From a virus (lineage: Duplodnaviria; Heunggongvirae; Uroviricota; Caudoviricetes): a stretch of DNA of 64,000 nt. A program made the position numbers and the translations under genes. The stretch lies in IMG/VR virus record IMGVR_UViG_3300017705_000602; one strand, written 5' to 3'. Within the stretch, counting starts at the first letter, position 1, and each line of letters opens with the position of its first letter. This document shows positions 1 to 64,000 of this stretch, piece after piece. Under the pieces are notes generated by a model. That model ran no database searches. It was not told the origin of the DNA and worked only from the letters and a program-made list of their open reading frames with translations.

Positions 1-7
1 ACCGAAC

Positions 8-457
8 GTGTCGACGAATGGCGAACATATCAGGCAATCAACAACCGCCCGAATCGCAAATCATTTGCAGTATGGATCGAACAAGCAGAAATCAAAAGGA
101 AAGAATATGAGCAGTCAAGGTGAAGTTGCACAAGCATGGGATGCACTGGTAGCGCGTATCGAAACACTGTTACGCAATCACAAAAAACGAAATTACAAAT
201 TGTCAAAAATAACAACCGAGCAAAAGCTTATCATTTTTGTTGATCGTGAAACTCAGCAGGTACTTGCTAAACTTTCCATTGACACTCGATATAAAAAAGT
301 TTTAGAAAAAGATGAGAAAATGGTTGACTTTTTTTCTCAAGATGCTAAAATAGAAGACATAGTTAAGCAGATAGATTGTTTTAAAACACTCGAAACTGCT
401 TTGCTATCTTACCGTAATGCAGAGCGAGGAAATGCTGTGTACAATCGGTTAAATTAA
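8..457 (+). CDS. hypothetical protein (may be 5'-extended beyond window)
   Basis: 149-aa ORF on the dominant + strand; basic N-terminus; no recognisable motif. Confidence 0.45.
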   Translation: MSTNGEHIRQSTTARIANHLQYGSNKQKSKGKNMSSQGEVAQAWDALVARIETLLRNHKKRNYKLSKITTEQKLIIFVDRETQQVLAKLSIDTRYKKVLEKDEKMVDFFSQDAKIEDIVKQIDCFKTLETALLSYRNAERGNAVYNRLN

Positions 458-738
458 AGAAAAATAAAATGATAAAGAAAAGTCAATTTTGTAGTTTAGG
501 ACAATACATTACACGAAATATAAGTATATAAATAGAGAATAGGCTAACACATTCTAGAACGTGAGGCCATGTTAGATTCCTAAAAATCGAAACTAAAAGT
601 GCTACGTACACTACATCACGGAAGATGTGCCACTAAACATTTGTTTATGCTGTACAAGGAAAGTAGCACGGGAGACAAAGGGCCACAAGGCCCTTTTCTT
701 TTGATAAATACACAAAACTATTATGGAATTGTGTATAA

Positions 739-1455
739 ATGACTTATAGAGCAAACGGAGTGTTATTCGACAACTTGTTCGAAGCAGGAACGTCGGGTAC
801 TATCAACTACTCAGAAACCGGGACAAATTTCTCGAATATCTATCGAGGTCTAGAAAAGGACCAGCGCATACCTGATATCGGATATCGTAACAACGGAACT
901 GATCTTGCCCGTTTACTTAAAGGGAATATTTCTCAATATGCAAATACCTTGGAATTAACAACTTCGAGAACCACTGCTTGGAACGGAGGCATATTTTACG
1001 ATGTTGATGTTTCTTTCCCATCAACTACTGCCATTAACAACTTTTTTATATTTGGTGGACGTATTATAATGTCTGCATCAAGAACCGGTGGTTCGTCAAC
1101 TGCAAAAAATGCCGAATGGACCAGCCTGTTAAACGATGCAGGGAACATTGAACTGGCACGATCAGCAACATACAAAAACACCGAAACACAAGTATCGGGC
1201 ATAGGATATCTTGACCTTACAGGTTCCTACCAGTTGTTATACACCGAAACAGGATCGTCACCGTACACAACTGCGTTATACAGAATTTATGCATACATGT
1301 TAACTACAACCACTGTTCGTATACGTGTAAGATTCGACGATGGCGCATCGGGTGTAATTGACGAAAACATCGACGGCACAATCACAAGCTTTATTAACGA
1401 ACGCCGCCATCCGACACAAACTGCCCCGTCGTATAGCAGAGTCGGAGGTCTATAA
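739..1455 (+). CDS. hypothetical protein, Gly/Thr/Ser/Asn-rich beta-type composition (possible fibre/adhesin-like)
   Basis: 238-aa ORF; composition typical of receptor-binding/fibre tips; no catalytic motif seen. Confidence 0.45.
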   Translation: MTYRANGVLFDNLFEAGTSGTINYSETGTNFSNIYRGLEKDQRIPDIGYRNNGTDLARLLKGNISQYANTLELTTSRTTAWNGGIFYDVDVSFPSTTAINNFFIFGGRIIMSASRTGGSSTAKNAEWTSLLNDAGNIELARSATYKNTETQVSGIGYLDLTGSYQLLYTETGSSPYTTALYRIYAYMLTTTTVRIRVRFDDGASGVIDENIDGTITSFINERRHPTQTAPSYSRVGGL

Positions 1456-1459
1456 CAGT

Positions 1460-2296
1460 ATGTACCAGCTCGATCTAGACAAGTACAATCGTATCTTTAC
1501 TTTCGGATGCAGTTATACTAACTTTGCATGGGACACATGGGCAAACCTATTAGCAAGCCAATTTCCTGACAAAGAGTTTTATAACTTTGGTAAATCTGGC
1601 GTTGGCAATTACTATATTGCTAACATGCTGATGCAAGTAGACGAACACTACAACTTTACTTCGTCGGATTTAGTATTGATATGTTGGTCATTTCCAGAAA
1701 GAGAAGACCGCATTATCGATGAGTACAAAGGAAACCGCATTGTGTGGACCAATTCCGGCAGTGTGTACTCGAGCGTTTTCTTAGATGAAAATTTTATAAA
1801 CAAGTATGCTAATCCAGTGCATTACCAAATGCAGTCATTGACTGTCATGAAGTTAGTAGAAAATTTCTTCAAAAGTAAACAGCTAGATTATGCTCCGTTT
1901 ATAACAAACAGCTTACATGATAAAAAACTATCACTAGATCAGCCATACGACCACCCGTACGTGCTATCAAGACATTCGTTCAAAGACATGATACATAAAG
2001 TACAAGCATATCCGAGCATGCACGAAATACTCTGGAACGATGACATCACAGTAAAAGAACGTGCAATGGCAAAACAGTACAAAGATTTTCGTGATACACA
2101 CCCCTCTCCACAAGAGCATGCAGATGTATTAAAAGCAGTGTTTGATTATCAGTGGAACGAGCCAGCATTAACTGAGCGTGTACAACAATCAACTGACGCC
2201 ATGAACGAAGGAATAGCCAGCGGCGATATATACACAAAAAGGTGGAGAAAAGTCACATACGAATCGATGCCCACTATCAAACGTATTATTCGTTGA
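1460..2296 (+). CDS. hypothetical protein (possible SGNH/GDSL-like or sulfotransferase-like fold)
   Basis: ATG at 1460 after GGAGG (1444-1448); motifs FGCSYT and FGKSGVG resemble SGNH block I/II variants. The track ORF 1358.. would overlap the upstream gene by 98 nt. Confidence 0.4.
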   Translation: MYQLDLDKYNRIFTFGCSYTNFAWDTWANLLASQFPDKEFYNFGKSGVGNYYIANMLMQVDEHYNFTSSDLVLICWSFPEREDRIIDEYKGNRIVWTNSGSVYSSVFLDENFINKYANPVHYQMQSLTVMKLVENFFKSKQLDYAPFITNSLHDKKLSLDQPYDHPYVLSRHSFKDMIHKVQAYPSMHEILWNDDITVKERAMAKQYKDFRDTHPSPQEHADVLKAVFDYQWNEPALTERVQQSTDAMNEGIASGDIYTKRWRKVTYESMPTIKRIIR

Positions 2297-2473
2297 CTTT
2301 TCCAGAAAACCATGTATAATAGATTCAAGATAGATAAATAAAACTAAACAAAAGGACTAGTTTATGTTTAACGAACACGATAGAGATGGTCTAGTAGGAC
2401 AAGAACAAGACCACGGATTTATTACCGCCCAAGAAGAACTTTGGGATTAATTTTAAAAAGATTAAAAAAACGG

Positions 2474-2502
2474 TTGACATTCGTATAAAGTTGTCATATA
2501 AT
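2474..2502 (+). promoter_or_regulatory. sigma70-type promoter TTGACA-17-TATAAT
   Basis: TTGACA at 2474-2479, TATAAT at 2497-2502, 17-nt spacer. Confidence 0.5.
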
Positions 2503-2568
2503 AGCACCATAACGTTAGAGTTTAGATAAATAAAACTGTAACAAAAACTAATAACCGAAGAGAGAAAT

Positions 2569-2721
2569 ATGTTTTCAATAATAAATCAATTACCAACTAC
2601 AATGCAACAGTCGATTGAATCGATTGCGGGTACTGTGCTGGCGAACGATTTTAGTCGAGAGCATAATAAGCCGTATACGGCATCCGGTTGTTTTATAAAT
2701 GATGATTGGCCTAGCGTTTAA
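2569..2721 (+). CDS. small hypothetical protein (50 aa)
   Basis: ATG with GAGAG upstream, between the promoter at 2474 and the terminator at 2744. Confidence 0.25.
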   Translation: MFSIINQLPTTMQQSIESIAGTVLANDFSREHNKPYTASGCFINDDWPSV

Positions 2722-2743
2722 CTAGAGTCAGTAGATTTACAAA

Positions 2744-2771
2744 ACAACCGCTTATAACAAGCGGTTTTTTT
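2744..2771 (+). terminator. rho-independent terminator
   Basis: hairpin aaccgc-ttataaca-agcggtt followed by T7. Confidence 0.7.
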
Positions 2772-2912
2772 ATGTCTGTATAACCAGACCTTTGCGACAA
2801 TACTGCAAAGTACGTTCATTAACAATTTGGAATATTACCTTAAAAATTGAAAGTGCCGAAAGCATTTGCCTAGGCACTATCAATTCTTAACTATTCGAAA
2901 GAATACTTAGGT

Positions 2913-2985
2913 GTGACTGTAGCTCAATTGGCAGAGCCCCTGGATGTGACCTAGGAAGACGCGGGATCGTTGCCCGTCAGTCACC
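2913..2985 (+). tRNA. tRNA-His (anticodon GTG)
   Basis: acceptor gtgactg/cagtcac, D-arm gctc..gagc, anticodon loop atGTGac, T-arm gcggg..cccgt; flanked by inverted repeat atacttagg/cctaagtat. Confidence 0.7.
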
Positions 2986-3000
2986 CCTAAGTATTTTTAC

Positions 3001-3076
3001 GTTCCGTTCATCTAGCGGTTTAGGATATTGCCCTTTCAAGGCAAGTACACGGGTTCGAATCCCGTACGGAACACCA
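3001..3076 (+). tRNA. tRNA-Glu (anticodon TTC)
   Basis: acceptor gttccgt/acggaac, anticodon stem ttgcc/ggcaa with loop ctTTCaa, T-loop ttcgaat, encoded CCA. Confidence 0.8.
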
Positions 3077-3086
3077 TTTTTCAATC

Positions 3087-3159
3087 GCGGGGTGGACTGG
3101 AGTTGGTTCCAGCTCAGGCTCATAACCTGAACGACGGGGGTTCGAATCCCTCCTCCGCA
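3087..3159 (+). tRNA. tRNA with CAT anticodon (Met or Ile-lysidine type), copy 1
   Basis: anticodon stem tcagg/cctga, loop ctCATaa, T-loop ttcgaat, acceptor gcggggt/cctccgc with one mismatch. Confidence 0.65.
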
Positions 3160-3214
3160 TCCAAATTTATTGTTTTGTGATAAATACAAATAAATTATTT
3201 ACAAGGCAGTACAA

Positions 3215-3697
3215 ATGAGATTAAGCGAAATATTAACAGAAGCACCCGATCAAGGTTGGTTAACCGGCCCAGATATCGAAGTCGAAGTTATCGACTACAG
3301 TACAAGTGAAGTAAAACTTGTTTTGGGCATAGGCGAAGATGCTGACATTGTTGTTGATGCATATATTGATGTTGATGCAAGAGTCGAAGATCATAGCTTT
3401 GGATACGAATACGGATCGATATCAGGAACACATGAAGATTATTCACACGAAGGCGAAATATCTGTAAAGGACATTGATTTAGATATCGATGATCGCAGTA
3501 CTACTAAAAAAGCCGCACAGCTTTTGCGTGTGCCAGGCAGACAATCGTTAAATCCTGTTGTGTTACAAAAATATTTGTATCATGCATTCAAGGGTGGCGA
3601 GAAGGCTTTTACTAGTTTTATTGAAACGTATATCGATGAAACATTAGGTGAAGATTTAATTAACAGCGAAATCGAAAGTCGCAAAGACGACTATTAA
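3215..3697 (+). CDS. hypothetical acidic protein
   Basis: 160-aa ORF rich in Asp/Glu; no motif recognised. Confidence 0.5.
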   Translation: MRLSEILTEAPDQGWLTGPDIEVEVIDYSTSEVKLVLGIGEDADIVVDAYIDVDARVEDHSFGYEYGSISGTHEDYSHEGEISVKDIDLDIDDRSTTKKAAQLLRVPGRQSLNPVVLQKYLYHAFKGGEKAFTSFIETYIDETLGEDLINSEIESRKDDY

Positions 3698-3698
3698 C

Positions 3699-3989
3699 AT
3701 GAACGTTAATGTAAAAAAGACTCTAACTACACTGATAACCATTCTGCCATTGTTGGCTTTGCTTGGAACAGGCGCTATGTGGGTTGATACACGTTATATG
3801 CATAAGCAAATATCCGATACAAGATATATTGATTTGCAAATAAAAATAGTTCAAGGGCACATTAGAGAGTACGAAAGATTAAAAACTTCGGATGCTCCGT
3901 TGACAATGTCAGACGAAAGCAACTACAACACCGACTTGCGACAACTTGATAATTTGCTAAGTGAACGTAACAAGTTGTTGGGTATATGA
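3699..3989 (+). CDS. hypothetical membrane-anchored protein
   Basis: N-terminal hydrophobic segment LTTLITILPLLALLGTGAMW; start overlaps upstream stop. Confidence 0.5.
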   Translation: MNVNVKKTLTTLITILPLLALLGTGAMWVDTRYMHKQISDTRYIDLQIKIVQGHIREYERLKTSDAPLTMSDESNYNTDLRQLDNLLSERNKLLGI

Positions 3990-4234
3990 AAACATTATTA
4001 ATCGCAGTATTTTTATTTTTTGCATTAACTGCTAGTGCAAACACACCACCTGTTTACCAGGAAAACGCAATCGCAAATAACGGTGTTAGTGTAATACGTC
4101 TAGTGAACACTACACCTTATGCAGTCAGTTGTTGGTTAAGAGACGAATATACATTCACTTCGTTTGTTGTGCCCGGTCAGCGTGTAAGTTTATGGTATCC
4201 AATTTACGGATACTACGAATGGTACTGCGAATAA
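3986..4234 (+). CDS. small secreted protein
   Basis: signal-peptide-like N-terminus MKTLLIAVFLFFALTASA; ATGA overlap with upstream gene. Confidence 0.5.
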   Translation: MKTLLIAVFLFFALTASANTPPVYQENAIANNGVSVIRLVNTTPYAVSCWLRDEYTFTSFVVPGQRVSLWYPIYGYYEWYCE

Positions 4235-4241
4235 CTTCTTT

Positions 4242-4318
4242 AGTGGTATAGCTCAGTTGGTCAGAGCGTTCCCCTGATAAGGGAAAGGTCGCTGGTTCGA
4301 TTCCAGCTATCACTACCA
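4242..4318 (+). tRNA. tRNA-Ile (anticodon GAT)
   Basis: anticodon stem ttccc/gggaa, loop ctGATaa, T-arm gctgg ttcgatt ccagc, CCA encoded. Confidence 0.8.
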
Positions 4319-4434
4319 ATTAATCATTGACATGATAAAATGCATTGTATATACTTACTGTGCAATATATCACTGTAAGTGATATAAAAAAAGAACTGCG
4401 ATGTATAGAAAGCAGTTACAAGAGTAAGAAATTT

Positions 4435-4511
4435 CGGGATTTAGCACAGTCTGGTAGTGCGCACCGTTTGGGACGGTGAGGTCGCAGGTTCGAGCCCTGC
4501 AATCCCGACCA
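4435..4511 (+). tRNA. tRNA-Pro (anticodon TGG)
   Basis: acceptor cgggatt/aatcccg, anticodon stem caccg/cggtg, loop ttTGGga, CCA encoded. Confidence 0.8.
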
Positions 4512-4516
4512 GTTTT

Positions 4517-4592
4517 GTCCCTATAGCTCAGCGTGCAGAGCGTTCGACTCATAATCGATTGGTCCCTGGTTCGAATCCAGGTGGGGGCACCA
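4517..4592 (+). tRNA. tRNA with CAT anticodon, copy 2
   Basis: D-arm gctc agcgtgca gagc, loop ctCATaa, T-arm cctgg ttcgaat ccagg, acceptor with two G-U pairs, CCA encoded. Confidence 0.7.
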
Positions 4593-4608
4593 TTTCAAGG
4601 AATGCACA

Positions 4609-4941
4609 ATGTGGGAACAAGGTAGACAAGGTACCGGGTATCTTAAACGCAAGATATTTCAGTTTGCAAACGGTTGGTTTGCACTAGATTGTTATATACT
4701 TAAATACCCTGAGAAATCTTATATACCACCGCATACTGATCCGATACCGGGTCACAAGCATTTTAGATTGAACATTGTCTTAAAGAAAGCAAAAGTCGGC
4801 GGCAACGTATATTATTTTAACACCCGCTGTTATAGAAGAATTATGTTGTTTAGACCAGATTATATTGAACACGAAGTAAGCCAAGTACAACGAGGCGAAA
4901 GAATTGTGTTATCGATAGGTCTAGCAACTAAAAAAGTTTAA
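4609..4941 (+). CDS. small 2OG-Fe(II) oxygenase-like protein (paralog of 18452..18808)
   Basis: HxD...H-type signature YIPPHTDPIPGHKHFRLNIVL; same pattern in the paralog (FIPKHKDPSKYGKHYRFNITL). Confidence 0.5.
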   Translation: MWEQGRQGTGYLKRKIFQFANGWFALDCYILKYPEKSYIPPHTDPIPGHKHFRLNIVLKKAKVGGNVYYFNTRCYRRIMLFRPDYIEHEVSQVQRGERIVLSIGLATKKV

Positions 4942-5025
4942 GGAGTGGCTGAGCATTGGCGAGCTCACTTGGTTGTAACCCAAACGCCCCTGGCTGTGTC
5001 CGTTCGACTCGGACCTGCTCCACCA
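4942..5025 (+). tRNA. tRNA-Tyr (anticodon GTA), class II long variable arm
   Basis: acceptor ggagtgg/ctgctcc, loop ttGTAac, long variable arm, T-arm gtccg ttcgact cggac, CCA. Confidence 0.7.
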
Positions 5026-5030
5026 TATAA

Positions 5031-5105
5031 GCCTCCAAAGCATTAGTGGCGATGCACCGGTTTTGTAATCCGGGGAATTCAGTTCGATTCTGGATGGAGG
5101 CACCA
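5031..5105 (+). tRNA. tRNA-Thr (anticodon TGT; Gln TTG not excluded)
   Basis: acceptor gcctcca/tggaggc perfect, loop tTTGTAa region, T-loop ttcgatt, CCA; anticodon register ambiguous by hand. Confidence 0.6.
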
Positions 5106-5122
5106 AATACAAAGGTAAGCAC

Positions 5123-5440
5123 ATGTCACTTTATGCAATTGTATACGACGATAACGGATCTAGAAAGTTTTGCCATGCAGACGGTACTGCGTACTTTGGG
5201 CTCGATCGCGCCGAGCTAACAAAAACATGCGCCGAAATAATAAAAAAAATGAAATGGCAGCTTGACTGTTCTCCGGTAACTATCCAAGGATTTTTGTCAT
5301 GTCGTGTTGAACGAACTGGCACCTTAACACCGGAGACACAAGCAAGATATAGCACGATGTTAGAAAGCATCCGTGTTGTAAAAGTTACCGAAATGTCATT
5401 TGACGATGGTGTAGAATTACCAGAGAAAACAAATGAATGA
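5123..5440 (+). CDS. hypothetical protein
   Basis: 105-aa ORF with AAAGG RBS; preferred over the antisense ORF 5131..5562 by strand consistency. Confidence 0.45.
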   Translation: MSLYAIVYDDNGSRKFCHADGTAYFGLDRAELTKTCAEIIKKMKWQLDCSPVTIQGFLSCRVERTGTLTPETQARYSTMLESIRVVKVTEMSFDDGVELPEKTNE

Positions 5441-5597
5441 TAAACTAATAAAGGCGTTGCACGAATACAAGCCAACGCAACAAGACGTTCGTGAATTTGC
5501 AAAAAGTGTTCGAGAGCAAGAAGAGCAGTATTGTAAAACGACACGAAAATTAACTCCGACACAAGCAGATCGCAATCGATACTACAACATGTAAAGG
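5433..5597 (+). CDS. small hypothetical protein (54 aa)
   Basis: ATG overlapping upstream stop, GAGAAAA upstream; below the ORF-track cutoff. Confidence 0.3.
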
Positions 5598-5604
5598 TAA
5601 TGAA

Positions 5605-5793
5605 ATGCGAAAGCAGTCAGTGCGCAATAAAAGAAAGCAGTCGATAGCATTTAAAGAATACCGACTATGGTATAAAAGTTTAGGCATCGACCTTGAAAAT
5701 ACTTCGCTTGTACAAGGCAGAGCGCTTACTAAAACCGAAACTGACGACGGTGAAATAATTCATCCGTTTACATACATTTACGAAAAGAATTAA
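5605..5793 (+). CDS. small hypothetical basic protein
   Basis: 62-aa ORF, AAAGG RBS 7 nt upstream. Confidence 0.35.
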   Translation: MRKQSVRNKRKQSIAFKEYRLWYKSLGIDLENTSLVQGRALTKTETDDGEIIHPFTYIYEKN

Positions 5794-5794
5794 A

Positions 5795-5865
5795 GGGGCG
5801 CGTCATGGATGCGGATGATCGTTTGCAACGATTAGAGCGGGGTTCGATTCCCCGGTGCTCCACCA
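5795..5865 (+). tRNA. tRNA-Ala (anticodon TGC)
   Basis: anticodon stem gatcg/cgatt, loop ttTGCaa, T-arm cgggg ttcgatt ccccg, acceptor ggggcgc/gtgctcc with G-U pairs, CCA; D-arm irregular. Confidence 0.55.
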
Positions 5866-5932
5866 CATAAAGGAATGCTATGTTTTATTTTGAACTAGAT
5901 ATCCGATCATGTATTAACATGAGGATATCAAA

Positions 5933-6142
5933 ATGCACAGAAAAGGTCATAGCAACAGCGGATGGGTTCGCTTACTAAAACAAGTTAGCCAATCCGATTT
6001 TGAATATCGCGAATACTGCGTAAAACGTATTCGCTACAAATCATATTATGATACAGTTTACGATGGTGTACAGTGGGATCACCCTTACCGCACCAAGCCA
6101 CAACGTTCGTGGAAAACGTACCGTAAAGCACAGTTTAAGTAG
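5933..6142 (+). CDS. small hypothetical protein
   Basis: 69-aa ORF; 3' end abuts tRNA-Val. Confidence 0.35.
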   Translation: MHRKGHSNSGWVRLLKQVSQSDFEYREYCVKRIRYKSYYDTVYDGVQWDHPYRTKPQRSWKTYRKAQFK

Positions 6143-6215
6143 TCCGGTAACTCAGAGGCAGAGTGTCGTCTTTACACGGCGAAGGTCGGGATTTCGAAAT
6201 TCCCCCGGACTACCA
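6141..6215 (+). tRNA. tRNA-Val (anticodon TAC)
   Basis: acceptor agtccgg/ccggact, D-arm actc..gagt, loop ttTACac, CCA. Confidence 0.7.
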
Positions 6216-6258
6216 AAGTATTTTGTAGTAACTTTGATAACTTAACTAATGGACTAGA

Positions 6259-6513
6259 ATGAAACTAGAATTAAACAGAGTTACTTCGCATTTAAGAATC
6301 TTTATCGACGACAACAAGTCAACAGACAATAGAGATCCTTACGACACTATAATTACTGTTCAGCACATAAGTGATACAGAAGTACACTTGTCTGGACTTA
6401 AAGGTGTCATGAATAGAGAAATACTTAAAGAGATTGAACAGTTCTTTCGTGAACAAGGTGTTACCACTGTAACATTCGAAAGGCACGGAAAACAGCAATC
6501 TCGTAAAGATTAA
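6259..6513 (+). CDS. small hypothetical protein
   Basis: 84-aa ORF between tRNAs. Confidence 0.4.
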   Translation: MKLELNRVTSHLRIFIDDNKSTDNRDPYDTIITVQHISDTEVHLSGLKGVMNREILKEIEQFFREQGVTTVTFERHGKQQSRKD

Positions 6514-6514
6514 T

Positions 6515-6608
6515 GGAAGGTGACACGCCGAGATGGTCGGTGTCCTGGTCTTGAAAACCAGTGGAACCCTTGACGGGGTTTGGGGATCGTGCCCTCCGCC
6601 TTCCGCCA
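6515..6608 (+). tRNA. tRNA-Ser (anticodon TGA), class II
   Basis: anticodon stem ctggt/accag, loop ctTGAaa, long variable arm, acceptor ggaaggt/gccttcc, CCA; 94 nt. Confidence 0.65.
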
Positions 6609-6625
6609 TATAAAAGGTAGACAAA

Positions 6626-6892
6626 ATGACAATGAATGCGTATTATTGTTTAAGATGCGAACATCCTAACAATTGCAAGTGCGAAGACAAATCGAAAACA
6701 TTTCGGTATTCGCACAAGTTAAGAGTTCCTACATCGACCAAGAACAAAGTTAAGTTTAGAAAGTTCTTGGATGATTGTCCGATATTTGCTAATTGTGTAC
6801 CAGACGAGTTACAAGAAGATTTTCGTAACTTGTTAAGAAAAGTCAAGTACACCGGCCGTGAAATAAACGGTCACAAGTGGACAAAAGTTTAA
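6626..6892 (+). CDS. small Cys-rich (zinc-finger-like) protein
   Basis: 88 aa with CLRCEH..CKCED and C..C pairs. Confidence 0.45.
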   Translation: MTMNAYYCLRCEHPNNCKCEDKSKTFRYSHKLRVPTSTKNKVKFRKFLDDCPIFANCVPDELQEDFRNLLRKVKYTGREINGHKWTKV

Positions 6893-6893
6893 T

Positions 6894-6952
6894 GCCCTGG
6901 TAGCTCAGTTGGATTAGAGCATGCCGCTACGAACGGTAAGGCCGCAGGTTCA
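6894..6952 (+). pseudogene. tRNA-Arg (anticodon ACG) 5' fragment, truncated inside the T-loop at the HNH gene boundary
   Basis: intact acceptor 5' strand, D-arm, anticodon arm tgccg-ctACGaa-cggta and T-stem 5' strand gcagg-ttca; sequence then runs into tgataaatatatgcATG; no matching 3' acceptor found. Confidence 0.55.
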
Positions 6953-6966
6953 TGATAAATATATGC

Positions 6967-7644
6967 ATGGACTATACAAAACATTATGACGCCCTTATCG
7001 AACGTGCAAAACAGCGTGTGTTAACATGCTATACAGAAAACCATCATGTGATACCGAAATGCTTAGGTGGCAACGATACCAAAGAAAACATCGTGATGTT
7101 ACTACCGGAAGAACACTATGTAGCGCATCAGCTATTGGTAAAAATTTATCCTGGTAGTAAACAGCTTTTGTATGCGGCACTAATGATGACAGTTTCATCG
7201 GCAAGTGTTAAGCGTAAAAATAAAGCTTATAAATGGTTAAAAGAAAAATACCACTTGGTGTGCAAAGAAAGAACCGGTGTAAAAAATCCATCGTATGGTA
7301 AACCTTGGTATCACAATCCAGAAAATGGCGAATCGGGTAAATTTGAAGAAGATCAGCAACCCGTTGGATGGGTTAGAGGTCGAGTAAAGAAACCTAAAAG
7401 ATATTGCATTAAATGCAACACAGAAATTAATACATCTGTTGCTAAATGGTGCAACGAATGTAGACCAAAGAAAACTAAGAGTGTAATACGATCGGCTAAA
7501 CAAAAAGAAAAGTATTCTGAAGCTGATAAAATTAAAGCACTTAAAGAAAATAACGGTAATATAAGGCAGGCACTTTATAGCTTAGGTTTAAACGACAGCG
7601 GCTGGCATTATCGTAAAATGAAAGATTTATTAAGTAAGATTTGA
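6967..7644 (+). CDS. HNH homing endonuclease (paralog of 19865..20563)
   Basis: HHVIPKCLGGNDTKENIVML..EEHYVAH HNH motif, C-terminal CxxC..CxxC; start chosen by alignment with the paralog (MDYTKHYD / MDYKKLYY). Confidence 0.8.
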   Translation: MDYTKHYDALIERAKQRVLTCYTENHHVIPKCLGGNDTKENIVMLLPEEHYVAHQLLVKIYPGSKQLLYAALMMTVSSASVKRKNKAYKWLKEKYHLVCKERTGVKNPSYGKPWYHNPENGESGKFEEDQQPVGWVRGRVKKPKRYCIKCNTEINTSVAKWCNECRPKKTKSVIRSAKQKEKYSEADKIKALKENNGNIRQALYSLGLNDSGWHYRKMKDLLSKI

Positions 7645-7724
7645 GCGGTTGTATTCCCTCTGGCTACGAACCAGTTGAAAGGATAATTGGACACATGTAG
7701 GTTCGACTCCTACCTGCCGCGCCA
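7645..7724 (+). other. tRNA-like element immediately after the HNH stop codon (irregular; probable tRNA remnant or atypical tRNA)
   Basis: perfect T-arm gtagg ttcgact cctac, 3' acceptor ctgccgc + g + CCA, and a hairpin ctgg-ctACGaa-ccag carrying the same Arg-ACG anticodon loop as 6894 fragment; no room for a normal D-arm. Confidence 0.35.
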
Positions 7725-7732
7725 CTAACAAT

Positions 7733-7808
7733 GCGTCTGTAACTCAGTTGGTAGAGTGATGGTTTGAAGTACCATTGGTCGCTGGTTCGAACCCAGCCGG
7801 GCGCACCA
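7733..7808 (+). tRNA. tRNA-Phe (anticodon GAA)
   Basis: D-arm actc agttggta gagt, anticodon stem atggt/accat, loop ttGAAgt, T-arm gctgg ttcgaac ccagc, CCA. Confidence 0.8.
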
Positions 7809-7822
7809 TATTTAGGATAGAC

Positions 7823-8038
7823 ATGGATATCGAAGAGAAAACATTACTCAAGCTGTTTGAAATGAGGCACGGAGTATTAGCAAACAATTTTCACACTGAT
7901 ATCGAATATAACGACCCGACCATGATGGACCGTGCAGTAGGCGTAAATGTTTACAAAAACGGTGATTTTGTTTGGTCAGAGTCGGCAGTCAGTTTGTTGC
8001 TTTGGCACACTGGTAAACAATTAGGTATAAAAGAATGA
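7823..8038 (+). CDS. small hypothetical protein
   Basis: start moved to first ATG after tRNA-Phe; stop overlaps downstream start. Confidence 0.4.
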   Translation: MDIEEKTLLKLFEMRHGVLANNFHTDIEYNDPTMMDRAVGVNVYKNGDFVWSESAVSLLLWHTGKQLGIKE

Positions 8039-8481
8039 AACTGAGTTATAAAGATTGCGGCGTTATCGGATTTACTTGTAGTACATTTGATTTATTGCAT
8101 GCAGGTCATGTAGCAATGTTAGAAGAAGCAAAACGACAATGCGACTTCTTGATCGTAGGATTACAAAATGATCCGACTTTAGACAGACCAGTGCAAAAGA
8201 ATCCTCCTGTCCAAAGCTTAGTTGAACGCCAGATACAGTTAAGCGCAGTCAAGTTTGTTGACGATCTAGTGGTCTATAACACCGAAAAGGATCTTGAAGA
8301 TCTGTTGCTAACATTGCCAATTGCGGTTAGAATACTAGGTGTCGAATACGAGGACAAAGAATTCACTGGTAGAAAAATATGCCAGGACAAAGGAATCAAG
8401 TTGTTCTTTAACACACGAGATCACAGCTTTAGTAGCACCAGTTTAAGACAACGTGTAGCAGACTCGCAAAACGCAAAATAA
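8035..8481 (+). CDS. cytidylyltransferase-fold nucleotidyltransferase, RfaE/HldE domain II-like (heptose-1-phosphate adenylyltransferase family)
   Basis: HIGH motif FTCSTFDLLHAGHV; downstream LIVGLQNDPTLDRPVQKNPPVQSLVERQ mirrors HldE-II LIVAVNSD...RPVNPLEQR. Confidence 0.7.
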   Translation: MKLSYKDCGVIGFTCSTFDLLHAGHVAMLEEAKRQCDFLIVGLQNDPTLDRPVQKNPPVQSLVERQIQLSAVKFVDDLVVYNTEKDLEDLLLTLPIAVRILGVEYEDKEFTGRKICQDKGIKLFFNTRDHSFSSTSLRQRVADSQNAK

Positions 8482-8547
8482 GGTTGTAATAACACCATAA
8501 AACGTGTAATATTACAACTCAATAACAGAAACGGTGTAACGACAGCT

Positions 8548-8814
8548 ATGCGAGTATTTACAGCAGTAATAGACGAATATATTGACGTATTTGGCGAATG
8601 CCATGCTGTTAGAAACATGGTCCCGAATCAAGAAAGCACAACTCAAGATTTAGAAACCAGCTATCGTGAAGTTGCACAGCGCATTGCTGATACCAATTCG
8701 CATCGTGAGTTGATCAGTGTTACTATTTCCGCATACCGAGATAACAGCCTGGGTTGCTTTACGTATTGGCAAGGTGCTATGAGAACATACAAAATAGAAG
8801 AATTAAAAGGTTGA
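8548..8814 (+). CDS. hypothetical protein
   Basis: 88-aa ORF. Confidence 0.4.
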   Translation: MRVFTAVIDEYIDVFGECHAVRNMVPNQESTTQDLETSYREVAQRIADTNSHRELISVTISAYRDNSLGCFTYWQGAMRTYKIEELKG

Positions 8815-9001
8815 CAATATAAACACATTCATGTATAGTGTGTTCATATTGTAAAGTTTTAAGACACAAATAGTTCCTATGAAAATTCACTTTTAAGATA
8901 AAATACTATTCGTCTTACCGTATCAAGCGCCAGTGGCACACCAAAGTTGTATACCACCTTTAATAGCAGGTATGTAATGCCACTGGTAGCAATAAAAATT
9001 T

Positions 9002-9078
9002 GGAGTTGAGGTGTACCAGGATTGCATACTCCCCTGTCACGGGAAAGGTAGCGGGTTCGATCCCCGTCAACTCCGCCA
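9002..9078 (+). tRNA. tRNA-Asp (anticodon GTC)
   Basis: acceptor ggagttg/caactcc perfect, loop ctGTCac, T-arm gcggg ttcgatc cccgt, CCA; D-arm irregular. Confidence 0.6.
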
Positions 9079-9108
9079 GTTTTGCAAATGCTCCGAGACG
9101 GGTGTTTG

Positions 9109-9176
9109 AGGAAGATAGCTTAATAGGAAAAGCATCCTTAGGGACGTTATGGACGGTTCGAATCCGGTCCTTCCAC
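9109..9176 (+). other. tRNA-like sequence (possible pseudo-tRNA; anticodon arm not resolvable)
   Basis: D-arm gctt aataggaa aagc and T-loop ggttcgaatcc present, but acceptor pairing and U33 anticodon loop could not be found. Confidence 0.3.
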
Positions 9177-9183
9177 ATTTTTT

Positions 9184-9261
9184 GGAGAGTAAGCATAAGC
9201 GGTATATGCGGTCGCCTGTTAAGCGAATGACAGTCGGGTTCGAATCCCACACTCTCCGCCA
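9184..9261 (+). tRNA. tRNA-Asn (anticodon GTT)
   Basis: acceptor ggagagt/actctcc perfect, D-arm gcat..atgc, loop ctGTTaa, CCA; weak 3-bp T-stem. Confidence 0.6.
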
Positions 9262-9266
9262 CATTT

Positions 9267-9344
9267 GGGTCGCTAGCTCAATTGGTTAGTAGCACCGGCC
9301 TTTTAAGCCGTAGGTTCCGAGTTCGAGTCTCGGGCGACCCACCA
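9267..9344 (+). tRNA. tRNA-Lys (anticodon TTT)
   Basis: acceptor gggtcgc/gcgaccc perfect, anticodon stem ccggc/gccgt, loop ctTTTaa, T-arm ccgag ttcgagt ctcgg, CCA. Confidence 0.8.
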
Positions 9345-9362
9345 CTTTTTAAGGAATGAATA

Positions 9363-9911
9363 ATGGGCTATCGTGTACGTCTTGGTCGCTTTCCGAAAGT
9401 TGATCGTAAACGTTATATGCACCTTAAATCAGAAGCAGAAGCTTACGAATGGTTTGAACAGCACGACACAGAACATGCACATTATCGTCCACGAGAACTG
9501 CAAGAGCTTGTTGAACTTGGCAAGTATGTCGACTATAAAAAGCAAGGTCTCGATGTAGAAAAGTTTTACGAGTTCGATCTTGAGGAAAACGATTTTATTA
9601 TTGTTAACCGAGAGTTTTTATTGCACATCATCGAAGAGTATCGAACAAATACAGTAGTCTGGTATACCGAACTGCTAGACGAAGTTGCAAGCGGCGACGT
9701 TGCACAAGTTAGTTTTCATCTCAAAAACAAAATAAATGAATGGGATAATAAGTATTACAGCAATTTAAAGACAGAAGAACACGACACAGGCAAGCACGAA
9801 GATGGTCGATTAACACGATCGTGGAAGTTTGAATATGCAGTGTTCAATTTACTGTTTATATTACACACATTCGACTGGGACAATGATTATTTAATCTACA
9901 GCGGATGGTAA
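9363..9911 (+). CDS. hypothetical protein
   Basis: 182-aa ORF with AAGGAATGAATAATG RBS context between tRNA-Lys and tRNA-Ser. Confidence 0.5.
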   Translation: MGYRVRLGRFPKVDRKRYMHLKSEAEAYEWFEQHDTEHAHYRPRELQELVELGKYVDYKKQGLDVEKFYEFDLEENDFIIVNREFLLHIIEEYRTNTVVWYTELLDEVASGDVAQVSFHLKNKINEWDNKYYSNLKTEEHDTGKHEDGRLTRSWKFEYAVFNLLFILHTFDWDNDYLIYSGW

Positions 9912-9917
9912 GAACAA

Positions 9918-10008
9918 GGTGAGTTGGCAGAGTTGGTCTATTGCGCTTGACTGCTAATCAAGAGTCCTGTAACCGGGGCACGTGGGTTCGAATCCCACAC
10001 TCACCGCC
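9918..10008 (+). tRNA. tRNA-Ser (anticodon GCT), class II
   Basis: acceptor ggtgagt/actcacc, anticodon stem cttga/tcaag, loop ctGCTaa, long variable arm, T-loop ttcgaat, CCA. Confidence 0.8.
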
Positions 10009-10026
10009 AAACACAAGGATTACAAC

Positions 10027-11160
10027 GTGTCAAAACGAATAGTAGTAAAAGTTGGCTCTACATTGTTAGCAAACGAAGAAACACTTAGAATGCGATTTGC
10101 ATTTATGTGGGGTTTGCTACGTGATATAGCCGATCTACAAAATCAAGGTTACGATGTAGTACTAATGAGTTCTGGTGCAGTTGCACTAGGTAGAGAAATA
10201 CTCAAAACAGATGACAACAGTATTGCAACCAAACAAGCCGCATCGGCTTGTGGGCAACCAGTATTACTGCATGCTTACAGATCGATTGCACAAGAAATGA
10301 GCAAAGATATTGCTCAAGTGTTGGTTACCATGAGCGAAATGGAATCGCAAGATCATTTTGATGATATCAGCAACACAATTGAACGTTTGTTTGATTATCC
10401 TGTTATTCCTATTGTTAACGAAAACGATACCACAGCAACAAAAGATTTGCGCGTTGGCGACAATGACAGGCTAGCGGCAAAAGTTGCCGAAATGATTGGT
10501 GCAGAACACTTGGTTATACTTACCAGTATTGACGGTTTATACGATCGAAATCCAAGTGATCCAGACGCACAGTTTATCGATGTGCTTGATGATGTTAGTC
10601 AGTATATTGACGGCACAGAAGAAACAAACGGCCTGGGCAGCGGTGGCATGAAAACTAAATTGCAAGCCGCAAACATGGCACAGCAATGCAATTGTACCAC
10701 ACATATTGCCGAAGGCATCATAGATGCACCGGTGTCAAGTGTTATTAATAATACACGAGTGCATACTAAATGTTTGCCGATTGACCAGACAGCATCCAGG
10801 CAAGAACTTTGGTTAAGTAACCGATTGCGAGTAGCATGTTCGATTATTGTTCCGAAACAAGTTGCACAATCTCTTGCAGACACAAAGCAAAATATCGTGT
10901 ATAATGATATTGCTTCACGCTTTGGCGCATTCAGCAGAGATGATATTTTACATGTGTTTAGCGAAGATGGTGTTGAATTAGCACGTGGGTATGCAGAATG
11001 TTCAAGTGATGATCTTGAACACTTGCAACACATGCGCAACCAGTTTGATTCAGAATACGGTGCAGACGCATTGATAATCAAACAAGACCGCATGATGCTA
11101 GTGGAGTCCAGTCAGTTAAGCTGGGACGCACCGGACATTGAAACAACACAATCTGTTTAA
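10027..11160 (+). CDS. glutamate 5-kinase (ProB)-like amino-acid-kinase-family protein with C-terminal PUA domain
   Basis: VVKVGSTLL, VLMSSGAVALGRE, PIVNENDTTATKDLRVGDNDRLAA, GSGGMKTKLQAAN match ProB blocks; C-terminal region matches the ProB PUA domain. GTG start at 10027 chosen (AAGGA 8 nt upstream) because the track start at 9982 lies inside tRNA-Ser. Confidence 0.75.
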   Translation: MSKRIVVKVGSTLLANEETLRMRFAFMWGLLRDIADLQNQGYDVVLMSSGAVALGREILKTDDNSIATKQAASACGQPVLLHAYRSIAQEMSKDIAQVLVTMSEMESQDHFDDISNTIERLFDYPVIPIVNENDTTATKDLRVGDNDRLAAKVAEMIGAEHLVILTSIDGLYDRNPSDPDAQFIDVLDDVSQYIDGTEETNGLGSGGMKTKLQAANMAQQCNCTTHIAEGIIDAPVSSVINNTRVHTKCLPIDQTASRQELWLSNRLRVACSIIVPKQVAQSLADTKQNIVYNDIASRFGAFSRDDILHVFSEDGVELARGYAECSSDDLEHLQHMRNQFDSEYGADALIIKQDRMMLVESSQLSWDAPDIETTQSV

Positions 11161-11170
11161 GGAAATAAAC

Positions 11171-11404
11171 ATGTGCGATAAAAAAATTACAATTTCGGTT
11201 TACCTTGACACAGGTGTAGTTAGAGAATACGATGTATCCAATCATGCAAGTGCTAGAGAGCACGTTGCAGAAATCGTAAAGACAGGTTACCGACATATTG
11301 ACGGAGACAAATTAACACACGTACCTCCGCATAAAATTAGTAAAGTTTGTGCTCAAGGCCCGGGTATTGATACTAAATATCCAGACCGTGTAAGAGGCAC
11401 GTAG
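11171..11404 (+). CDS. small hypothetical protein
   Basis: ATG at 11171 with AAGGA RBS; 77 aa. Confidence 0.45.
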   Translation: MCDKKITISVYLDTGVVREYDVSNHASAREHVAEIVKTGYRHIDGDKLTHVPPHKISKVCAQGPGIDTKYPDRVRGT

Positions 11405-11576
11405 ATTGTACTTGTCATTTTTTATTTACTACCTTGGATTAGTAATTGCATTTGCAATACAAGTAGTTCTATTTCCAAGCAGTAGAATAACGTTTACACA
11501 AGCGTTTGTACTATTATTTAAGTCGTTTGGCTCGTGGCTAACCATCGGTTGGTTATGGACAAAACGCAAACAGTTA

Positions 11577-11651
11577 TAGAGGTATAGCCAAGCGGTTACG
11601 GCATCGGACTTTGAATTCGACATCGCTGGTTCGAATCCAGCTACCTCTGCC
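11577..11651 (+). tRNA. tRNA-Gln (anticodon TTG)
   Basis: acceptor agaggta/tacctct perfect, anticodon stem tcgga/ttcga, loop ctTTGaa, T-arm gctgg ttcgaat ccagc, CCA. Confidence 0.7.
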
Positions 11652-11808
11652 ACATTTAAGCTGTAATTGTTAGCCGTCCAGAGAGGATAGGGGCAGGCAT
11701 CTGAACTTGTTTGATTGCGCATACACAAGAAGGAAGGATGTCGACGTTTATAAGCATTGGCCCGCTTTTAAACAACTTTACAGCTTAAACCTATTTTGAG
11801 GAAATGTT

Positions 11809-12291
11809 ATGTTTAGTGCTTTTGGTAGACTGGTTTACAAGTGCGTAAATGCAGCAGTCGGAGTTAATCTCACAGAGCAAGACAAGAAAAACATACAAGC
11901 ATTACAAAACAGAAAAGGTCCTGCAGAAGCAGTACGCGAATATTGGAAAAAAGCCGAGCAAGGCAAACAAAAAGTGCCTGGTGTTGCAAAAAATCTTAAA
12001 CCGGGCGACTTGTCTAACAATCAAGATTGGATGTACATACAAGATATCGGCCAGTATATTTCTCCGCGTGGCAACGATCGCAAACACACAGTGATTGTAC
12101 AAGAAGTGCGTAGGCACACTGCTGGTGTAGAAATTGCAAGGATTGAGTGTACTAACTCAATTTACAGCGAATGGATAGTAGCATGTTCAAACAGCATGTG
12201 GCATACACAAGCAAAGACAGCTCAGGACATTCATGGTAATTTTTACCACTTAGGGCAAATGTGCCAAACTAGATGTACAGTAACTTATTAA
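11809..12291 (+). CDS. hypothetical protein
   Basis: 160-aa ORF ending 1 nt before tRNA-Leu. Confidence 0.5.
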   Translation: MFSAFGRLVYKCVNAAVGVNLTEQDKKNIQALQNRKGPAEAVREYWKKAEQGKQKVPGVAKNLKPGDLSNNQDWMYIQDIGQYISPRGNDRKHTVIVQEVRRHTAGVEIARIECTNSIYSEWIVACSNSMWHTQAKTAQDIHGNFYHLGQMCQTRCTVTY

Positions 12292-12375
12292 GCGGGTATG
12301 GTGGAACGGTATACACAGAGTGCTTAAAACGCTCCGACTTCGGTCATGCAGGTTCGAATCTTGCTACCCGCACCA
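12292..12375 (+). tRNA. tRNA-Leu (anticodon TAA), class II
   Basis: acceptor gcgggta/tacccgc perfect, anticodon stem gagtg/cgctc, loop ctTAAaa, long variable arm, T-loop ttcgaat, CCA. Confidence 0.75.
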
Positions 12376-12382
12376 TTTTTAT

Positions 12383-12457
12383 GCAGTATTAGCTCAGTAG
12401 GTAGAGCGTTGGTCTGCCAGTCCAAAGGTCATCGGTTCGAACCCGATATACTGCTCC
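12383..12457 (+). tRNA. tRNA-Gly (anticodon GCC, tentative)
   Basis: acceptor gcagtat/atactgc perfect, D-arm gctc agtaggta gagc, loop ctGCCag with one stem mismatch, T-arm atcgg ttcgaac ccgat, CCA. Confidence 0.6.
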
Positions 12458-12467
12458 AAGGATACAC

Positions 12468-12773
12468 ATGATTGCATACAACTTTAAAAAAGTAAACAAC
12501 CAAGACCTTACTTATGCAATAGTAGGAAACATTGCAATCGATTTCGGGTACATAACCAGAAAAGAACGTTCTGATTTTAGGCAGTTTTTACAATCGCACA
12601 ACTTTATTAAAAAAGTCGACGGATGCATAAACTTTGAAATTGTATACCCTTTTGTGTATCGCACAGTAAAAAGTAACAAAACAGACGATGCGTTAATGAC
12701 GGTGCATTTATTCAAGCAAGGCGTTTACATCAACTACGATTTTGTTGAAGTTGAATTTCTTGAAGTTGAATAA
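12468..12773 (+). CDS. hypothetical protein
   Basis: 101-aa ORF with GGA RBS context. Confidence 0.45.
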   Translation: MIAYNFKKVNNQDLTYAIVGNIAIDFGYITRKERSDFRQFLQSHNFIKKVDGCINFEIVYPFVYRTVKSNKTDDALMTVHLFKQGVYINYDFVEVEFLEVE

Positions 12774-12800
12774 ATACATATATAACCATGAGGAAAAAAT

Positions 12801-13079
12801 ATGTTTTGTAAGAATTGTGCAACAGAAATAAGCGACCGAGCAAGGTCATGCCCTAAATGCGGACATCCAGTTTGCGAAGAAGGTGCCAAGTCAAAAGTTG
12901 CTTTTGTTATATTGGCGCTACTAGTAGGCGGCTTTGGCATTCACCGTATGTATATCGGTGATTGGTTGCTTGGTATTATATACCTTGTTTTTTGTTGGAC
13001 ATTTATTCCAGCTTTAGTTGCGTTAATAGAAGCTATAGTTATCGGATTTAGAAAAGACGATCCACGCTTCGAATATTAA
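12801..13079 (+). CDS. zinc-ribbon + TM2-domain membrane protein
   Basis: N-terminal CxxC..CxxC ribbon (CKNC..CPKC) followed by two hydrophobic helices with G..G.HRMYIGD pattern typical of TM2 domain. Confidence 0.6.
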   Translation: MFCKNCATEISDRARSCPKCGHPVCEEGAKSKVAFVILALLVGGFGIHRMYIGDWLLGIIYLVFCWTFIPALVALIEAIVIGFRKDDPRFEY

Positions 13080-13084
13080 ATAAT

Positions 13085-13170
13085 GCGGATGTGGTGAAAT
13101 GGGAGACACGCCAGGTTTAGGCCCTGGTGCTAGAAATAGCGTGAGAGTTCGAATCTCTCCATCCGTACCA
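13085..13170 (+). tRNA. tRNA-Leu (anticodon TAG), class II
   Basis: anticodon stem ccagg/cctgg perfect, loop ttTAGgc, long variable arm, T-loop ttcgaat, acceptor gcggatg/catccgt, CCA. Confidence 0.75.
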
Positions 13171-13177
13171 TTTTATA

Positions 13178-13774
13178 CTAGGCCCTTTTTATAATTATTG
13201 CTTGACGACCCATGAACACATTAAGATGTTCATTGTGAATCATGCAAAAGCGGTTTACTGCTTTATAAACACCGGGCCAGTTTTCTTCACTGTAATCATC
13301 GAAATATAAAACTCCTCCTTTCTTTATTTTAGGATACCATTGGTTTATATTTGATTTAGTTTGATCGTAAGTGTGTCCTGCATCGATGTAGATAAAGTCA
13401 ACACTTTCGTCTTCGAACGTCATTTCTTCAACTGCAAGCGGAAGCACAGCTTTTACAAGATGCAGATTTTTTACATCTTGTAAATTTTCTCGTACAGTTT
13501 CCACGCAGTATATTTGATCCGTATCGGCATTATGTAAAAGTGAGTCTTGTTGAAAACTAGCAAGCGTTCTTGGATTACACGGATCACCGAACCAATCGTA
13601 ACAGTACAGATGAACAGAATCTTTTTTATTCATGCCAAGTGCATACGCACTTCTGCCTGCAAACGTACCGAGTTCTACTATGGTGCCATTTTCGGGCACT
13701 TGCTTTGCATATTTTGCTAAGTTTACGAGTGAGCAAGTATTTCCCCAACCGCATATATTTTCATTTATGATCAT
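13178..13774 (-). CDS. class I SAM-dependent methyltransferase (Methyltransf_24 / TylF-MycF-like O-methyltransferase family)
   Basis: minus-strand ORF; SAM-binding motif I IVELGTFAGRSA and motif FIYIDAGHTY...KGGVLYFDDY typical of TylF-type sugar O-methyltransferases. Confidence 0.65.
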   Translation of the reverse strand: MIINENICGWGNTCSLVNLAKYAKQVPENGTIVELGTFAGRSAYALGMNKKDSVHLYCYDWFGDPCNPRTLASFQQDSLLHNADTDQIYCVETVRENLQDVKNLHLVKAVLPLAVEEMTFEDESVDFIYIDAGHTYDQTKSNINQWYPKIKKGGVLYFDDYSEENWPGVYKAVNRFCMIHNEHLNVFMGRQAIIIKRA

Positions 13775-13853
13775 AGCATTATTTATCGGGTACTACACCT
13801 CACTGTGATAAATATACGAAGCATATCGTTTAGGTCGGCAATATAGGAAAACA

Positions 13854-14447
13854 ATGTTAACTACAATTTTGTCAACGCCAAGAACAGGCAGTTCGACTTT
13901 TAGCAACGAAGTAGGTTTAAGTTGGTTTCCTTCTTGCCATCCAAACAAGAATAACCGAGAGTATTTTAATTTTTTACATTGCGACACACCTGAACAAGTG
14001 ACCGAATATTGCGATCGCTATATTGGGTTACTTGAAGAGAAAGTATTAAAAGACGACCAGGATATAGTAATCAAGATACTGATATCCCATCTAGAACATC
14101 AGCCACACATACTGGATCGTGTGTTAGCAATTAGCAGTAAAATTTATCACACTGTTCGTTACAACTACCAAGATCATTTAAAAAGTTATACATCATCAAG
14201 ATTGTCTGGCGAATGGGGAGCTTCTCGCAAGCGTGAGCAGATATCGGTGTGCAACAACACAGTGTCGTTATTCCATACGCACCTTACAGCTCAACTAAAA
14301 ATGCATTCGGATCTTTATCATTTGGTCGGCGGCGACCTTGTTGTACTTGAAGAAAGGACACAAAACAGATATCCGCAAGTACCAGTATTCAATAACAATA
14401 TTATCTGGCCGTCATTCGATACAGAGGCACAGTTTAAAAAACGATAA
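13854..14447 (+). CDS. sulfotransferase-like protein (tentative)
   Basis: N-terminal P-loop-like LSTPRTGSSTF resembling the 5'-PSB PAPS-binding motif; AGGAAAACAATG RBS; divergent from the methyltransferase gene. Confidence 0.4.
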   Translation: MLTTILSTPRTGSSTFSNEVGLSWFPSCHPNKNNREYFNFLHCDTPEQVTEYCDRYIGLLEEKVLKDDQDIVIKILISHLEHQPHILDRVLAISSKIYHTVRYNYQDHLKSYTSSRLSGEWGASRKREQISVCNNTVSLFHTHLTAQLKMHSDLYHLVGGDLVVLEERTQNRYPQVPVFNNNIIWPSFDTEAQFKKR

Positions 14448-14470
14448 ATAATGGTAGTATTCCAAATCAC

Positions 14471-14547
14471 GGTTGTGTAGTTCAGTCTGGTAGAACAGGA
14501 GACTCATATTCTCTATGTCGCAGGTTCAAATCCTGCCTCAACCACCA
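14471..14547 (+). tRNA. tRNA with CAT anticodon, copy 3
   Basis: D-arm gttc agtctggta gaac, anticodon stem ggaga/tctct, loop ctCATat, T-arm gcagg ttcaaat cctgc, CCA. Confidence 0.65.
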
Positions 14548-14566
14548 CTTTATAATAAATACACAC

Positions 14567-14806
14567 ATGACACAAAAATTTGAAATAATAGAAAAATCTT
14601 GGTTCAAGCGCAGAACACCGCGACCAGAACCAAAAGCAGTATCAGTAGACATCCCCGATTACAAACAAGAAAAAAATCACTTCTGTAAAATGCACGTAAC
14701 TTACGACGACGGGTCAACCAAGACCTTGTTGGCTCGCGTGGTACAAAATCATATCAAGAAGCATTGGATCGTTGACGGTATGGAAGTTTCTGTACTGGTA
14801 GTGTAA
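14567..14806 (+). CDS. small hypothetical protein
   Basis: 79-aa ORF. Confidence 0.45.
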   Translation: MTQKFEIIEKSWFKRRTPRPEPKAVSVDIPDYKQEKNHFCKMHVTYDDGSTKTLLARVVQNHIKKHWIVDGMEVSVLVV

Positions 14807-14919
14807 TAAATAATACATCAGAAAAAACATCGATTGACTTTTATAACAATGTATTATACTATATACGTGTCGTTAATCAGTTAACGATAAATTAATTAAT
14901 TTTTACCAAGGATCCACAT

Positions 14920-15654
14920 ATGAAATTTAAAAACATTTTGTTGGGCACAGTAATAGCACTTGGCTTTTCGTCAGTTGCTAATGCGGGCCTAATAACAACA
15001 ATAGATGACTTTTCCGATGACCAAGGTCCGCTAACTGTTATGGCAGGCGGTATGGACTGGAGCTCAGTACTCGGTGACATGATTGGCGGCGAACGTGATT
15101 TAATGATCACAAACATTGTCGATGATAATAACAGAGGGACAACTATCGAAATTACAAACGATAAGTTCTTCTTTAGTGCCGGTTCGGGTGCCGAGTCAAT
15201 GTTTACTATGCAATGGGACGGCATTGATAACTCAATGGACGTTAACACAACTGGGCTAGGCGGAATCAACTTTTTTGAATCTGGCAACTCGGTAGTTTCG
15301 TTTGTTACTGCAATCGTTGAGTCCGACTTAAATGCTTGGTTCGACATCACGTTTTGGTCTGGTGCTAACGGCACTGCTGAAACAGTAGAACTACCAATTC
15401 CAGGTGTTGCATTCCCAGGTCGCGATGCGTTCTTTACCACTAACGAATTTGCAAATACCGATTTTACAAATATCGGCGCAATACAAGTTCGCGGTAACAT
15501 TATATCTCCTGACACTGGGTTAATGGTTCGGTCGTACGACTTGCAACTAGATTCAGTAACAGCAGTACCAGAGCCAGCAATGGCAAGTTTGCTTGGTTTA
15601 GGTCTTGCAGGAATTGCATTAGCAGGTCGCAGAAGAAAAAAACTAGTAGGATAA
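14920..15654 (+). CDS. secreted protein with C-terminal PEP-CTERM sorting signal
   Basis: signal peptide MKFKNILLGTVIALGFSSVANA; C-terminus VPEPAMASLLGLGLAGIALAGRRRKK = VPEP + hydrophobic helix + Arg/Lys cluster; AAGGA RBS. Confidence 0.7.
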   Translation: MKFKNILLGTVIALGFSSVANAGLITTIDDFSDDQGPLTVMAGGMDWSSVLGDMIGGERDLMITNIVDDNNRGTTIEITNDKFFFSAGSGAESMFTMQWDGIDNSMDVNTTGLGGINFFESGNSVVSFVTAIVESDLNAWFDITFWSGANGTAETVELPIPGVAFPGRDAFFTTNEFANTDFTNIGAIQVRGNIISPDTGLMVRSYDLQLDSVTAVPEPAMASLLGLGLAGIALAGRRRKKLVG

Positions 15655-15675
15655 TTATGCGTCACAGCATACAGT

Positions 15676-15702
15676 AAAAAACGGTCGTAAGGCCGTTTTT
15701 TT
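15676..15702 (+). terminator. rho-independent terminator
   Basis: hairpin acggtc-gtaa-ggccgt followed by T7. Confidence 0.65.
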
Positions 15703-15891
15703 ACGATATCAAAAAAGTTGTATAAATACCAGCAGTGTGTATAATTATTATTGTATAGCGCACACCAAGGGTTAAGTGAGCATGCAACAACAGTAACCCC
15801 GAAAGACCCGAAAAACCACGGAAGGTGGCTAGTAAAGCTGGTAACTGTGTGCTATAATGCGCTATACACCCTACAATATATGGAGGTTGAC

Positions 15892-16701
15892 ATGAAAGTT
15901 AAAAAAGAATTACTTAGGGTATTTCTGTTAACGTTCTGTTTGGCCCCGACTTGCACATCCTACAATGATTTTAACACTTCGCTGATCAGATCTGTTTCCA
16001 CTGCGTCTAGTGAAATCGAAGACACCCAGGACCAAGAAAAAGACCGTGATTTGATTTCTGTTGCTCGCCAGGGCAAGCACAACGCAAATGATTCTGAACC
16101 GAACGACATATTAGAACACGATCCTGAGATTGCGGATGATACAGTCGAGGATGAGGATAAAGAAAACATAACACCAACCGTTGTGATACCACAAACAGGA
16201 TCGGACTCAATTAATCCGGATCTTTCGGACAGCACAATTAATCCCGAAAACTTGTTTTTACCTTTCGGGGTCAATCCGCTGTTCGGTGGTGGAACTGCAT
16301 TTGATTTTGATATTATTGGCACACCTGGCAACAGCAGAAGCAACCTAGGCACAAGATACCCAGTATTTAATTTTGGTAATTTCGGAATGTTACCAGGCGG
16401 GTTTTGGAATTTTAATCCCGGAACAGTTGATGTTGACCTAGACGACATGCTAGGCGATGCAGGCAATGATAACGACAACGGTAATGATAATGATAACGAC
16501 AGCGGTAACGACAATGACTTTGACTTCGGCAACCCCGGTGATGATTTTGTTATCGTAATTGAACCTATAGACCCAGGTTCAATTGATGTTGGTATTGGCA
16601 ATGGCAATGATGATATTGTTGACGTACCGGCACCACAAACTGCATTGCTATTATTTTTATCAATTGCTATACTACTTTACAATCGTAAATTTACACCATA
16701 A
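15892..16701 (+). CDS. secreted Asp/Asn/Gly-rich repeat protein with PEP-CTERM-like C-terminus
   Basis: GGAGG RBS then ATG at 15892; signal peptide MKVKKELLRVFLLTFCLAPTCTS; low-complexity GNDNDN repeats; C-terminus VPAPQTALLLFLSIAILLYNRKFTP (VPxP + helix + basic); extended -10 TGTGcTATAAT at 15848-15858. Confidence 0.55.
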   Translation: MKVKKELLRVFLLTFCLAPTCTSYNDFNTSLIRSVSTASSEIEDTQDQEKDRDLISVARQGKHNANDSEPNDILEHDPEIADDTVEDEDKENITPTVVIPQTGSDSINPDLSDSTINPENLFLPFGVNPLFGGGTAFDFDIIGTPGNSRSNLGTRYPVFNFGNFGMLPGGFWNFNPGTVDVDLDDMLGDAGNDNDNGNDNDNDSGNDNDFDFGNPGDDFVIVIEPIDPGSIDVGIGNGNDDIVDVPAPQTALLLFLSIAILLYNRKFTP

Positions 16702-16713
16702 TAAGGAATAATC

Positions 16714-17010
16714 ATGGACACACAAGACATCGCTCTTATGGCCGCTTTACAAAATAAATTCAAAGCAGGACATCTAAACCCTTTTACTAAATTCGTTTTA
16801 TCGGACGATAACACATATATTGTTTGCGGTGAATGCCACGGTGATCCACGATGGGCTGACGGCACTATTATTCGGACTTCAGTAGTGCTTTGTCATCACG
16901 AAGACGATGGTGTCATTGAAACCAGAAACAGTTATTACACTGTGGGCGAAGAAGTTCCGGACGACGACGAAAATAGAATTGAGCGTTTGCGTTTATTGTC
17001 AGTATTGTAA
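16714..17010 (+). CDS. hypothetical protein
   Basis: 98-aa ORF with AGGAATAATCATG context. Confidence 0.5.
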   Translation: MDTQDIALMAALQNKFKAGHLNPFTKFVLSDDNTYIVCGECHGDPRWADGTIIRTSVVLCHHEDDGVIETRNSYYTVGEEVPDDDENRIERLRLLSVL

Positions 17011-17390
17011 TGAAAGTGATTTATCGCCAGCTTGAAAGCATATACTCCACTAAACCGGATTCGCCGTGTTCGTTTGAACTATTGCTCGATGAAGGTTCGG
17101 AGTACTACTGCCAGCTAGTGTTAGCCCAAGGCGAAGATAACGTCACTTATACATTTAAAGGTAATGTGTCAATCGACATGACTGACTCGGTTATCAGTTT
17201 AAGCATACGCTACATGTTTTTTAAACCTATTTTCGAAGCATTGCTTGCAGGCGCACTAATTATCAGATACCACGGATACCAGATTATTCCTGATCTTAAA
17301 AGCATGACCTTGTCCGATCATCGAGACCATGGCAAGGATTATATATTCAATTGCGTTAAATTCAAAGCGGTGTTTGATTTCCAACAATAG
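17010..17390 (+). CDS. hypothetical protein
   Basis: 126-aa ORF, ATGA-overlap with upstream gene. Confidence 0.5.
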   Translation: MKVIYRQLESIYSTKPDSPCSFELLLDEGSEYYCQLVLAQGEDNVTYTFKGNVSIDMTDSVISLSIRYMFFKPIFEALLAGALIIRYHGYQIIPDLKSMTLSDHRDHGKDYIFNCVKFKAVFDFQQ

Positions 17391-17420
17391 ATAAATATGC
17401 TTATCAATCTGGAGATAAGC

Positions 17421-17801
17421 ATGTCTGTTCAAGTCCCTGCTATAAAAGCAATCATAATATTGCCATCGGAGCAAAACGAAAAAACACTTTATTTATTGCT
17501 TGAAGATTTCACTTTTAACGGCATCACTGTGCCAAAGGGCTTTGTGACCGACGGTGCCACAATTCCACGCATTTTTTGGCCGATTTTGCCGCCTGTAGAC
17601 AAGTATATGCCAGCGGCAATAGTACACGATTATATGCTAACACAGACAAGCAGACGCGAAGCAGACACCTTGTTTAACGACACGCTTAAACTGTTACGTA
17701 TCAAGCGATATCGTCGATGGTTAATGTATGGTGCAGTAAGGATTTTCGCACACTGGAAAAAACTTGTAACAAAGGTTAAAGGTCTGTATAGTAGCAAGTA
17801 A
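17421..17801 (+). CDS. DUF1353-family phage protein
   Basis: motif GFVTDGATIPRIFWPI and AAIVHDYM typical of DUF1353; start at ATG 17421 after GGAGATAAGC RBS. Confidence 0.6.
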   Translation: MSVQVPAIKAIIILPSEQNEKTLYLLLEDFTFNGITVPKGFVTDGATIPRIFWPILPPVDKYMPAAIVHDYMLTQTSRREADTLFNDTLKLLRIKRYRRWLMYGAVRIFAHWKKLVTKVKGLYSSK

Positions 17802-17814
17802 ACAACATAAAGGT

Positions 17815-18354
17815 TTGCTTATTATGAATTACAACAAAATCGTTTGCTTGGATTTAGAAATGACATGCTGGGACGATGGGCGTGAACCACGCACCGGCGA
17901 AATTATCGAAATAGGTCTAGCCAAGCTCGATCTTTCCACGCAAGAAATCGAAAAAACAGCTTCGTACATTGTTAAACCGGATCACGACGAAGTCAGTGAA
18001 TTCTGCACACAATTAACAGGGCATACCCAAAGCTCTGTGAATCGCCAAGGCCGCCCTTTTGCCGATGTGTTAGACACTGTAGTCAAGAACTTTGGCGGCG
18101 CCAGTGTAATATACGGCTCGTGGGGCAGAGATGACTTGGTCATGCGCAAAGAATGCGAAGCAAAAGGAATCGTTTATCCTTTTAAAGAATACATCAATCT
18201 AGCAACTGTATTTAGAATGCAACAGCGTGTCAAGAACAAACGTTTCGGGCACAAACGAGCAATGCAGATTGCAGGCTTGGAGTGGGAAGGACGCCAGCAT
18301 TCGGGTGTAGTAGATGCAACCAACCTAGCAAGATTAACAATGACCATGCTGTAA
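17815..18354 (+). CDS. DEDDh 3'-5' exonuclease (DnaQ/KapD-like)
   Basis: Exo I CLDLEMTCWDDG..EIIEIG (D-x-E), Exo III HSGVVDATNLARL (H-x4-D). Confidence 0.7.
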   Translation: MLIMNYNKIVCLDLEMTCWDDGREPRTGEIIEIGLAKLDLSTQEIEKTASYIVKPDHDEVSEFCTQLTGHTQSSVNRQGRPFADVLDTVVKNFGGASVIYGSWGRDDLVMRKECEAKGIVYPFKEYINLATVFRMQQRVKNKRFGHKRAMQIAGLEWEGRQHSGVVDATNLARLTMTML

Positions 18355-18355
18355 A

Positions 18356-18384
18356 GGTTGACAAAAGAAACGCATTCAGTTATA
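18356..18384 (+). promoter_or_regulatory. sigma70-type promoter TTGACA-17-TATAAT
   Basis: TTGACA 18356-18361, TATAAT 18379-18384. Confidence 0.55.
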
Positions 18385-18451
18385 ATGTAGACTACTAAAA
18401 CATAAATTAACAAAGGTACAAATTATGAAATAAACTAAAAATAAAGCAACT

Positions 18452-18808
18452 ATGCGTCTGTGGCGTTGGGGGTATGATCAGTTTAGAACTGGTTATAGAA
18501 TATTCACAATTGCTTATATAAAGGCGCTTAGATGGGATATATATTTGTTTCATTATCCCGAAGGGTCGTTTATACCTAAGCATAAAGATCCTTCAAAGTA
18601 CGGCAAGCATTACCGTTTTAATATAACTCTTAAACGACCTGAACAGGGCGGCGAGTTTATTTGCAACAATGTAGTGTTTAGATGGTGGAGATTTTGTTTG
18701 TTTAGAGCAGATGCAAATTACCACCGCGTAACTCGAATTGAAAAAGGTAGCCGTTGGATACTAAGCTTCGGTTTTACATTTAAGCATGACAAAAGTTCAA
18801 ATCGGTAA
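18452..18808 (+). CDS. small 2OG-Fe(II) oxygenase-like protein (paralog of 4609..4941)
   Basis: FIPKHKDPSKYGKHYRFNITLK HxD...H pattern shared with the 4609 paralog. Confidence 0.5.
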   Translation: MRLWRWGYDQFRTGYRIFTIAYIKALRWDIYLFHYPEGSFIPKHKDPSKYGKHYRFNITLKRPEQGGEFICNNVVFRWWRFCLFRADANYHRVTRIEKGSRWILSFGFTFKHDKSSNR

Positions 18809-19415
18809 TAACAGCATGGAACTTCCGGAAGGCCCAATTGGGCTTTCCTTTTCTACCGGTCTCGATAGTACAATTTTGTTGTACTTGCTTGCACAGCAAG
18901 TAAAGTCGGATTTACATTTGTTTACTATAAGTGTTCATTCTCGAGACCTACATGCAATCAAGTATTCGGCAGATATACTCAATTGGGTAATTGCACAAAC
19001 AGGTAAAACAAACATTTATCTGCATGTGACTGTAAAGCAAGATGCCGACGATGCATTAGGCAATGCAGGATTATACAAGACACCGGCTGAATATTTAGCA
19101 AGAGGCTTAATCAACTGCGTAGTAACTGGACATAACAGTTTACCGCCCGATGAAATCGATCTAGGATGGCCTGCAAAAGATTCGCACGATTACAAAATTC
19201 GAACTCCGCACGAACAGCGCGATATCGAATTTGCAACAAATTGGTTCAGTCCATTGACAAACTGCAACAAGAAACAGATTGCAGAACTTTTTTTAGAAAA
19301 TGGTGCATTAGCACTTGCGAAAAAGACTAATAGCTGTTATACTTCGTATAACGAAGAGCCATGTAAGCAGTGCTTTGCTTGTAAAGAAAAATTCTGGGGC
19401 TTTGGGTTTTACTAA
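18786..19415 (+). CDS. QueC-like PP-loop ATP pyrophosphatase, paralog 1 (degenerate PP-loop)
   Basis: N-terminal LSFSTGLDSTILLY (variant of SGGxDS) and C-terminal Zn-ribbon CYTSYNEEPCKQCFACKEKFWGFGF matching QueC TCY..GCGxCxxCxxRxxGF. Confidence 0.6.
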   Translation: MTKVQIGNNSMELPEGPIGLSFSTGLDSTILLYLLAQQVKSDLHLFTISVHSRDLHAIKYSADILNWVIAQTGKTNIYLHVTVKQDADDALGNAGLYKTPAEYLARGLINCVVTGHNSLPPDEIDLGWPAKDSHDYKIRTPHEQRDIEFATNWFSPLTNCNKKQIAELFLENGALALAKKTNSCYTSYNEEPCKQCFACKEKFWGFGFY

Positions 19416-19470
19416 GATAAATAGGTAGACAAATCTCACTTGATAAGTTACAATATGCACTTATTAGATA

Positions 19471-19668
19471 ATGAGTAAAAAAATGTCAGCACCAACAAAA
19501 GACGAAATGTTCAAGCGTTTATGCAATGCAGTCTTGTACTGGGATAAAATAGACCAGCAATTCTTTGCTGACAATCCGACATATTTTGTAACAGATATTA
19601 AAAACTTCGCTAATCAGATACGAGAGTATCAAACGGAGTACCCGGAATCACTCAACGAAGATAAATAA
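19471..19668 (+). CDS. small hypothetical protein
   Basis: 65-aa ORF. Confidence 0.4.
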   Translation: MSKKMSAPTKDEMFKRLCNAVLYWDKIDQQFFADNPTYFVTDIKNFANQIREYQTEYPESLNEDK

Positions 19669-19677
19669 ACATATAAT

Positions 19678-19808
19678 GCGGGCGTAGCTCAGTTGGATTA
19701 GAGCAACGGTTGTTTAAATGTCCCCTGTGCCGACACCGGTCTTCTAAACCGGAAGCATAAAAAACGTTGGGTTGGAGCTGGGAGGTTCGACTCCTCCAGG
19801 GGATGCCA
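19678..19808 (+). other. composite tRNA-like region upstream of HNH gene
   Basis: 19678-19710 = normal tRNA 5' part (acceptor gcgggcg, ta, D-arm gctc agttggatta gagc). Further on: perfect hairpin ccggt-ctTCTaa-accgg, perfect T-arm ggagg ttcgact cctcc, then aggggat-g-CCA (matches gtcccct at 19718). No canonical cloverleaf. Confidence 0.35.
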
Positions 19809-19864
19809 TTTTTAAAATCTGTGATAAATACTTTTACTTTAATGTTAGAAGTAGAAGAATTATC

Positions 19865-20563
19865 ATGGATTATAAGAAATTATACTATTCGATTATTGAA
19901 AAGCGACAAAGGTGTACACCTACTGGATATACTGAAAAACATCATATTGTCCCAAGGTCGTTAGGTGGTACTAATGACAAAGAAAATTTAGTTAAGTTAA
20001 CTGCTAGAGAGCATTTTCTTTGTCATTACTTGCTTGCAAAAATGTATAGCAAAGAATCAGTTGAATGGTATAAAATGAATCATGCATTTTTAATGATGAA
20101 GTCATCGTCGGCAACACAACAACGGTACTTTAATTCGAAACTGTATGAAAGCTTAAAAGTGAATATGTCGTTTGTGATGTCAGAATCACAAACGGGCAAC
20201 AGGAACTCTCAGTACGGAAAGCGATGGATACACTCTGTGGAGTTACAGAAATCTGTTAAAATTCCTAAGGATGATCCTTTACCTGACAACTGGAAAGAAG
20301 GCAGAAGAGTTAACTGGGATCTTGTTAAAACATGCCCACAATGCGGTACAGAGTTTTTAAAGAGTTTAAAGAAGTACTGTTCGGATGATTGCAAGGATAA
20401 GGCAACTAATCCTTTCCGTGGTAAAGAACAAGAGTTTTTAGAATTGTATGCGGAGTACCAGAGCATGAACAAAGCCTTAAAGGCAATGGGATACCCTGGT
20501 GCAATTAGTCATTATTACCGTTGGGCGAAATCGGTTATAGGTAATAACAATTCAAATGTTTGA
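19865..20563 (+). CDS. HNH homing endonuclease (paralog of 6967..7644)
   Basis: HHIVPRSLGGTNDKENLVKL..REHFLCH motif; C-terminal CPQCGT..C..C zinc finger. Confidence 0.8.
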   Translation: MDYKKLYYSIIEKRQRCTPTGYTEKHHIVPRSLGGTNDKENLVKLTAREHFLCHYLLAKMYSKESVEWYKMNHAFLMMKSSSATQQRYFNSKLYESLKVNMSFVMSESQTGNRNSQYGKRWIHSVELQKSVKIPKDDPLPDNWKEGRRVNWDLVKTCPQCGTEFLKSLKKYCSDDCKDKATNPFRGKEQEFLELYAEYQSMNKALKAMGYPGAISHYYRWAKSVIGNNNSNV

Positions 20564-20659
20564 TAAATAGTTTTAACAAAGAATTCGACCGACAAACGGA
20601 ATTTCGCTACCGAAAGTCAGGTGTCGAACCGCCCGGGGTAGTGCCCGGGCACTTACAAT

Positions 20660-20743
20660 GTGGGTGCGCATCGGCGAGCAAAGCGGTCTCCAAAACCGTG
20701 GCCTTAATCGGCCTTGAGGGTTCGAATCCTTCCACCCGCGCCA
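20660..20743 (+). tRNA. tRNA with CCA anticodon (Trp-type), atypical 84 nt with extra variable hairpin
   Basis: acceptor gtgggtg/cacccgc (G-U at pos 2), anticodon stem gcggt/accgt, loop ctCCAaa, variable hairpin ggcc-ttaatc-ggcc, T-arm gaggg ttcgaat ccttc, CCA; D-arm not canonical. Confidence 0.5.
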
Positions 20744-20749
20744 TTTTAT

Positions 20750-20825
20750 GCGTCTGTAGTTCAGTTGGTAGAACGTTGTCCTTCCAAGTCAAATGTCGCA
20801 GGTTCGAATCCTGTCAGACGCTCCA
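20750..20825 (+). tRNA. tRNA-Gly (anticodon TCC)
   Basis: acceptor gcgtctg/cagacgc perfect, D-arm gttc agttggta gaac, loop ctTCCaa (one internal stem mismatch), T-arm gcagg ttcgaat cctgt, CCA. Confidence 0.65.
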
Positions 20826-20917
20826 CTCTTTTTCCCACAAACCTCTTTACACTGCAATGTCATTCGTGTATTTTATTATTTAGAACTATAATAAATAAAC
20901 ATCTACAAGGATACAGT

Positions 20918-21325
20918 ATGTCTCTAATATCATGGACTGGCAATGTGAAAGTTTCATATCCAGACAAAGACGATGAACAACAAGCATTGCTATTGATGCT
21001 GACACGAGATCACTCAACTATTGAACTCTGGTCCGGTGAAATAAAAACACAAAAAGTTGTCGGTAGTAAACCAGTTAAGAGAGTTAAAGTACGCAAGCAA
21101 ATACACGGATCGAACGTGTTAATTGACATTGGTATCAAAGATTTTCATAACTATGCAACAAATGTATTCCGGCCGCATCCTTCGTCAGACACATTAATTT
21201 CAGTCAGTGCAAACGGCAAAATGAATTTCACGTTTGATCAGATAACTGAACTGAACTTGGTAATAAAAGAAGCGTACGGTGTGTACTTACAACAACTAAA
21301 GCAAGAGCAAGAAAATGATTCATAA
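20918..21325 (+). CDS. hypothetical protein
   Basis: ATG 20918 after AAGGAT; the track ORF start at 20714 lies inside tRNAs. Confidence 0.5.
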   Translation: MSLISWTGNVKVSYPDKDDEQQALLLMLTRDHSTIELWSGEIKTQKVVGSKPVKRVKVRKQIHGSNVLIDIGIKDFHNYATNVFRPHPSSDTLISVSANGKMNFTFDQITELNLVIKEAYGVYLQQLKQEQENDS

Positions 21326-21400
21326 CACAAACAGGCTACTCAAAATAATCTAGCCAGTGTAGAGTAATACTCAACTGCACTGGTATTATCAGGAGTAGTT

Positions 21401-21676
21401 ATGAAAGACAAACACCGTGCCGCTCGCAGAGCGCAACAGAAACGCATTATCAATAAAGCAAAACGCAAATATAAAGAATGGTGGTGGTTACAAGATCTTT
21501 CCAAAGAAGAGAATCATGTTGCATCGTCAAAGCTTGCAAACAATATGAAAAACTGTTCTTGTTGGATGTGTGGCAATCCACGCAAATTTAGTCAAGGACG
21601 AGCTGAGCTAACTCAACAAGAGTTACGATGCGAACGAAACTTAAGAGAAGGTTTAGATGAGTACTTCGAACAATAA
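21401..21676 (+). CDS. small basic Cys-containing protein
   Basis: Lys/Arg-rich N-terminus, CSCWMCGNPRK motif, AGGAG RBS. Confidence 0.5.
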   Translation: MKDKHRAARRAQQKRIINKAKRKYKEWWWLQDLSKEENHVASSKLANNMKNCSCWMCGNPRKFSQGRAELTQQELRCERNLREGLDEYFEQ

Positions 21677-22094
21677 AACACGCGACAACTATACACACGA
21701 ATTGCTCGATCATGTTCTTTACGGAGACAAAACACTATCCGAGATTAACTATCCGAATGTGACCATGCTCGACATTTCACTGGACATAAAGCGGTGCGAA
21801 GAAAGTGTTAGTTCAATGGGCTCGACATTAAAATTCGCATCGCCAGAAAACGTATGCGAAGAATGCGAAGAAGAACACGGTAACTTGATCAGTACCGTTG
21901 AAGATGCTCATTCGGATCTCGATTGTCACTTAGACACTATTATTACAAATTACCAGGCCTTGCTAGAACGCAATCAGCATTTAGAAAACATTATACATGA
22001 TTTAGTTGGCATGGCAGTCAAAGCAGTTGACGATGACGAAGTCGAACAGTTCGAAGAAAAATTAATACTTAGTAAACTAACCGGGGACAAATGA
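21657..22094 (+). CDS. hypothetical acidic protein
   Basis: 145-aa ORF; CEECEEEHG cluster. Confidence 0.5.
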   Translation: MSTSNNKTRDNYTHELLDHVLYGDKTLSEINYPNVTMLDISLDIKRCEESVSSMGSTLKFASPENVCEECEEEHGNLISTVEDAHSDLDCHLDTIITNYQALLERNQHLENIIHDLVGMAVKAVDDDEVEQFEEKLILSKLTGDK

Positions 22095-22342
22095 ATATCG
22101 TAGTAAAAGATAGCAGTTGGTTAGAGTCCGACATTGCAACATTGTACGGCGACCACAGTGGCAATGTTGAGCAAGTTACATTTGTCGACAACATGCCTAT
22201 TCCTAACTTGTTAGTTCAATTAGGTGTTTTTGCGTCAACATCAAAAGCAAGACAAGCAGGTCGCACAGGGGATATTCCTATCGGATGGTCCGAATACAAA
22301 GCAAGCAAAAAAAGGACGCTGTGGATATGGAACCCGAGATGA
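22091..22342 (+). CDS. hypothetical protein
   Basis: 83-aa ORF, ATGA overlap. Confidence 0.45.
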   Translation: MNIVVKDSSWLESDIATLYGDHSGNVEQVTFVDNMPIPNLLVQLGVFASTSKARQAGRTGDIPIGWSEYKASKKRTLWIWNPR

Positions 22343-23172
22343 AAACGATACCTGCAGACGAGCCGGTGCTGGTAGACGATATTGCAGTTATGACATACAA
22401 CGAATCTCGTGTTATGTCGCAGTATTGGCGTGCCGGTGAATCGTTATGGAAAGGTGTTATGCCATGTAACAGTTTCCAGCTTTTGCACGAAAACAGTATA
22501 CGCCAAACAGTATTCGGGTACTTTGTTAATCAGTGTTTTCGATGCTCAGTAGATGAAATTGCAGATGACGATATCACAGTTAACAATTATTGGCTTGAAA
22601 TACTACCTAAGATTTTGTGGTTATGCGAAGAATGGTTAACCAAAAAACAATTTGTTGAACCCCTTATGGCGCACTGGAATCCCCGAATACAAAAGAATGT
22701 GGTACATCCTGGAATGTCACGTGCAAGTGTGATGCATCTGTTTCCGCAAGGACTTACTGAATTCTCAGTGGTGTATTTTAATACCGGCGGTGGATACGAT
22801 CGCAACACAATGAACAAGCTGAGAAAAATTACAATAGACGATTTAATCGACGATGGCTGGAACACAATGACATTTGTCGCCGACCACGAATCTCTTATTC
22901 CGCATTTTTCAAAAAATATTGAAGCAAATGCAAACTACAAAAAAGATTACCATCGTAAGATAATCGAACGGCTATCGTCAATGTCGATAGAAACAAATAC
23001 TAAAGACACTATATTTACAGATCCGCTGTCAGCTTGGATTAAAAGAAACGGTAACGTACAAATTATTTTCACCGATCAAGAACCGGGTCCGTTAGCACAA
23101 GCAAGGGCATTGTTGTGTGCATTGTTAGGAAAAACGTACACAGACCATGAAGTAAAAGTATCATGCAATTAG
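22327..23172 (+). CDS. hypothetical protein
   Basis: 281-aa from ATG 22327 (AAGGACG RBS); immediately upstream of and overlapping the radical SAM gene. Confidence 0.5.
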   Translation: MEPEMKTIPADEPVLVDDIAVMTYNESRVMSQYWRAGESLWKGVMPCNSFQLLHENSIRQTVFGYFVNQCFRCSVDEIADDDITVNNYWLEILPKILWLCEEWLTKKQFVEPLMAHWNPRIQKNVVHPGMSRASVMHLFPQGLTEFSVVYFNTGGGYDRNTMNKLRKITIDDLIDDGWNTMTFVADHESLIPHFSKNIEANANYKKDYHRKIIERLSSMSIETNTKDTIFTDPLSAWIKRNGNVQIIFTDQEPGPLAQARALLCALLGKTYTDHEVKVSCN

Positions 23173-24128
23173 AGCGAGCAGTAATCGAAATTGCAGGAGG
23201 TTGCAATTACACCTGCGGAATGTGTCCTCAGAGCACAGGACGTGGCAAAGACTTTACCAAAAAGATGTCGGTATCTCATTTTGCTCAACTGCTCGACGAG
23301 ATTGTGGACAAGTATGGCAGCCCTCAGATTAATTTAGAAGGCTCAGGTGAGCCCACTATCAATCGAGATTTACCTTTGTATATACGAGAATGCACAAAGC
23401 GCAATCTTAAAAGTTTCATGTATACAAATGGTGCAAGGTTTAAAGGTAAACTGATGACCGATTCCATTGACGCCGGATTGTCTTTTGTTAGATTCAGTTG
23501 CATTGGCTACAATCGTGAGACTTATAAAAAATGGATGAGTCGTAACAACTTCGATTTGCTGATAAAAAATGCTATTGCTACACAGCAATACATACAGCAG
23601 ACTGAATCAAACTGCACAGTGAGCAGTTATCACCTAATACTAGACAACGCTAACATCGAGTACGAGATCGAGCAGTATCGGCGTAACTTTATTGAGCAAG
23701 TCGAATCAGTTGCGTATATCTGGAAAATGCACAACTGGAGCGGAAACATACAGCCAATATATCTGAGAGATACTTCCGATCGCAGAACATGCGGACGTCC
23801 ATTTGCACCCGAAATAACCATACGAGCCGGTGGCCTAGATGGTAAATACGGAGCAGTAACACCTTGTTGTCAAACTATGGGTCCACCGCACGAAGCCGAA
23901 AGCGTGCTAGGGCATACTTCTGTAAACACAATTGAAGAAATATTTACAGGAGAAAAATATGAGCAATTACGAAAAGCTCATAGACAACAAGACTTTGATA
24001 GTGTATCATATTGCAAAGATTGTGATTTCTTGTATGAAGACCCTGAGGTTCTAGTATGGAGTAACGATACTAGTGCAACAACAAATCACATGCTTGGAAC
24101 AAATTTTAATTTAGAAGATTACAAATAA
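23163..24128 (+). CDS. radical SAM enzyme with C-terminal SPASM/twitch-like Cys cluster
   Basis: N-terminal CNYTCGMC (Cx3Cx2C) in GGCNYTCGMCPQS; C-terminal Cys-rich region TCGRP...TPCCQTMG...SYCKDCDF. Confidence 0.7.
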   Translation: MQLERAVIEIAGGCNYTCGMCPQSTGRGKDFTKKMSVSHFAQLLDEIVDKYGSPQINLEGSGEPTINRDLPLYIRECTKRNLKSFMYTNGARFKGKLMTDSIDAGLSFVRFSCIGYNRETYKKWMSRNNFDLLIKNAIATQQYIQQTESNCTVSSYHLILDNANIEYEIEQYRRNFIEQVESVAYIWKMHNWSGNIQPIYLRDTSDRRTCGRPFAPEITIRAGGLDGKYGAVTPCCQTMGPPHEAESVLGHTSVNTIEEIFTGEKYEQLRKAHRQQDFDSVSYCKDCDFLYEDPEVLVWSNDTSATTNHMLGTNFNLEDYK

Positions 24129-24130
24129 AC

Positions 24131-24206
24131 GCACGGTTGTCTGAACGGTCTAGGTGCAGGATTGCAAATCCTTGTTATGCGAGTTCGAATCTCGCACCGT
24201 GCTCCA
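24131..24206 (+). tRNA. tRNA-Cys (anticodon GCA)
   Basis: acceptor gcacggt/accgtgc perfect, loop ttGCAaa, T-arm gcgag ttcgaat ctcgc, CCA. Confidence 0.65.
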
Positions 24207-24328
24207 AATCCCACTAATGGTAGTTATTTCTACCCAGTCCACTAGAGCTGATTGTAATGCTAGGAGGCCTAAACAGCCGAGGCGCCCAGTTTTACTGTTT
24301 GGTGCCTTTTTTTTGACTAAATATTCAC

Positions 24329-24994
24329 ATGCGAATTGAACTGCTCGGAAATGATTATATTGACATACCCAACGATACCAGTGTAGGTGTCGGATTTAGC
24401 GGTGGTGTTGATTCTACTTTGTTATTGTACATAATGTTGCTATACTCGCCGCATACTGTATTTCCGCTTACTATAACAGTTAACAATCGTTATCATCGCC
24501 ATAAGCAAGTGGCATCGGAAGTTCTTGAACTGTGCTGTAATGAAACAGGCAACCACGAAGTTATACATTCGGCAATACATTGCAACGATATTGATTTAGA
24601 AAATGGCACTAACCCTACTGCATTAAAACAAAACTGGTTTTTAAAGTCTGGCATGATCAGCACTTTGTTTCTTGGTACTAACCAGTTACCACCAGCTGGT
24701 CATATACACACTGAAGACTTTCGACACAATCACACTGACGAGTACTATCGGCGAGAACCCGGTGTGTTAAAAGCTACTAGTACCCACGGTGGTGCATTTC
24801 AGTTGCCACTCATTAATTATGACAAACGACAAATCTGCGAGCTGTACAGAAAGTTTGGTATATCAGATGAAATATACAAGCGCACATGGTCTTGCTCGAC
24901 TATACTCAGTGACAAGGATTGGAATGTAAATAGACATTGTGGGAAATGCGGCCCTTGTCACGAACGTATTTTTGGGTTTGGAAAAATAGAATAG
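24329..24994 (+). CDS. QueC-like 7-cyano-7-deazaguanine synthase family PP-loop ATPase, paralog 2
   Basis: canonical PP-loop VGFSGGVDSTLLLY; C-terminus WSCSTILSD..HCGKCGPCHERIFGFG matches QueC zinc motif. Confidence 0.7.
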   Translation: MRIELLGNDYIDIPNDTSVGVGFSGGVDSTLLLYIMLLYSPHTVFPLTITVNNRYHRHKQVASEVLELCCNETGNHEVIHSAIHCNDIDLENGTNPTALKQNWFLKSGMISTLFLGTNQLPPAGHIHTEDFRHNHTDEYYRREPGVLKATSTHGGAFQLPLINYDKRQICELYRKFGISDEIYKRTWSCSTILSDKDWNVNRHCGKCGPCHERIFGFGKIE

Positions 24995-25015
24995 CGGCCG
25001 AAGCCGCTATTTTTA
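24991..25015. terminator. bidirectional rho-independent terminator
   Basis: palindromic hairpin atagcggc-cgaa-gccgctat flanked by A-run upstream and T-run downstream. Confidence 0.65.
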
Positions 25016-25174
25016 TTTGATTTGAGTAGGTGGCTTAGGACCGCCAGGTCTTCCACCGCCGCCACCAGTTCCACCGTTGCCCGATGAACCCGAGTCTTTG
25101 TTTTTGATTTTGCGCCATATAAAATAGCCAAAACCGCCAACTACTACAACTAAAATTCCAATTTCTAATCCAGA
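25004..25174 (-). CDS. small Gly-rich membrane protein (56 aa), minus strand
   Basis: GGAGG 4 nt upstream of ATG on minus strand; one TM helix then Gly/Pro-rich tail; convergent on the bidirectional terminator. Confidence 0.3.
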
Positions 25175-25272
25175 CATAAAGCCTCCTTGTTATATACAAC
25201 TATTTATCCGGTTAATAATATGTATTGTAAACTACCATGGTTTTTCATGTAAATATAAGCAAGGAGGGAACC

Positions 25273-25659
25273 ATGGTAAAACGAGCAAAATTACTGTTTT
25301 CGGTGCTGTTAGCTGTACTAGTTGCACTGGTTTTTACGTTTGCATTTTCTTTGTCTTTATTGCTCACCGAAACCAAGTTGATTGGCGAACTCGATATAGT
25401 CAACAAATATCAACCTGCTCGAAATAACTTTTCGCTAGAGGTAAAGATATACGATTCCGAGAAAGCACTAACACGGGCCATCAATCGGTATTTGTCACAA
25501 GATGACATGCGTTTGAGATCTGGATTCTCAGTGTGGAAATTTGACGGATCGGAATGTACTATATTTGTAACTGAGCCAATGGTAGAAAAAGACTTTGACA
25601 GTTGGGGACACGAATTGGGTCATTGCGTGTACGGCAATTGGCACCCGCAGAAAAATTGA
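25273..25659 (+). CDS. membrane-anchored HExxH zinc-metallopeptidase-like protein
   Basis: AAGGAGGG RBS, N-terminal TM, C-terminal SWGHELGHCVYGNWH (HExxH). Confidence 0.55.
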   Translation: MVKRAKLLFSVLLAVLVALVFTFAFSLSLLLTETKLIGELDIVNKYQPARNNFSLEVKIYDSEKALTRAINRYLSQDDMRLRSGFSVWKFDGSECTIFVTEPMVEKDFDSWGHELGHCVYGNWHPQKN

Positions 25660-25684
25660 CATAAAACGCACCATGTGTTATATT
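25656..25684 (+). promoter_or_regulatory. sigma70-type promoter TTGACA-17-TATATT
   Basis: TTGACA 25656-25661, TATATT 25679-25684. Confidence 0.5.
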
Positions 25685-25714
25685 ACTAGTTGTTAAACGG
25701 CTAAGGGATATAGC

Positions 25715-25993
25715 ATGTCAGAAATACTAGGTGTTCTAGGCGCAATCTGTGTTGTGCTTGCATATACACTACTTCAATTGGGTAAAACCAACCCAAGAAC
25801 ATACACATACAATTTAATAAACCTAGCAGGGGCCGTTCTACTTCTTTGGTCCCTGCTAATTAACTTCAACCTTGGCAGTTTCATAATCGAAATTGTATGG
25901 ATTGCGATTTCGTTATACGGTTTGTATCAGACACACAAAGGTAAACATGAGAAAAAGAATACAAGTGGATTTGCAAATAGCGCAAGCAAATAA
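25715..25993 (+). CDS. small three-helix membrane protein (possible holin-like)
   Basis: three hydrophobic segments, charged C-terminal tail. Confidence 0.45.
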   Translation: MSEILGVLGAICVVLAYTLLQLGKTNPRTYTYNLINLAGAVLLLWSLLINFNLGSFIIEIVWIAISLYGLYQTHKGKHEKKNTSGFANSASK

Positions 25994-26186
25994 CTATATA
26001 ACTGTACAGGACGCGCTCACCGATCTAACACATCGACTAGACGCAAATAAAGAAAAAGAAACAGTTGACGTATGCGAAGATCTTCTGTTATACTACAAGT
26101 CACAAATAGAAAAAGGCAAATGTGCTACAACAAGTTTAACATATTCGTTAAAGCACAATGTAATTGTACGATATTTAAAGGAATAG
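25947..26186 (+). CDS. hypothetical protein
   Basis: ATG 25947 with AAAGG RBS, overlapping 3' end of upstream gene. Confidence 0.3.
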   Translation: MRKRIQVDLQIAQANNYITVQDALTDLTHRLDANKEKETVDVCEDLLLYYKSQIEKGKCATTSLTYSLKHNVIVRYLKE

Positions 26187-26312
26187 ATATTGGAAAATTT
26201 TTTAATCAACGGATTGATGTTTGTGACATTTTACGTGCTGTGGTATATAGCTAGCGTAAAAATCACAAAAGCAATACAACTTAAAACACATGGATTTTGG
26301 ATAGACTAACAC

Positions 26313-26543
26313 ATGGATAAAACAGCCACTTTTACCAGGTGGCTTTGTTTTTCGGTAACCAAGGATGGTTTTAGAACAGGCAGCGGATTTACAAAAGATC
26401 CTAACCGTGCTAAAGTCTACTTGCGTAAACCGAGCGCAAAGTCTTATTCTCGCTCATTAGCAGTAGTACCAGTTAAAATTGAATGTACTATTGATCTAGA
26501 AGCATTAACATACACAAAAATTTCAGGGACCGAATATGAGTAA
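26313..26543 (+). CDS. hypothetical protein
   Basis: 76-aa ORF. Confidence 0.4.
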   Translation: MDKTATFTRWLCFSVTKDGFRTGSGFTKDPNRAKVYLRKPSAKSYSRSLAVVPVKIECTIDLEALTYTKISGTEYE

Positions 26544-26850
26544 GAAAAAATACATTATTGCCGCTGTAACCAGTCCACAGCAAAGATTAGATCGGCATGG
26601 CAAAACCTACAGCATGCCAGACACTTACCTGGTTACTGTTTCTCCTACCCTTGCCGAAGCCAAAGACTACATCGACGAAGGCAAAGTACGCGATGCAAGT
26701 GCATTTGAATATCTTGTCATTGAAGAAAGCACTGAGCTTGCCACAAAAACACAGATACTGCGATGGTACATTTCTAAAGACAAAGAAATAACTCAGCTGG
26801 CCTGCGCACCCGACGAATATAAAAATTATAAGAGTATGATATCAATGTAA
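26536..26850 (+). CDS. hypothetical protein
   Basis: 104-aa ORF overlapping upstream stop. Confidence 0.45.
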   Translation: MSKKKYIIAAVTSPQQRLDRHGKTYSMPDTYLVTVSPTLAEAKDYIDEGKVRDASAFEYLVIEESTELATKTQILRWYISKDKEITQLACAPDEYKNYKSMISM

Positions 26851-26893
26851 ATGATAAATACTCGAAACAAATCAAGTATTGTAAAGGTGTAGT

Positions 26894-27136
26894 ATGTTGT
26901 TATCTCAGTTATTAGTCGAAAAAGAAGTTGACTCTTCGTGGATTATCGATATTTCATATAATCGACAAAAGAAAATTGCAAGGCTAGTAACTTCATACAA
27001 AGGTAATCAAACCACGTACTACATATTAGGTATGTCGAGACGAGAGTTCGACAAGTGGCATACTGCACCTTCGCAAGGTAAATTCTTTCACAAGTTTGTC
27101 AAGGGATTTTATGACATAAAAAGAGAAGAACAATGA
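26894..27136 (+). CDS. hypothetical protein
   Basis: 80-aa ORF. Confidence 0.45.
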   Translation: MLLSQLLVEKEVDSSWIIDISYNRQKKIARLVTSYKGNQTTYYILGMSRREFDKWHTAPSQGKFFHKFVKGFYDIKREEQ

Positions 27137-27459
27137 GTCCGAAAACTTTATGCATTATTGATAAGCTTCTCTTTATATGCTATGTATTTGTAATATTGTA
27201 TTGTTTGAATCCGATTATGTTAGGGCTGTGTGCATTACTTGTACTCGGTGCAGTACTTTCAGCACTGTCTTCGCAAATTCTTACCGCGGTAGTAGTTGTG
27301 TTAATAGCATTGGCGTACCATTTTCTTATATGGATACCATTTAGAAGAATTTTTATGAGATACGAATGCATGTATTTTAATATTTTTGCTCCGCACTTGC
27401 CCGACCGTAGGATAAACAACGTCCCAGTTAAGAACGACAAACGCAAACCTATAAAGTAA
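27133..27459 (+). CDS. membrane protein
   Basis: three hydrophobic helices; ATGA overlap. Confidence 0.45.
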
Positions 27460-27466
27460 CCTTTCG

Positions 27467-27634
27467 ATGAAAACCAAACGATACAAATGTATTATATGCG
27501 AATATATCTACGACGAATCAATCGGTATACCCGATGAGGGCATTCCGCCCGGCACAAGATTTGAAGATATTCCTGATGATTGGTCATGCCCGCTGTGCGG
27601 AATTGATAAAACTTACTTCGAGGAAATAACATGA
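27467..27634 (+). CDS. rubredoxin (55 aa)
   Basis: CxxC...CPxCG pairs in [40 protein letters not shown] with conserved Tyr/Asp/Trp aromatic core; ATGA-coupled to DHFR. Confidence 0.75.
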
Positions 27635-28143
27635 TCACGCTTATAGCCGCTATAGGTACCAATGGCGAAATCGGTAAAGATAACAGTTTACTTTGGGACA
27701 TACCCGAAGAAATGAAAGTGTTTATCAAGCACACTAAAGGTAAAACTGTGTTAATGGGCCGCAAGACATTCGAATCAATTGGTAGTAAGCCTTTGCCAAA
27801 TCGAACAAACATTGTGATTTCAAGAACTATGCCCGAAACCAACGGTGTACATGTTTATAGCAATATTGCAGATGCAATTAAAGATCACCCGGATGTAGTG
27901 GTCATGGGCGGAGAACAAATATACCGCGAGTGCTTACCGATAGCCGATCAAATGATCATATCGCATGTGTGCATGAGCTTTCCTGATGCCGATTCTCATT
28001 TTCCTGTATGTAATCAGTTGCTTGAAAAATCAGGTGAATTGTTGCACGATGGATCACCTTTTTTCTCAACGTATAAATATACGAAAGGAAAAGGAGAAAA
28101 CTCATGGGATTCAGATTCAGCAGACGAAGCGAAGAAAGACTAG
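27631..28143 (+). CDS. frd: dihydrofolate reductase
   Basis: [51 protein letters not shown] matches DHFR N-terminal blocks. Confidence 0.85.
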
Positions 28144-28502
28144 AAGGTGTTCACCCCGATCTAGTTGATGTTGCACATCGCGCAATCGAACTAACACCGT
28201 ATGACTTTGGTATTACCCAAGGCGTAAGAACAATAGAAGAACAAAGACGTTTTGTCGAAGAAGGCAAGTCTACTACAATGAACAGCAGGCACCTGATACA
28301 AGACGACGGATACAGCCATGCAATTGATATTGCAGTATATGTAGACGGTTCGATAACGTGGGAAGTGCCTTACTACAGAAAAGTTGTACAAGCATTTTTT
28401 ACTGCCGCTATTGAAAAGAATGTACAAATCAATTCGGGTGTGCTGTGGCGTACATTTGTCGACGGTCCGCACATTGAACTAAACTACAGGTACTATGAAT
28501 AA
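28104..28502 (+). CDS. peptidase M15-family L-alanyl-D-glutamate peptidase-type endolysin
   Basis: NSRHLIQDDGYSHAIDIAV (SxHxxGxAxD) and DGPHIEL second His motif. Confidence 0.65.
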   Translation: MGFRFSRRSEERLEGVHPDLVDVAHRAIELTPYDFGITQGVRTIEEQRRFVEEGKSTTMNSRHLIQDDGYSHAIDIAVYVDGSITWEVPYYRKVVQAFFTAAIEKNVQINSGVLWRTFVDGPHIELNYRYYE

Positions 28503-29103
28503 TATATACACCTGTAAGCTATTCGAGCCGCACGAAGCACAACGACTGTTAGACGATATTACATCGGAGTTTTACGGCAAATTTGTAAGATCAAGACTGT
28601 ACGACACATCTTCAGGCAACATGCATTTTAAAGAGATTGCCGATGCCCGAAGATCGTGGGAGCAAGTGTATCATAACCATACTCGGTTTGCTTGGATAAA
28701 AGCTAGACTAAACAATCATGTAAGAACTGCGCTTGATCAGTTCGGTCTTACTATGCCTGCTATACACTATCCGCAAGGTCTTCGATTTTTAAAATACGAC
28801 TCGGCAGAAACGGGCTTTCAGAATTGGCACACGGACAAGTCTAAACAATCGCGTATTCTTACTTGTGTTGTACAATTAACAGACCCTGACGAATATCAAG
28901 GTGCAAGACTCGAATTTCAATCTCCGATACTGTCGAGGCAGGTGCCAGTTCAGCAAGGCAGTTTAATTATATTTCCATCGGAGCAGATTCATCGTGTGTC
29001 TGAATGCATATCGGGAATTAGATACTCGTTGATTGTTTGGGCCGAGACAGAAGATACAGCATTACCTCCAGGGTACACAGATGACACTACTGAAAAGAAC
29101 TGA
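28495..29103 (+). CDS. 2OG-Fe(II) oxygenase, prolyl-4-hydroxylase-like
   Basis: HxD in FQNWHTDKS, distal His IHRVSE and 2OG-binding RYSL. Confidence 0.65.
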   Translation: MNNIYTCKLFEPHEAQRLLDDITSEFYGKFVRSRLYDTSSGNMHFKEIADARRSWEQVYHNHTRFAWIKARLNNHVRTALDQFGLTMPAIHYPQGLRFLKYDSAETGFQNWHTDKSKQSRILTCVVQLTDPDEYQGARLEFQSPILSRQVPVQQGSLIIFPSEQIHRVSECISGIRYSLIVWAETEDTALPPGYTDDTTEKN

Positions 29104-29611
29104 TTGGGAATTTCTAGCACCGCTTGCATTAAAAGAAGCAATGTCTATTATCAACAAGCACGGTGCGTTTAACGGGCAGATTGGACTTACACATCGTCCT
29201 GGAACACCCGAAGGCGATAAACTGATTGATGCAACAGGCTCGTTGTATGATTACGACTCGGGTCAGTTTGTTGCAAAGGAATCAGACTTTACTGAATTCA
29301 ATAGTGCTTTTGTAGGTACTTACTTGCACGAAATTTACAGCACTATCGGAAACATCGGTCGTATGAGAATCATGATCATGGATGGCCCTACTGCATACAC
29401 CATTCATCGCGATGTGACTACTCGTTACCACTTAGCTCTCAAAACCAATCCGTTTTGTTTTTTTGTGTTCCCTAACCAAAACGAACAAATACACATTCCG
29501 CAGGACAATAACATATACGAAGTTGACACACGAGAATATCACACGTTCTTGAATGGCACTAGAGCAACACGTATTCATTTAGTAATGGATAATTTGTTGT
29601 CGTATGAGTAA
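29081..29611 (+). CDS. cupin-type aspartyl/asparaginyl beta-hydroxylase-like protein
   Basis: TAYTIHRDVTTRYHLALKTNP resembles the AspH-family His-x-Asp...His core; start uncertain (29033 or 29081). Confidence 0.45.
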   Translation: MTLLKRTDWEFLAPLALKEAMSIINKHGAFNGQIGLTHRPGTPEGDKLIDATGSLYDYDSGQFVAKESDFTEFNSAFVGTYLHEIYSTIGNIGRMRIMIMDGPTAYTIHRDVTTRYHLALKTNPFCFFVFPNQNEQIHIPQDNNIYEVDTREYHTFLNGTRATRIHLVMDNLLSYE

Positions 29612-30107
29612 TATTATAATCACAGGACACACTTGCGGACTAGGAAAAGAGCTTGCATGTATATACCCTGACTACACTGGGTTTTCAAGAAGCAACGGAT
29701 ACGACATAAACAATCATGGTATTCGAACTAAGATAGTACAGGCAAGTGCCAACGCAGACATAATTTTTAACAATGCCCACGCAGGATTTAGTCAAATTGA
29801 ATTATTGTATCTTTTGTTTGATGCGTACAAACACACTAACAAAACGATAGTGAACATCTCGTCGATATCCCCGGAAACTTCAATACATCGTCCTCACAAG
29901 TATGCAGTTGAAAAGCTAGCACTTGATGCAGCCTCCAAGCAATTGGATATAAATTCAGACTGCCGCATAGTGCTAGTCAAACCAGGTTTGTTTATCAGTA
30001 ACAGAAGCAAAAACATTCCCGGAACTAAAATGCCCGCCAAGTACATTGCACAAGAAATCAAAGTTGCACTGTTACAGTCTGAGTCGAACATAATTAATAT
30101 ACAGTGA
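29604..30107 (+). CDS. short-chain dehydrogenase/reductase (SDR)-like protein
   Basis: IIITGHTCGLGKELA (TGxxxGxG) and YAVEK (YxxxK). Confidence 0.55.
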   Translation: MSNIIITGHTCGLGKELACIYPDYTGFSRSNGYDINNHGIRTKIVQASANADIIFNNAHAGFSQIELLYLLFDAYKHTNKTIVNISSISPETSIHRPHKYAVEKLALDAASKQLDINSDCRIVLVKPGLFISNRSKNIPGTKMPAKYIAQEIKVALLQSESNIINIQ

Positions 30108-30138
30108 TAATGATAAATATCTCTACTAGGAGATATTA

Positions 30139-30417
30139 ATGAATAACGAAAGACAAACAGAGAATAATGCGGAAGTTCCTGTGAGCACTGATAATCCTGA
30201 CCAAGGCAAAAGGTGGCAGTTTCGTAGAACAGTCATTGTGATGTCTTTGGTGTTTTGTGCAACTATAATAACGTTCATGACATTGTACGGCGAAGATACC
30301 CGACTGAATGAAACAATTGCAATGGGCACATTTGGGTTAGCAATATCAATAATTGGGTCCGCAGTATTTGGAGCAGTATGGGATGATAAGAACTCTAATA
30401 AACAGCGCAACCGGTAA
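30139..30417 (+). CDS. small membrane protein
   Basis: two hydrophobic helices. Confidence 0.45.
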   Translation: MNNERQTENNAEVPVSTDNPDQGKRWQFRRTVIVMSLVFCATIITFMTLYGEDTRLNETIAMGTFGLAISIIGSAVFGAVWDDKNSNKQRNR

Positions 30418-30859
30418 TATCGGTGTTTACATTGTGGGAGCCGCCGTTATCGCTATCGGTGTTTACATATACTTGCAAGATGCGCAGATCAAGGCATTGT
30501 CTAAAAATCTTAAAACTGCAAATCAGCAAGTGGCTGTACTTGGTACACAAGTCGAACAACAAAAAGCAACAATAGGAACTATTCAAAGACAGTACAACGA
30601 AACCGTTGCTGGCACACAAAAGTTAAATTCCGAAGTTGCTCAACTACGAGAAGAACAAAATGAAATTGAAGCACAATACAATGAATATCGTGGAAGGCTC
30701 GCAAAGCTTTCTGCAAAAAAGCCTGGGCTTGTTGAGCGTCTTGCTAATAACGCTTTCAGTGACATCATGCAGTCTTTTACCGAAGCCACCGATCGAAGTG
30801 AAAACAACTCAAGTGAACAGTCCGATACTGATACAGGAAAGACCAGCCAAGCTAACTAA
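30353..30859 (+). CDS. i-spanin candidate (N-terminal TM + periplasmic coiled coil)
   Basis: TM VYIVGAAVIAIGVYIYL followed by heptad-rich sequence; embeds start of the lipoprotein ORF in another frame. Confidence 0.5.
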   Translation: MGPQYLEQYGMIRTLINSATGNIGVYIVGAAVIAIGVYIYLQDAQIKALSKNLKTANQQVAVLGTQVEQQKATIGTIQRQYNETVAGTQKLNSEVAQLREEQNEIEAQYNEYRGRLAKLSAKKPGLVERLANNAFSDIMQSFTEATDRSENNSSEQSDTDTGKTSQAN

Positions 30860-31220
30860 TCCCAAGATCGAAAAAGCAATCAACATTCTGACGTTTGAGA
30901 CTATATATAACGAATTTTACCGAAGTGTGTTGCTTGATCAAATTGAACATATTCTAAGACTAGAGGGTGTGTCAGTTGAACAAGCCAGCGCACGAGCGCA
31001 AGTGTTTGTTAAAGAAATGGACGCCTACGTCAAAAACAACCAAGGTGTATTTGTGTACTTTGCGTTCGAAGAAGATAACTACTTGACATTTGCACAATGG
31101 CTCGAACAGAATCTTAGCTATATCAAAGAGCAAAACGCAATTATACGCTATTACGAAACTGTCGCAAAACAGCGAAACGAACAAAACGAAAAAAACAAGG
31201 ACAAAGAAAACAATGATTGA
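30660..31220 (+). CDS. lipoprotein, o-spanin candidate (overlapped architecture)
   Basis: signal sequence ending in lipobox-like LSVTSC, then Pro-rich LLPKPPIEV; starts inside the i-spanin candidate in a different frame; longer than typical o-spanins. Confidence 0.4.
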   Translation: MKLKHNTMNIVEGSQSFLQKSLGLLSVLLITLSVTSCSLLPKPPIEVKTTQVNSPILIQERPAKLTNPKIEKAINILTFETIYNEFYRSVLLDQIEHILRLEGVSVEQASARAQVFVKEMDAYVKNNQGVFVYFAFEEDNYLTFAQWLEQNLSYIKEQNAIIRYYETVAKQRNEQNEKNKDKENND

Positions 31221-31449
31221 AATTTACGGAGCAACATGGTGTGGTTATTGTCGCAAAGCCAAGAGCTTGTGCGAATCTAACGAAGTTGAATTTGAATACT
31301 ACGATGTCGATCAAGCAAATCATAAGCAAGAACTTTTTGATCGCATGGACGAAAAGCCCGAGACCATTCCGCAAATATTCGTAGACAACAAACTTCTACC
31401 GGGCGGGTTTACTGCACTGAAAGAACACTTAACACAAAAAGCTGCCTAA
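31213..31449 (+). CDS. glutaredoxin (NrdC-like)
   Basis: MIEIYGATWCGYCRKAK (CGYC active site) and glutaredoxin C-terminal FVDNKLLPGGF. Confidence 0.8.
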   Translation: MIEIYGATWCGYCRKAKSLCESNEVEFEYYDVDQANHKQELFDRMDEKPETIPQIFVDNKLLPGGFTALKEHLTQKAA

Positions 31450-31462
31450 AGGCAGCTTTTTA
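31437..31462 (+). terminator. rho-independent terminator
   Basis: hairpin agctgcc-taaa-ggcagct + T5. Confidence 0.65.
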
Positions 31463-31489
31463 TTGACACGCGAATGATATCTGTATAAT
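31463..31489 (+). promoter_or_regulatory. sigma70-like promoter TTGACA-15-TATAAT
   Basis: TTGACA 31463-31468, TATAAT 31484-31489; short spacer. Confidence 0.35.
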
Positions 31490-31525
31490 ATGCAATGGCA
31501 ATTATGCATAACAAAGGAAAATCGC

Positions 31526-32527
31526 ATGTCATCGAAAGAAATTACTCCAGGTCGCATTATAAAATGGATCGTGTGGGCAATACTAGCTATTATTGCTTTT
31601 AGTGCTCTAATGGGATCGTTTTATATTAACTCAGAATACGAGCGCACAGTTGAAACACGCTTAGGCGAAATCAACGGTGATGTAACCGGTCCTGGGTTAC
31701 AGTTTAAAGCACCGTTTATCGATTCTGCTCACACAGCAGACATTCGCATAGACGAAATCAACTACCCGGGCGAAGTAACTGCATCGTACGATGGTCAGAC
31801 AATCAACATTGATATTACTATTAACCACCAGATACTTGAAGCGTCTGTGCAAAAGTTATATTCGGACTTTGGTTCAAACTATAACTACAGCGATCGTATC
31901 TTGCGCAAGATGGCAATTGATCGTATTAAAGGACTGATCGGTACATACAAAATTGAAGAGTTCATGCCTAATCGTGAACAGATTAGACAAGAAGCACTAA
32001 CAGTTGTTAAAGCAGAAGCCAACAAGTACGGTGTTAACATACTGGACATTCAGTTATCGAACTTTGAATTTGACCCACGCTTTAAAACACGTTTACAAGA
32101 AGTTGCTGATGCAAGAGCGCGAGCGTCAAAAGAAGAACAGCGAGCACGTGAAGCCGGCTTTGCTGCCGAGAAGCGTATCGAAGTCGAACGTGGTGAAGCA
32201 GAATCTAAAAAGCTTGCTGCCGATGCAAACGCTCACAAAATTCGTGTAGAGTCGGAACAAAAAGCGGCAGCTATACAGCGCGAAGGTGAAGCACAAGCGG
32301 CATCTGAACTTGCTAAAGGTACTGCAAAAGCCGAAGCAATTAAAGCACAGCTTGAAGCACTTGAACGAGGCGGGCAGAATTTGGTTGAGTTAACCAAAGC
32401 CGAAGCAATGAAAAATTGGGACGGTGTATACAGCCCGGACACAGTTATCAGTTCAGGCGGTACAGGCCAGCCAGGTTTTATACCTTTCATGAACTACAAT
32501 GAACTGTTGAAGCCAAAGAAAAACTAA
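31526..32527 (+). CDS. SPFH/band-7 (prohibitin/HflKC-like) membrane protein
   Basis: N-terminal TM then band-7 core (GLQFKAPFIDS...) and long Ala/Glu/Lys-rich coiled coil; AAAGGAAAATCGCATG RBS. Confidence 0.7.
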   Translation: MSSKEITPGRIIKWIVWAILAIIAFSALMGSFYINSEYERTVETRLGEINGDVTGPGLQFKAPFIDSAHTADIRIDEINYPGEVTASYDGQTINIDITINHQILEASVQKLYSDFGSNYNYSDRILRKMAIDRIKGLIGTYKIEEFMPNREQIRQEALTVVKAEANKYGVNILDIQLSNFEFDPRFKTRLQEVADARARASKEEQRAREAGFAAEKRIEVERGEAESKKLAADANAHKIRVESEQKAAAIQREGEAQAASELAKGTAKAEAIKAQLEALERGGQNLVELTKAEAMKNWDGVYSPDTVISSGGTGQPGFIPFMNYNELLKPKKN

Positions 32528-32553
32528 CACAGCCTGCAAGCGTGTAACTGAAT

Positions 32554-32580
32554 AAAAGCCCGCCTTGTGCGGGCTTTTTA
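32554..32580 (+). terminator. rho-independent terminator
   Basis: hairpin aaaagcccgc-cttgt-gcgggctttt. Confidence 0.7.
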
Positions 32581-32595
32581 TTAAAGGAATAAAAT

Positions 32596-32775
32596 ATGAA
32601 TGCACTGATTGATCTCAAGAACCTGTTTGAAAAACACAATATCAAAGTAACGTACTTTGATGGATATCAACTGCTAACTAAAAAGCACGGCAAATGGGGC
32701 CTGTCACTCGGCGAGTATCGTTGCAATGGCGAGATAGTTTCTCGCAAGGAAATTAACGATTTGGTCAAGAAATGA
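32596..32775 (+). CDS. small hypothetical protein (59 aa)
   Basis: AAAGGAATAAAATATG RBS; ATGA overlap with downstream gene. Confidence 0.4.
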   Translation: MNALIDLKNLFEKHNIKVTYFDGYQLLTKKHGKWGLSLGEYRCNGEIVSRKEINDLVKK

Positions 32776-33155
32776 AAAAAGAAATAATATTCGTGTCCAA
32801 GATATATTCGCAGGAATTGTATAAAAGTCCTAAAGCGCACATTGACAATAACCCACTTATCATAACCAGATTCAATCCGCGTTCTGGCAAGCGCATTGCT
32901 ACTGCCACAGGCAACAATTTAAGTAAGGTAGTATCAGCAGAGCATGCAGACTATTACTACATTATAGATCTCAGCGTACACGAGCATACACAGCTTGACC
33001 CTGCAGACATAACTGCATTTGTACTAGCTAACTCGCACAAGTGCCTAAATCGAATAATCGAAGACCACAACTGGAATATCGGATACATCCTGTTTGACTT
33101 TATCATGGATGGTGTATCGGACAACCAAGATAAAAAAATTAAAAGTTTTTTTTAA
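32772..33155 (+). CDS. hypothetical protein
   Basis: 127-aa ORF. Confidence 0.5.
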   Translation: MKKEIIFVSKIYSQELYKSPKAHIDNNPLIITRFNPRSGKRIATATGNNLSKVVSAEHADYYYIIDLSVHEHTQLDPADITAFVLANSHKCLNRIIEDHNWNIGYILFDFIMDGVSDNQDKKIKSFF

Positions 33156-33161
33156 AATAGG

Positions 33162-33189
33162 TTGACGTATTCAAAAACTAGTGTATAAT
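33162..33189 (+). promoter_or_regulatory. sigma70-type promoter TTGACG-16-TATAAT
   Basis: TTGACG 33162-33167, TATAAT 33184-33189. Confidence 0.55.
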
Positions 33190-33245
33190 GTGTAACATAC
33201 TTTAGCAAAGCAGAAACATGTTTTGCAAAATAAATTAAAAAAGAT

Positions 33246-33274
33246 GTTGACAAACACACATAACAGTGTATAAT
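33246..33274 (+). promoter_or_regulatory. sigma70-type promoter TTGACA-17-TATAAT
   Basis: TTGACA 33246-33251, TATAAT 33269-33274. Confidence 0.6.
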
Positions 33275-33372
33275 GTACAGCAACTTAGTTAGACAACTTG
33301 TTTGTTTAACAGCTCTTTAACAGAATTAGATTTATGATTTGGGCATGATAGAGTCATCGTAAGGTGGCCTAA

Positions 33373-33597
33373 ATGGCAAAGTCCATCACTTTGTCTACTG
33401 CAATTTCGATTGCAGTCAACCCAAGAAAGCCGAGGCCTCGTAAAGACTTCATTCCGGTGGAGTTCGTGCAGGACGTTAAGGTAACGAAAAGACAAATGCT
33501 GGCCAACGGTGACCATTTGTCGAGAGACCGCAAATCTCTAGTTGCAACGCAAAACTTAACTAATGTGCAAGGTCAAAGGGTATATTGTTTGGTGTGA
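33373..33597 (+). CDS. small basic hypothetical protein
   Basis: strong RBS AAGGTGG 6 nt upstream; 74 aa; lies in otherwise ORF-poor region. Confidence 0.35.
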   Translation: MAKSITLSTAISIAVNPRKPRPRKDFIPVEFVQDVKVTKRQMLANGDHLSRDRKSLVATQNLTNVQGQRVYCLV

Positions 33598-33762
33598 GTC
33601 TTAGCGGGCAAATGCTGTACAGTTGTTTAAAAGGTTGTGGTTAAACACATTCTTGAAAGACGGTCGAAAAGTAGTCTTAGCAGACGAAACGGCAGGTAGC
33701 GTAGTGCATTTGGTACCTCAAAAGGGTATCGACCATTTCTAGGGCGCACGTTACAGATGGTT

Positions 33763-33836
33763 ATTCAAGTTAGCTCAGTTTGGTAGAGCAAATGACTCTT
33801 AATCATTCGGTCGCAGGTTCAATTCCTGTATTTGAA
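33763..33836 (+). tRNA. tRNA-Lys (anticodon CTT), isolated from main array
   Basis: acceptor ttcaagt/atttgaa (U1-A72), D-arm gctc agtttggta gagc, anticodon stem aatga/tcatt, loop ctCTTaa, T-arm gcagg ttcaatt cctgt; no encoded CCA. Confidence 0.55.
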
Positions 33837-33839
33837 ATC

Positions 33840-34318
33840 AAAAAAGCAAAGACGCCCTGGGATAGTAAGAAAGAGTAAATGGCTTAATTGTCCTAACCCG
33901 CAAGGGAATTAGGAATGTACGAAGCTCGCAAGGCAGAATACATTTTGTTGGAAGTTGCACGTTGTAGTCGAATACTTAACAGCTCGCAAGGCTGGCGGTA
34001 AACCAATAGCAGAAACGCTTACTATCAAGAACTTCGGTTCGACATGAAACGCCACATGTAAAAAGGCAGCCATGCTTGGAGACGATTGCGTGTCGAAAGA
34101 CAGCAAAAGTGGATGAGAAGTAAATCCGTAGGGTCGCACCGAAGGAGTAACACTTCAAACGTCCGAGTGTATTAGCTGTAATTCTCAAGCTAATAAACCT
34201 TGCTTATATCAATACAGAATATATCGGATATAAGTAATGTACTGGGTATCATACGAAACTACCACTAATATATAGAATACATATACGTAGAAAAGTCGCT
34301 GATATCGCGAGTACCAAA
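33840..34318 (+). ncRNA. candidate structured non-coding RNA region (uncharacterised)
   Basis: ~480 nt without credible ORF downstream of two strong promoters and a tRNA; duplicated 12-mer agctcgcaaggc (33925, 33978); ends at terminator 34319-34347. Confidence 0.3.
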
Positions 34319-34347
34319 CAGCACCTAAAAAGGTGCTTTTTTTATGG
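34319..34347 (+). terminator. rho-independent terminator
   Basis: hairpin agcacc-taaaaa-ggtgct + T7. Confidence 0.7.
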
Positions 34348-34359
34348 CCGCAAAACCGG

Positions 34360-34388
34360 TAGACAATGATACTTCTGTGTCGTACAAT
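34360..34388 (+). promoter_or_regulatory. sigma70-like promoter TAGACA-17-TACAAT
   Basis: TAGACA 34360-34365, TACAAT 34383-34388. Confidence 0.4.
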
Positions 34389-34420
34389 TAGTTTATCAAC
34401 AACAACATGTAGAGATTATT

Positions 34421-35506
34421 GTGGAATTTATACTTGCTTTAATTGGGCCTGCCGCAGTTGCCGTATTTGCAAAACTGTACTTCAAACAGGAAATCAGCAA
34501 ACGTGAAACGCTAGCACAGATTGCAATCGGTATAGGATTCGGGTTTATGGTGTCTGTATTGATTGCAATGGGTCAGCTACATGATAACGAATATGTTACA
34601 GGCCAAGTGATCAACAAGCATCGCGACAACGACAGCTACGAAGAAAGCTACGATTGCAATTGTCGCACAGTAACATCGGGTTCCGGAGATAGCAAAACCA
34701 CTTCAACGGTGTGCGACACTTGTTGGAAAACAATCTACACAGTGGACTGGTATTTAAGTTCTACAGTTGGGCGCATCGCAATCAACAGCCGTGAATCTGA
34801 AAGCCAACAAGTGTGGATTGCACCCAATCCACAAGCCTGGATCGACGCTAAAATCGGCGAAGCATGTACTACAGCTCGATCGTACCAAAACTATATTTTA
34901 GCGTCACCGGACAGTTTGTTTAATTCGTCGGAGTATGGCAATAACGAATTTGCTGTGCCAGGGTATCCGCGCATGCATTCCATATACAAAATGAAACATG
35001 CACTCACAGTAGACGGAGCAATACCTAACTCGGCTGAATGGACAGAACAAATTCGAGAACATTTAAAAATTCGCAATGCTAATAGCAGTCCAAATGTGTT
35101 GTTTGTGTTTACTAAATCAACCGACAGAACTTTTAAATATGCGCTAGAGCGTAATTGGACAGGCGGCAAAAAGAATGACTTGATTGTTGTTATCGGCACA
35201 GCCAACTATCCAAACGCAAACTGGACAGAAGTTATAACACTTGGTAAGACTTCCGGCAACGAACTAACGGCAGTAAAAATAAGAGACATAGTCGAAGATC
35301 ATCATCTAGATCCACAAGTAACAGTTAAAAATGTGTTTAGCATGATTGACAAGCACTTTGATATGAAACCGATAAGCGACTTTGAATATCTCAAAGACGA
35401 ACAACAAATGACATTATGGCAAGCATTAGCAGTTGTATTTGCTTCGATAATTGTTAGTATTATAGTAAGTTATATATTTTCACGCAACGCTTTAAGGAGC
35501 AAATAA
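34421..35506 (+). CDS. membrane protein with N- and C-terminal TM helices (DUF2207-like partner of LemA, tentative)
   Basis: GTG start; two N-terminal TM helices, large soluble domain, C-terminal TM; directly upstream of LemA-like gene as in bacterial LemA/DUF2207 pairs. Confidence 0.5.
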   Translation: MEFILALIGPAAVAVFAKLYFKQEISKRETLAQIAIGIGFGFMVSVLIAMGQLHDNEYVTGQVINKHRDNDSYEESYDCNCRTVTSGSGDSKTTSTVCDTCWKTIYTVDWYLSSTVGRIAINSRESESQQVWIAPNPQAWIDAKIGEACTTARSYQNYILASPDSLFNSSEYGNNEFAVPGYPRMHSIYKMKHALTVDGAIPNSAEWTEQIREHLKIRNANSSPNVLFVFTKSTDRTFKYALERNWTGGKKNDLIVVIGTANYPNANWTEVITLGKTSGNELTAVKIRDIVEDHHLDPQVTVKNVFSMIDKHFDMKPISDFEYLKDEQQMTLWQALAVVFASIIVSIIVSYIFSRNALRSK

Positions 35507-35507
35507 C

Positions 35508-36050
35508 ATGAAACCATGGCACATCGTTTTACTGGTAATCGGGCTAATTGTAGTCGGGTTAGTAGGTTCTTTTATTAGTACATACAATTACGGAGTACGA
35601 GCAGAACAAGGCATCAAGTCCGCCTGGGAAAACAACGAAAACATTTTGGGTCAGTATTCACTCAAGGTAAAAGAAACTGCAAAAGTTTCTGACAAGTACA
35701 GTGGTGCAATTTCTCAATATGTAAGAGACACCATGACAGGTCGTTATGGCGAAAGTGGCTCGCAAGCACAAATGCAATGGATACAAGAAAACATTCCGGA
35801 TTTTGATGCAAGCATGTACAAACAAATACAGCAAATTATCGAAGCCGGACGTACCAAGTTCGAAAATGCTCAAACAGAACTAGTCGATCGCAAGCGTGCT
35901 TACGAAATTGAACTGAACAGTTTGTGGAGCGGTGCAATGCTTGGGTTAGCAGGTTATCCGAAAATCAACTTAGACGATTATAAAATTATAACATCCGAGC
36001 ATGCTAAAGAAACATTCGAATCCGGTGTTGACAAAGGTGTAGAATTTTAA
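35508..36050 (+). CDS. LemA-family protein
   Basis: N-terminal TM MKPWHIVLLVIGLIVVGLVGSF then helical domain of LemA-like size; AAGGAGC RBS. Confidence 0.5.
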   Translation: MKPWHIVLLVIGLIVVGLVGSFISTYNYGVRAEQGIKSAWENNENILGQYSLKVKETAKVSDKYSGAISQYVRDTMTGRYGESGSQAQMQWIQENIPDFDASMYKQIQQIIEAGRTKFENAQTELVDRKRAYEIELNSLWSGAMLGLAGYPKINLDDYKIITSEHAKETFESGVDKGVEF

Positions 36051-36062
36051 TTTAACAGTTTC

Positions 36063-36090
36063 AAAAAGCCCGCAGTGTGCGGGCTTTTTT
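36063..36090 (+). terminator. rho-independent terminator
   Basis: hairpin aaaaagcccgc-agtgt-gcgggctttttt. Confidence 0.75.
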
Positions 36091-36140
36091 GTGAGCATAT
36101 ACCCACGAATAAATAGTAAAATACATAATCGGAAGGGTAT

Positions 36141-36764
36141 ATGAAAGTTTTACACAAGCAAGACATTTTTGATAGTAATCCATATTTAACTGAATCGGTA
36201 GCTGACGATTTTTACAACAACACGTTTGAATACTTTGATAAAGACGGGTTTGACCTAAACCATTTTGAAGCAGGTTTATACAAGCACAACAATGTATTAG
36301 TTCAGCCTTTGCTGAATCGTAATGCAAATCACTATAAATGGTTTGAGCATAAATTTACCGGAAAAGGCATACATTTAGACCATTCTTTGCTGATGTGTCG
36401 TAGAGCTTACTCAGATACATTAGCTGAGCAAATCCGCCATAAATCGCAGGAAAATCCACTGTTAAACAAGCTTTTAATGCTACGACCAAAGTGGGGCATA
36501 GACGTAAACATTGAGTTTGTGTTTGATGACGACACCATAATCGAAGTATTTCATCACGAGTCAGATTACTTTGAGTACGAAGAATACCTCAACAATAAGC
36601 ATAAACTTGAACAGTTTGTTGCGGACACAGATTTTGCAGATGCCGCCCACAATTTACTTCGAGACTCACACTTGTGGAGAAACATGTGCGGCGACGATCA
36701 GACCGACTACAAGGCTAGATACTTTGGGTTCAACCGTGCATATACTACACAAAAAGTTATTTGA
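36141..36764 (+). CDS. hypothetical protein
   Basis: 207-aa ORF with GGAAGGGTATATG RBS. Confidence 0.5.
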   Translation: MKVLHKQDIFDSNPYLTESVADDFYNNTFEYFDKDGFDLNHFEAGLYKHNNVLVQPLLNRNANHYKWFEHKFTGKGIHLDHSLLMCRRAYSDTLAEQIRHKSQENPLLNKLLMLRPKWGIDVNIEFVFDDDTIIEVFHHESDYFEYEEYLNNKHKLEQFVADTDFADAAHNLLRDSHLWRNMCGDDQTDYKARYFGFNRAYTTQKVI

Positions 36765-36820
36765 TAAAGCTGTTATCTGTGCTACAATAACATGTGATCA
36801 ACTATTATAAGGCGCACACT

Positions 36821-37834
36821 ATGTACCGTATCGGCTTTGCATGCAAATTTACGCATCACGACCAGAGTTTAAAAAAGAAGAAACTCGAAGAAATCGAACG
36901 TCCGTATCGTCCTCGCATAACCACAGCACGCTGGCTCGATCAGCAAGATCAGCATGTGGCTGAACAGCGACTTAAAGATTTGATTACTCACAACGTCGAA
37001 GCAACTGCGCGACTGGTTGCATGGGTCGGTCAGTACGAACGCGAGCTTCGTATGTTGCGTATTGGTAGCGACTTATTGCCCATGTACACACATCCAAAGT
37101 GGAAGAATTTCTACACCGACAACCCATCTTTTATGGCCGGCATACAAGAACAGTTTAGACGCATCGGCATTGTTGCTCGCGAAAAAGATGTGCGCCTTTC
37201 GTTTCATCCGGGTCAGTTTACTGTGCTTGCTAGCGACAGACCAGAAGTTGTTGAGAACTCAATTGAAGAATTCGAGTACCATGCAGACATGCTACGCTGG
37301 ATGGGGTACGGTCGTACATTCCAAGATGCCAAGTGCAACGTACACATCAGCGGCAAGCTAGGTCCACAAGGCATTATCGATATACTGCCGCGTCTCAGCG
37401 AAGTTGCTCGCAATGTGATCACAATCGAGAATGACGAAATGTCATACGGTCTTGATGCATCGCTTGAGCTAGCTGATCATCTAGCTCTTGTCATAGATTG
37501 CCATCATCACTGGGTACGCACAGGCGAATACTTACAGCCCGACGACGAGCGTGTTAAGGCAGTTATTGCGTCATGGCGCGGCAAGCGACCGACTATGCAC
37601 TATTCATTATCACGCGAGGACTTGCTGGTCGATCATTGCCGTGATACTAAACCCGACATGGATAAATTACTCGAGCAAGGTTACAAAAAACAAAAGTTGC
37701 GTGCTCACTCCGACTACATGTGGAATCGAGAATGCAACAAGTGGGCAGCCGGCTTCTTAGGTAACTTCGATATCATGGTCGAGTCCAAGGCTAAGAATTT
37801 GGCATCGTTTAAGTTGTACAACGAGATTAAATGA
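36821..37834 (+). CDS. UV DNA damage endonuclease (UvdE/UVDE family)
   Basis: MYRIGFACKF, RMLRIGSDLLP, ITIENDE, IDCHHH match UVDE conserved blocks. Confidence 0.75.
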   Translation: MYRIGFACKFTHHDQSLKKKKLEEIERPYRPRITTARWLDQQDQHVAEQRLKDLITHNVEATARLVAWVGQYERELRMLRIGSDLLPMYTHPKWKNFYTDNPSFMAGIQEQFRRIGIVAREKDVRLSFHPGQFTVLASDRPEVVENSIEEFEYHADMLRWMGYGRTFQDAKCNVHISGKLGPQGIIDILPRLSEVARNVITIENDEMSYGLDASLELADHLALVIDCHHHWVRTGEYLQPDDERVKAVIASWRGKRPTMHYSLSREDLLVDHCRDTKPDMDKLLEQGYKKQKLRAHSDYMWNRECNKWAAGFLGNFDIMVESKAKNLASFKLYNEIK

Positions 37835-38688
37835 TTACAGAAAAACACTTTTGGGTCTCCGACTTTAACCGTGCGTCGAATTATGCAAAGCAATATCCTG
37901 ACATTAGCAAGATATTCGATTACCCAAGCGCAACATGGTTAACCGGTAGATCCAAATACAAAAAAATTATCGATAGATCTATTAAGCGTACTTTACGTAG
38001 AGCCGCTCCTTATTTGCCTACGTTTGTGCTTTATGCAATACCAAATAGAGATCTGGGGCATCATTCTGCAGGCGGTCTTGCATCTGACGAAGAATACTTT
38101 CAGTTTGTTAAACGTATTGCACAAGGCATCGGGAATAAAAGTCCTGTGGTGATCGTTGAACCGGATGCATTACCACATTCAACATTGCTTGACAACAAGC
38201 AACAAAAGCACAGAATTTCGCTTATTAAAAAAGCTGTAAAAATTCTAGCTAACAATTGTGATGCAATTGTTTACATTGACATTGGTCATTCCAATTGGTT
38301 ATCACCATCGGATTCGTACGACTTGTTAATGCAAGCAGGAATTGCACAAGCAAGAGGATTTTCAGTTAACGTGTCCAATTATCAATCAACGCACGATTCG
38401 TTGTTGTGGGGCACCAGAATTGCAAGCGGGTTCGAAGACGAAAAATACTTTATTGTTGACACCAGCCGAAACGGACAAGGTCCGCTTGACGACTGCTGGT
38501 GCAATCCGCCAGGCAGAGGCTTAGGTGAAACACCAACGCATGAAACACCTAGTCGCTTTTGTGATGCGTACATGTGGATTAAAGTTCCGGGTGAGTCAGA
38601 CGGCAAATGCAACGGTGGACCTCATGCAGGGAAATTTTGGCCTGAGCAAGCAGTTGAACTTGTGCAGAACTCTCCGTTTATTCGATAA
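37831..38688 (+). CDS. glycoside hydrolase family 6-like protein (cellulase/cellobiohydrolase fold), no signal peptide
   Basis: GH6 blocks VLYAIPNRDLGHHSAGG, VIVEPDAL, IDIGHSNWL, NVSNY, VDTSRNG, CDAYMWIKVPGESDG; ATGA-coupled to uvdE. Confidence 0.7.
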   Translation: MITEKHFWVSDFNRASNYAKQYPDISKIFDYPSATWLTGRSKYKKIIDRSIKRTLRRAAPYLPTFVLYAIPNRDLGHHSAGGLASDEEYFQFVKRIAQGIGNKSPVVIVEPDALPHSTLLDNKQQKHRISLIKKAVKILANNCDAIVYIDIGHSNWLSPSDSYDLLMQAGIAQARGFSVNVSNYQSTHDSLLWGTRIASGFEDEKYFIVDTSRNGQGPLDDCWCNPPGRGLGETPTHETPSRFCDAYMWIKVPGESDGKCNGGPHAGKFWPEQAVELVQNSPFIR

Positions 38689-38722
38689 ACACAGCACTTG
38701 AATTAAAAAAGGAAGATTCGTT

Positions 38723-38884
38723 ATGCAATGCCCTGAGTGCAATAGCAACCTAGAAGAAGATGACGAAATCGATACTTCGGTCATTGACGCTGATAGCTGC
38801 CAGATAAACTTTAAGTGTATCAACGAAGATTGTGCAAAACATTTTTGTGTTGAATTCTCTCCTATTGATATAACCGAAATTTAA
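38723..38884 (+). CDS. small zinc-ribbon protein (53 aa)
   Basis: AAGGAAG RBS; CPEC...C..C..C pattern. Confidence 0.4.
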   Translation: MQCPECNSNLEEDDEIDTSVIDADSCQINFKCINEDCAKHFCVEFSPIDITEI

Positions 38885-38955
38885 TCTGCTAGACTAGACA
38901 AAATATTTCTTTTGTTGTATACTGTGTACATGTTAAACGTGTAAGGCAGTAAAAC

Positions 38956-39141
38956 ATGAGCGAAACATGTAAAGTGTGTAAATTTCATCACACGCACACC
39001 ACTGAGCAAATATCAGGGCATTGTACTAAATGGCAAGAGTGGAAAGAATACCACCCGTGCTCACAGTATTGGCCTCGCCCTGTTGAAGACACTGCTGAAG
39101 AAAATTTATTAGACAATCAGACTCATCGGTTTCGGTGTTAG
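38956..39141 (+). CDS. small Cys/His-rich protein
   Basis: 61-aa ORF CKVCKFHHTH...C..C. Confidence 0.4.
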   Translation: MSETCKVCKFHHTHTTEQISGHCTKWQEWKEYHPCSQYWPRPVEDTAEENLLDNQTHRFRC

Positions 39142-39150
39142 GAGTTTATT

Positions 39151-39531
39151 ATGTCCTTTATACAAGGTGACAACAAATATCGTCCGCGATCTAAAAAAGA
39201 GAAACTGCGCCTGCAAGAACAGCGCAAACGAGAACTGGCTGCCAAACGAGAGCGGCAACAACATTCGCAACAAGCAGGTTCAAGTTTTACACCGAACTAC
39301 GATTATCCTCGGCGTAATCAGCATGTGACCATTTCAAGTCGCAGTACACAGTCGACACCTGCACCACAAGCGCAACCACAGCCAGAGTATTCCGAAGAAA
39401 TGCTCGAGCGTGAGCGTTTAGCACAAGCAGAAGCCAATCGTCGCAAAAACTGTATTGCACCGGCATTCAACAAGGGTCCGTACCAGTATGTCGGTTCCGT
39501 CGAAGAGGCAAAGTTAATTGGACGCAGTTAA
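39151..39531 (+). CDS. hypothetical basic Gln-rich protein
   Basis: 126-aa ORF, GGAG RBS. Confidence 0.5.
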   Translation: MSFIQGDNKYRPRSKKEKLRLQEQRKRELAAKRERQQHSQQAGSSFTPNYDYPRRNQHVTISSRSTQSTPAPQAQPQPEYSEEMLERERLAQAEANRRKNCIAPAFNKGPYQYVGSVEEAKLIGRS

Positions 39532-39647
39532 ATCGCAAAGCTTGTATGTTAAAACTCTCAAGTGGCTAAGTAATGTTGAGCTACACGAAATTATACAGTC
39601 GGGCAAGTATTGCTCGGCTACCAAAAAGCGTGCAAGCAGTATTTTGC

Positions 39648-39917
39648 ATGAACGAGGAGTTTATGGGTAGAGCGAAACGTGGAAAGAACATTGGGTTTGT
39701 TAAAGAAGTTGCAAAAAAGAAACCTGCGTTACAACATGTTCTTGACAACCTTGATTTGCTTTCGTTAGAAGAAATTCGAGCAAGTAAGATTCCCGGATGG
39801 ACCAAACAAGTTCTTGAACAAGAAAAAGACTTGCTAGAAAAAAGAAGAGGATGCATTTCTGTAGAAGAAATTGCAAAGCGAATGAACGAATATTCGCAAA
39901 ATAAAACAAAGGAATGA
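39648..39917 (+). CDS. hypothetical protein
   Basis: ORF in frame with 39573; start at ATG 39648 (GAGGAG upstream) preferred; antisense 39581..40090 judged spurious. Confidence 0.4.
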   Translation: MNEEFMGRAKRGKNIGFVKEVAKKKPALQHVLDNLDLLSLEEIRASKIPGWTKQVLEQEKDLLEKRRGCISVEEIAKRMNEYSQNKTKE

Positions 39918-39920
39918 ATT

Positions 39921-40304
39921 ATGTCAGGATTATTTTCTGTACCTATCGACTTGCGCGTTAGCATGTCAAATATCGAAACCTTGCAAATATTAACCGACAT
40001 GTACTTTAAAGGTGTGCTTGAAGGAAAAGCAACAATTGCAATCACTGCTAGTGGTGCATGTCTGTTGTTTACTGACCCTAAAGACGTCACTTATGTCGAG
40101 CTCGATAATGCTATAATTAATGAATATTGTCAGTCTGTAACTGCATTGCAACGCCAGCTATCCGCTGTAAGTTTTACATCGCAAGACCACACTCATACAT
40201 TAAACGGTTATTTTCACAACGGCACCAGCATTGCAACAAACTCGATAAGCAATGCCACTATAGCACCAGGTTCTTGGTCAAACAATTCGTCGGGTACTGC
40301 TTAG
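39921..40304 (+). CDS. hypothetical protein
   Basis: 127-aa ORF, AAGGAATGAATTATG context. Confidence 0.5.
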   Translation: MSGLFSVPIDLRVSMSNIETLQILTDMYFKGVLEGKATIAITASGACLLFTDPKDVTYVELDNAIINEYCQSVTALQRQLSAVSFTSQDHTHTLNGYFHNGTSIATNSISNATIAPGSWSNNSSGTA

Positions 40305-40313
40305 GAGCATAAC

Positions 40314-41036
40314 ATGCAAGTCGGCGATACTAGGTCGTTGATTTTTGACCTTGACGGTACTTTGTGCGAAAGCACAAAATGTTTGCTCCCCGAAATGCAA
40401 CACATGCTAAAGTTGTTATCTCAGGATTATGATATCTGGGTAACAACCGGAACATCGCATCAAAAGCTGTTAACGCAAATTCCAGCTGATGTATTGTCCT
40501 GTTTAACTGGTGTGTATTGCAGTTTAGGAACCGAGTACTACAACAACGGACAGCTGGTGTCAAGATTGGATGCTGAGTTTTCACAAAGTCTCCTACTTGA
40601 ACTCCAAGCTGTGTTTGAAGCATGCGAGTTTGCACACAAACACGAGTGCGCAATAACGTATAGGAATGCCATGATAAACTTCTCGGTGTTAACTCCGGGT
40701 TCATCGGACACATTGAGAAAACAGTTTGCAACGTGGGACCACGAAACCAACTTTAGGAATCGTATTGTGATGCATTTAAAAAACATGTATCCGCAGTACA
40801 ACTTTGCGGCAGGCGGCATGGTCAGCATTGATATTACACAGACCGGAGTTGACAAATCTGTTATTGTTGATAACGAAAAGTTAAAAACGGACGTGATATT
40901 CTTTGGTGATAAAGCCGAACCGTTGGGTAATGATTATCCGGTTGCTCAAGCAATAGTTGAGCGCAAGATAGGCAAGTACTACTGTGTTGAATCTCCTGAG
41001 CATACATTAAGTTTACTCAAAAAAATACGCGCCTAG
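40314..41036 (+). CDS. eukaryotic-type phosphomannomutase (HAD superfamily, PMM family)
   Basis: DxDGT motif LIFDLDGTL; YRNAMINFSVLTPGSS, VSIDITQTGVDKS and IFFGDKAEPLGNDYP align with PMM blocks FRNGMLNVSPIGRS / ISFDVFPEGWDK / IHFFGNETSPGGNDF. Confidence 0.75.
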   Translation: MQVGDTRSLIFDLDGTLCESTKCLLPEMQHMLKLLSQDYDIWVTTGTSHQKLLTQIPADVLSCLTGVYCSLGTEYYNNGQLVSRLDAEFSQSLLLELQAVFEACEFAHKHECAITYRNAMINFSVLTPGSSDTLRKQFATWDHETNFRNRIVMHLKNMYPQYNFAAGGMVSIDITQTGVDKSVIVDNEKLKTDVIFFGDKAEPLGNDYPVAQAIVERKIGKYYCVESPEHTLSLLKKIRA

Positions 41037-41047
41037 TGCGCGTATTT
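41027..41047. terminator. bidirectional terminator between convergent genes
   Basis: palindrome tacgcgc-ctagt-gcgcgta flanked by A- and T-runs. Confidence 0.55.
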
Positions 41048-41071
41048 TTGTTTGTGCAAAACCTAAAAGGT

Positions 41072-41701
41072 TTAAGCGTTTGCGTCTTCTGGAGACTCAA
41101 TTGTAACAGTTGGTGCAGTAGTGTAACCTGTACCGCCTGTGTCAACAGTGATTGCAGTTACGGCACCGCCACTAACTGTAGCAGTAGCAGTTGCACCGGT
41201 TCCGTTGCCATCAATAGTAACAGTTGGTACGCCAATATAACCTTCACCAGCCACATCTACTGTGATTGCATCGACTGCGCCAGTATCAATTGTGGCTGTA
41301 GCGGTAGCAGTTACAAACGATACGTTAGCATCGTCGATTACATCGGCTTGCCCGGCTTCACTAGCCGCGTCAGCACTCCATGAATACGATGAATACTCTG
41401 TTGCAGAATCAAACACTGAAACTCGATACTGAGTAAGCTTGTAAACAGGTTGTGCAGAACCATTGAATGGTGTTGCTAGTATAAATGCTTCACCTTCTGC
41501 TAGGTCTCCCGCAGTATCTTTGTTTACTAAGAAAACATCGCCGATTGTGCCGTTAATGTTTACTTTGTATTTGCGAGTACCTGTTTGTTCAGTTATAAAG
41601 CCTTCGGCCACTGCTTCGCCAGGTAATTTTGCTGTAATTTTTAATTGTGAACCTACGCTAAGTGGATCCCCGAAAAACTTTTGCTTGATCGGTCTTCCCA
41701 T
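41072..41701 (-). CDS. repeat-containing putative structural protein (minus strand)
   Basis: 209 aa; tandem repeats G-A-V-x-A-I-T-V-D...G-Y-x-x-x-P-T-V-T-I; Gly/Thr/Ala/Val-rich. Confidence 0.55.
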
Positions 41702-41821
41702 TTTTATTCTCCTTAATAATGGCTAGTGGTCGCCCTTGCAGGCTTACTAGGCAAGTCTTTTGCTTGCAGAAGTATTTATCATATGTTACTATGTATACAG
41801 TATCATTTGTAGGAGTCAGTT

Positions 41822-42088
41822 ATGGAACAGCACGAAATAATTTCTGAGATTACCAAGTCCGTTACCGAGGGCATAGAGAGACGCCGCCGCAATGCAGGTT
41901 TTTCAGGCATGCATGGCGACAACGGTGCGTCACAATCCGAACGTGAACTAAATTGCTGGCTAGACGGCATACAATTTGCAAAAACTGGTAAAACTGAAAC
42001 TTACAAAGATCTGTTGCAAAAATTAGAAAACGAACGCGACCCTGATTATCAAGAGTATCAACGTCTCAAACAAAAATTTGAAAAATAG
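41822..42088 (+). CDS. hypothetical protein
   Basis: 88-aa ORF, GGAG RBS. Confidence 0.5.
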   Translation: MEQHEIISEITKSVTEGIERRRRNAGFSGMHGDNGASQSERELNCWLDGIQFAKTGKTETYKDLLQKLENERDPDYQEYQRLKQKFEK

Positions 42089-42147
42089 TTTGACATTTGT
42101 GCCATTCAGTCATAAGCTGAGTACATCGTTAAAAACAAGGAACAGCA

Positions 42148-44577
42148 ATGAAGCTAAAGCATACCACTGCCGCAGTTGAAACAAACAACGTAACCGAAGG
42201 CAACACGTTCGGCATTAAAAGCTCACCAAAAACATTTGCAATATTGTCAAGCGGTTTGTACTCAGACAAGATTCTTGCAGTGGTACGTGAACTGTCATGT
42301 AATGCATACGATTCCCACACTGAACGCAACAATGCAATAGACGCCGGCAAAGCATCTAAATTTACAGCACCGCGTGACAAAAACATAGTTGTACATTTTC
42401 CAACTGCGTTTGACCCGTTTTTTAGTGTTCGTGATTTTGGCATTGGCTTAACGCCCGAAGAAGTTGAAAATGTTTACACTGTTTACTTTGAGTCAACCAA
42501 ACAAGATTCAAACGATTATGTTGGCGCACTAGGGCTTGGCTCTAAGTCTCCATTTTCGTATGCAAAATCATTTAACGTGATTGCAACCAAGCACGGGCAT
42601 CGTGTAATTTACACCATGTTCATAAACTCAAACGGCATTCCACAACCTGCTATTCTTGACCAAGGTCCAGTTGAAAGTTTTTACATGGACGACGAAGAAA
42701 TTCCCGAAGAAGAGTTTTATGATGGTGTTGAAGTTAAAGTGCCAGCCGAAGCAAATGACGCTTATTCTTTTTGCGATGCAGCCGAAAGCATTTACCGATA
42801 CTTTGCGCAGTGTCCCGAGTTAAAAAATTACACAGGCAACACAATCAAGTATTACAAAGACAATGTTGAAGAATTTGTTAGCGGAATATACATTGCTGAT
42901 CGAGGGTATAACAGAAATCAATATGCTGTTCAGGGCAATGTTGCTTATCCAATTGCACTCAAGGAAAATGACTTTAAACGTGCAGTCAAAGATATCGAAA
43001 AGTTCGATGATCAAGACCGTCCGAGCGAAACACTGTCCGAAGAGACCATCGACGAACTGTGGAATTTTTATCGTAATGTGTTTGTCAACTACATGTTTTA
43101 TGTGCATTTTGAAATAGGCGAGCTTGATGTTGCCGCTAGCCGCGAAGAACTGAGCTATGATGCTAGTACCATCATGGCAATAATTGTACAAATAAAGCGA
43201 ATATACGATTGCATCGAAAGCAAGTTTGACGAACACATGGAAAAGCTCGAAAGCAAATGGGACAAGGCACACGAGCTGTATCGCATTGGCAGTTATCATC
43301 ACACATACGATATGTCAGCAACCGACAAGCTGTTTCGAAACACGAAGTCGTATAAACCATACATAAAAGGTAATCATATACCGCAAATACAGTTGTCAGC
43401 CAACGACAGTCATGTACAATATAATCGCGATTATGTTACATTCGAGATACCAAAAGATGCCGATTTTAACATACGTGTGTGCGGAAGGTCTTCGTTCAAG
43501 CGATTCTCGCGTGTGTGGCACAACGAAACCAACCCTATGAAGATTTCAGGGCTGGTACAAGACAATCGTGTAGAAGCAATGAGCAACTTAGTACAGATCA
43601 TAGTAAATGATACTGCGCGAGGCGGTGCAACATTTGCTAAAGCGTACTTTAGTGATATATCTACAAAAAATCAGTGCGTGTTCATTGAGCCTGACAAGTT
43701 AGGCAATACTGCTGAGATATCAGCATTTGTTGACAAAATAAATGCTAAGATGGACAACCCAGGTCTTAGCATTGTGTACTTGTCCAAAGTAAAAGAAGAA
43801 CACCCTGATCTTACCAAGCGCACAGTAAGACCGAAATCCAATATCGGGTACTATGAAATTGGCGATGGATTTTCTGCAGTGTATGCAATTCGTAATTCGA
43901 TACCGGAGCGGTTCGAAACCGACACAATTGTATATATTCCGTTTAAGCAACAAAAGCCAACTTCGGATAACAACGACTTTTCAAATTTAAGTTCGTTAGG
44001 AGACCGCCCAGATTCGTTCGCAAACATACATCAGGTTACGCTGGCATTGCAGAAAATTGCCCATTACACAGGCGAAAAAATGCCAACTGTAGTCGGGCTC
44101 AATCAAAACATGCTTAGACAAGTCGGCGATTACGATAATTGGATACCGGCTAACGAATATATCGAACAGCAATTTCACAAGCAGTTTGGTAAGCAGTCAC
44201 AGCGAGACAAGATTGTCAAGCAGTTAACTGGCAAGCTGAGAACAAACGCAATTGTCGATAATGTTGAATGGCCTTTTTGTACTGACACTACAAGAAAAAT
44301 AGCCGAGCAGTTATCACAAACACCCGAGCTTGCTGAAGTTTGTGACATAATTAACTTACTAATCAGCGGCAACGTAACTACTACACATCTCGAAGACTTA
44401 TACTCTATGTTTTACGAAGTCCCTGGTGTTGATTATGATGCCGAATGGTTTAATAGTAAATTTTCAATACTGTCACTGGTCGAAAATGAACGATCGTGGT
44501 GCAAAATTGATAACGAAGACGTGACCAAGGTAGTAAACTACATTAAAACATGCACACTAAACGGAGAAAGCAAATGA
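42148..44577 (+). CDS. rIIA: rIIA protector-from-prophage-exclusion protein (GHKL ATPase-like N-terminus)
   Basis: N-terminal AILSSGLYSDKILAVVRELSCNAYDS matches T4 rIIA FQILSENLYKDKHGSIVREVVANAVDAS; 809 aa; followed by rIIB. Confidence 0.8.
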   Translation: MKLKHTTAAVETNNVTEGNTFGIKSSPKTFAILSSGLYSDKILAVVRELSCNAYDSHTERNNAIDAGKASKFTAPRDKNIVVHFPTAFDPFFSVRDFGIGLTPEEVENVYTVYFESTKQDSNDYVGALGLGSKSPFSYAKSFNVIATKHGHRVIYTMFINSNGIPQPAILDQGPVESFYMDDEEIPEEEFYDGVEVKVPAEANDAYSFCDAAESIYRYFAQCPELKNYTGNTIKYYKDNVEEFVSGIYIADRGYNRNQYAVQGNVAYPIALKENDFKRAVKDIEKFDDQDRPSETLSEETIDELWNFYRNVFVNYMFYVHFEIGELDVAASREELSYDASTIMAIIVQIKRIYDCIESKFDEHMEKLESKWDKAHELYRIGSYHHTYDMSATDKLFRNTKSYKPYIKGNHIPQIQLSANDSHVQYNRDYVTFEIPKDADFNIRVCGRSSFKRFSRVWHNETNPMKISGLVQDNRVEAMSNLVQIIVNDTARGGATFAKAYFSDISTKNQCVFIEPDKLGNTAEISAFVDKINAKMDNPGLSIVYLSKVKEEHPDLTKRTVRPKSNIGYYEIGDGFSAVYAIRNSIPERFETDTIVYIPFKQQKPTSDNNDFSNLSSLGDRPDSFANIHQVTLALQKIAHYTGEKMPTVVGLNQNMLRQVGDYDNWIPANEYIEQQFHKQFGKQSQRDKIVKQLTGKLRTNAIVDNVEWPFCTDTTRKIAEQLSQTPELAEVCDIINLLISGNVTTTHLEDLYSMFYEVPGVDYDAEWFNSKFSILSLVENERSWCKIDNEDVTKVVNYIKTCTLNGESK

Positions 44578-45629
44578 GCTTACCATACATAGTTCAAGAT
44601 GATGGAATAACAGTCTTTGTTGACAAAAAGCCACATCATGTAAAATCAAGCAGTAAGAATTACACCAAGCTAAAACAAGCTTTAAAAAACAAAGAATGGG
44701 ACAAAGTCGAAAGTCTAGTGTCGTACGGTACTGCAATCAAGACATTCTCTCAAGGCAAAATGAAACTTGATCGCGGCGTAGTCACATACAACAACAAAGA
44801 GTTGCCGACTGAGCTTGCCAAGCGCATTATCAAAATGATCGACGAAGAAATGGACCTTGAGCCTTTGATCAAGTTTATTGAGCGATTGCACATGAACCCG
44901 AGTTTTAATTCGGTTCAGCAAACATACGCTTTTCTTGAAACTAACATGCTGCCTATCACTGACGAAGGGTACATACTAGCTTACAAAGTGGTAAAATTTG
45001 CCAACCAAAACAGCGACGAGCACGGATTCAAGCGCGGTGATTTGGTAGATTGTTACACAGGAACCGTTCGCAACAACATCGGCGACGTTGTTGAAATGGA
45101 TCGAAATCAAGTCGACGATGATCCTAATCGTTTGTGTTCGTTTGGTCTACATGGTGGCAGCGAAGGCTATTACAACTCGTTAAGACAAAGCCCTAACAAT
45201 GTCATGTTAGTGATCAAGATCGATCCAGTCGATATGGTAGCAGTACCCAAGTATCACCACGAAAGCAAGTTCCGATGCTGTAAGTACGAAGTTATTTCGT
45301 ACTTTGGTAACGATGGCGACAAAAAGCTCGAAGATGAGATTGTAGTAAACGAAAAGCAAGGTGCAAAGTCTTTTGATTCGAAAGTTGATACTCGTGCTCA
45401 AGTGCAACAAGCACTTGACATTGCAAAGGGCATGATCGACTCGTACAAACGACAGCGTCTAAGCAAGCAATCTGGTCACTGGGCATCTGTTGCAGGTCTA
45501 GTAGGATACTTGCAAGGTGCAGAACTTGGATCAGTTGACATCAACGATATTGCAAGAAAAATCACAGACGAGCTAGGCTTTATGTCAGCAGAAGTCAAAG
45601 ACAACAACTTGTATATAACTCGTGCATGA
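44574..45629 (+). CDS. rIIB: rIIB protein
   Basis: DEGYILAYKVVK, RNQVDDDPNRLCSFGLH, FRCCKYEVI match T4 rIIB blocks; ATGA overlap with rIIA. Confidence 0.8.
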   Translation: MSLPYIVQDDGITVFVDKKPHHVKSSSKNYTKLKQALKNKEWDKVESLVSYGTAIKTFSQGKMKLDRGVVTYNNKELPTELAKRIIKMIDEEMDLEPLIKFIERLHMNPSFNSVQQTYAFLETNMLPITDEGYILAYKVVKFANQNSDEHGFKRGDLVDCYTGTVRNNIGDVVEMDRNQVDDDPNRLCSFGLHGGSEGYYNSLRQSPNNVMLVIKIDPVDMVAVPKYHHESKFRCCKYEVISYFGNDGDKKLEDEIVVNEKQGAKSFDSKVDTRAQVQQALDIAKGMIDSYKRQRLSKQSGHWASVAGLVGYLQGAELGSVDINDIARKITDELGFMSAEVKDNNLYITRA

Positions 45630-45862
45630 TCATTTGTGTTTGCAATGCAATTAACGAGCGTACAATTGCAAAATGTGTAGTGGAGCATTCGTGCTCCACT
45701 GTTCGCGACTTACAACAGCATTTAAAACTTTGCGATCAATGCTGTTTGTGCAATCCTGAGATTAAAAGGATAATAAAAGAAAATGGCACACTACATACCG
45801 TACGAAAAGGCCAAGAACTTTGCAAATCATCGATGTCACAGTGCGACCATCACAGTCACTAA
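45626..45862 (+). CDS. BFD-like [2Fe-2S]-binding domain protein (bacterioferritin-associated ferredoxin-like)
   Basis: MIICVCNAINERTI...CSTVRDLQQHLKLCDQCCLC matches Bfd CxC..C..C spacing; ATGA overlap with rIIB. Confidence 0.6.
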   Translation: MIICVCNAINERTIAKCVVEHSCSTVRDLQQHLKLCDQCCLCNPEIKRIIKENGTLHTVRKGQELCKSSMSQCDHHSH

Positions 45863-46004
45863 CTTAGACCATAGCGCAATCGACGATCACATGTCTCACA
45901 GCAACGGTGGATGGACATATAGTTGGAACAATCACAAATCAGAACTAACTGTTTTTTCAACGGACCAGGAAGCATTGACTTACGTTTCGATGCTAGCGGA
46001 ATAA
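45783..46004 (+). CDS. small hypothetical protein (start uncertain)
   Basis: overlaps Bfd-like ORF by 80 nt in another frame; may start at a later ATG. Confidence 0.3.
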   Translation: MAHYIPYEKAKNFANHRCHSATITVTNLDHSAIDDHMSHSNGGWTYSWNNHKSELTVFSTDQEALTYVSMLAE

Positions 46005-46008
46005 AAAT

Positions 46009-46797
46009 ATGAAAGTAGGAATCATAGGACACGGATATGTTGGCAAATCAATCAGTTTGCTATATTGCATACACGAACAAATCATAGTAGACGTCGATAC
46101 AGCGCACACAGTTAACGACATTGACACTTGTGATGTAGTGTTTGTCTGCTTACCCACTCCCACTAAAAACAGCGTGTGCGACTATACAGTGCTTTTAAAC
46201 GAGGTATCTAAGCTGGTACATCTAGATGTACCTGTTGTTATCAAGTCAACTGTTACACCTGACTTCTTTGAACATGAGTCAGTAAAGCAAATAAAGCACC
46301 TGGTGTACTATCCAGAGTTTTTGCGCGAAGCACATTACGAATACGATGCACAGAATCCAACATACATGATACTTGCAGGCAGCAAACAAGATTGTCTTGC
46401 CATGAAGCACATAATCAGCACGGCAGTTTTGCATACAGTGCCGGTGTGTTATCAAACAGAAAGTTACCGAGCCGCATCATTGGCAAAATATGCTATTAAT
46501 TCGTTTCTTGCAACTAAAGTAGTGTTCATGAATGAACTAGAAAGTCTAGCAGGAGCAGATTTTGAACAAGTTGCGCACATGATGTCACTGGACTGTAGAA
46601 TCGGAAACACTCACTTGGATGTGCCAGGCCCAGATGGCCAGTATGGGTTCGGTGGTTCGTGTTTTCCAAAAGACACAAAAGCGTTGACATCATACGCCGA
46701 AGAAAGTAACATAGCGTTATCAGTACTAAAACAGGCATGCGAAACAAATGACAGCTATCGGCACAAAAATCGAATTCGACCTAACCACAAAAACTGA
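46009..46797 (+). CDS. UDP-glucose/GDP-mannose 6-dehydrogenase-family protein lacking the C-terminal UDP-binding domain
   Basis: GxGxxG in MKVGIIGHGYVG; catalytic-Cys block FGGSCFPKDTKAL; 262 aa covers NAD-binding and central domains only. Confidence 0.65.
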   Translation: MKVGIIGHGYVGKSISLLYCIHEQIIVDVDTAHTVNDIDTCDVVFVCLPTPTKNSVCDYTVLLNEVSKLVHLDVPVVIKSTVTPDFFEHESVKQIKHLVYYPEFLREAHYEYDAQNPTYMILAGSKQDCLAMKHIISTAVLHTVPVCYQTESYRAASLAKYAINSFLATKVVFMNELESLAGADFEQVAHMMSLDCRIGNTHLDVPGPDGQYGFGGSCFPKDTKALTSYAEESNIALSVLKQACETNDSYRHKNRIRPNHKN

Positions 46798-47269
46798 TCT
46801 CGAACGACTGCGTCGTCTCCAAGAAGATCATCGATGCACTAAATCTGACTCCGTTGAATATATGTGTCAGCAACTTGAAATTGATAATCTTGTTAAAACT
46901 TTGGATATTGATAATCGACGGTCCCGAAACTTACAGGCGTTTAATGCAGAGCTGTACAGTCACGGAGTAAGACAGTGGGCCTATCGTAAAAGCTTTATGG
47001 TTTCGATGCCAGCAGTACACAAGAAACGCGAAAAAGAATTCGGCATATATGTTCCGATGTGGGCAGTGTCTAGTCATTTCAGAATGCCATGTGCATGCGG
47101 AAACACTGACCAGCGTCAACTTGGGTGTAATATCGAATTATTTTTTCCGCCGGCACACGAAGGCAAAGTGATCGAAATCAATCATGAAAATGGCGCATAC
47201 AGTGCATATCTGTTTCATGAAGCACCATTTACGCCATCGAGCAACATGAAATACTGGTTATCAAAATGA
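46748..47269 (+). CDS. hypothetical protein
   Basis: 173-aa ORF overlapping upstream gene by 50 nt; no UDPGDH C-domain motifs. Confidence 0.45.
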   Translation: MTAIGTKIEFDLTTKTDLERLRRLQEDHRCTKSDSVEYMCQQLEIDNLVKTLDIDNRRSRNLQAFNAELYSHGVRQWAYRKSFMVSMPAVHKKREKEFGIYVPMWAVSSHFRMPCACGNTDQRQLGCNIELFFPPAHEGKVIEINHENGAYSAYLFHEAPFTPSSNMKYWLSK

Positions 47270-47592
47270 TAAAACTTTACATCGACGACCTGAGACAACC
47301 GCCCGACAACACCTGGGTGGTTACTCGGTCATATCAAGAGACTGTTGACTATATCGAAACAAATGGACTGCCTGCAACAATATCGTTTGATCACGATTTA
47401 GGTCTTGAAGAATCTGGTTATGATATTGCTAAATGGATAGTGGAGCAAATGCTTGATAAAAAACTTGACTTTCCCGAAGGCTTTAGTTATCATGTACACA
47501 GTGCAAATCCAGTTGGCAAGCAAAATATCGAATGTTTGCTAGACAACTTTGCTAAATACCATACAGAAAACAAAGGAGATAGTCATGTCTAA
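47266..47592 (+). CDS. hypothetical protein (CheY-like/receiver-like fold suspected)
   Basis: MIKLYIDDLRQPP...ISFDHDLG pattern; ATGA overlap. Confidence 0.35.
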   Translation: MIKLYIDDLRQPPDNTWVVTRSYQETVDYIETNGLPATISFDHDLGLEESGYDIAKWIVEQMLDKKLDFPEGFSYHVHSANPVGKQNIECLLDNFAKYHTENKGDSHV

Positions 47593-47761
47593 GAAAAAGG
47601 GCGTGAAGCAACAAAACTTTGTTGCCAAGTACGCCAGACAGTTCAACAAAGCCGCAGTACACCAAGATCAAACAAAATACAACAGAAAAAGAAAGCATCG
47701 TAATCATACAGACTACGATGCTTTTTTTATGCTTGACAAATCGGTAATGTTCAGTTTATAA
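47585..47761 (+). CDS. small basic protein with ArfA-like (alternative ribosome-rescue factor) sequence pattern
   Basis: AAGGAG RBS; KGVKQQNFVAKYARQFNKAAVHQDQTKYNRKRKHR resembles ArfA core; terminator hairpin overlaps 3' end. Confidence 0.4.
   Translation: MSKKKGVKQQNFVAKYARQFNKAAVHQDQTKYNRKRKHRNHTDYDAFFMLDKSVMFSL
47694..47727 (+). terminator. rho-independent terminator
   Basis: hairpin gcatcgta-...-tacgatgc followed by T7. Confidence 0.6.
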
Positions 47762-47827
47762 TCGATTCTACTGTGGTTTAGAGTTCGCTTTGATAAATTA
47801 ACAGTGAACAAATTGTAAGGAAGCACA

Positions 47828-48958
47828 ATGGCAAAGAAAGGATCAATCTCGACATCTTCGGGATTAACAAGACCAGATTATAAGAATATCAATCGTGAGA
47901 AAAAAACATTCACGAATGACTTTAGACGAGCGATGTATTATGTTCACTACGAAATCGCTGTCAAGAAACTAAAAGCCGAATCAATCAAGTATGCTAAAAA
48001 GCATCACCCTGAGCTAACTGAGTTAGACTCACTTGAAAATTATTACTATAGCGTTGTCGGTAAGCCTTGCTTGATCATAAACGCAGGTGGTCATATACCA
48101 GAGCGTTGGCAAGAGTACATAGACACTGAGCTTGTCGAATTGCATAAAAAAGCAATTGAAGTAAAAGCTGCCAAAGAAAAAGAAAAGCAAGAAACGCAAC
48201 CGGACAAAAAACCCGCACAGCAATACACTATACAAGATCGCCTGCGTGACCAAGCCGCAGAGGTTGCATCAATATTCGACGGATGGGTTGATGATTTCAT
48301 TATAGATCCGCGCAAGTTCAAAGCAGACAACTACGATCCGTATAAAGAAATGCAATTAGCCGATCTTAAAGCACAACATGTTAGGCACATTATAAACTTT
48401 TACGACACCGACGTAAAAGAGCTTGAATTAGTGCTTAAAAGCACAGATGCCGACCTTAACGAGGCCTACGATACATATACTAAGCCTCAGGTCAAAAAAC
48501 TGCTAAAATTGTACGAAAAAATTAACGATGCCGCTAATGTAATCATCGAGTCGAGCATGTCAAAACGCAAGCCTCGCAAAAAAGCAGTAAGCGCCGAGAA
48601 AAAAGTGTCCAAGTTAAAATACTTAGAGTCGTTTCCGAAACTTGCACTGGTTAGTAAAAACCCTATTGATATTGTCGGTGCAAAAGAAGTTTGGATTTAT
48701 AATACCAAAACCCGCAAGATCGGAAAGTATGTTGCTTTAGATGAAGCAGGGCTCGATGTAAAAGGTACTTCGATATTAAACTTTATAGAAAAGGATAGTA
48801 TCGAAAAGACACTGAGAAAGCCAGAAGTACAACTTAAAGAATTCAAGTCTGCAGGCAAAGTGGCACTTCGTAAGTTCTTGGATGGCATTAATGCAGTTGA
48901 TGTTAAGCTCAAGGGCAGAATGAACGACAACATTATCATATTAAAGATACAGGCATAA
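47828..48958 (+). CDS. hypothetical Lys-rich protein
   Basis: 376-aa ORF, AAGGAAGCACAATG RBS. Confidence 0.55.
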   Translation: MAKKGSISTSSGLTRPDYKNINREKKTFTNDFRRAMYYVHYEIAVKKLKAESIKYAKKHHPELTELDSLENYYYSVVGKPCLIINAGGHIPERWQEYIDTELVELHKKAIEVKAAKEKEKQETQPDKKPAQQYTIQDRLRDQAAEVASIFDGWVDDFIIDPRKFKADNYDPYKEMQLADLKAQHVRHIINFYDTDVKELELVLKSTDADLNEAYDTYTKPQVKKLLKLYEKINDAANVIIESSMSKRKPRKKAVSAEKKVSKLKYLESFPKLALVSKNPIDIVGAKEVWIYNTKTRKIGKYVALDEAGLDVKGTSILNFIEKDSIEKTLRKPEVQLKEFKSAGKVALRKFLDGINAVDVKLKGRMNDNIIILKIQA

Positions 48959-48959
48959 C

Positions 48960-49295
48960 ATGCATTACCCAAGTGGCAATATACATTCGTGTGTCAGCGA
49001 ACAGGATATAAAAAGTATATCGTGGCAACCTCACTTTTGCTTTCTGCCCAGGCGTCTTGAGAACGGTCGCCTGGCATGGCTTGAAACAGTTTATAAACGA
49101 AAGTCTAAAATGCACCTGTCTCGCTATCCCGACCATTCGCCGGGTGTGTTTCGTAGTATAGTAAAATTTAAAAAGTACGTGTTTATCGATCGGTACGAAT
49201 TCATGATTGAGAAATTAAAAGGTGACGACGAACCGTTTGCGAAAGTACAACATCTTTTTAGAAAACACAGAACAGGACATTTTAGAATATGGTAG
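48960..49295 (+). CDS. hypothetical protein
   Basis: 111-aa ORF. Confidence 0.45.
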   Translation: MHYPSGNIHSCVSEQDIKSISWQPHFCFLPRRLENGRLAWLETVYKRKSKMHLSRYPDHSPGVFRSIVKFKKYVFIDRYEFMIEKLKGDDEPFAKVQHLFRKHRTGHFRIW

Positions 49296-49744
49296 CCGGT
49301 CTCATGAATTATCTTAGACGTTATTCAAAAACATCAAGGGCAGAGTATCGTCGCACTATGCAAGCTCATGGTGCTAGCGGTACAACATCGTTTGAAATAA
49401 AAATTGATGTAATCGATGGCATCCAGTATGTTAACTGGCAGTCATGGTTTGCATGGAGACCTGTAAAAACAGTTGCGGGAGATTGGGTATGGTTAGACAA
49501 AATTTATCGCAGAAAGAATCACTTGGTGTTCAGTGAAATTGTTTCACGAAGTGCTCCTGTGAAATTTAAAACAGAACTGTGTAACTTTGTATATGCAGAC
49601 CAAGAATTGGTCACCATGGACTGCATTTGTGAGCCGGACAAGACCAGACAAATACCTGTTTTGCTAGCAAGCCCTAGCATGAATCGAGTTCAAATTAAAG
49701 TAAAACCCAACCGATCCTACAGTAACATACAACTCATAGAATAA
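49289..49744 (+). CDS. hypothetical protein
   Basis: 151-aa ORF overlapping upstream stop. Confidence 0.5.
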   Translation: MVAGLMNYLRRYSKTSRAEYRRTMQAHGASGTTSFEIKIDVIDGIQYVNWQSWFAWRPVKTVAGDWVWLDKIYRRKNHLVFSEIVSRSAPVKFKTELCNFVYADQELVTMDCICEPDKTRQIPVLLASPSMNRVQIKVKPNRSYSNIQLIE

Positions 49745-49794
49745 CACAACTTCTCTTTTACGATAAATAAAGTAAAAGATTAAAGGAGTTGTTC

Positions 49795-50547
49795 GTGTCA
49801 GAACAAATAAGTTATCGCAATCGGTTAGTAAACGAACTACGTTTGTTACTGGGCGATCAAATGATCGATGTCGAACTCGATCCTGAGCATTACGATCTTG
49901 CAATTACCATGTCGCTTGATCGTATTCGACAACGCAGTGACGGTGCGCTTGAAGAAGAAGACATATTCTTAACAGTGCAACCGTCAGAACAAGAGTACAC
50001 TTTACCCGAAGAAGTACAAGAAGTACGTAGACTTTATAGACGCGGCGTCGGCGCATACACATCAGGCGGTATCAACTTTGATCCTGTGGACGGTGCATTC
50101 TTCAATATTTATTTGTTGCAACCACAACGATCTGGCGGCCTTGCTAGCTGGGATTTTTATAACCAGTATCTTGAAACCACAGAACGTTTGTTTGCGTCAC
50201 AATACAACTTTGTGTGGTACAACAGTACTAAAACACTAAGACTTATTAGAAAGCCAACTGCAACCGAAGATGTCATGGTTCGAGTGTGGACTCGCAAGAG
50301 CGAAGATACACTATTTGTCGATCCTTACACAGGTCCGTGGATACGTTCGTACAGTATTGCACAATGTAAAGGCATGTTAGGACAAGCACGAAGCAAGTAT
50401 GCAAACGGCATACCGGGACCTCAAGGAAATGTAACACTTAACGGTGAAGCACTTATTCAGCAAGCCCAGCAAGAAATCGAACGTCTTGACATTGAGCTAG
50501 ACAATATATATACCGGTGGCGATGGCTACTCATTTATTATAGGATAA
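49795..50547 (+). CDS. hypothetical protein (possible tail/neck structural component)
   Basis: GTG start after AAGGAG; position just upstream of dNMP kinase and sheath genes. Confidence 0.45.
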   Translation: MSEQISYRNRLVNELRLLLGDQMIDVELDPEHYDLAITMSLDRIRQRSDGALEEEDIFLTVQPSEQEYTLPEEVQEVRRLYRRGVGAYTSGGINFDPVDGAFFNIYLLQPQRSGGLASWDFYNQYLETTERLFASQYNFVWYNSTKTLRLIRKPTATEDVMVRVWTRKSEDTLFVDPYTGPWIRSYSIAQCKGMLGQARSKYANGIPGPQGNVTLNGEALIQQAQQEIERLDIELDNIYTGGDGYSFIIG

Positions 50548-50550
50548 TGT

Positions 50551-50946
50551 ATGAGACTGAACGACTTATTTGAAAATCAGGCACCAAAATTAACAACTGC
50601 CGATCTCGACAAGCTCGAAAAGTACCTTGATGCACTGTATGCACAAGACAACATCGACTTCGAGTTTACCAGACACTTTCTTGATCGTGTTAACGATGCT
50701 CGCAATCGCAGACAAATAACATTTAACGAACTGCTAAAAATGTTCGGTAAAGCTGAACAAAAATACGGCAAGCAAATAGCCGGACTCGGAAATCGAGCAC
50801 AAGCAGTGATTACAGATGTAAATACACACATTAACAGTCCGTTTGTGTTAGAGTGGAATCCACGTAAGAAAATGTTTGATCTAATTGCAAAAACAGTAAT
50901 GCGCAAGCCAAACTTTAAAACCTCTAACCAAGTGCTAAAAGTCTAA
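50551..50946 (+). CDS. hypothetical protein
   Basis: 131-aa ORF. Confidence 0.5.
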   Translation: MRLNDLFENQAPKLTTADLDKLEKYLDALYAQDNIDFEFTRHFLDRVNDARNRRQITFNELLKMFGKAEQKYGKQIAGLGNRAQAVITDVNTHINSPFVLEWNPRKKMFDLIAKTVMRKPNFKTSNQVLKV

Positions 50947-50965
50947 TCACTAAAAAGAGAGTAAG

Positions 50966-51589
50966 TTGAAAAATATTGCAATAACTGGCCTTAAGGGTTC
51001 TGGCAAAGGAACCCTTGCTACCTACCTTGTTAAAACACATCGATACCAAGAATTAAGTTTTGCTTATGCACTCAAAGACACGTTGTCAGTTGTGTTTGGG
51101 TGGCCCCGTGATATGTTAGAAGGTAATACACCCGAATCAAGAAAGTTTAGAGAAACTGTCGATCCTTGGTGGAGCCGCGAACTCGGCATTGAAAATTTCA
51201 CGCCGAGATTTGCAATGGAGCATGTCGGTACTGAATTATTCCGAGATCGTTTTCATCCTCGTATCTGGGCACTAACAGTAAAAAACAAAATACAATCCAC
51301 TCACACTGTTATATCTGATTTAAGGTTTGTAAACGAATTTAAAACCATTAACGACAGCGTCGACTTAATAGTAAAAGTGTTGCCGAAGAAAACACCAGTG
51401 TGGTATTATATTGCCAAGCAAGCATTGCAAGGCGATGAAGATGCATATCGAGACATGCTCGAATCATTCCCGGAAGTACACAAAAGTGAATGGGAAACAA
51501 CTATTATACCTGCTGATATCGAAATAAGAAACGATTCGACAATCGAACACCTTGTACATAAATTCAACACTGCCATCAATATAGACTAA
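50966..51589 (+). CDS. deoxynucleoside monophosphate kinase (T4 gp1-like)
   Basis: TTG start; Walker A GLKGSGKGT; IAITGLKGSGKGTLATYLV...FAYALKDTL aligns with T4 gp1 IFLSGVKRSGKDTTADFIM...LAGPIKDAL. Confidence 0.7.
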   Translation: MKNIAITGLKGSGKGTLATYLVKTHRYQELSFAYALKDTLSVVFGWPRDMLEGNTPESRKFRETVDPWWSRELGIENFTPRFAMEHVGTELFRDRFHPRIWALTVKNKIQSTHTVISDLRFVNEFKTINDSVDLIVKVLPKKTPVWYYIAKQALQGDEDAYRDMLESFPEVHKSEWETTIIPADIEIRNDSTIEHLVHKFNTAINID

Positions 51590-51669
51590 TAAATAACCCG
51601 CCTATAAACACCTATTTTTTATTGAATGCGATAAATATTAGCAAAGATATAATCAAATAGGAGATTAGA

Positions 51670-54273
51670 ATGGCAACATTGACCAGTCCAGGCGTAAGCG
51701 TAAGCGTTATAGACGAGAGCGCATACGCAGGCAGCGGCGAAGGTACAGTACCTTTCATTTTAATTGCGACAGCAGAAGACAAAACGACACCTGACGGTGC
51801 AAGTGTTGCTGAAGGTACAACCGCTCAAAATGCCGGTGTGCTGTACAGAATAACCAGTCAGCGAGAGCTTATACAAACTTTCGGTGATCCAATTTTCCAA
51901 AGTGTTGGCGGCACAGTTTTAAACGGTAGTCCAATTAATGAATATGGTCTATTAGCGGCTCAGTCGTTTTTAGGCATTTCAAACAGTGCGTATGTGATGC
52001 GTGCTGATATCAACATGGGTCAACTAGAAGCATCGACACTGGTACCAACCAGTCCTGCTACAACTGGCACATATTGGATTGATACAGATGAGTCAGAGTT
52101 CGGGCTACATACATTAATACAAGATCCAGCTGACCCATCCGGTGTTATTTGGAATTCAGTTGACATTGACTATGTGTTTGTTGGTACAGCTGATAATGCA
52201 ATTGGTCTAGCAGGCGACTTCGCAGTAACAATCGACGAAACATCCGGCGAAATGATTTACCAGACAAATACCGGTGGCGCTTGGACAGGACTTGAAGTTA
52301 TTGATAACCCGAATAACTCAAACGAACCTGCAAAATTAATAGCAGGCGATATTTACCCTGTTAATGATGCAACTGGTAGTCCATTAGCGACTAGTGATAT
52401 CGATTACGCATTCTGGATAAAAACATCTGCCAATAACGGTGGCATTGACATTTCAGTAAAATTAAAATCGTCAATACAGTTCGAAACAATAAATGCACCA
52501 GCAGTTGCATTCGACACTGATTCAACTGTAACTGAAACAGCGGCAGTTGCGAAACTTGGCGGTTCAGTTACTGACGGCGATCATTATGTACGTGTTACAG
52601 CAACTACATCATCAACTGGTACAGACGACGGATTCATGAAAGCGGAAGTGTATACTTACGGTAACTTTACATGGTCACTACTATCTGGCTTTGAGGCACA
52701 AGCCGATGCGCCAAACGGACCGATTCCAGAAAATGCTTATTGGTACAATGCTGATGTCGGTTTAGATGCAGACGGTGAGTCTACAGTAGATTTACTAATC
52801 AACAACGGCACTGGTTCGTGGGAAAACGTAAAATTACCTGGAATTGACACCGCTGAACAAAACGGTGATTCAAGTACAGTTGAGCTTTATGCACAAACAC
52901 TTGATCCACTTGACGACTCAGGTGCAAATCCAGTTGCAGGTGATTTATGGCTTGATACAGCTGACATCGATAACTACCCGGCTCTTTACCGTTTAGTTGC
53001 AGGACGTTGGAATCGTGTTGATACTACGGATCAAACTACACCAAACGGCATTGTGTTTGCTGATGCTCGTCCATTTCCACGCGCTGATATTAACGGCGAT
53101 GGAACAGCAGGCTCAGGTATTAACAACGGCGCTGGCACTGCACCGAATCTTGATATTGATGTACCTGATCCGGATTTATACCCTGCAGGTGTATTGCTGT
53201 GGAACACAAGATATTCAACTCTTAACGTTAAACAACGTGAATACAACCGTTTAATTTATGTCGACGGTGGACAAGAGTTCTTCGGAGATCGTTGGGTATC
53301 AGTATCAGGAACTAATGCAGACGGTTCGTTGCGTGCAGGAGCAGACGCTCAGCGTGCAGTAGTAACACAAAAGTTTGCCGAGATACTTGTATCAAATGAA
53401 GAAATTCGCTCAGATGCAATTTCGTTTAACTTGATTGCTACACCTGGTTATCCAGAAGTAATCGACGAAATGGTTACACTTAATGTAGATCGTAAAGAAA
53501 CTGCATTTATTGTTGGTGACACACCGTTTGATTTACGCAACAACGGCACAGTTTTACAAAACTGGGCAACAAACGCAAATGGCGCGGCATCAAACGGACA
53601 AGACGGTCTTATTACAGCTGATCCGTACTTAGGTGTTTACTACCCATCGGGTCTTGCAACAAACACTGACGGAACAGAAGTTGTTGTACCGGCATCGCAC
53701 ATGGTGTTAAGAACAATGGCATTTAACGATCAGGTTGGTTACCCTTGGTTTGCGCCAGCAGGACTAAACAGAGGCCGCGTAACAAACGCAGTTTCAGTTG
53801 GTTATGTTGACGGCGAAGGCGAATATGTTCCAGTTACGTTAAACGAAGGTATTCGTGATACACTGTACCAAAACAATGTTAACCCGATTACATTTATTCC
53901 GGGCACAGGTATTGTAGTTTACGGACAGAAAACAAGAAACCCGTTTGCTAGTGCATTAGATCGTGTAAACGTTGCACGCCTAATTAACTACATACGAGAT
54001 CGTTCAGACGAAATTGCTCGTCCGTACTTGTTTGAGCCAAACGACAAGCAAACTAGAGATAGTATTCTTGACTCGTTTAACAGATTCTTTGCAGAGCTTG
54101 TAACACTACGCGGTGTTCAAGACTTCTTGGTAGTTTGTGATAGTTCAAACAACACACCAGCAAGAATCGATCGTAACGAACTTTGGGTAGATATTGCTAT
54201 ACAGCCTACTAAAGCTGTTGAGTTTATTTACATTCCGATCCGTATACGTAACACAGGCGAAAGCTTAGCCTAA
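51670..54273 (+). CDS. contractile tail sheath protein (gp18-like)
   Basis: N-terminal MATLTSPGVSVSVIDESAYA matches the sheath signature (xSPGVYxxEID.S); 867 aa; followed by tail tube gene. Confidence 0.75.
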   Translation: MATLTSPGVSVSVIDESAYAGSGEGTVPFILIATAEDKTTPDGASVAEGTTAQNAGVLYRITSQRELIQTFGDPIFQSVGGTVLNGSPINEYGLLAAQSFLGISNSAYVMRADINMGQLEASTLVPTSPATTGTYWIDTDESEFGLHTLIQDPADPSGVIWNSVDIDYVFVGTADNAIGLAGDFAVTIDETSGEMIYQTNTGGAWTGLEVIDNPNNSNEPAKLIAGDIYPVNDATGSPLATSDIDYAFWIKTSANNGGIDISVKLKSSIQFETINAPAVAFDTDSTVTETAAVAKLGGSVTDGDHYVRVTATTSSTGTDDGFMKAEVYTYGNFTWSLLSGFEAQADAPNGPIPENAYWYNADVGLDADGESTVDLLINNGTGSWENVKLPGIDTAEQNGDSSTVELYAQTLDPLDDSGANPVAGDLWLDTADIDNYPALYRLVAGRWNRVDTTDQTTPNGIVFADARPFPRADINGDGTAGSGINNGAGTAPNLDIDVPDPDLYPAGVLLWNTRYSTLNVKQREYNRLIYVDGGQEFFGDRWVSVSGTNADGSLRAGADAQRAVVTQKFAEILVSNEEIRSDAISFNLIATPGYPEVIDEMVTLNVDRKETAFIVGDTPFDLRNNGTVLQNWATNANGAASNGQDGLITADPYLGVYYPSGLATNTDGTEVVVPASHMVLRTMAFNDQVGYPWFAPAGLNRGRVTNAVSVGYVDGEGEYVPVTLNEGIRDTLYQNNVNPITFIPGTGIVVYGQKTRNPFASALDRVNVARLINYIRDRSDEIARPYLFEPNDKQTRDSILDSFNRFFAELVTLRGVQDFLVVCDSSNNTPARIDRNELWVDIAIQPTKAVEFIYIPIRIRNTGESLA

Positions 54274-54290
54274 TACGATAACTTAAAATT

Positions 54291-54319
54291 AAAAAGCAGG
54301 CGTTTGCCTGCTTTTTTTA
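54291..54319 (+). terminator. rho-independent terminator after sheath gene
   Basis: hairpin aaaaagcaggc-gttt-gcctgcttttttt. Confidence 0.75.
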
Positions 54320-55000
54320 TGGCCAGAAAATCAGTCAAGATGCTTGCGGTCTCACTAAATATCTTAGTAAAAATATGCAATCATTAGCACGAAGGTTGTA
54401 TATCCTGATATAAATCCCAAAGGAAGAACAGTCATTTATGACACCTGACGGTCGTAGTTAGGAGCATTCGTGCAGGCTTAAAACCGAAACCCTCGCTTCA
54501 GAGTTGTCACAAATCAGACAACATAATTCTGGCCGCAACACACTGTACCAGAATTCGGCGTCATGCTTAATAGCAGAGAACACTAACCGGGTCAATGCTG
54601 ACCGCCCGGAGGGGTTGTAAAATATACTAGTGGTGTGTTTTTATTTTCTCGTTGCGACAGCGAGATTCTGAAGATAATTTCATATATAAAAGAATACAAG
54701 AAGTGTATGAGTGAGTGAGTTTACGAACGAATACACTGAATTGTTTTGGAGTCGTGTTAACGACGACAACATGCAATCACTTGCGCTTAACATAGCTCTG
54801 AGTACATCAGTTGGTATTGCTTGCGCAACACCAATGAAATTTTAGTTCACTTCGTGTTCTCTAAAGAGAAACTCAGTAATCTAAAATTCGTTTTTCTTCT
54901 TTTATTCGTGTTTTCTTCATTTTGTCTTTGCTTTTGTCAGTGTAACTAGCCGGGAAAAATTTTCGAGACAGTTTTGATAAATATATGCAAATACAAGGAA
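54320..55000 (+). other. ~680-bp ORF-free, structure-rich intergenic region between sheath and tube genes
   Basis: no ORF >=60 aa on either strand; nested palindrome ccggGTCAatgcTGACcgcccgg, inverted repeat agtgtat...atacact, gagtgagtgagt repeat. Confidence 0.4.
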
Positions 55001-55008
55001 TATAAATC
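55001..55008 (+). promoter_or_regulatory. T4-type late promoter-like element TATAAATC
   Basis: TATAAAT 14 nt upstream of tail-tube ATG, preceded by tgataaatatatgca motif also found at 6953. Confidence 0.4.
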
Positions 55009-55021
55009 CTAGGAGAAAAAT

Positions 55022-55636
55022 ATGGCAGATTTATCAAAATTCGGTGTTCCGCTAGATGGGCAAAAGCTTGGTATTTTGCACCCGAAGCAACAATATCGAT
55101 TCCGTGTTAGATTTAACAACTTTGGTCTTAATACCCAAATGCGTGAATTAACACAAAACGTTGTAAGTGTAACTAGACCATCAGTTAGTTACGAACCAGT
55201 TGAATTGCATTCGTACAATTCGCGTGGTTATATTGCAGGCAAGCACGAATGGGAAACTGTTGAAATTACTTTGCGTGATGACATCAATAACTCAGTTATT
55301 GCTGAAGTTGGCGCTCAAGTACAAAAGCAAGTTAACCATTACGAACAAACCTCAGCAGTTGCAGGTATCAACTACAAGTTTACTTGTTTTATCGACTCGC
55401 TTGACGGTACTAACAACGAAGAGCTTGAAGCTTGGGAATTAAATGGATGTTTCTTATCTAACGTAGCATACCCAGAAGGTAACTACGAAAACTCTGAAGC
55501 AAACATTGTAACACTTACTGTTCGTTATGACGTTGCAACTAACATTGCCGGTCCTAACACTAACGGTGGCGCTACTACAGGTGATGATCCAATGATCAAT
55601 CTACCTAGCTTAACTGGCGGAAGTTTGTTCGGTTAA
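55022..55636 (+). CDS. tail tube protein (gp19-like)
   Basis: 204 aa immediately after sheath; KQQYRFRVRFNNFG and C-terminal beta-rich pattern typical of myovirus tube proteins. Confidence 0.6.
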   Translation: MADLSKFGVPLDGQKLGILHPKQQYRFRVRFNNFGLNTQMRELTQNVVSVTRPSVSYEPVELHSYNSRGYIAGKHEWETVEITLRDDINNSVIAEVGAQVQKQVNHYEQTSAVAGINYKFTCFIDSLDGTNNEELEAWELNGCFLSNVAYPEGNYENSEANIVTLTVRYDVATNIAGPNTNGGATTGDDPMINLPSLTGGSLFG

Positions 55637-55639
55637 TAG

Positions 55640-56863
55640 ATGCCTCAAGTTAAATCGGACGGAGCACAACAGAATCCTACTGGCGATCAAGCTGGTGGGT
55701 TTCTGGCTGGTACACGAGAAGTATTCGAGGGCGTAACAGGCGGCATTCGCGACACACAAGAAGAGATTAACGAAGCTCTTGGCGTAGGTAGCGGTCGTGT
55801 TGACCCTTCGAGTACACCTATACTCCGCACTAGTGATTTAGCGCGACGAACATTTGGTGTTGACAAGGATTTGTATAACAAGTCCACTCCTTTATTAGGG
55901 TTTCAATACTTTGTGCGTGTTAACTATAACGGTGCATTAAAGGAGTTCGTTGAAGCATACTTTAAAGAGCAAGGCGGTTTCGAAAGCAATAACACATTAG
56001 TTAAATCTGTTACTATGCCTTCGATTGGTGTCGAGTCTGAAATCTTTAACGAATATAACCGTAAAAGAATTAGCCAAACAAAACTAAAGTTTGATCCAAT
56101 TGACATGGTGTTTCATGATGTTTCGAATGGTAACACTTTAAAACTTTGGCAGATGTACTATCAGTATTATTTTGCTGATGGTAGATACAGTACAAAAAGT
56201 CAGGCAGTCAAAGACGCACCTGTTAATCCAGTTGATTTTGAACATCGTAACTATGGTTACGATATCGGTACTGAGGCCGGTAGAGTCAACGATGTAAGAT
56301 ACTTGTATAAATCCATCGAGATATTTCAAGTTTCTGCAGGATCGTTTAACAAAGTTACATTGTACAATCCGCGCATAGTCGATTTTAAGCATGACACTTT
56401 AGACTATTCTAAAAACGATTTAGTTGAAGTTAGCTATACAATTGATTACGAATGGGCTGAGTACGAGTTTAAGTCTCGCAACAGTACTAATACCCCACAA
56501 GAAATAAGCGAAGAAGCCGATATTGAATCATATTTTGCAAACAGCAATGTGTTTGAATATCAGTCTTTTGATCCAGCACCAGCACCTAACGAACCGTATC
56601 CAGATGGCTTGTTAGGCGATATAGCTGAGATAGTCGACACTGTACAAACAGGAATCGAGACAGTCGAAGCCGCTAAAGGCTTTGCAAGAAACATAGCCGG
56701 CAAAGTACAAAGTGTCAGCGCACTAGGAAATCAAATTCAAAAAGAAGTACTTGGCGTTGACGAACCACCATTTCCGTTACCTAGCGTTAGAGGGTTCACG
56801 TCACGCATAGACGACATACCTACTAACTATCCAGATGTTAGAAGGGTTAGGAAAGGTGGATAA
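55640..56863 (+). CDS. hypothetical structural protein (possible tube-like paralog)
   Basis: 407 aa after tube gene; C-terminal YTIDYEWAEYEF resembles tube-fold terminal strand. Confidence 0.4.
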   Translation: MPQVKSDGAQQNPTGDQAGGFLAGTREVFEGVTGGIRDTQEEINEALGVGSGRVDPSSTPILRTSDLARRTFGVDKDLYNKSTPLLGFQYFVRVNYNGALKEFVEAYFKEQGGFESNNTLVKSVTMPSIGVESEIFNEYNRKRISQTKLKFDPIDMVFHDVSNGNTLKLWQMYYQYYFADGRYSTKSQAVKDAPVNPVDFEHRNYGYDIGTEAGRVNDVRYLYKSIEIFQVSAGSFNKVTLYNPRIVDFKHDTLDYSKNDLVEVSYTIDYEWAEYEFKSRNSTNTPQEISEEADIESYFANSNVFEYQSFDPAPAPNEPYPDGLLGDIAEIVDTVQTGIETVEAAKGFARNIAGKVQSVSALGNQIQKEVLGVDEPPFPLPSVRGFTSRIDDIPTNYPDVRRVRKGG

Positions 56864-57339
56864 TGGCAAGCAGACAAACAATTAAAAACTCCCAGCTCGG
56901 GAGATTCAGTACTCAAATACTTGAACAAAAAGGCGCAGAAAGAACTGTTCGGAATGTTAACGGTGCTCGTGCCAATGTATACTCAGGTGCAACAGGCGGC
57001 GAAACATTCTTATCACCTGACGCAATACGACTTGCTTTTACTAACACTACAGGCGGCAGCGTTAACGACGACTTGTTTAATGTAGTGTTCTGTTACTTTG
57101 AGAAAATAAGTAAGTCGAAACAAACTGCGTCAACGCTTGCGGTTATTTTAATCGATGCCGCCAAAATACAAGGCGTCTCACCTCTTAATTTAATACAAGC
57201 AGCCAATCAAGGTAAAGTTAATTTAGTAGAATCAATCTATCCTTATATAAACTTACTTCGCGGTGCAGGCGATCAACACGAAAGAGTTCGTAGCATTAAC
57301 AACAATGCAAGTCCTAAAAGCAGAGGTGTTCAACCTTGA
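56863..57339 (+). CDS. hypothetical protein
   Basis: 158-aa ORF, ATGG overlap. Confidence 0.5.
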   Translation: MASRQTIKNSQLGRFSTQILEQKGAERTVRNVNGARANVYSGATGGETFLSPDAIRLAFTNTTGGSVNDDLFNVVFCYFEKISKSKQTASTLAVILIDAAKIQGVSPLNLIQAANQGKVNLVESIYPYINLLRGAGDQHERVRSINNNASPKSRGVQP

Positions 57340-57767
57340 GCAATTTTCATCAGAACTATTATAAAGTAAAAAACCCGGACAAGTATTCGGGTAAAACTGC
57401 ACCTTACTATAGATCGTCTTGGGAACTAGCAGTCTGCAGAATGTGCGATAATCACCCTAACATTTTAGAATGGTCTTCGGAATCTATAAAAATTCCGTAT
57501 AAGCATCCGCTCAAAGGGACAATGACTGTGTATGTACCCGACTTTGTTGTGTTATTCGAAGACAAAGATGGTAATCGTAGACTTGAAGTATGGGAAATAA
57601 AACCATCATCGCAAACATTTGTAGAACAAGCCAAGAAAGAAAAGGATAAATTAGCATTAGCAGTAAATGCGGCAAAGTGGCAAGCGGCACAACAATGGTG
57701 CTCAAGGCGCGGTGCAGTATTTAAAGTAATTAATGAAGATAGTATCTTTTCAAAGAAAAGGAAATAA
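57336..57767 (+). CDS. PD-(D/E)xK nuclease-like protein
   Basis: VYVPDFVVLFEDKDGNRRLEVWEIK gives PD...E.K catalytic triad spacing. Confidence 0.4.
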   Translation: MSNFHQNYYKVKNPDKYSGKTAPYYRSSWELAVCRMCDNHPNILEWSSESIKIPYKHPLKGTMTVYVPDFVVLFEDKDGNRRLEVWEIKPSSQTFVEQAKKEKDKLALAVNAAKWQAAQQWCSRRGAVFKVINEDSIFSKKRK

Positions 57768-57770
57768 CAC

Positions 57771-58256
57771 ATGACAAGACAGCTCGAAGAAGAACTTGGA
57801 TTACCACCGTACGAAGAAGATAACACTGCCGACATCGAAGAGCACGAAGAGCAGTCTGCTACCATGTTAGAATCTTTGTCAACTGCTGAAAAGCTTGACA
57901 ATGCATTGGCCGCAGTTACAGGTGTTGATAAACACGATAAAGAAATGGAAGAAATATCCGGACACGCATTATCGTCATACAAGGACTTAGTTGAACTCGG
58001 CAAGAATTCGCCACTAGGACAGTCGGGTAGAATTTACGAAGTTGCTGGACAAATGCTCAAACATGCACTTGATGCCCGCAATTCTAAAGCAGATAGAAAA
58101 ATAAAACTGCTAGAACTGCAAATGAAAAAATTAAAGATTGAACAGGACAGCGGCGAAGGCGAAGGCGCACGCAAAGGCGAAGAACTTGATCGTAATGAGC
58201 TATTAAGTCTCATACGTTCGAATGCGCAGCCAAGCGAGCAGTCCGACGATAAATAG
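57771..58256 (+). CDS. acidic coiled-coil protein (small terminase candidate by size/composition only)
   Basis: 161 aa, acidic N-terminus, heptad region RKIKLLELQMKKLKIEQ; two genes upstream of large terminase. Confidence 0.3.
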   Translation: MTRQLEEELGLPPYEEDNTADIEEHEEQSATMLESLSTAEKLDNALAAVTGVDKHDKEMEEISGHALSSYKDLVELGKNSPLGQSGRIYEVAGQMLKHALDARNSKADRKIKLLELQMKKLKIEQDSGEGEGARKGEELDRNELLSLIRSNAQPSEQSDDK

Positions 58257-58284
58257 TGGTAATAAAAGAATTCCGGAGATAAAG

Positions 58285-58899
58285 ATGCACATGGGTTTAA
58301 AAGATTATTTAAGTAGTTCGTACCCAGAGTACAAATATACTATTAAATTGGCAGTTGATGCCGTAACAGATGACATGCTTGATTGCATGGAAAACTGTTT
58401 TGCTAAGTACGACTTGAAAACAGCAAGTAAATTCCGTGAAACTCCAATACAGGAAAGTCCGTTAGATTTCCCGCAAGTGAAAAATACACCAGTGTTTATT
58501 TCCGAGATTGTATTGCAGTATCCGGCAAGTAGAGATTATCTAAATACAAAACTTGCCGACATGCTTGGTGTTTCAAAACAACGAATAGTTGTTTACAGTG
58601 AAAACGATCCGCGATTTGCCGAAACAGATTTGTACATTTCAAGAATGATAAATCATGATAACAAAGGCGAAGCTAAGTTAGGTAAAGATGATTACAAAGG
58701 CGAAGAAGCCGAAGATCCAAAAGGCACTGAAGATCAACGCCTGGATTTACTTAAAGACTTAGAAAAAGCGCGTAAAGAAAGAGAAACCAACGAAGCGCAT
58801 GCTGAATCGGACAATGTTCTACCAGCTGATTACGATTCGTTTGACAAAACTAAAGAAGAAAGTTCACCGGGTTTATTCGGCAGAATGAAAGAAAAATAA
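58285..58899 (+). CDS. hypothetical protein
   Basis: ATG 58285 after GGAGATAAAG; Lys/Glu-rich C-terminus. Confidence 0.5.
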   Translation: MHMGLKDYLSSSYPEYKYTIKLAVDAVTDDMLDCMENCFAKYDLKTASKFRETPIQESPLDFPQVKNTPVFISEIVLQYPASRDYLNTKLADMLGVSKQRIVVYSENDPRFAETDLYISRMINHDNKGEAKLGKDDYKGEEAEDPKGTEDQRLDLLKDLEKARKERETNEAHAESDNVLPADYDSFDKTKEESSPGLFGRMKEK

Positions 58900-58909
58900 A
58901 GGACTAGTT

Positions 58910-60097
58910 ATGAGTAATGAAATAAACAGACTACGAGAACTAGCCGGTATTAAGCAAGAACCGGTGAAAAGTAAAAGTAAAAAATTAGACGAAGGCGTTA
59001 TTGGCGGAATGCAAGAAGTCCGACACGTAAGCGAACGACAGGATATTGACTGGAACGATTATTTCGACAACGATCGCGAAGCCGGCCAAGAAGCAAGTTT
59101 ACCGGATTACGAAGAAGAAGATCCGATGGATATCTTTACCAAAGGCGCACGAGTCGATTACGAAGACGACGAAGTCGGAGACGAACATGATTCAGTTGAA
59201 ATGGTCGACCGTGCAAGATTCGACGACGAGCATTATAACGATTCACAACCTTCGACGTTAGACGATTATGAGCGCAAGTTAAGATATCGTGAGCTTACTG
59301 GCGAATCAATGAACGAAAGCCGCGAAGGCGTTTGTATGACCAAAGCAGGCCAAGGCAAATCTTGCACCACGCAAGATGTTTTAGCAGATCTTAAAAACGG
59401 TGACAGCACCGCACTGTACTTTGCCGATGAAACGCAAATACAACAGTTGATTGACAAGGGTCAAATCGACGAAGATTATTTTGCACAGTGGTTGGATGCC
59501 CAGGAAGAAATGGCGCATTTAAGACACGAAGCTAACCAAGAATTCGGCGGAATGCAAGAGTCAGATATTGATTCGTTAGCAAATGACATGGAAGAAGATG
59601 TTCTTGTTAACAAAGAAGATCGCATTGTCGACGATGCCCGAGAAATGATGAACCGTGGCATGGACCTTGATTCTGTTGTAATGGCACTTGCTGATGAATA
59701 CGGCTTAGGCACTGAAGAACAGTTTGGGCTATACAATGCTGTAATGAATCCAGTTGAAGAAGCAACCGACGATGACGTAAAGCCTGACTATATTGATTTA
59801 GATAACGATGGCGACACCGAAGAGCCAATGGCACAAGCGGCTGACGACAAGCGTTATGTCCAAAAAGACAACGATGAAAAAGTCGACGAAGATTACGACA
59901 ACGGTTACGACAAGCAAATTGAAGTTGATGTCGACGGTTATTTCCCTAATGGCGCGCATCACTCGGTTGCAAAAGACGCAGGGCCGAGTTCAGCCAAGCA
60001 AGGCGATAACCCGTTGCAAAAGAAAATGGATGTAACAGAAAGTAAATCTATACACAGAGACTTGGCGTCCAATTATAGGTTATTTAAAAAGTCATAA
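58910..60097 (+). CDS. highly acidic protein (scaffold/internal-protein-like composition)
   Basis: 395 aa, ~30% Asp+Glu; AAGGACTAGTTATG RBS. Confidence 0.5.
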   Translation: MSNEINRLRELAGIKQEPVKSKSKKLDEGVIGGMQEVRHVSERQDIDWNDYFDNDREAGQEASLPDYEEEDPMDIFTKGARVDYEDDEVGDEHDSVEMVDRARFDDEHYNDSQPSTLDDYERKLRYRELTGESMNESREGVCMTKAGQGKSCTTQDVLADLKNGDSTALYFADETQIQQLIDKGQIDEDYFAQWLDAQEEMAHLRHEANQEFGGMQESDIDSLANDMEEDVLVNKEDRIVDDAREMMNRGMDLDSVVMALADEYGLGTEEQFGLYNAVMNPVEEATDDDVKPDYIDLDNDGDTEEPMAQAADDKRYVQKDNDEKVDEDYDNGYDKQIEVDVDGYFPNGAHHSVAKDAGPSSAKQGDNPLQKKMDVTESKSIHRDLASNYRLFKKS

Positions 60098-60100
60098 TTT

Positions 60101-61663
60101 ATGATAGATGATAAGTTAGTTAAAAAGGCCTATTCTAGGGTACATTACACTGCGGAGCAAATTGAAGAGCTTCGCAAATGCATGCACCCTGAGACTGGCC
60201 CAATGTACTTTCTTGAAAACTTTATGTATATACAGCATCCTACACAAGGTAGGATGCTTTTTCAGCCTTATGAGTTTCAGAGAGGACTAGTTGATTCTTA
60301 CCATAATTATCGAAAATCAATAAACATGGTTTCGCGACAAATGGGTAAGTCAACTGTGGCAGCAGGATATCTGTTGTGGTATGCAATGTTCATATCAGAT
60401 TCTACTGTTCTTGTTGCATCTAACAAACATGACGGTGCATTGGAAATTATGCAACGTATTCGATATGCATACGAAAGTATACCAGATCATATTCGTGCAG
60501 GTGTTGTTGCATACAACAAAAAATCATTAGAATTTGATAACGGCTCACGTATTATTGCACAAACTACAACAGCAAACACTGGACGTGGTTTATCATTGTC
60601 ATTAATATACATGGATGAGCTCGCGTTCGTAGATCACGGCATCGCCAAAGAACTATGGACGTCACTGTCACCTACACTATCAACGGGTGGTAAATGTATT
60701 ATTACAAGTACGCCTAACATTGAAGATGATCAGTTTGCCGAAATATGGTTTAATGCTAACAAGCTAACTGACGAATACGGTAACGAAACTGAAATTGGTC
60801 CTAACGGATTTAAGCCATTCTTTGCTGACTGGAAATCGCATCCAGATCGAGATGACGACTGGGCTACTGCTGAACGTAATGCTGTGGGCGATGATAAATT
60901 CAAGCGTGAGCACGAATGTCAGTTTATAGCGTTTGAAGAAACATTAATAGCATCTGCTAAACTTGCACAGCTTGAAGGTGCCACACCTAAGCGTACTGAG
61001 CATCAAGTTAGATGGTACAAAGATATTGACCCGAATTGCACTTATGTAATCGGGCTAGATCCTTCGATGGGAACCGGCGGCGACAATGCCGCAATACAAG
61101 TGTGGGAATTACCAACACTGCGACAAGTTGCAGAATGGCAACACAACAAAACCCGCATAGAAGATCAAGTGGCGTTATTAAGAGACATAGGACGTCATAT
61201 ACAATCTAAAGGTGACCCAGAAGTTTATTGGTCAGTGGAAAATAATACACTAGGCGAAGCCGCTTTAGTTGTAATACGTGATACAGGCGAAGACCACTTT
61301 GCAGGTTCTATGTTGCACGATCCAGATACACGTGGTGCTCGTAAACGTAAAGGGTATACAACTACCCCGCGTTCGAAACAAGAAGCATGTGCTACATTAA
61401 AACGTCTAGTTGAAAACGGTCAGTTAGACATTAATTCGAAAGCGTTAATAAGTGAACTTAAAACATTCATATATCGTGGTGGTACTTATGCTGCCAGGAA
61501 TGGAACTACAGATGACTTGGTAATGGCATTGATACTTGTACTAAGAATGGCTGACTTTATTGCTAAGTGGGAAGACACTACCAGCGCGGCATTATCAAGT
61601 AACTTAGCATTCGGCGAAGATGAAGACGATGACGAATCACCAATGCCACTAGCATTTATATAA
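60101..61663 (+). CDS. terminase large subunit (T4 gp17-like)
   Basis: Walker A VSRQMGKST, Walker B LIYMDELAF, C-terminal nuclease region; 520 aa. Confidence 0.85.
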   Translation: MIDDKLVKKAYSRVHYTAEQIEELRKCMHPETGPMYFLENFMYIQHPTQGRMLFQPYEFQRGLVDSYHNYRKSINMVSRQMGKSTVAAGYLLWYAMFISDSTVLVASNKHDGALEIMQRIRYAYESIPDHIRAGVVAYNKKSLEFDNGSRIIAQTTTANTGRGLSLSLIYMDELAFVDHGIAKELWTSLSPTLSTGGKCIITSTPNIEDDQFAEIWFNANKLTDEYGNETEIGPNGFKPFFADWKSHPDRDDDWATAERNAVGDDKFKREHECQFIAFEETLIASAKLAQLEGATPKRTEHQVRWYKDIDPNCTYVIGLDPSMGTGGDNAAIQVWELPTLRQVAEWQHNKTRIEDQVALLRDIGRHIQSKGDPEVYWSVENNTLGEAALVVIRDTGEDHFAGSMLHDPDTRGARKRKGYTTTPRSKQEACATLKRLVENGQLDINSKALISELKTFIYRGGTYAARNGTTDDLVMALILVLRMADFIAKWEDTTSAALSSNLAFGEDEDDDESPMPLAFI

Positions 61664-61673
61664 AGGATAACTA

Positions 61674-62966
61674 ATGGTCAAGTTTGAGAGATTAGCAGAA
61701 AAGATTTTTGGTGTACTACGAAGCGCAAGCGACGAAGTGAAAATTTATACACCGGACGGTGATATCACAGTTGACCCTCAGTTAGGCACTCGGTTTTATG
61801 TACCTGAGCCAAGCATGATGGTTACTATTGATACAGACAACAACGAAATCGAGCTAAGTATAAACAAAGAAGAGTCTTTTGAAGCAACTGAAAAGATGCA
61901 ACGCAGACTAAAAAACTTAGCAAACGAGTTTCTAATTAATTATACAGTTAAGAACTATGGGAAGAGTATTCAACCGCGAGACTTCTCCTATAAAGCAAAA
62001 ATAAATAGGATGAGAAAAATGGCTGATCAACAAGTATCTGAATCGATGTCACGTATGTACGGTTCAAAAAAGACCAGTTACCAACAGGTCGAAAGCGTAA
62101 AGCTCTTGGTTAAACACAAAACCGCAGTAGACGAAGATGTTCGCGGTTCAAGAGCAAGAAACATCAAAGACATTTTTATTGAAATGGCTGGCGAACGTTT
62201 TAGGTTCCCGCACAAACACCTCGGTGGTGCTCGTGCTATGGCTCGTCACATGTCTTACGGTGGCGTAATGGAAGATGCTGTAGGCAACTACATTATCGAA
62301 AACACTGGCAGAATGCTAAAGCTCAAAGAGTTTGTTCAGTATGCTAAAACAAACAACTTGATCAACGAAAGCACTCAGCAAATATTAGAAACTGTTAACG
62401 AAAATCTAGCATCAATCAAGCATGATATTGCCAGACTGTCTGGTACTAACACTTATCATGTTATTGCCGAGCGTATCAAAGAAACAGAACCACTTGAACT
62501 GAGCGAAGATCAATACGGGTACACAGAAGACGATCTTAAAGATATGTTCACTGTTAAATCGTTTAGCGAAAAGTTCGAGTCTTTGTTACCAACTGTAAAC
62601 AAGATGGTAGCAGAAAAAGATCATTACTTGCGTAAAGTAGAAGAAAGCTCAAGTTCTACAATTTGGGTAAATGGAAATCTTGACTTAACTGAAGAAAAGA
62701 TGCTACAATTCGAATCTGAACAAGCAAGACTAGGATATCGCTTAGGCGCTATTGCTTCGCTTATTTCGGAAAACGAAACATTGTCTACATATATAAGTAA
62801 AGTATCTAAGCGCATGCAACAAGGTCAAGATATTAATGCCTTTGAACACAGCGTGATAAATAATGTACTTGAAAATCTTACTGTAAAAACAGAAGAAACT
62901 GTATCGGAAGATTTAAAAGAAAGCAAAGAATTCGAATTGTCACTGGAGAAATACACTAGAGTATAA
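61674..62966 (+). CDS. hypothetical protein
   Basis: 430-aa ORF, AAGGATAACTAATG RBS. Confidence 0.55.
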   Translation: MVKFERLAEKIFGVLRSASDEVKIYTPDGDITVDPQLGTRFYVPEPSMMVTIDTDNNEIELSINKEESFEATEKMQRRLKNLANEFLINYTVKNYGKSIQPRDFSYKAKINRMRKMADQQVSESMSRMYGSKKTSYQQVESVKLLVKHKTAVDEDVRGSRARNIKDIFIEMAGERFRFPHKHLGGARAMARHMSYGGVMEDAVGNYIIENTGRMLKLKEFVQYAKTNNLINESTQQILETVNENLASIKHDIARLSGTNTYHVIAERIKETEPLELSEDQYGYTEDDLKDMFTVKSFSEKFESLLPTVNKMVAEKDHYLRKVEESSSSTIWVNGNLDLTEEKMLQFESEQARLGYRLGAIASLISENETLSTYISKVSKRMQQGQDINAFEHSVINNVLENLTVKTEETVSEDLKESKEFELSLEKYTRV

Positions 62967-62971
62967 ACTGG

Positions 62972-63000
62972 TTGACAACCAGAATATGATTAAGTATAAT
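62972..63000 (+). promoter_or_regulatory. sigma70-type promoter TTGACA-17-TATAAT upstream of SSB gene
   Basis: TTGACA 62972-62977, TATAAT 62995-63000. Confidence 0.6.
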
Positions 63001-63129
63001 ACTTGAACATTAAGAGGGCTAGGCGACTAGCCCCTACACTACACATAATAGTTGGAACAGCATAACGCGACTCAGTACGGCTAACATAACAAATGGACAG
63101 CGTTTAGGATTATTAAAAGGAATTTAAAA

Positions 63130-64000
63130 ATGACATCTAAACTTGACGAAATTCGCAAGAAACTACAAGCCGCGGATTCCCGCAAACAGCCATCAACCTC
63201 TTCAGGTGAAACCTTTCCGTTTTGGAACTTAGACAATGATACATCAGCAAAAATTCGATTCTTACCTGACGGTAACGAAGACAATACATTTTTCTGGGTA
63301 GAGAAACAAGTTATTAAACTTCGTTTCCCTGGTATCAAAGGCGACGATGAGAACAAAGAAGTAATCATCCAAGTGCCGTGTATGGAAATGTATGGCGAGT
63401 CTTGCCCTGTTTTAGCAGAAGTACGCCCATGGTGGAATGATGACTCGTTAAAATCAACTGCATCGCAGTATTGGAAAAAGCGCAGTTACATTTTTCAGGG
63501 TTTTGTGCAAGATAGCGACTTTGCAGAAAAAGATTTGCCAGAAAATCCAATTCGCAAATTTGTTATTGGTCCACAAATTTTTACACTTATTAAAAGTTCA
63601 TTGCTTGACCCGGACTTAGAAGCATTGCCAACAGACTATTACAATGGTCTTGATTTTACAATCACAAAGACACAAAAAGGGCAATACGCTGATTATAGCA
63701 CTTCTAAATGGGCACGCCGTGAAACAGCATTAACTGATGAGCAAATCGGTGCAGTAAAAGAGCACGGGTTAAAGAACTTAAATGACTGGTTGCCAGAGAA
63801 GCCATCGGCTGAACAACTTGGCGCTATTTACGAAATGTTCGAAGCATCTGTTAATGGTGAGTTATACGATCCAGAGCGATTTGCAAAATTTTATCGCCCT
63901 TGGGGTTTTGAGTACTCAGGCCCTACTGCATCAAGTAACTCGGCTCCTCCAAAGACTGAGTCAGAACCAAAGACTGAGTCGGCACCTGCTCCTTCAGAAA
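63130..64000 (+). CDS. gp32-like single-stranded DNA-binding protein (3' partial at window end)
   Basis: IRFLPDGNEDNTFFWVEKQV resembles T4 gp32 IRFLPSKNDEQAPF; Zn-site-like VPCMEMYGESCPV; acidic Ser/Pro/Glu-rich C-terminal tail; AAAGGA RBS. Confidence 0.7.
   Translation, partial: MTSKLDEIRKKLQAADSRKQPSTSSGETFPFWNLDNDTSAKIRFLPDGNEDNTFFWVEKQVIKLRFPGIKGDDENKEVIIQVPCMEMYGESCPVLAEVRPWWNDDSLKSTASQYWKKRSYIFQGFVQDSDFAEKDLPENPIRKFVIGPQIFTLIKSSLLDPDLEALPTDYYNGLDFTITKTQKGQYADYSTSKWARRETALTDEQIGAVKEHGLKNLNDWLPEKPSAEQLGAIYEMFEASVNGELYDPERFAKFYRPWGFEYSGPTASSNSAPPKTESEPKTESAPAPSE

Follow-up and report, generated by a model that had tools for sequence, protein, structure and literature searches.

A divergent phosphomannomutase-family gene of a marine jumbo phage and its relatives in a probable viral sugar-activation module

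Identification and distribution of the gene

The 64-kb stretch of viral DNA analysed here (the window) carries a gene that a first-pass annotation had described as a eukaryotic-type phosphomannomutase (PMM), raising the questions of whether a phage truly encodes such an enzyme, where the gene came from, and which activated sugar it might help to produce. The following features were located at the gene.

40303..40307, plus strand: Shine-Dalgarno sequence AGGAG, 6 nt upstream of the ATG of the PMM-like gene (direct sequence reading)
40314..41036, plus strand: PMM-family gene (PF03332, HAD-IIB), predicted hexose-phosphate mutase of 240 aa (ORF, Pfam, PDB phmmer, AF2, Foldseek, and residue analyses)
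41021..41049, no strand assigned: terminator-like hairpin with the stem ATACGCGC/GCGCGTAT and an A-run and a T-run at its flanks (terminator scan and reading)

The coding region corresponded exactly to an ATG-to-TAG ORF, and its Shine-Dalgarno sequence shared bases with the stop codon of the preceding 127-aa ORF. The terminator scan matched 41028-41040 plus the T tail, and the complete hairpin spans the stop codon of the PMM-like gene and sits between convergent genes. An identical protein was present on contigs of up to 319.6 kb, and orthologues with 47-53% identity were syntenic on contigs of 324-335 kb, with the synteny around the gene kept in related T4-like jumbo phages of ~320-335 kb. 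At the nucleotide level, no relatives of the 38-46 kb region were found by megablast against the INPHARED phages. Given the ORF, the Shine-Dalgarno sequence, the stem-loop, the identical copies, the syntenic orthologues, and the PF03332 and PDB matches described below, the PMM-like gene is far beyond chance; it is a real and intact, but divergent, PMM-family gene of a marine jumbo phage.

Family membership, fold, and ancestry

Three separate blocks of similarity to PMMs of the HAD-IIB type had been noticed at first pass, and the similarity in fact covers the whole protein. PF03332 scored 75.4 bits (gathering cutoff 22.4; E 7.3e-21) and aligned residues 28-238 with positions 1-218 of its 221, revealing a full-length PMM domain of HAD subclass IIB. 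A phmmer search of the PDB returned 15 PMM sequences (E 1.9e-19 to 5.4e-14) and the L. lactis alpha-phosphoglucomutase (alpha-PGM; 4bnd, E 1.6e-13), with the next match only at E 0.079. The AF2 model (pLDDT 95.6, pTM 0.90) showed a core plus C2B alpha/beta cap architecture nearest to that of solved PMMs, and the best 24 Foldseek chains were all PMMs or alpha-PGM (E 5e-22 to 4e-18, TM-scores up to 0.82), separated in E by ~1e6 from the next fold, IMP nucleotidase, and by ~1e10 from generic HAD-IIB phosphatases. A generic Cof phosphatase was not the best match, as the Cof model TIGR00099 reached 29.7 bits against its cutoff of 137 and T6PP/Cof-like folds appeared from rank 33 onwards (E ~1e-10). 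Moreover, TIGR01484 scored 29.9 bits against a cutoff of 41.8, and the PF08282 match was confined to residues 9-116. The BFVD viral fold library contained no close PMM-like model, its best match being a generic HAD (2e-9).

Compared with eukaryotic PMM2, PMM1, and Sec53 (2amy, 7o0c, 2fuc, 3f9r), the window protein has the same length and the same fold of HAD core and C2B cap (TM-score up to 0.82), but is only 26-28% identical to them. The L. lactis alpha-PGM is a prokaryotic representative of the family to which the window protein belongs, indicating that the PMM fold also serves non-eukaryotic organisms and hexoses besides mannose; it is glucose-specific by its description, lies in a different genomic context from that of the window gene, and scored 53.7 bits against the window protein, compared with 73 bits for the PMMs. 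The bacterial alpha-D-phosphohexomutases ManB/AlgC share with the window protein the predicted net conversion of hexose-6-P to hexose-1-P. Their reaction runs via a bisphosphate intermediate, and they are structurally unrelated, consisting of four domains and using a phosphoserine as the nucleophile; the window protein showed no Pfam PGM_PMM domains.

The window protein also matched phrog_29277 (E 4e-34), whose viral and bacterial members, including proteins of the cyanophages S-SSM7 and P-TIM68, of pelagimyophage-like contigs, and of Acinetobacter phage Ab1-TPeters, belong to the same family, share 26-38% identity with it, and are annotated throughout as hypothetical or of unknown function. 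The nearest relatives of the window protein were uncultured viral and bacterial proteins. At least 150 clusters (at 50% identity) outscored the eukaryotic PMMs, and a clade uniting phage and eukaryotic sequences appeared in 0 of 60 bootstraps. 'Eukaryotic' is a family name only, with no eukaryotic affinity in the tree. There was also a hint that eukaryotic PMMs lie close to the 251-aa proteins of pelagimyophage type.

Active-site residues

Residue analysis revealed that the catalytic core is intact, with all of its residues invariant across more than 90 homologues and found in the window protein. Motif I (DxDGT) reads F11-D12-L13-D14-G15-T16, with D12 and D14 invariant in 90 homologues, while the motif III lysine K181 and the motif IV (GDK...GND) residues D199, N206, and D207 were likewise invariant; these motifs are shared with PMM2. 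In the cap, R117, N122, R135, S171, and D173, the equivalents of PMM2 R123, N128, R141, S179, and D181, were conserved.

In contrast to the eukaryotic PMMs, the window protein has T21, T47, and P128 in place of PMM2 R21, S47, and R134. In PMM2, K189 holds one phosphate and R134/R141 the other, with R21 and R141 acting as clasps (PMC4263888). The R141 equivalent is present as R135, whereas the distal-phosphate set is otherwise broken (R134 to P128, R21 to T21), which weakens the canonical PMM active site and leaves the family membership unaffected. Within the jumbo-phage clade, the R21 position is T or K, the R134 position is variable, the motif II Ser is replaced by Ala in six of the eight members, and the R123 position is Tyr in two of the eight. 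T45, which aligns with the 'TG' motif of Cof-type proteins, may stand in for the motif II S47. By comparison, the R21, S47, R134, and R123 positions are ~90-100% conserved in the 82 homologues outside the clade, and within that set every copy adjoining a nucleotidyltransferase or cupin gene keeps these residues. The phrog_29277 relatives keep all the substrate-binding arginines of PMM, unlike the jumbo-phage clade. Owing to the loss of R21 and R134, and often of the motif II Ser, mutase activity and sugar specificity in this clade are predictions, and the PMM identity given at first pass holds at the level of the family, while PMM activity is qualified by the two conserved arginines lost.

These substitutions raise the possibility that the protein is instead a sugar-phosphate or sugar-bisphosphate phosphatase, in which Asp12 phospho-enzyme chemistry would end with the release of phosphate to water, as PMM1 does with glucose-1,6-bisphosphate. 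Such a function would be in line with a clade lacking the equivalents of the distal-phosphate holders R21 and R134, and frequently also the Ser of motif II, around an intact core (roles as in PMC4263888), and with the uncoupling of the gene from its usual partners in the genome of the window; moreover, PMC5736207 describes PMM1 as hydrolysing bisphosphate hexoses. However, the five cap residues listed above, including R135, all remain, K22, adjacent to the missing R21, does not vary within the clade and could take over its role, the structural neighbours of known activity are mutases throughout, and the generic phosphatase models stayed well under their cutoffs. We infer that the chemistry is that of a mutase and regard a phosphatase as unlikely.

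Probable partner genes in the window

Two further genes of the window encode products related to those that accompany PMM-like genes elsewhere.

8035..8481, plus strand: PF01467 cytidylyltransferase-fold nucleotidyltransferase (HldE-domain-II/TagD-like), 148 aa, probable partner (Pfam, NCBIfam, homology)
46009..46797, plus strand: short nucleotide-sugar 6-dehydrogenase-like gene, 262 aa, probable downstream enzyme (Pfam, TIGR03026, motifs)

The nucleotidyltransferase matched PF01467 with 41.6 bits and is 68% identical to its counterpart in Ab1-TPeters, whose gene immediately precedes the PMM-like one there. The dehydrogenase comprises only the N-terminal and central domains (PF03721 46.5 bits, PF00984 76.5 bits), scored 137.8 bits with TIGR03026, which is under the cutoff, and has both the GxGxxG and the GGSCFPKD Cys motifs. 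It is 37% identical to the dehydrogenase that immediately follows the PMM-like and nucleotidyltransferase genes in viral loci and is kept 5 kb downstream of the PMM-like gene throughout the jumbo-phage clade.

The link to other sugar-nucleotide enzymes of the window suggested at first pass is borne out in that two partners are encoded and the synteny is a property of the family, but not as an operon: the three genes run in one direction, with the nucleotidyltransferase 32 kb and the dehydrogenase 5 kb away from the PMM-like gene. The proposal of a GDP-mannose-type donor fared less well, since the associated nucleotidyltransferase has a cytidylyltransferase fold, and such a donor is not established. 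Differing also in this respect from the eukaryotic PMMs, the viral gene has no ManC-type partner in the window, with no match to PF00483 among its ~69 ORFs of at least 120 aa (64 kb of a genome of ~320 kb), and a ManC-type enzyme may come from the host. No recognisable glycosyltransferase was identified in the window, tblastn for TAGT-like sequences gave no match, and HMMs of two cupin subtypes, built from the neighbour clusters, together with a motif regex yielded no significant cupin isomerase. The 127-aa ORF upstream of the PMM-like gene was considered as a divergent cupin and rejected (E = 1.1, non-significant).

The best NCBIfam match of the nucleotidyltransferase was the heptose-1-P adenylyltransferase domain (rfaE_dom_II, 79.8 bits), which raises the alternative of NDP-heptose synthesis, with the PMM-like protein either converting D-glycero-D-manno-heptose-7-P to the 1-phosphate or dephosphorylating heptose-1,7-bisphosphate in place of the GmhB phosphatase. 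Heptose-7-P is manno-configured, and a commentary on Tang et al. 2024 (PMC11461863) reports functional viral heptose nucleotidyltransferases and states that viruses lack the phosphatase. Yet the 79.8 bits are far under the family cutoff of 181.5, neither a SIS isomerase nor a PfkB kinase was found among the best 25 of the 86 neighbour-census families, and the C6-dehydrogenase, mannose-6-P isomerase-type cupins, and GDP-mannose dehydratase that co-occur with the family point to a hexose. In addition, PMM-family enzymes yield alpha-1-phosphates and HldE takes the beta anomer, a mismatch that further argues against this route, which we regard as highly improbable. The arabinosyl-5-hydroxycytosine pathway was also considered and set aside, as its published genes are a SIS isomerase, a MurU-like nucleotidyltransferase/kinase, and a GmhB-like HAD phosphatase, with no PF03332 or PF01467 (PMC13326640).

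Neighbourhood of the family

Across the family, PMM-like relatives were confirmed in 258 of the first 600 IMG/VR candidate stretches, and their neighbourhoods revealed a conserved tie to partner genes. In 31 of 88 fetched loci, a PF01467 nucleotidyltransferase was encoded no more than 6 kb from the PMM-like gene, mostly abutting or overlapping it on the shared strand, while cupin-type mannose-6-P isomerases and short UDP-Glc/GDP-Man dehydrogenases occurred in 17 and 14 of 96 loci, respectively. The PF01050 mannose-6-P isomerase domain was detected in four of eight checked neighbour cupins, and the cupin of one locus (L010) weakly matched PF06560, the archaeal-type glucose-6-P isomerase (25.4 bits). 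In one bacterial locus (L019), the PMM-like gene is immediately preceded by ManC (PMI-GMP), and in another (L020) the order is nucleotidyltransferase, PMM-like gene, GT2, and GDP-mannose 4,6-dehydratase. Five viral loci contained the module followed by one to three copies of a glycosyltransferase; isolate phages encode homologues of it that carry the annotation DNA (glucosyl-HMC) glucosyltransferase. The phrog_29277 relatives belong to a cupin, nucleotidyltransferase, PMM-like, and short-dehydrogenase module whose genes are contiguous, whereas those of the window phage are dispersed.

Ab1-TPeters was the only isolate phage with both the nucleotidyltransferase and the PMM-like gene; their association emerged clearly only from metagenomic loci. 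The 'NAD synthetase' of S-SSM7 was examined as a hidden nucleotidyltransferase and turned out to be a SegE GIY-YIG endonuclease, and the neighbour clusters c129 and c17 had no sequence matches in the PDB. Overall, the PMM-like genes of many other viruses and some bacteria belong to a small, uncharacterised gene set whose product is probably an activated mannose-type sugar.

Proposed function

With somewhat better than even confidence, the window protein is proposed to be a Mg2+-dependent phospho-aspartyl transferase of the PMM family (HAD-IIB), acting as a hexose-phosphate mutase that converts Man-6-P to Man-1-P and feeds the nucleotidyltransferase and dehydrogenase of the phage. By analogy with PMM1 and PMM2, Asp12 would be phosphorylated by hexose-1,6-bisphosphate and would hand this group on to the C1 hydroxyl of the substrate, a 6-phosphate; the resulting bisphosphate intermediate would then flip in the closed core/cap cleft, gripped by K181 of the core and R135 and S171 of the cap, and the C6 phosphate would go back to Asp12, with D14 as the putative acid/base and Mg2+ predicted to be bound by D199 and D207. 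The sugar-1-phosphate would be a likely substrate of the nucleotidyltransferase at 8035..8481, giving an NDP-hexose that the UDP-Glc/GDP-Man-type dehydrogenase at 46009..46797 could convert to an NDP-hexuronate. Glycosylation of the cell surface, the virion, or DNA are candidate end uses. Coupling of the three dispersed genes in the phage of the window is presumed from the contiguous modules of the relatives.

As for the sugar, the protein could also be an alpha-PGM like that of L. lactis, converting Glc-6-P to Glc-1-P and feeding NDP-glucose and NDP-glucuronate. The enzyme 4bnd matches the window protein both by sequence (E as above) and by fold (E 1.8e-18), the best specific NCBIfam matches of the dehydrogenase are UDP-glucose 6-dehydrogenases, some neighbour cupins resemble the archaeal-type glucose-6-P isomerase rather than a mannose-6-P isomerase (L010, weakly), and the PMM of T. 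brucei doubles as a PGM according to PMC3465800. Because the family includes both a glucose-specific alpha-PGM and bifunctional PMM/PGM enzymes, the sugar cannot be fixed from sequence alone. Nevertheless, PMMs outscore the alpha-PGM by sequence and by fold, and the informative neighbours elsewhere are PF01050 cupins, ManC, and GDP-mannose dehydratase; we infer mannose as the sugar and hold a phosphoglucomutase to be quite unlikely.

More speculatively, and only as a tentative possibility, the PMM-like gene, the nucleotidyltransferase, the truncated C6-dehydrogenase, and, elsewhere, the cupin might form an undescribed and widespread viral route that starts from fructose-6-P, dispenses with a ManC/GalU-type pyrophosphorylase, and yields a non-canonical activated sugar, which could be mannose or mannuronate linked to ADP or CDP and would provide the donor for phage DNA or virion glycosylation; the jumbo-phage clade would then carry a re-specialised variant whose phosphate-binding site has been remodelled.

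Implications for phage biology

Taken alone, the window gene adds a divergent sequence to a well-known enzyme family, with relatives already catalogued as phrog_29277 under 'unknown function'. A literature search found no description of PF03332/PMM in phages. The gain lies in the context: a very common yet unannotated viral gene is tied to a compact sugar-activation module of mannose-6-P isomerase, nucleotidyltransferase, and dehydrogenase. In marine viromes, mannose-6-P isomerase has been reported to match psbA in abundance (PMC9602691). Marine myophages carry cytidylyltransferases labelled 'TagD' or 'HldE', for which a plausible substrate supplier thereby emerges, and a testable hypothesis is offered for the product of the auxiliary PMM-like, nucleotidyltransferase, and dehydrogenase genes. 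If a new nucleotide sugar for DNA or virion glycosylation is indeed made, this would be relevant to the strategies by which phages counter restriction and to how carbon is rerouted when marine bacteria are infected.

Family membership and fold of the PMM-like protein

The gene at 40314..41036 had been read in the first-pass annotation as aligning with phosphomannomutases (PMMs) in three blocks. The PF03332 profile confirmed the similarity (E 7.3e-21, 75.4 bits versus a cutoff of 22.4) but not its restriction to blocks, as the match spans positions 1-218 of the 221-position profile. Among solved structures, the closest sequence matches were all PMMs (E 1.9e-19 to 5.4e-14), namely those of T. 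brucei, human (PMM2, PMM1), mouse, T. cruzi, Aspergillus, Candida, Leishmania, and Plasmodium, followed by an L. lactis 'atypical alpha-phosphoglucomutase' (alpha-PGM; E 1.6e-13), and none of the remaining matches was below E 0.079. In NCBIfam, generic HAD-IIB models alone matched, all under their cutoffs (e.g., Cof, 29.7 versus 137), and the PHROGs match was phrog_29277, of 'unknown function' (E 4e-34). An alignment of 67 sequences gave a very confident AlphaFold2 model (pLDDT 95.6, pTM 0.90), and the first 24 PDB chains retrieved with it by Foldseek were PMM/alpha-PGM structures (E 5e-22 to 4e-18, TM-scores up to 0.82), followed after a gap by IMP nucleotidase (~1e-12) and then by trehalose-6-phosphate phosphatases and Cof-like hydrolases (~1e-10). 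Since PMM/alpha-PGM chains lead this ranking, the best match is not a generic HAD phosphatase, the outcome named beforehand as contrary to the assignment. The protein is a divergent new member of an established enzyme family, and its viral relatives have already been catalogued without annotation; 'phosphomannomutase' is the JGI label on some metagenomic copies.

Genomic setting

The PMM-like gene and its surroundings include the following features:
40314..41036, +: PMM-like gene, ATG-to-TAG ORF of 240 aa
41072..41701, -: convergent gene, 209 aa, with repeated 'GxGY...PTVTI' segments, conserved in the jumbo clade (the marine jumbo-phage lineage of the window; eight members compared)
36794..37834: UvdE UV-endonuclease, directly 5' of GH6
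37831..38688, +: GH6 glycoside hydrolase (cellulase-type; PF01341, 194.5 bits)
9982..11160, +: full-length glutamate 5-kinase ProB, AA_kinase and PUA domains (TIGR01027, 284 bits versus a cutoff of 186)
13178..13774, -: TylF-like methyltransferase
14920..15654, +: PEP-CTERM protein, 244 aa (C-terminal sorting motif PF07589, 24.5 bits)
18786..19415, 23163..24128, 24329..24994, +: two QueC-like PP-loop paralogues flanking a radical-SAM/SPASM enzyme
19772..20563: HNH endonuclease
27631..28143: DHFR
28495..29611, +: two adjacent 2OG-Fe(II)/Asp-Arg-hydroxylase-type oxygenases, next to DHFR
57336..57767, +: TnsA-like endonuclease domain protein (PF08722, 72 bits)

An AGGAG Shine-Dalgarno sequence lies 6 nt 5' of the PMM-like ATG and overlaps the stop codon of an upstream 127-aa ORF, and a hairpin (stem ATACGCGC/GCGCGTAT between A- and T-runs) spans the PMM-like stop codon and is shared with the convergent gene, the sole minus-strand gene of this neighbourhood, whose product had no Pfam match. 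The exact PMM-like protein is present on contigs of up to 319.6 kb, and orthologues with 47-53% identity occur on contigs of 324-335 kb, one of them labelled a Rickettsiales MAG. The order Band7 ... UvdE, GH6, small ORFs, PMM-like gene, minus-strand 209-aa gene, rIIA, rIIB, short dehydrogenase is kept on these contigs; the PMM-like gene has therefore been maintained within a lineage of marine T4-like jumbo phages. The window also carries rIIA/rIIB-like genes, a T4-type large terminase, a tail sheath, and a gp1-like dNMP kinase in addition to DHFR. The closest terminase relatives are PA5oct-like Pseudomonas jumbo myoviruses (64% amino-acid identity), and the PMM-like gene is absent from PA5oct-like isolates.

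GH6 and UvdE are both conserved on related jumbo-phage contigs, and GH6 may serve to depolymerise host cellulose or biofilm. The ProB-like kinase is an unusual phage auxiliary metabolic gene. The PEP-CTERM motif suggests that the host has an exosortase system. The QueC-like/radical-SAM set could form a base- or cofactor-modification cluster, and the TnsA-like gene, located among structural/packaging genes upstream of the terminase, may represent a mobile or homing element.

Active site

The active site was mapped onto human PMM2, in which one phosphate is bound by K189 and the other by R134 and R141, and the clasps are R21 and R141 (PMC4263888, from which all residue roles were taken):
PMM2 D12, D14: window D12, D14, conserved
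PMM2 R21: window T21, lost; neighbouring K22 invariant in the clade
PMM2 S47: window T47; six of the eight clade members have Ala
PMM2 R123: window R117, conserved here; two of the eight clade members have Tyr
PMM2 N128: window N122, conserved
PMM2 R134: window P128, lost; clade members have R, K, E, N, A or P
PMM2 R141: window R135, conserved
PMM2 S179: window S171, conserved
PMM2 D181: window D173, conserved
PMM2 K189: window K181, conserved
PMM2 D209: window D199, conserved
PMM2 N216, D217: window N206, D207, conserved

By these residues, the phosphoryl-transfer machinery is intact, but the distal-phosphate pocket is remodelled in the jumbo clade. By comparison, R21, S47, R123, R134, and R141 are ~90-100% conserved in 82 other viral and bacterial homologues, including every copy adjoining a nucleotidyltransferase or cupin. 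It is mainly because of this remodelling that mutase activity is inferred here. The loss of the R21 and R134 equivalents and a change in motif II would also suit a phosphatase or bisphosphatase, but the retained cap residues and the structural neighbours, all of them mutases, make such an activity unlikely.

Distribution and origin of the family

An exhaustive HMMER scan over 1.84 billion representatives (E of 1e-3 or better) yielded 1,294 clusters, and the best 150 of the 1,294 all scored at least 81 bits versus 55-73 bits for eukaryotic PMMs. Viral contigs commonly carry the family, with at least 258 relatives confirmed among the first 600 IMG/VR candidates. Isolate phages with a member include the cyanomyophages S-SSM7, S-SSM6a, and P-TIM68 and Acinetobacter phages, and further copies occur on pelagimyophage-like contigs with PrkA/SpoVR and in bacterial and archaeal MAGs. 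A rough Kimura-distance NJ tree (80 taxa, 60 bootstraps) recovered the jumbo-phage clade in 60/60 bootstraps, with the metagenomic sequence P0009 as its sister in 59/60. In the same rough tree, a phage-eukaryote grouping appeared in 0/60 bootstraps, the eukaryotes being two sequences, human PMM2, checked against the PDB-search alignment, and a T. brucei PMM fragment taken from that same search. The earlier term 'eukaryotic-type' thus holds by name only, given this tree and the higher scores of the best 150 clusters. The human and T. brucei sequences stood beside 251-aa pelagimyophage-type viral proteins (loci L013, L044, and L064) in the rough tree, and human PMM2 is 40% identical to those of L013 and L044 versus a median of 31% to other homologues.

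Partner genes

Besides the PMM-like gene, two window genes represent the gene set (module) of cupin isomerase, nucleotidyltransferase (NT), PMM-like protein, and short dehydrogenase (DH) described here, and a further ORF overlaps one of them:
8035..8481, +: PF01467 NT, 148 aa
46009..46797, +: short nucleotide-sugar DH
46748..47269, +: 173-aa ORF overlapping the DH end, conserved in the jumbo clade, no Pfam match

In Acinetobacter phage Ab1-TPeters, a 157-aa PF01467 gene of cytidylyltransferase fold, annotated as an HldE adenylyltransferase domain, lies directly 5' of the PMM-like gene, and the window NT shares 68% identity with its product (E 2e-73). With three such nucleotidyltransferases as tblastn queries against all fetched loci, which had been picked by PMM homology alone, an NT was located ≤6 kb from the PMM-like gene in 31/88 loci (29/80 viral, 2/8 genome), a count that includes several near-duplicate loci and many incomplete flanks. 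In most cases the two genes are co-directional and touch or overlap, with either one first, and the pairing also occurs in an alphaproteobacterial MAG (L017). The window NT is also 64% identical to genes of ~191 kb Vibrio phages, its relatives being annotated 'TagD' or 'HldE'; such conservation across distant phages is unusually high, Ab1-TPeters being unrelated to the window phage.

Clustering of all neighbouring ORFs in 96 loci revealed cupins of ~114 aa in 17 loci and a short DH (250-305 aa) in 14, the latter comprising the N-terminal and central domains only of the UDP-glucose/GDP-mannose dehydrogenase family. Four of eight checked cupins were PF01050 mannose-6-phosphate isomerase (MPI) domains (172, 116, 103, and 30 bits), the first belonging to a full-length bifunctional ManC (471 aa) that a Thermodesulfobacteriota MAG encodes immediately 5' of its PMM-like gene. 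The rest of the eight were Cupin_2 proteins with weak archaeal-GPI similarity. Typical orders were cupin, NT, PMM, DH (L086, L087); PMM, NT, DH (L034, L041, L061, L062, L067, L068); and cupin, NT, PMM (Ab1-TPeters). [quoted passage not shown] The window DH shares 37% identity with the dehydrogenase of the module and keeps the GxGxxG and GGSCFPKD motifs; it is without the C-terminal nucleotide-sugar-binding domain, a short form that recurs in the viral module. The window phage therefore encodes three of four module components, dispersed at 8.0, 40.3, and 46.0 kb, so the link to other sugar-nucleotide enzymes proposed earlier stands as to their presence and as to family neighbours elsewhere, but the genes are not adjacent here. 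Neither a cupin nor a ManC nor a TAGT-like glycosyltransferase was detected within the 64-kb window. No description of PF03332 genes in phages, or of the module, was found in the literature searched, coverage of which was incomplete.

Proposed function

The module contexts most likely point to hexose activation, specifically of mannose. A cupin MPI or a host enzyme would first convert fructose-6-phosphate to mannose-6-phosphate. The PMM-like mutase, phosphorylated on Asp12 and working through a 1,6-bisphosphate, would turn this into mannose-1-phosphate, from which the PF01467 NT would form NDP-mannose and the short DH, in turn, NDP-mannuronate. The GDP-mannose-type donor suggested previously was not established, because the NT fold is not that of ManC/RmlA, and no ManC was found in the window. 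An alpha-PGM is a rather doubtful alternative, as the MPI, ManC, and GMD contexts favour mannose, even though the PMM family contains one such enzyme and the T. brucei PMM is bifunctional (PMC3465800). A role in an NDP-heptose route is very improbable: the NT is HldE-like, and viruses have such nucleotidyltransferases, but without the GmhB phosphatase according to a commentary on Tang et al. 2024 (PMC11461863), whereas the best NCBIfam match of the window NT, rfaE_dom_II, scored far under its equivalog cutoff (79.8 versus 181.5 bits; TagD next, 45 bits), no SIS or PfkB partners occurred among the best 25 of 86 neighbour families, and the C6-dehydrogenase and MPI cupins suit a hexose better.

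As for possible end uses of the sugar, the bacterial NT/PMM-like contexts are polysaccharide-type clusters (L020 and the ManC locus L019). In five viral loci (L056, L071, L083, L088, L089), one to three tandem glycosyltransferase copies lie immediately 3' of the PMM-like gene or PMM-NT pair, and a Pfam neighbour census identified one TAGT (PF20691) cluster, possibly distinct from these. Because homologues of the downstream glycosyltransferases in Aeh1, Kuja, and PTm1 carry the annotation beta-glucosyl-HMC-alpha-glucosyltransferase, there are hints that the module may feed DNA glycosylation in some viruses. The Ara-5hoC DNA-modification pathway was rejected, its HAD and nucleotidyltransferase families being different. 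The PMM-like gene alone is of modest interest, to which the conserved module and the remodelled active site of the jumbo clade add.
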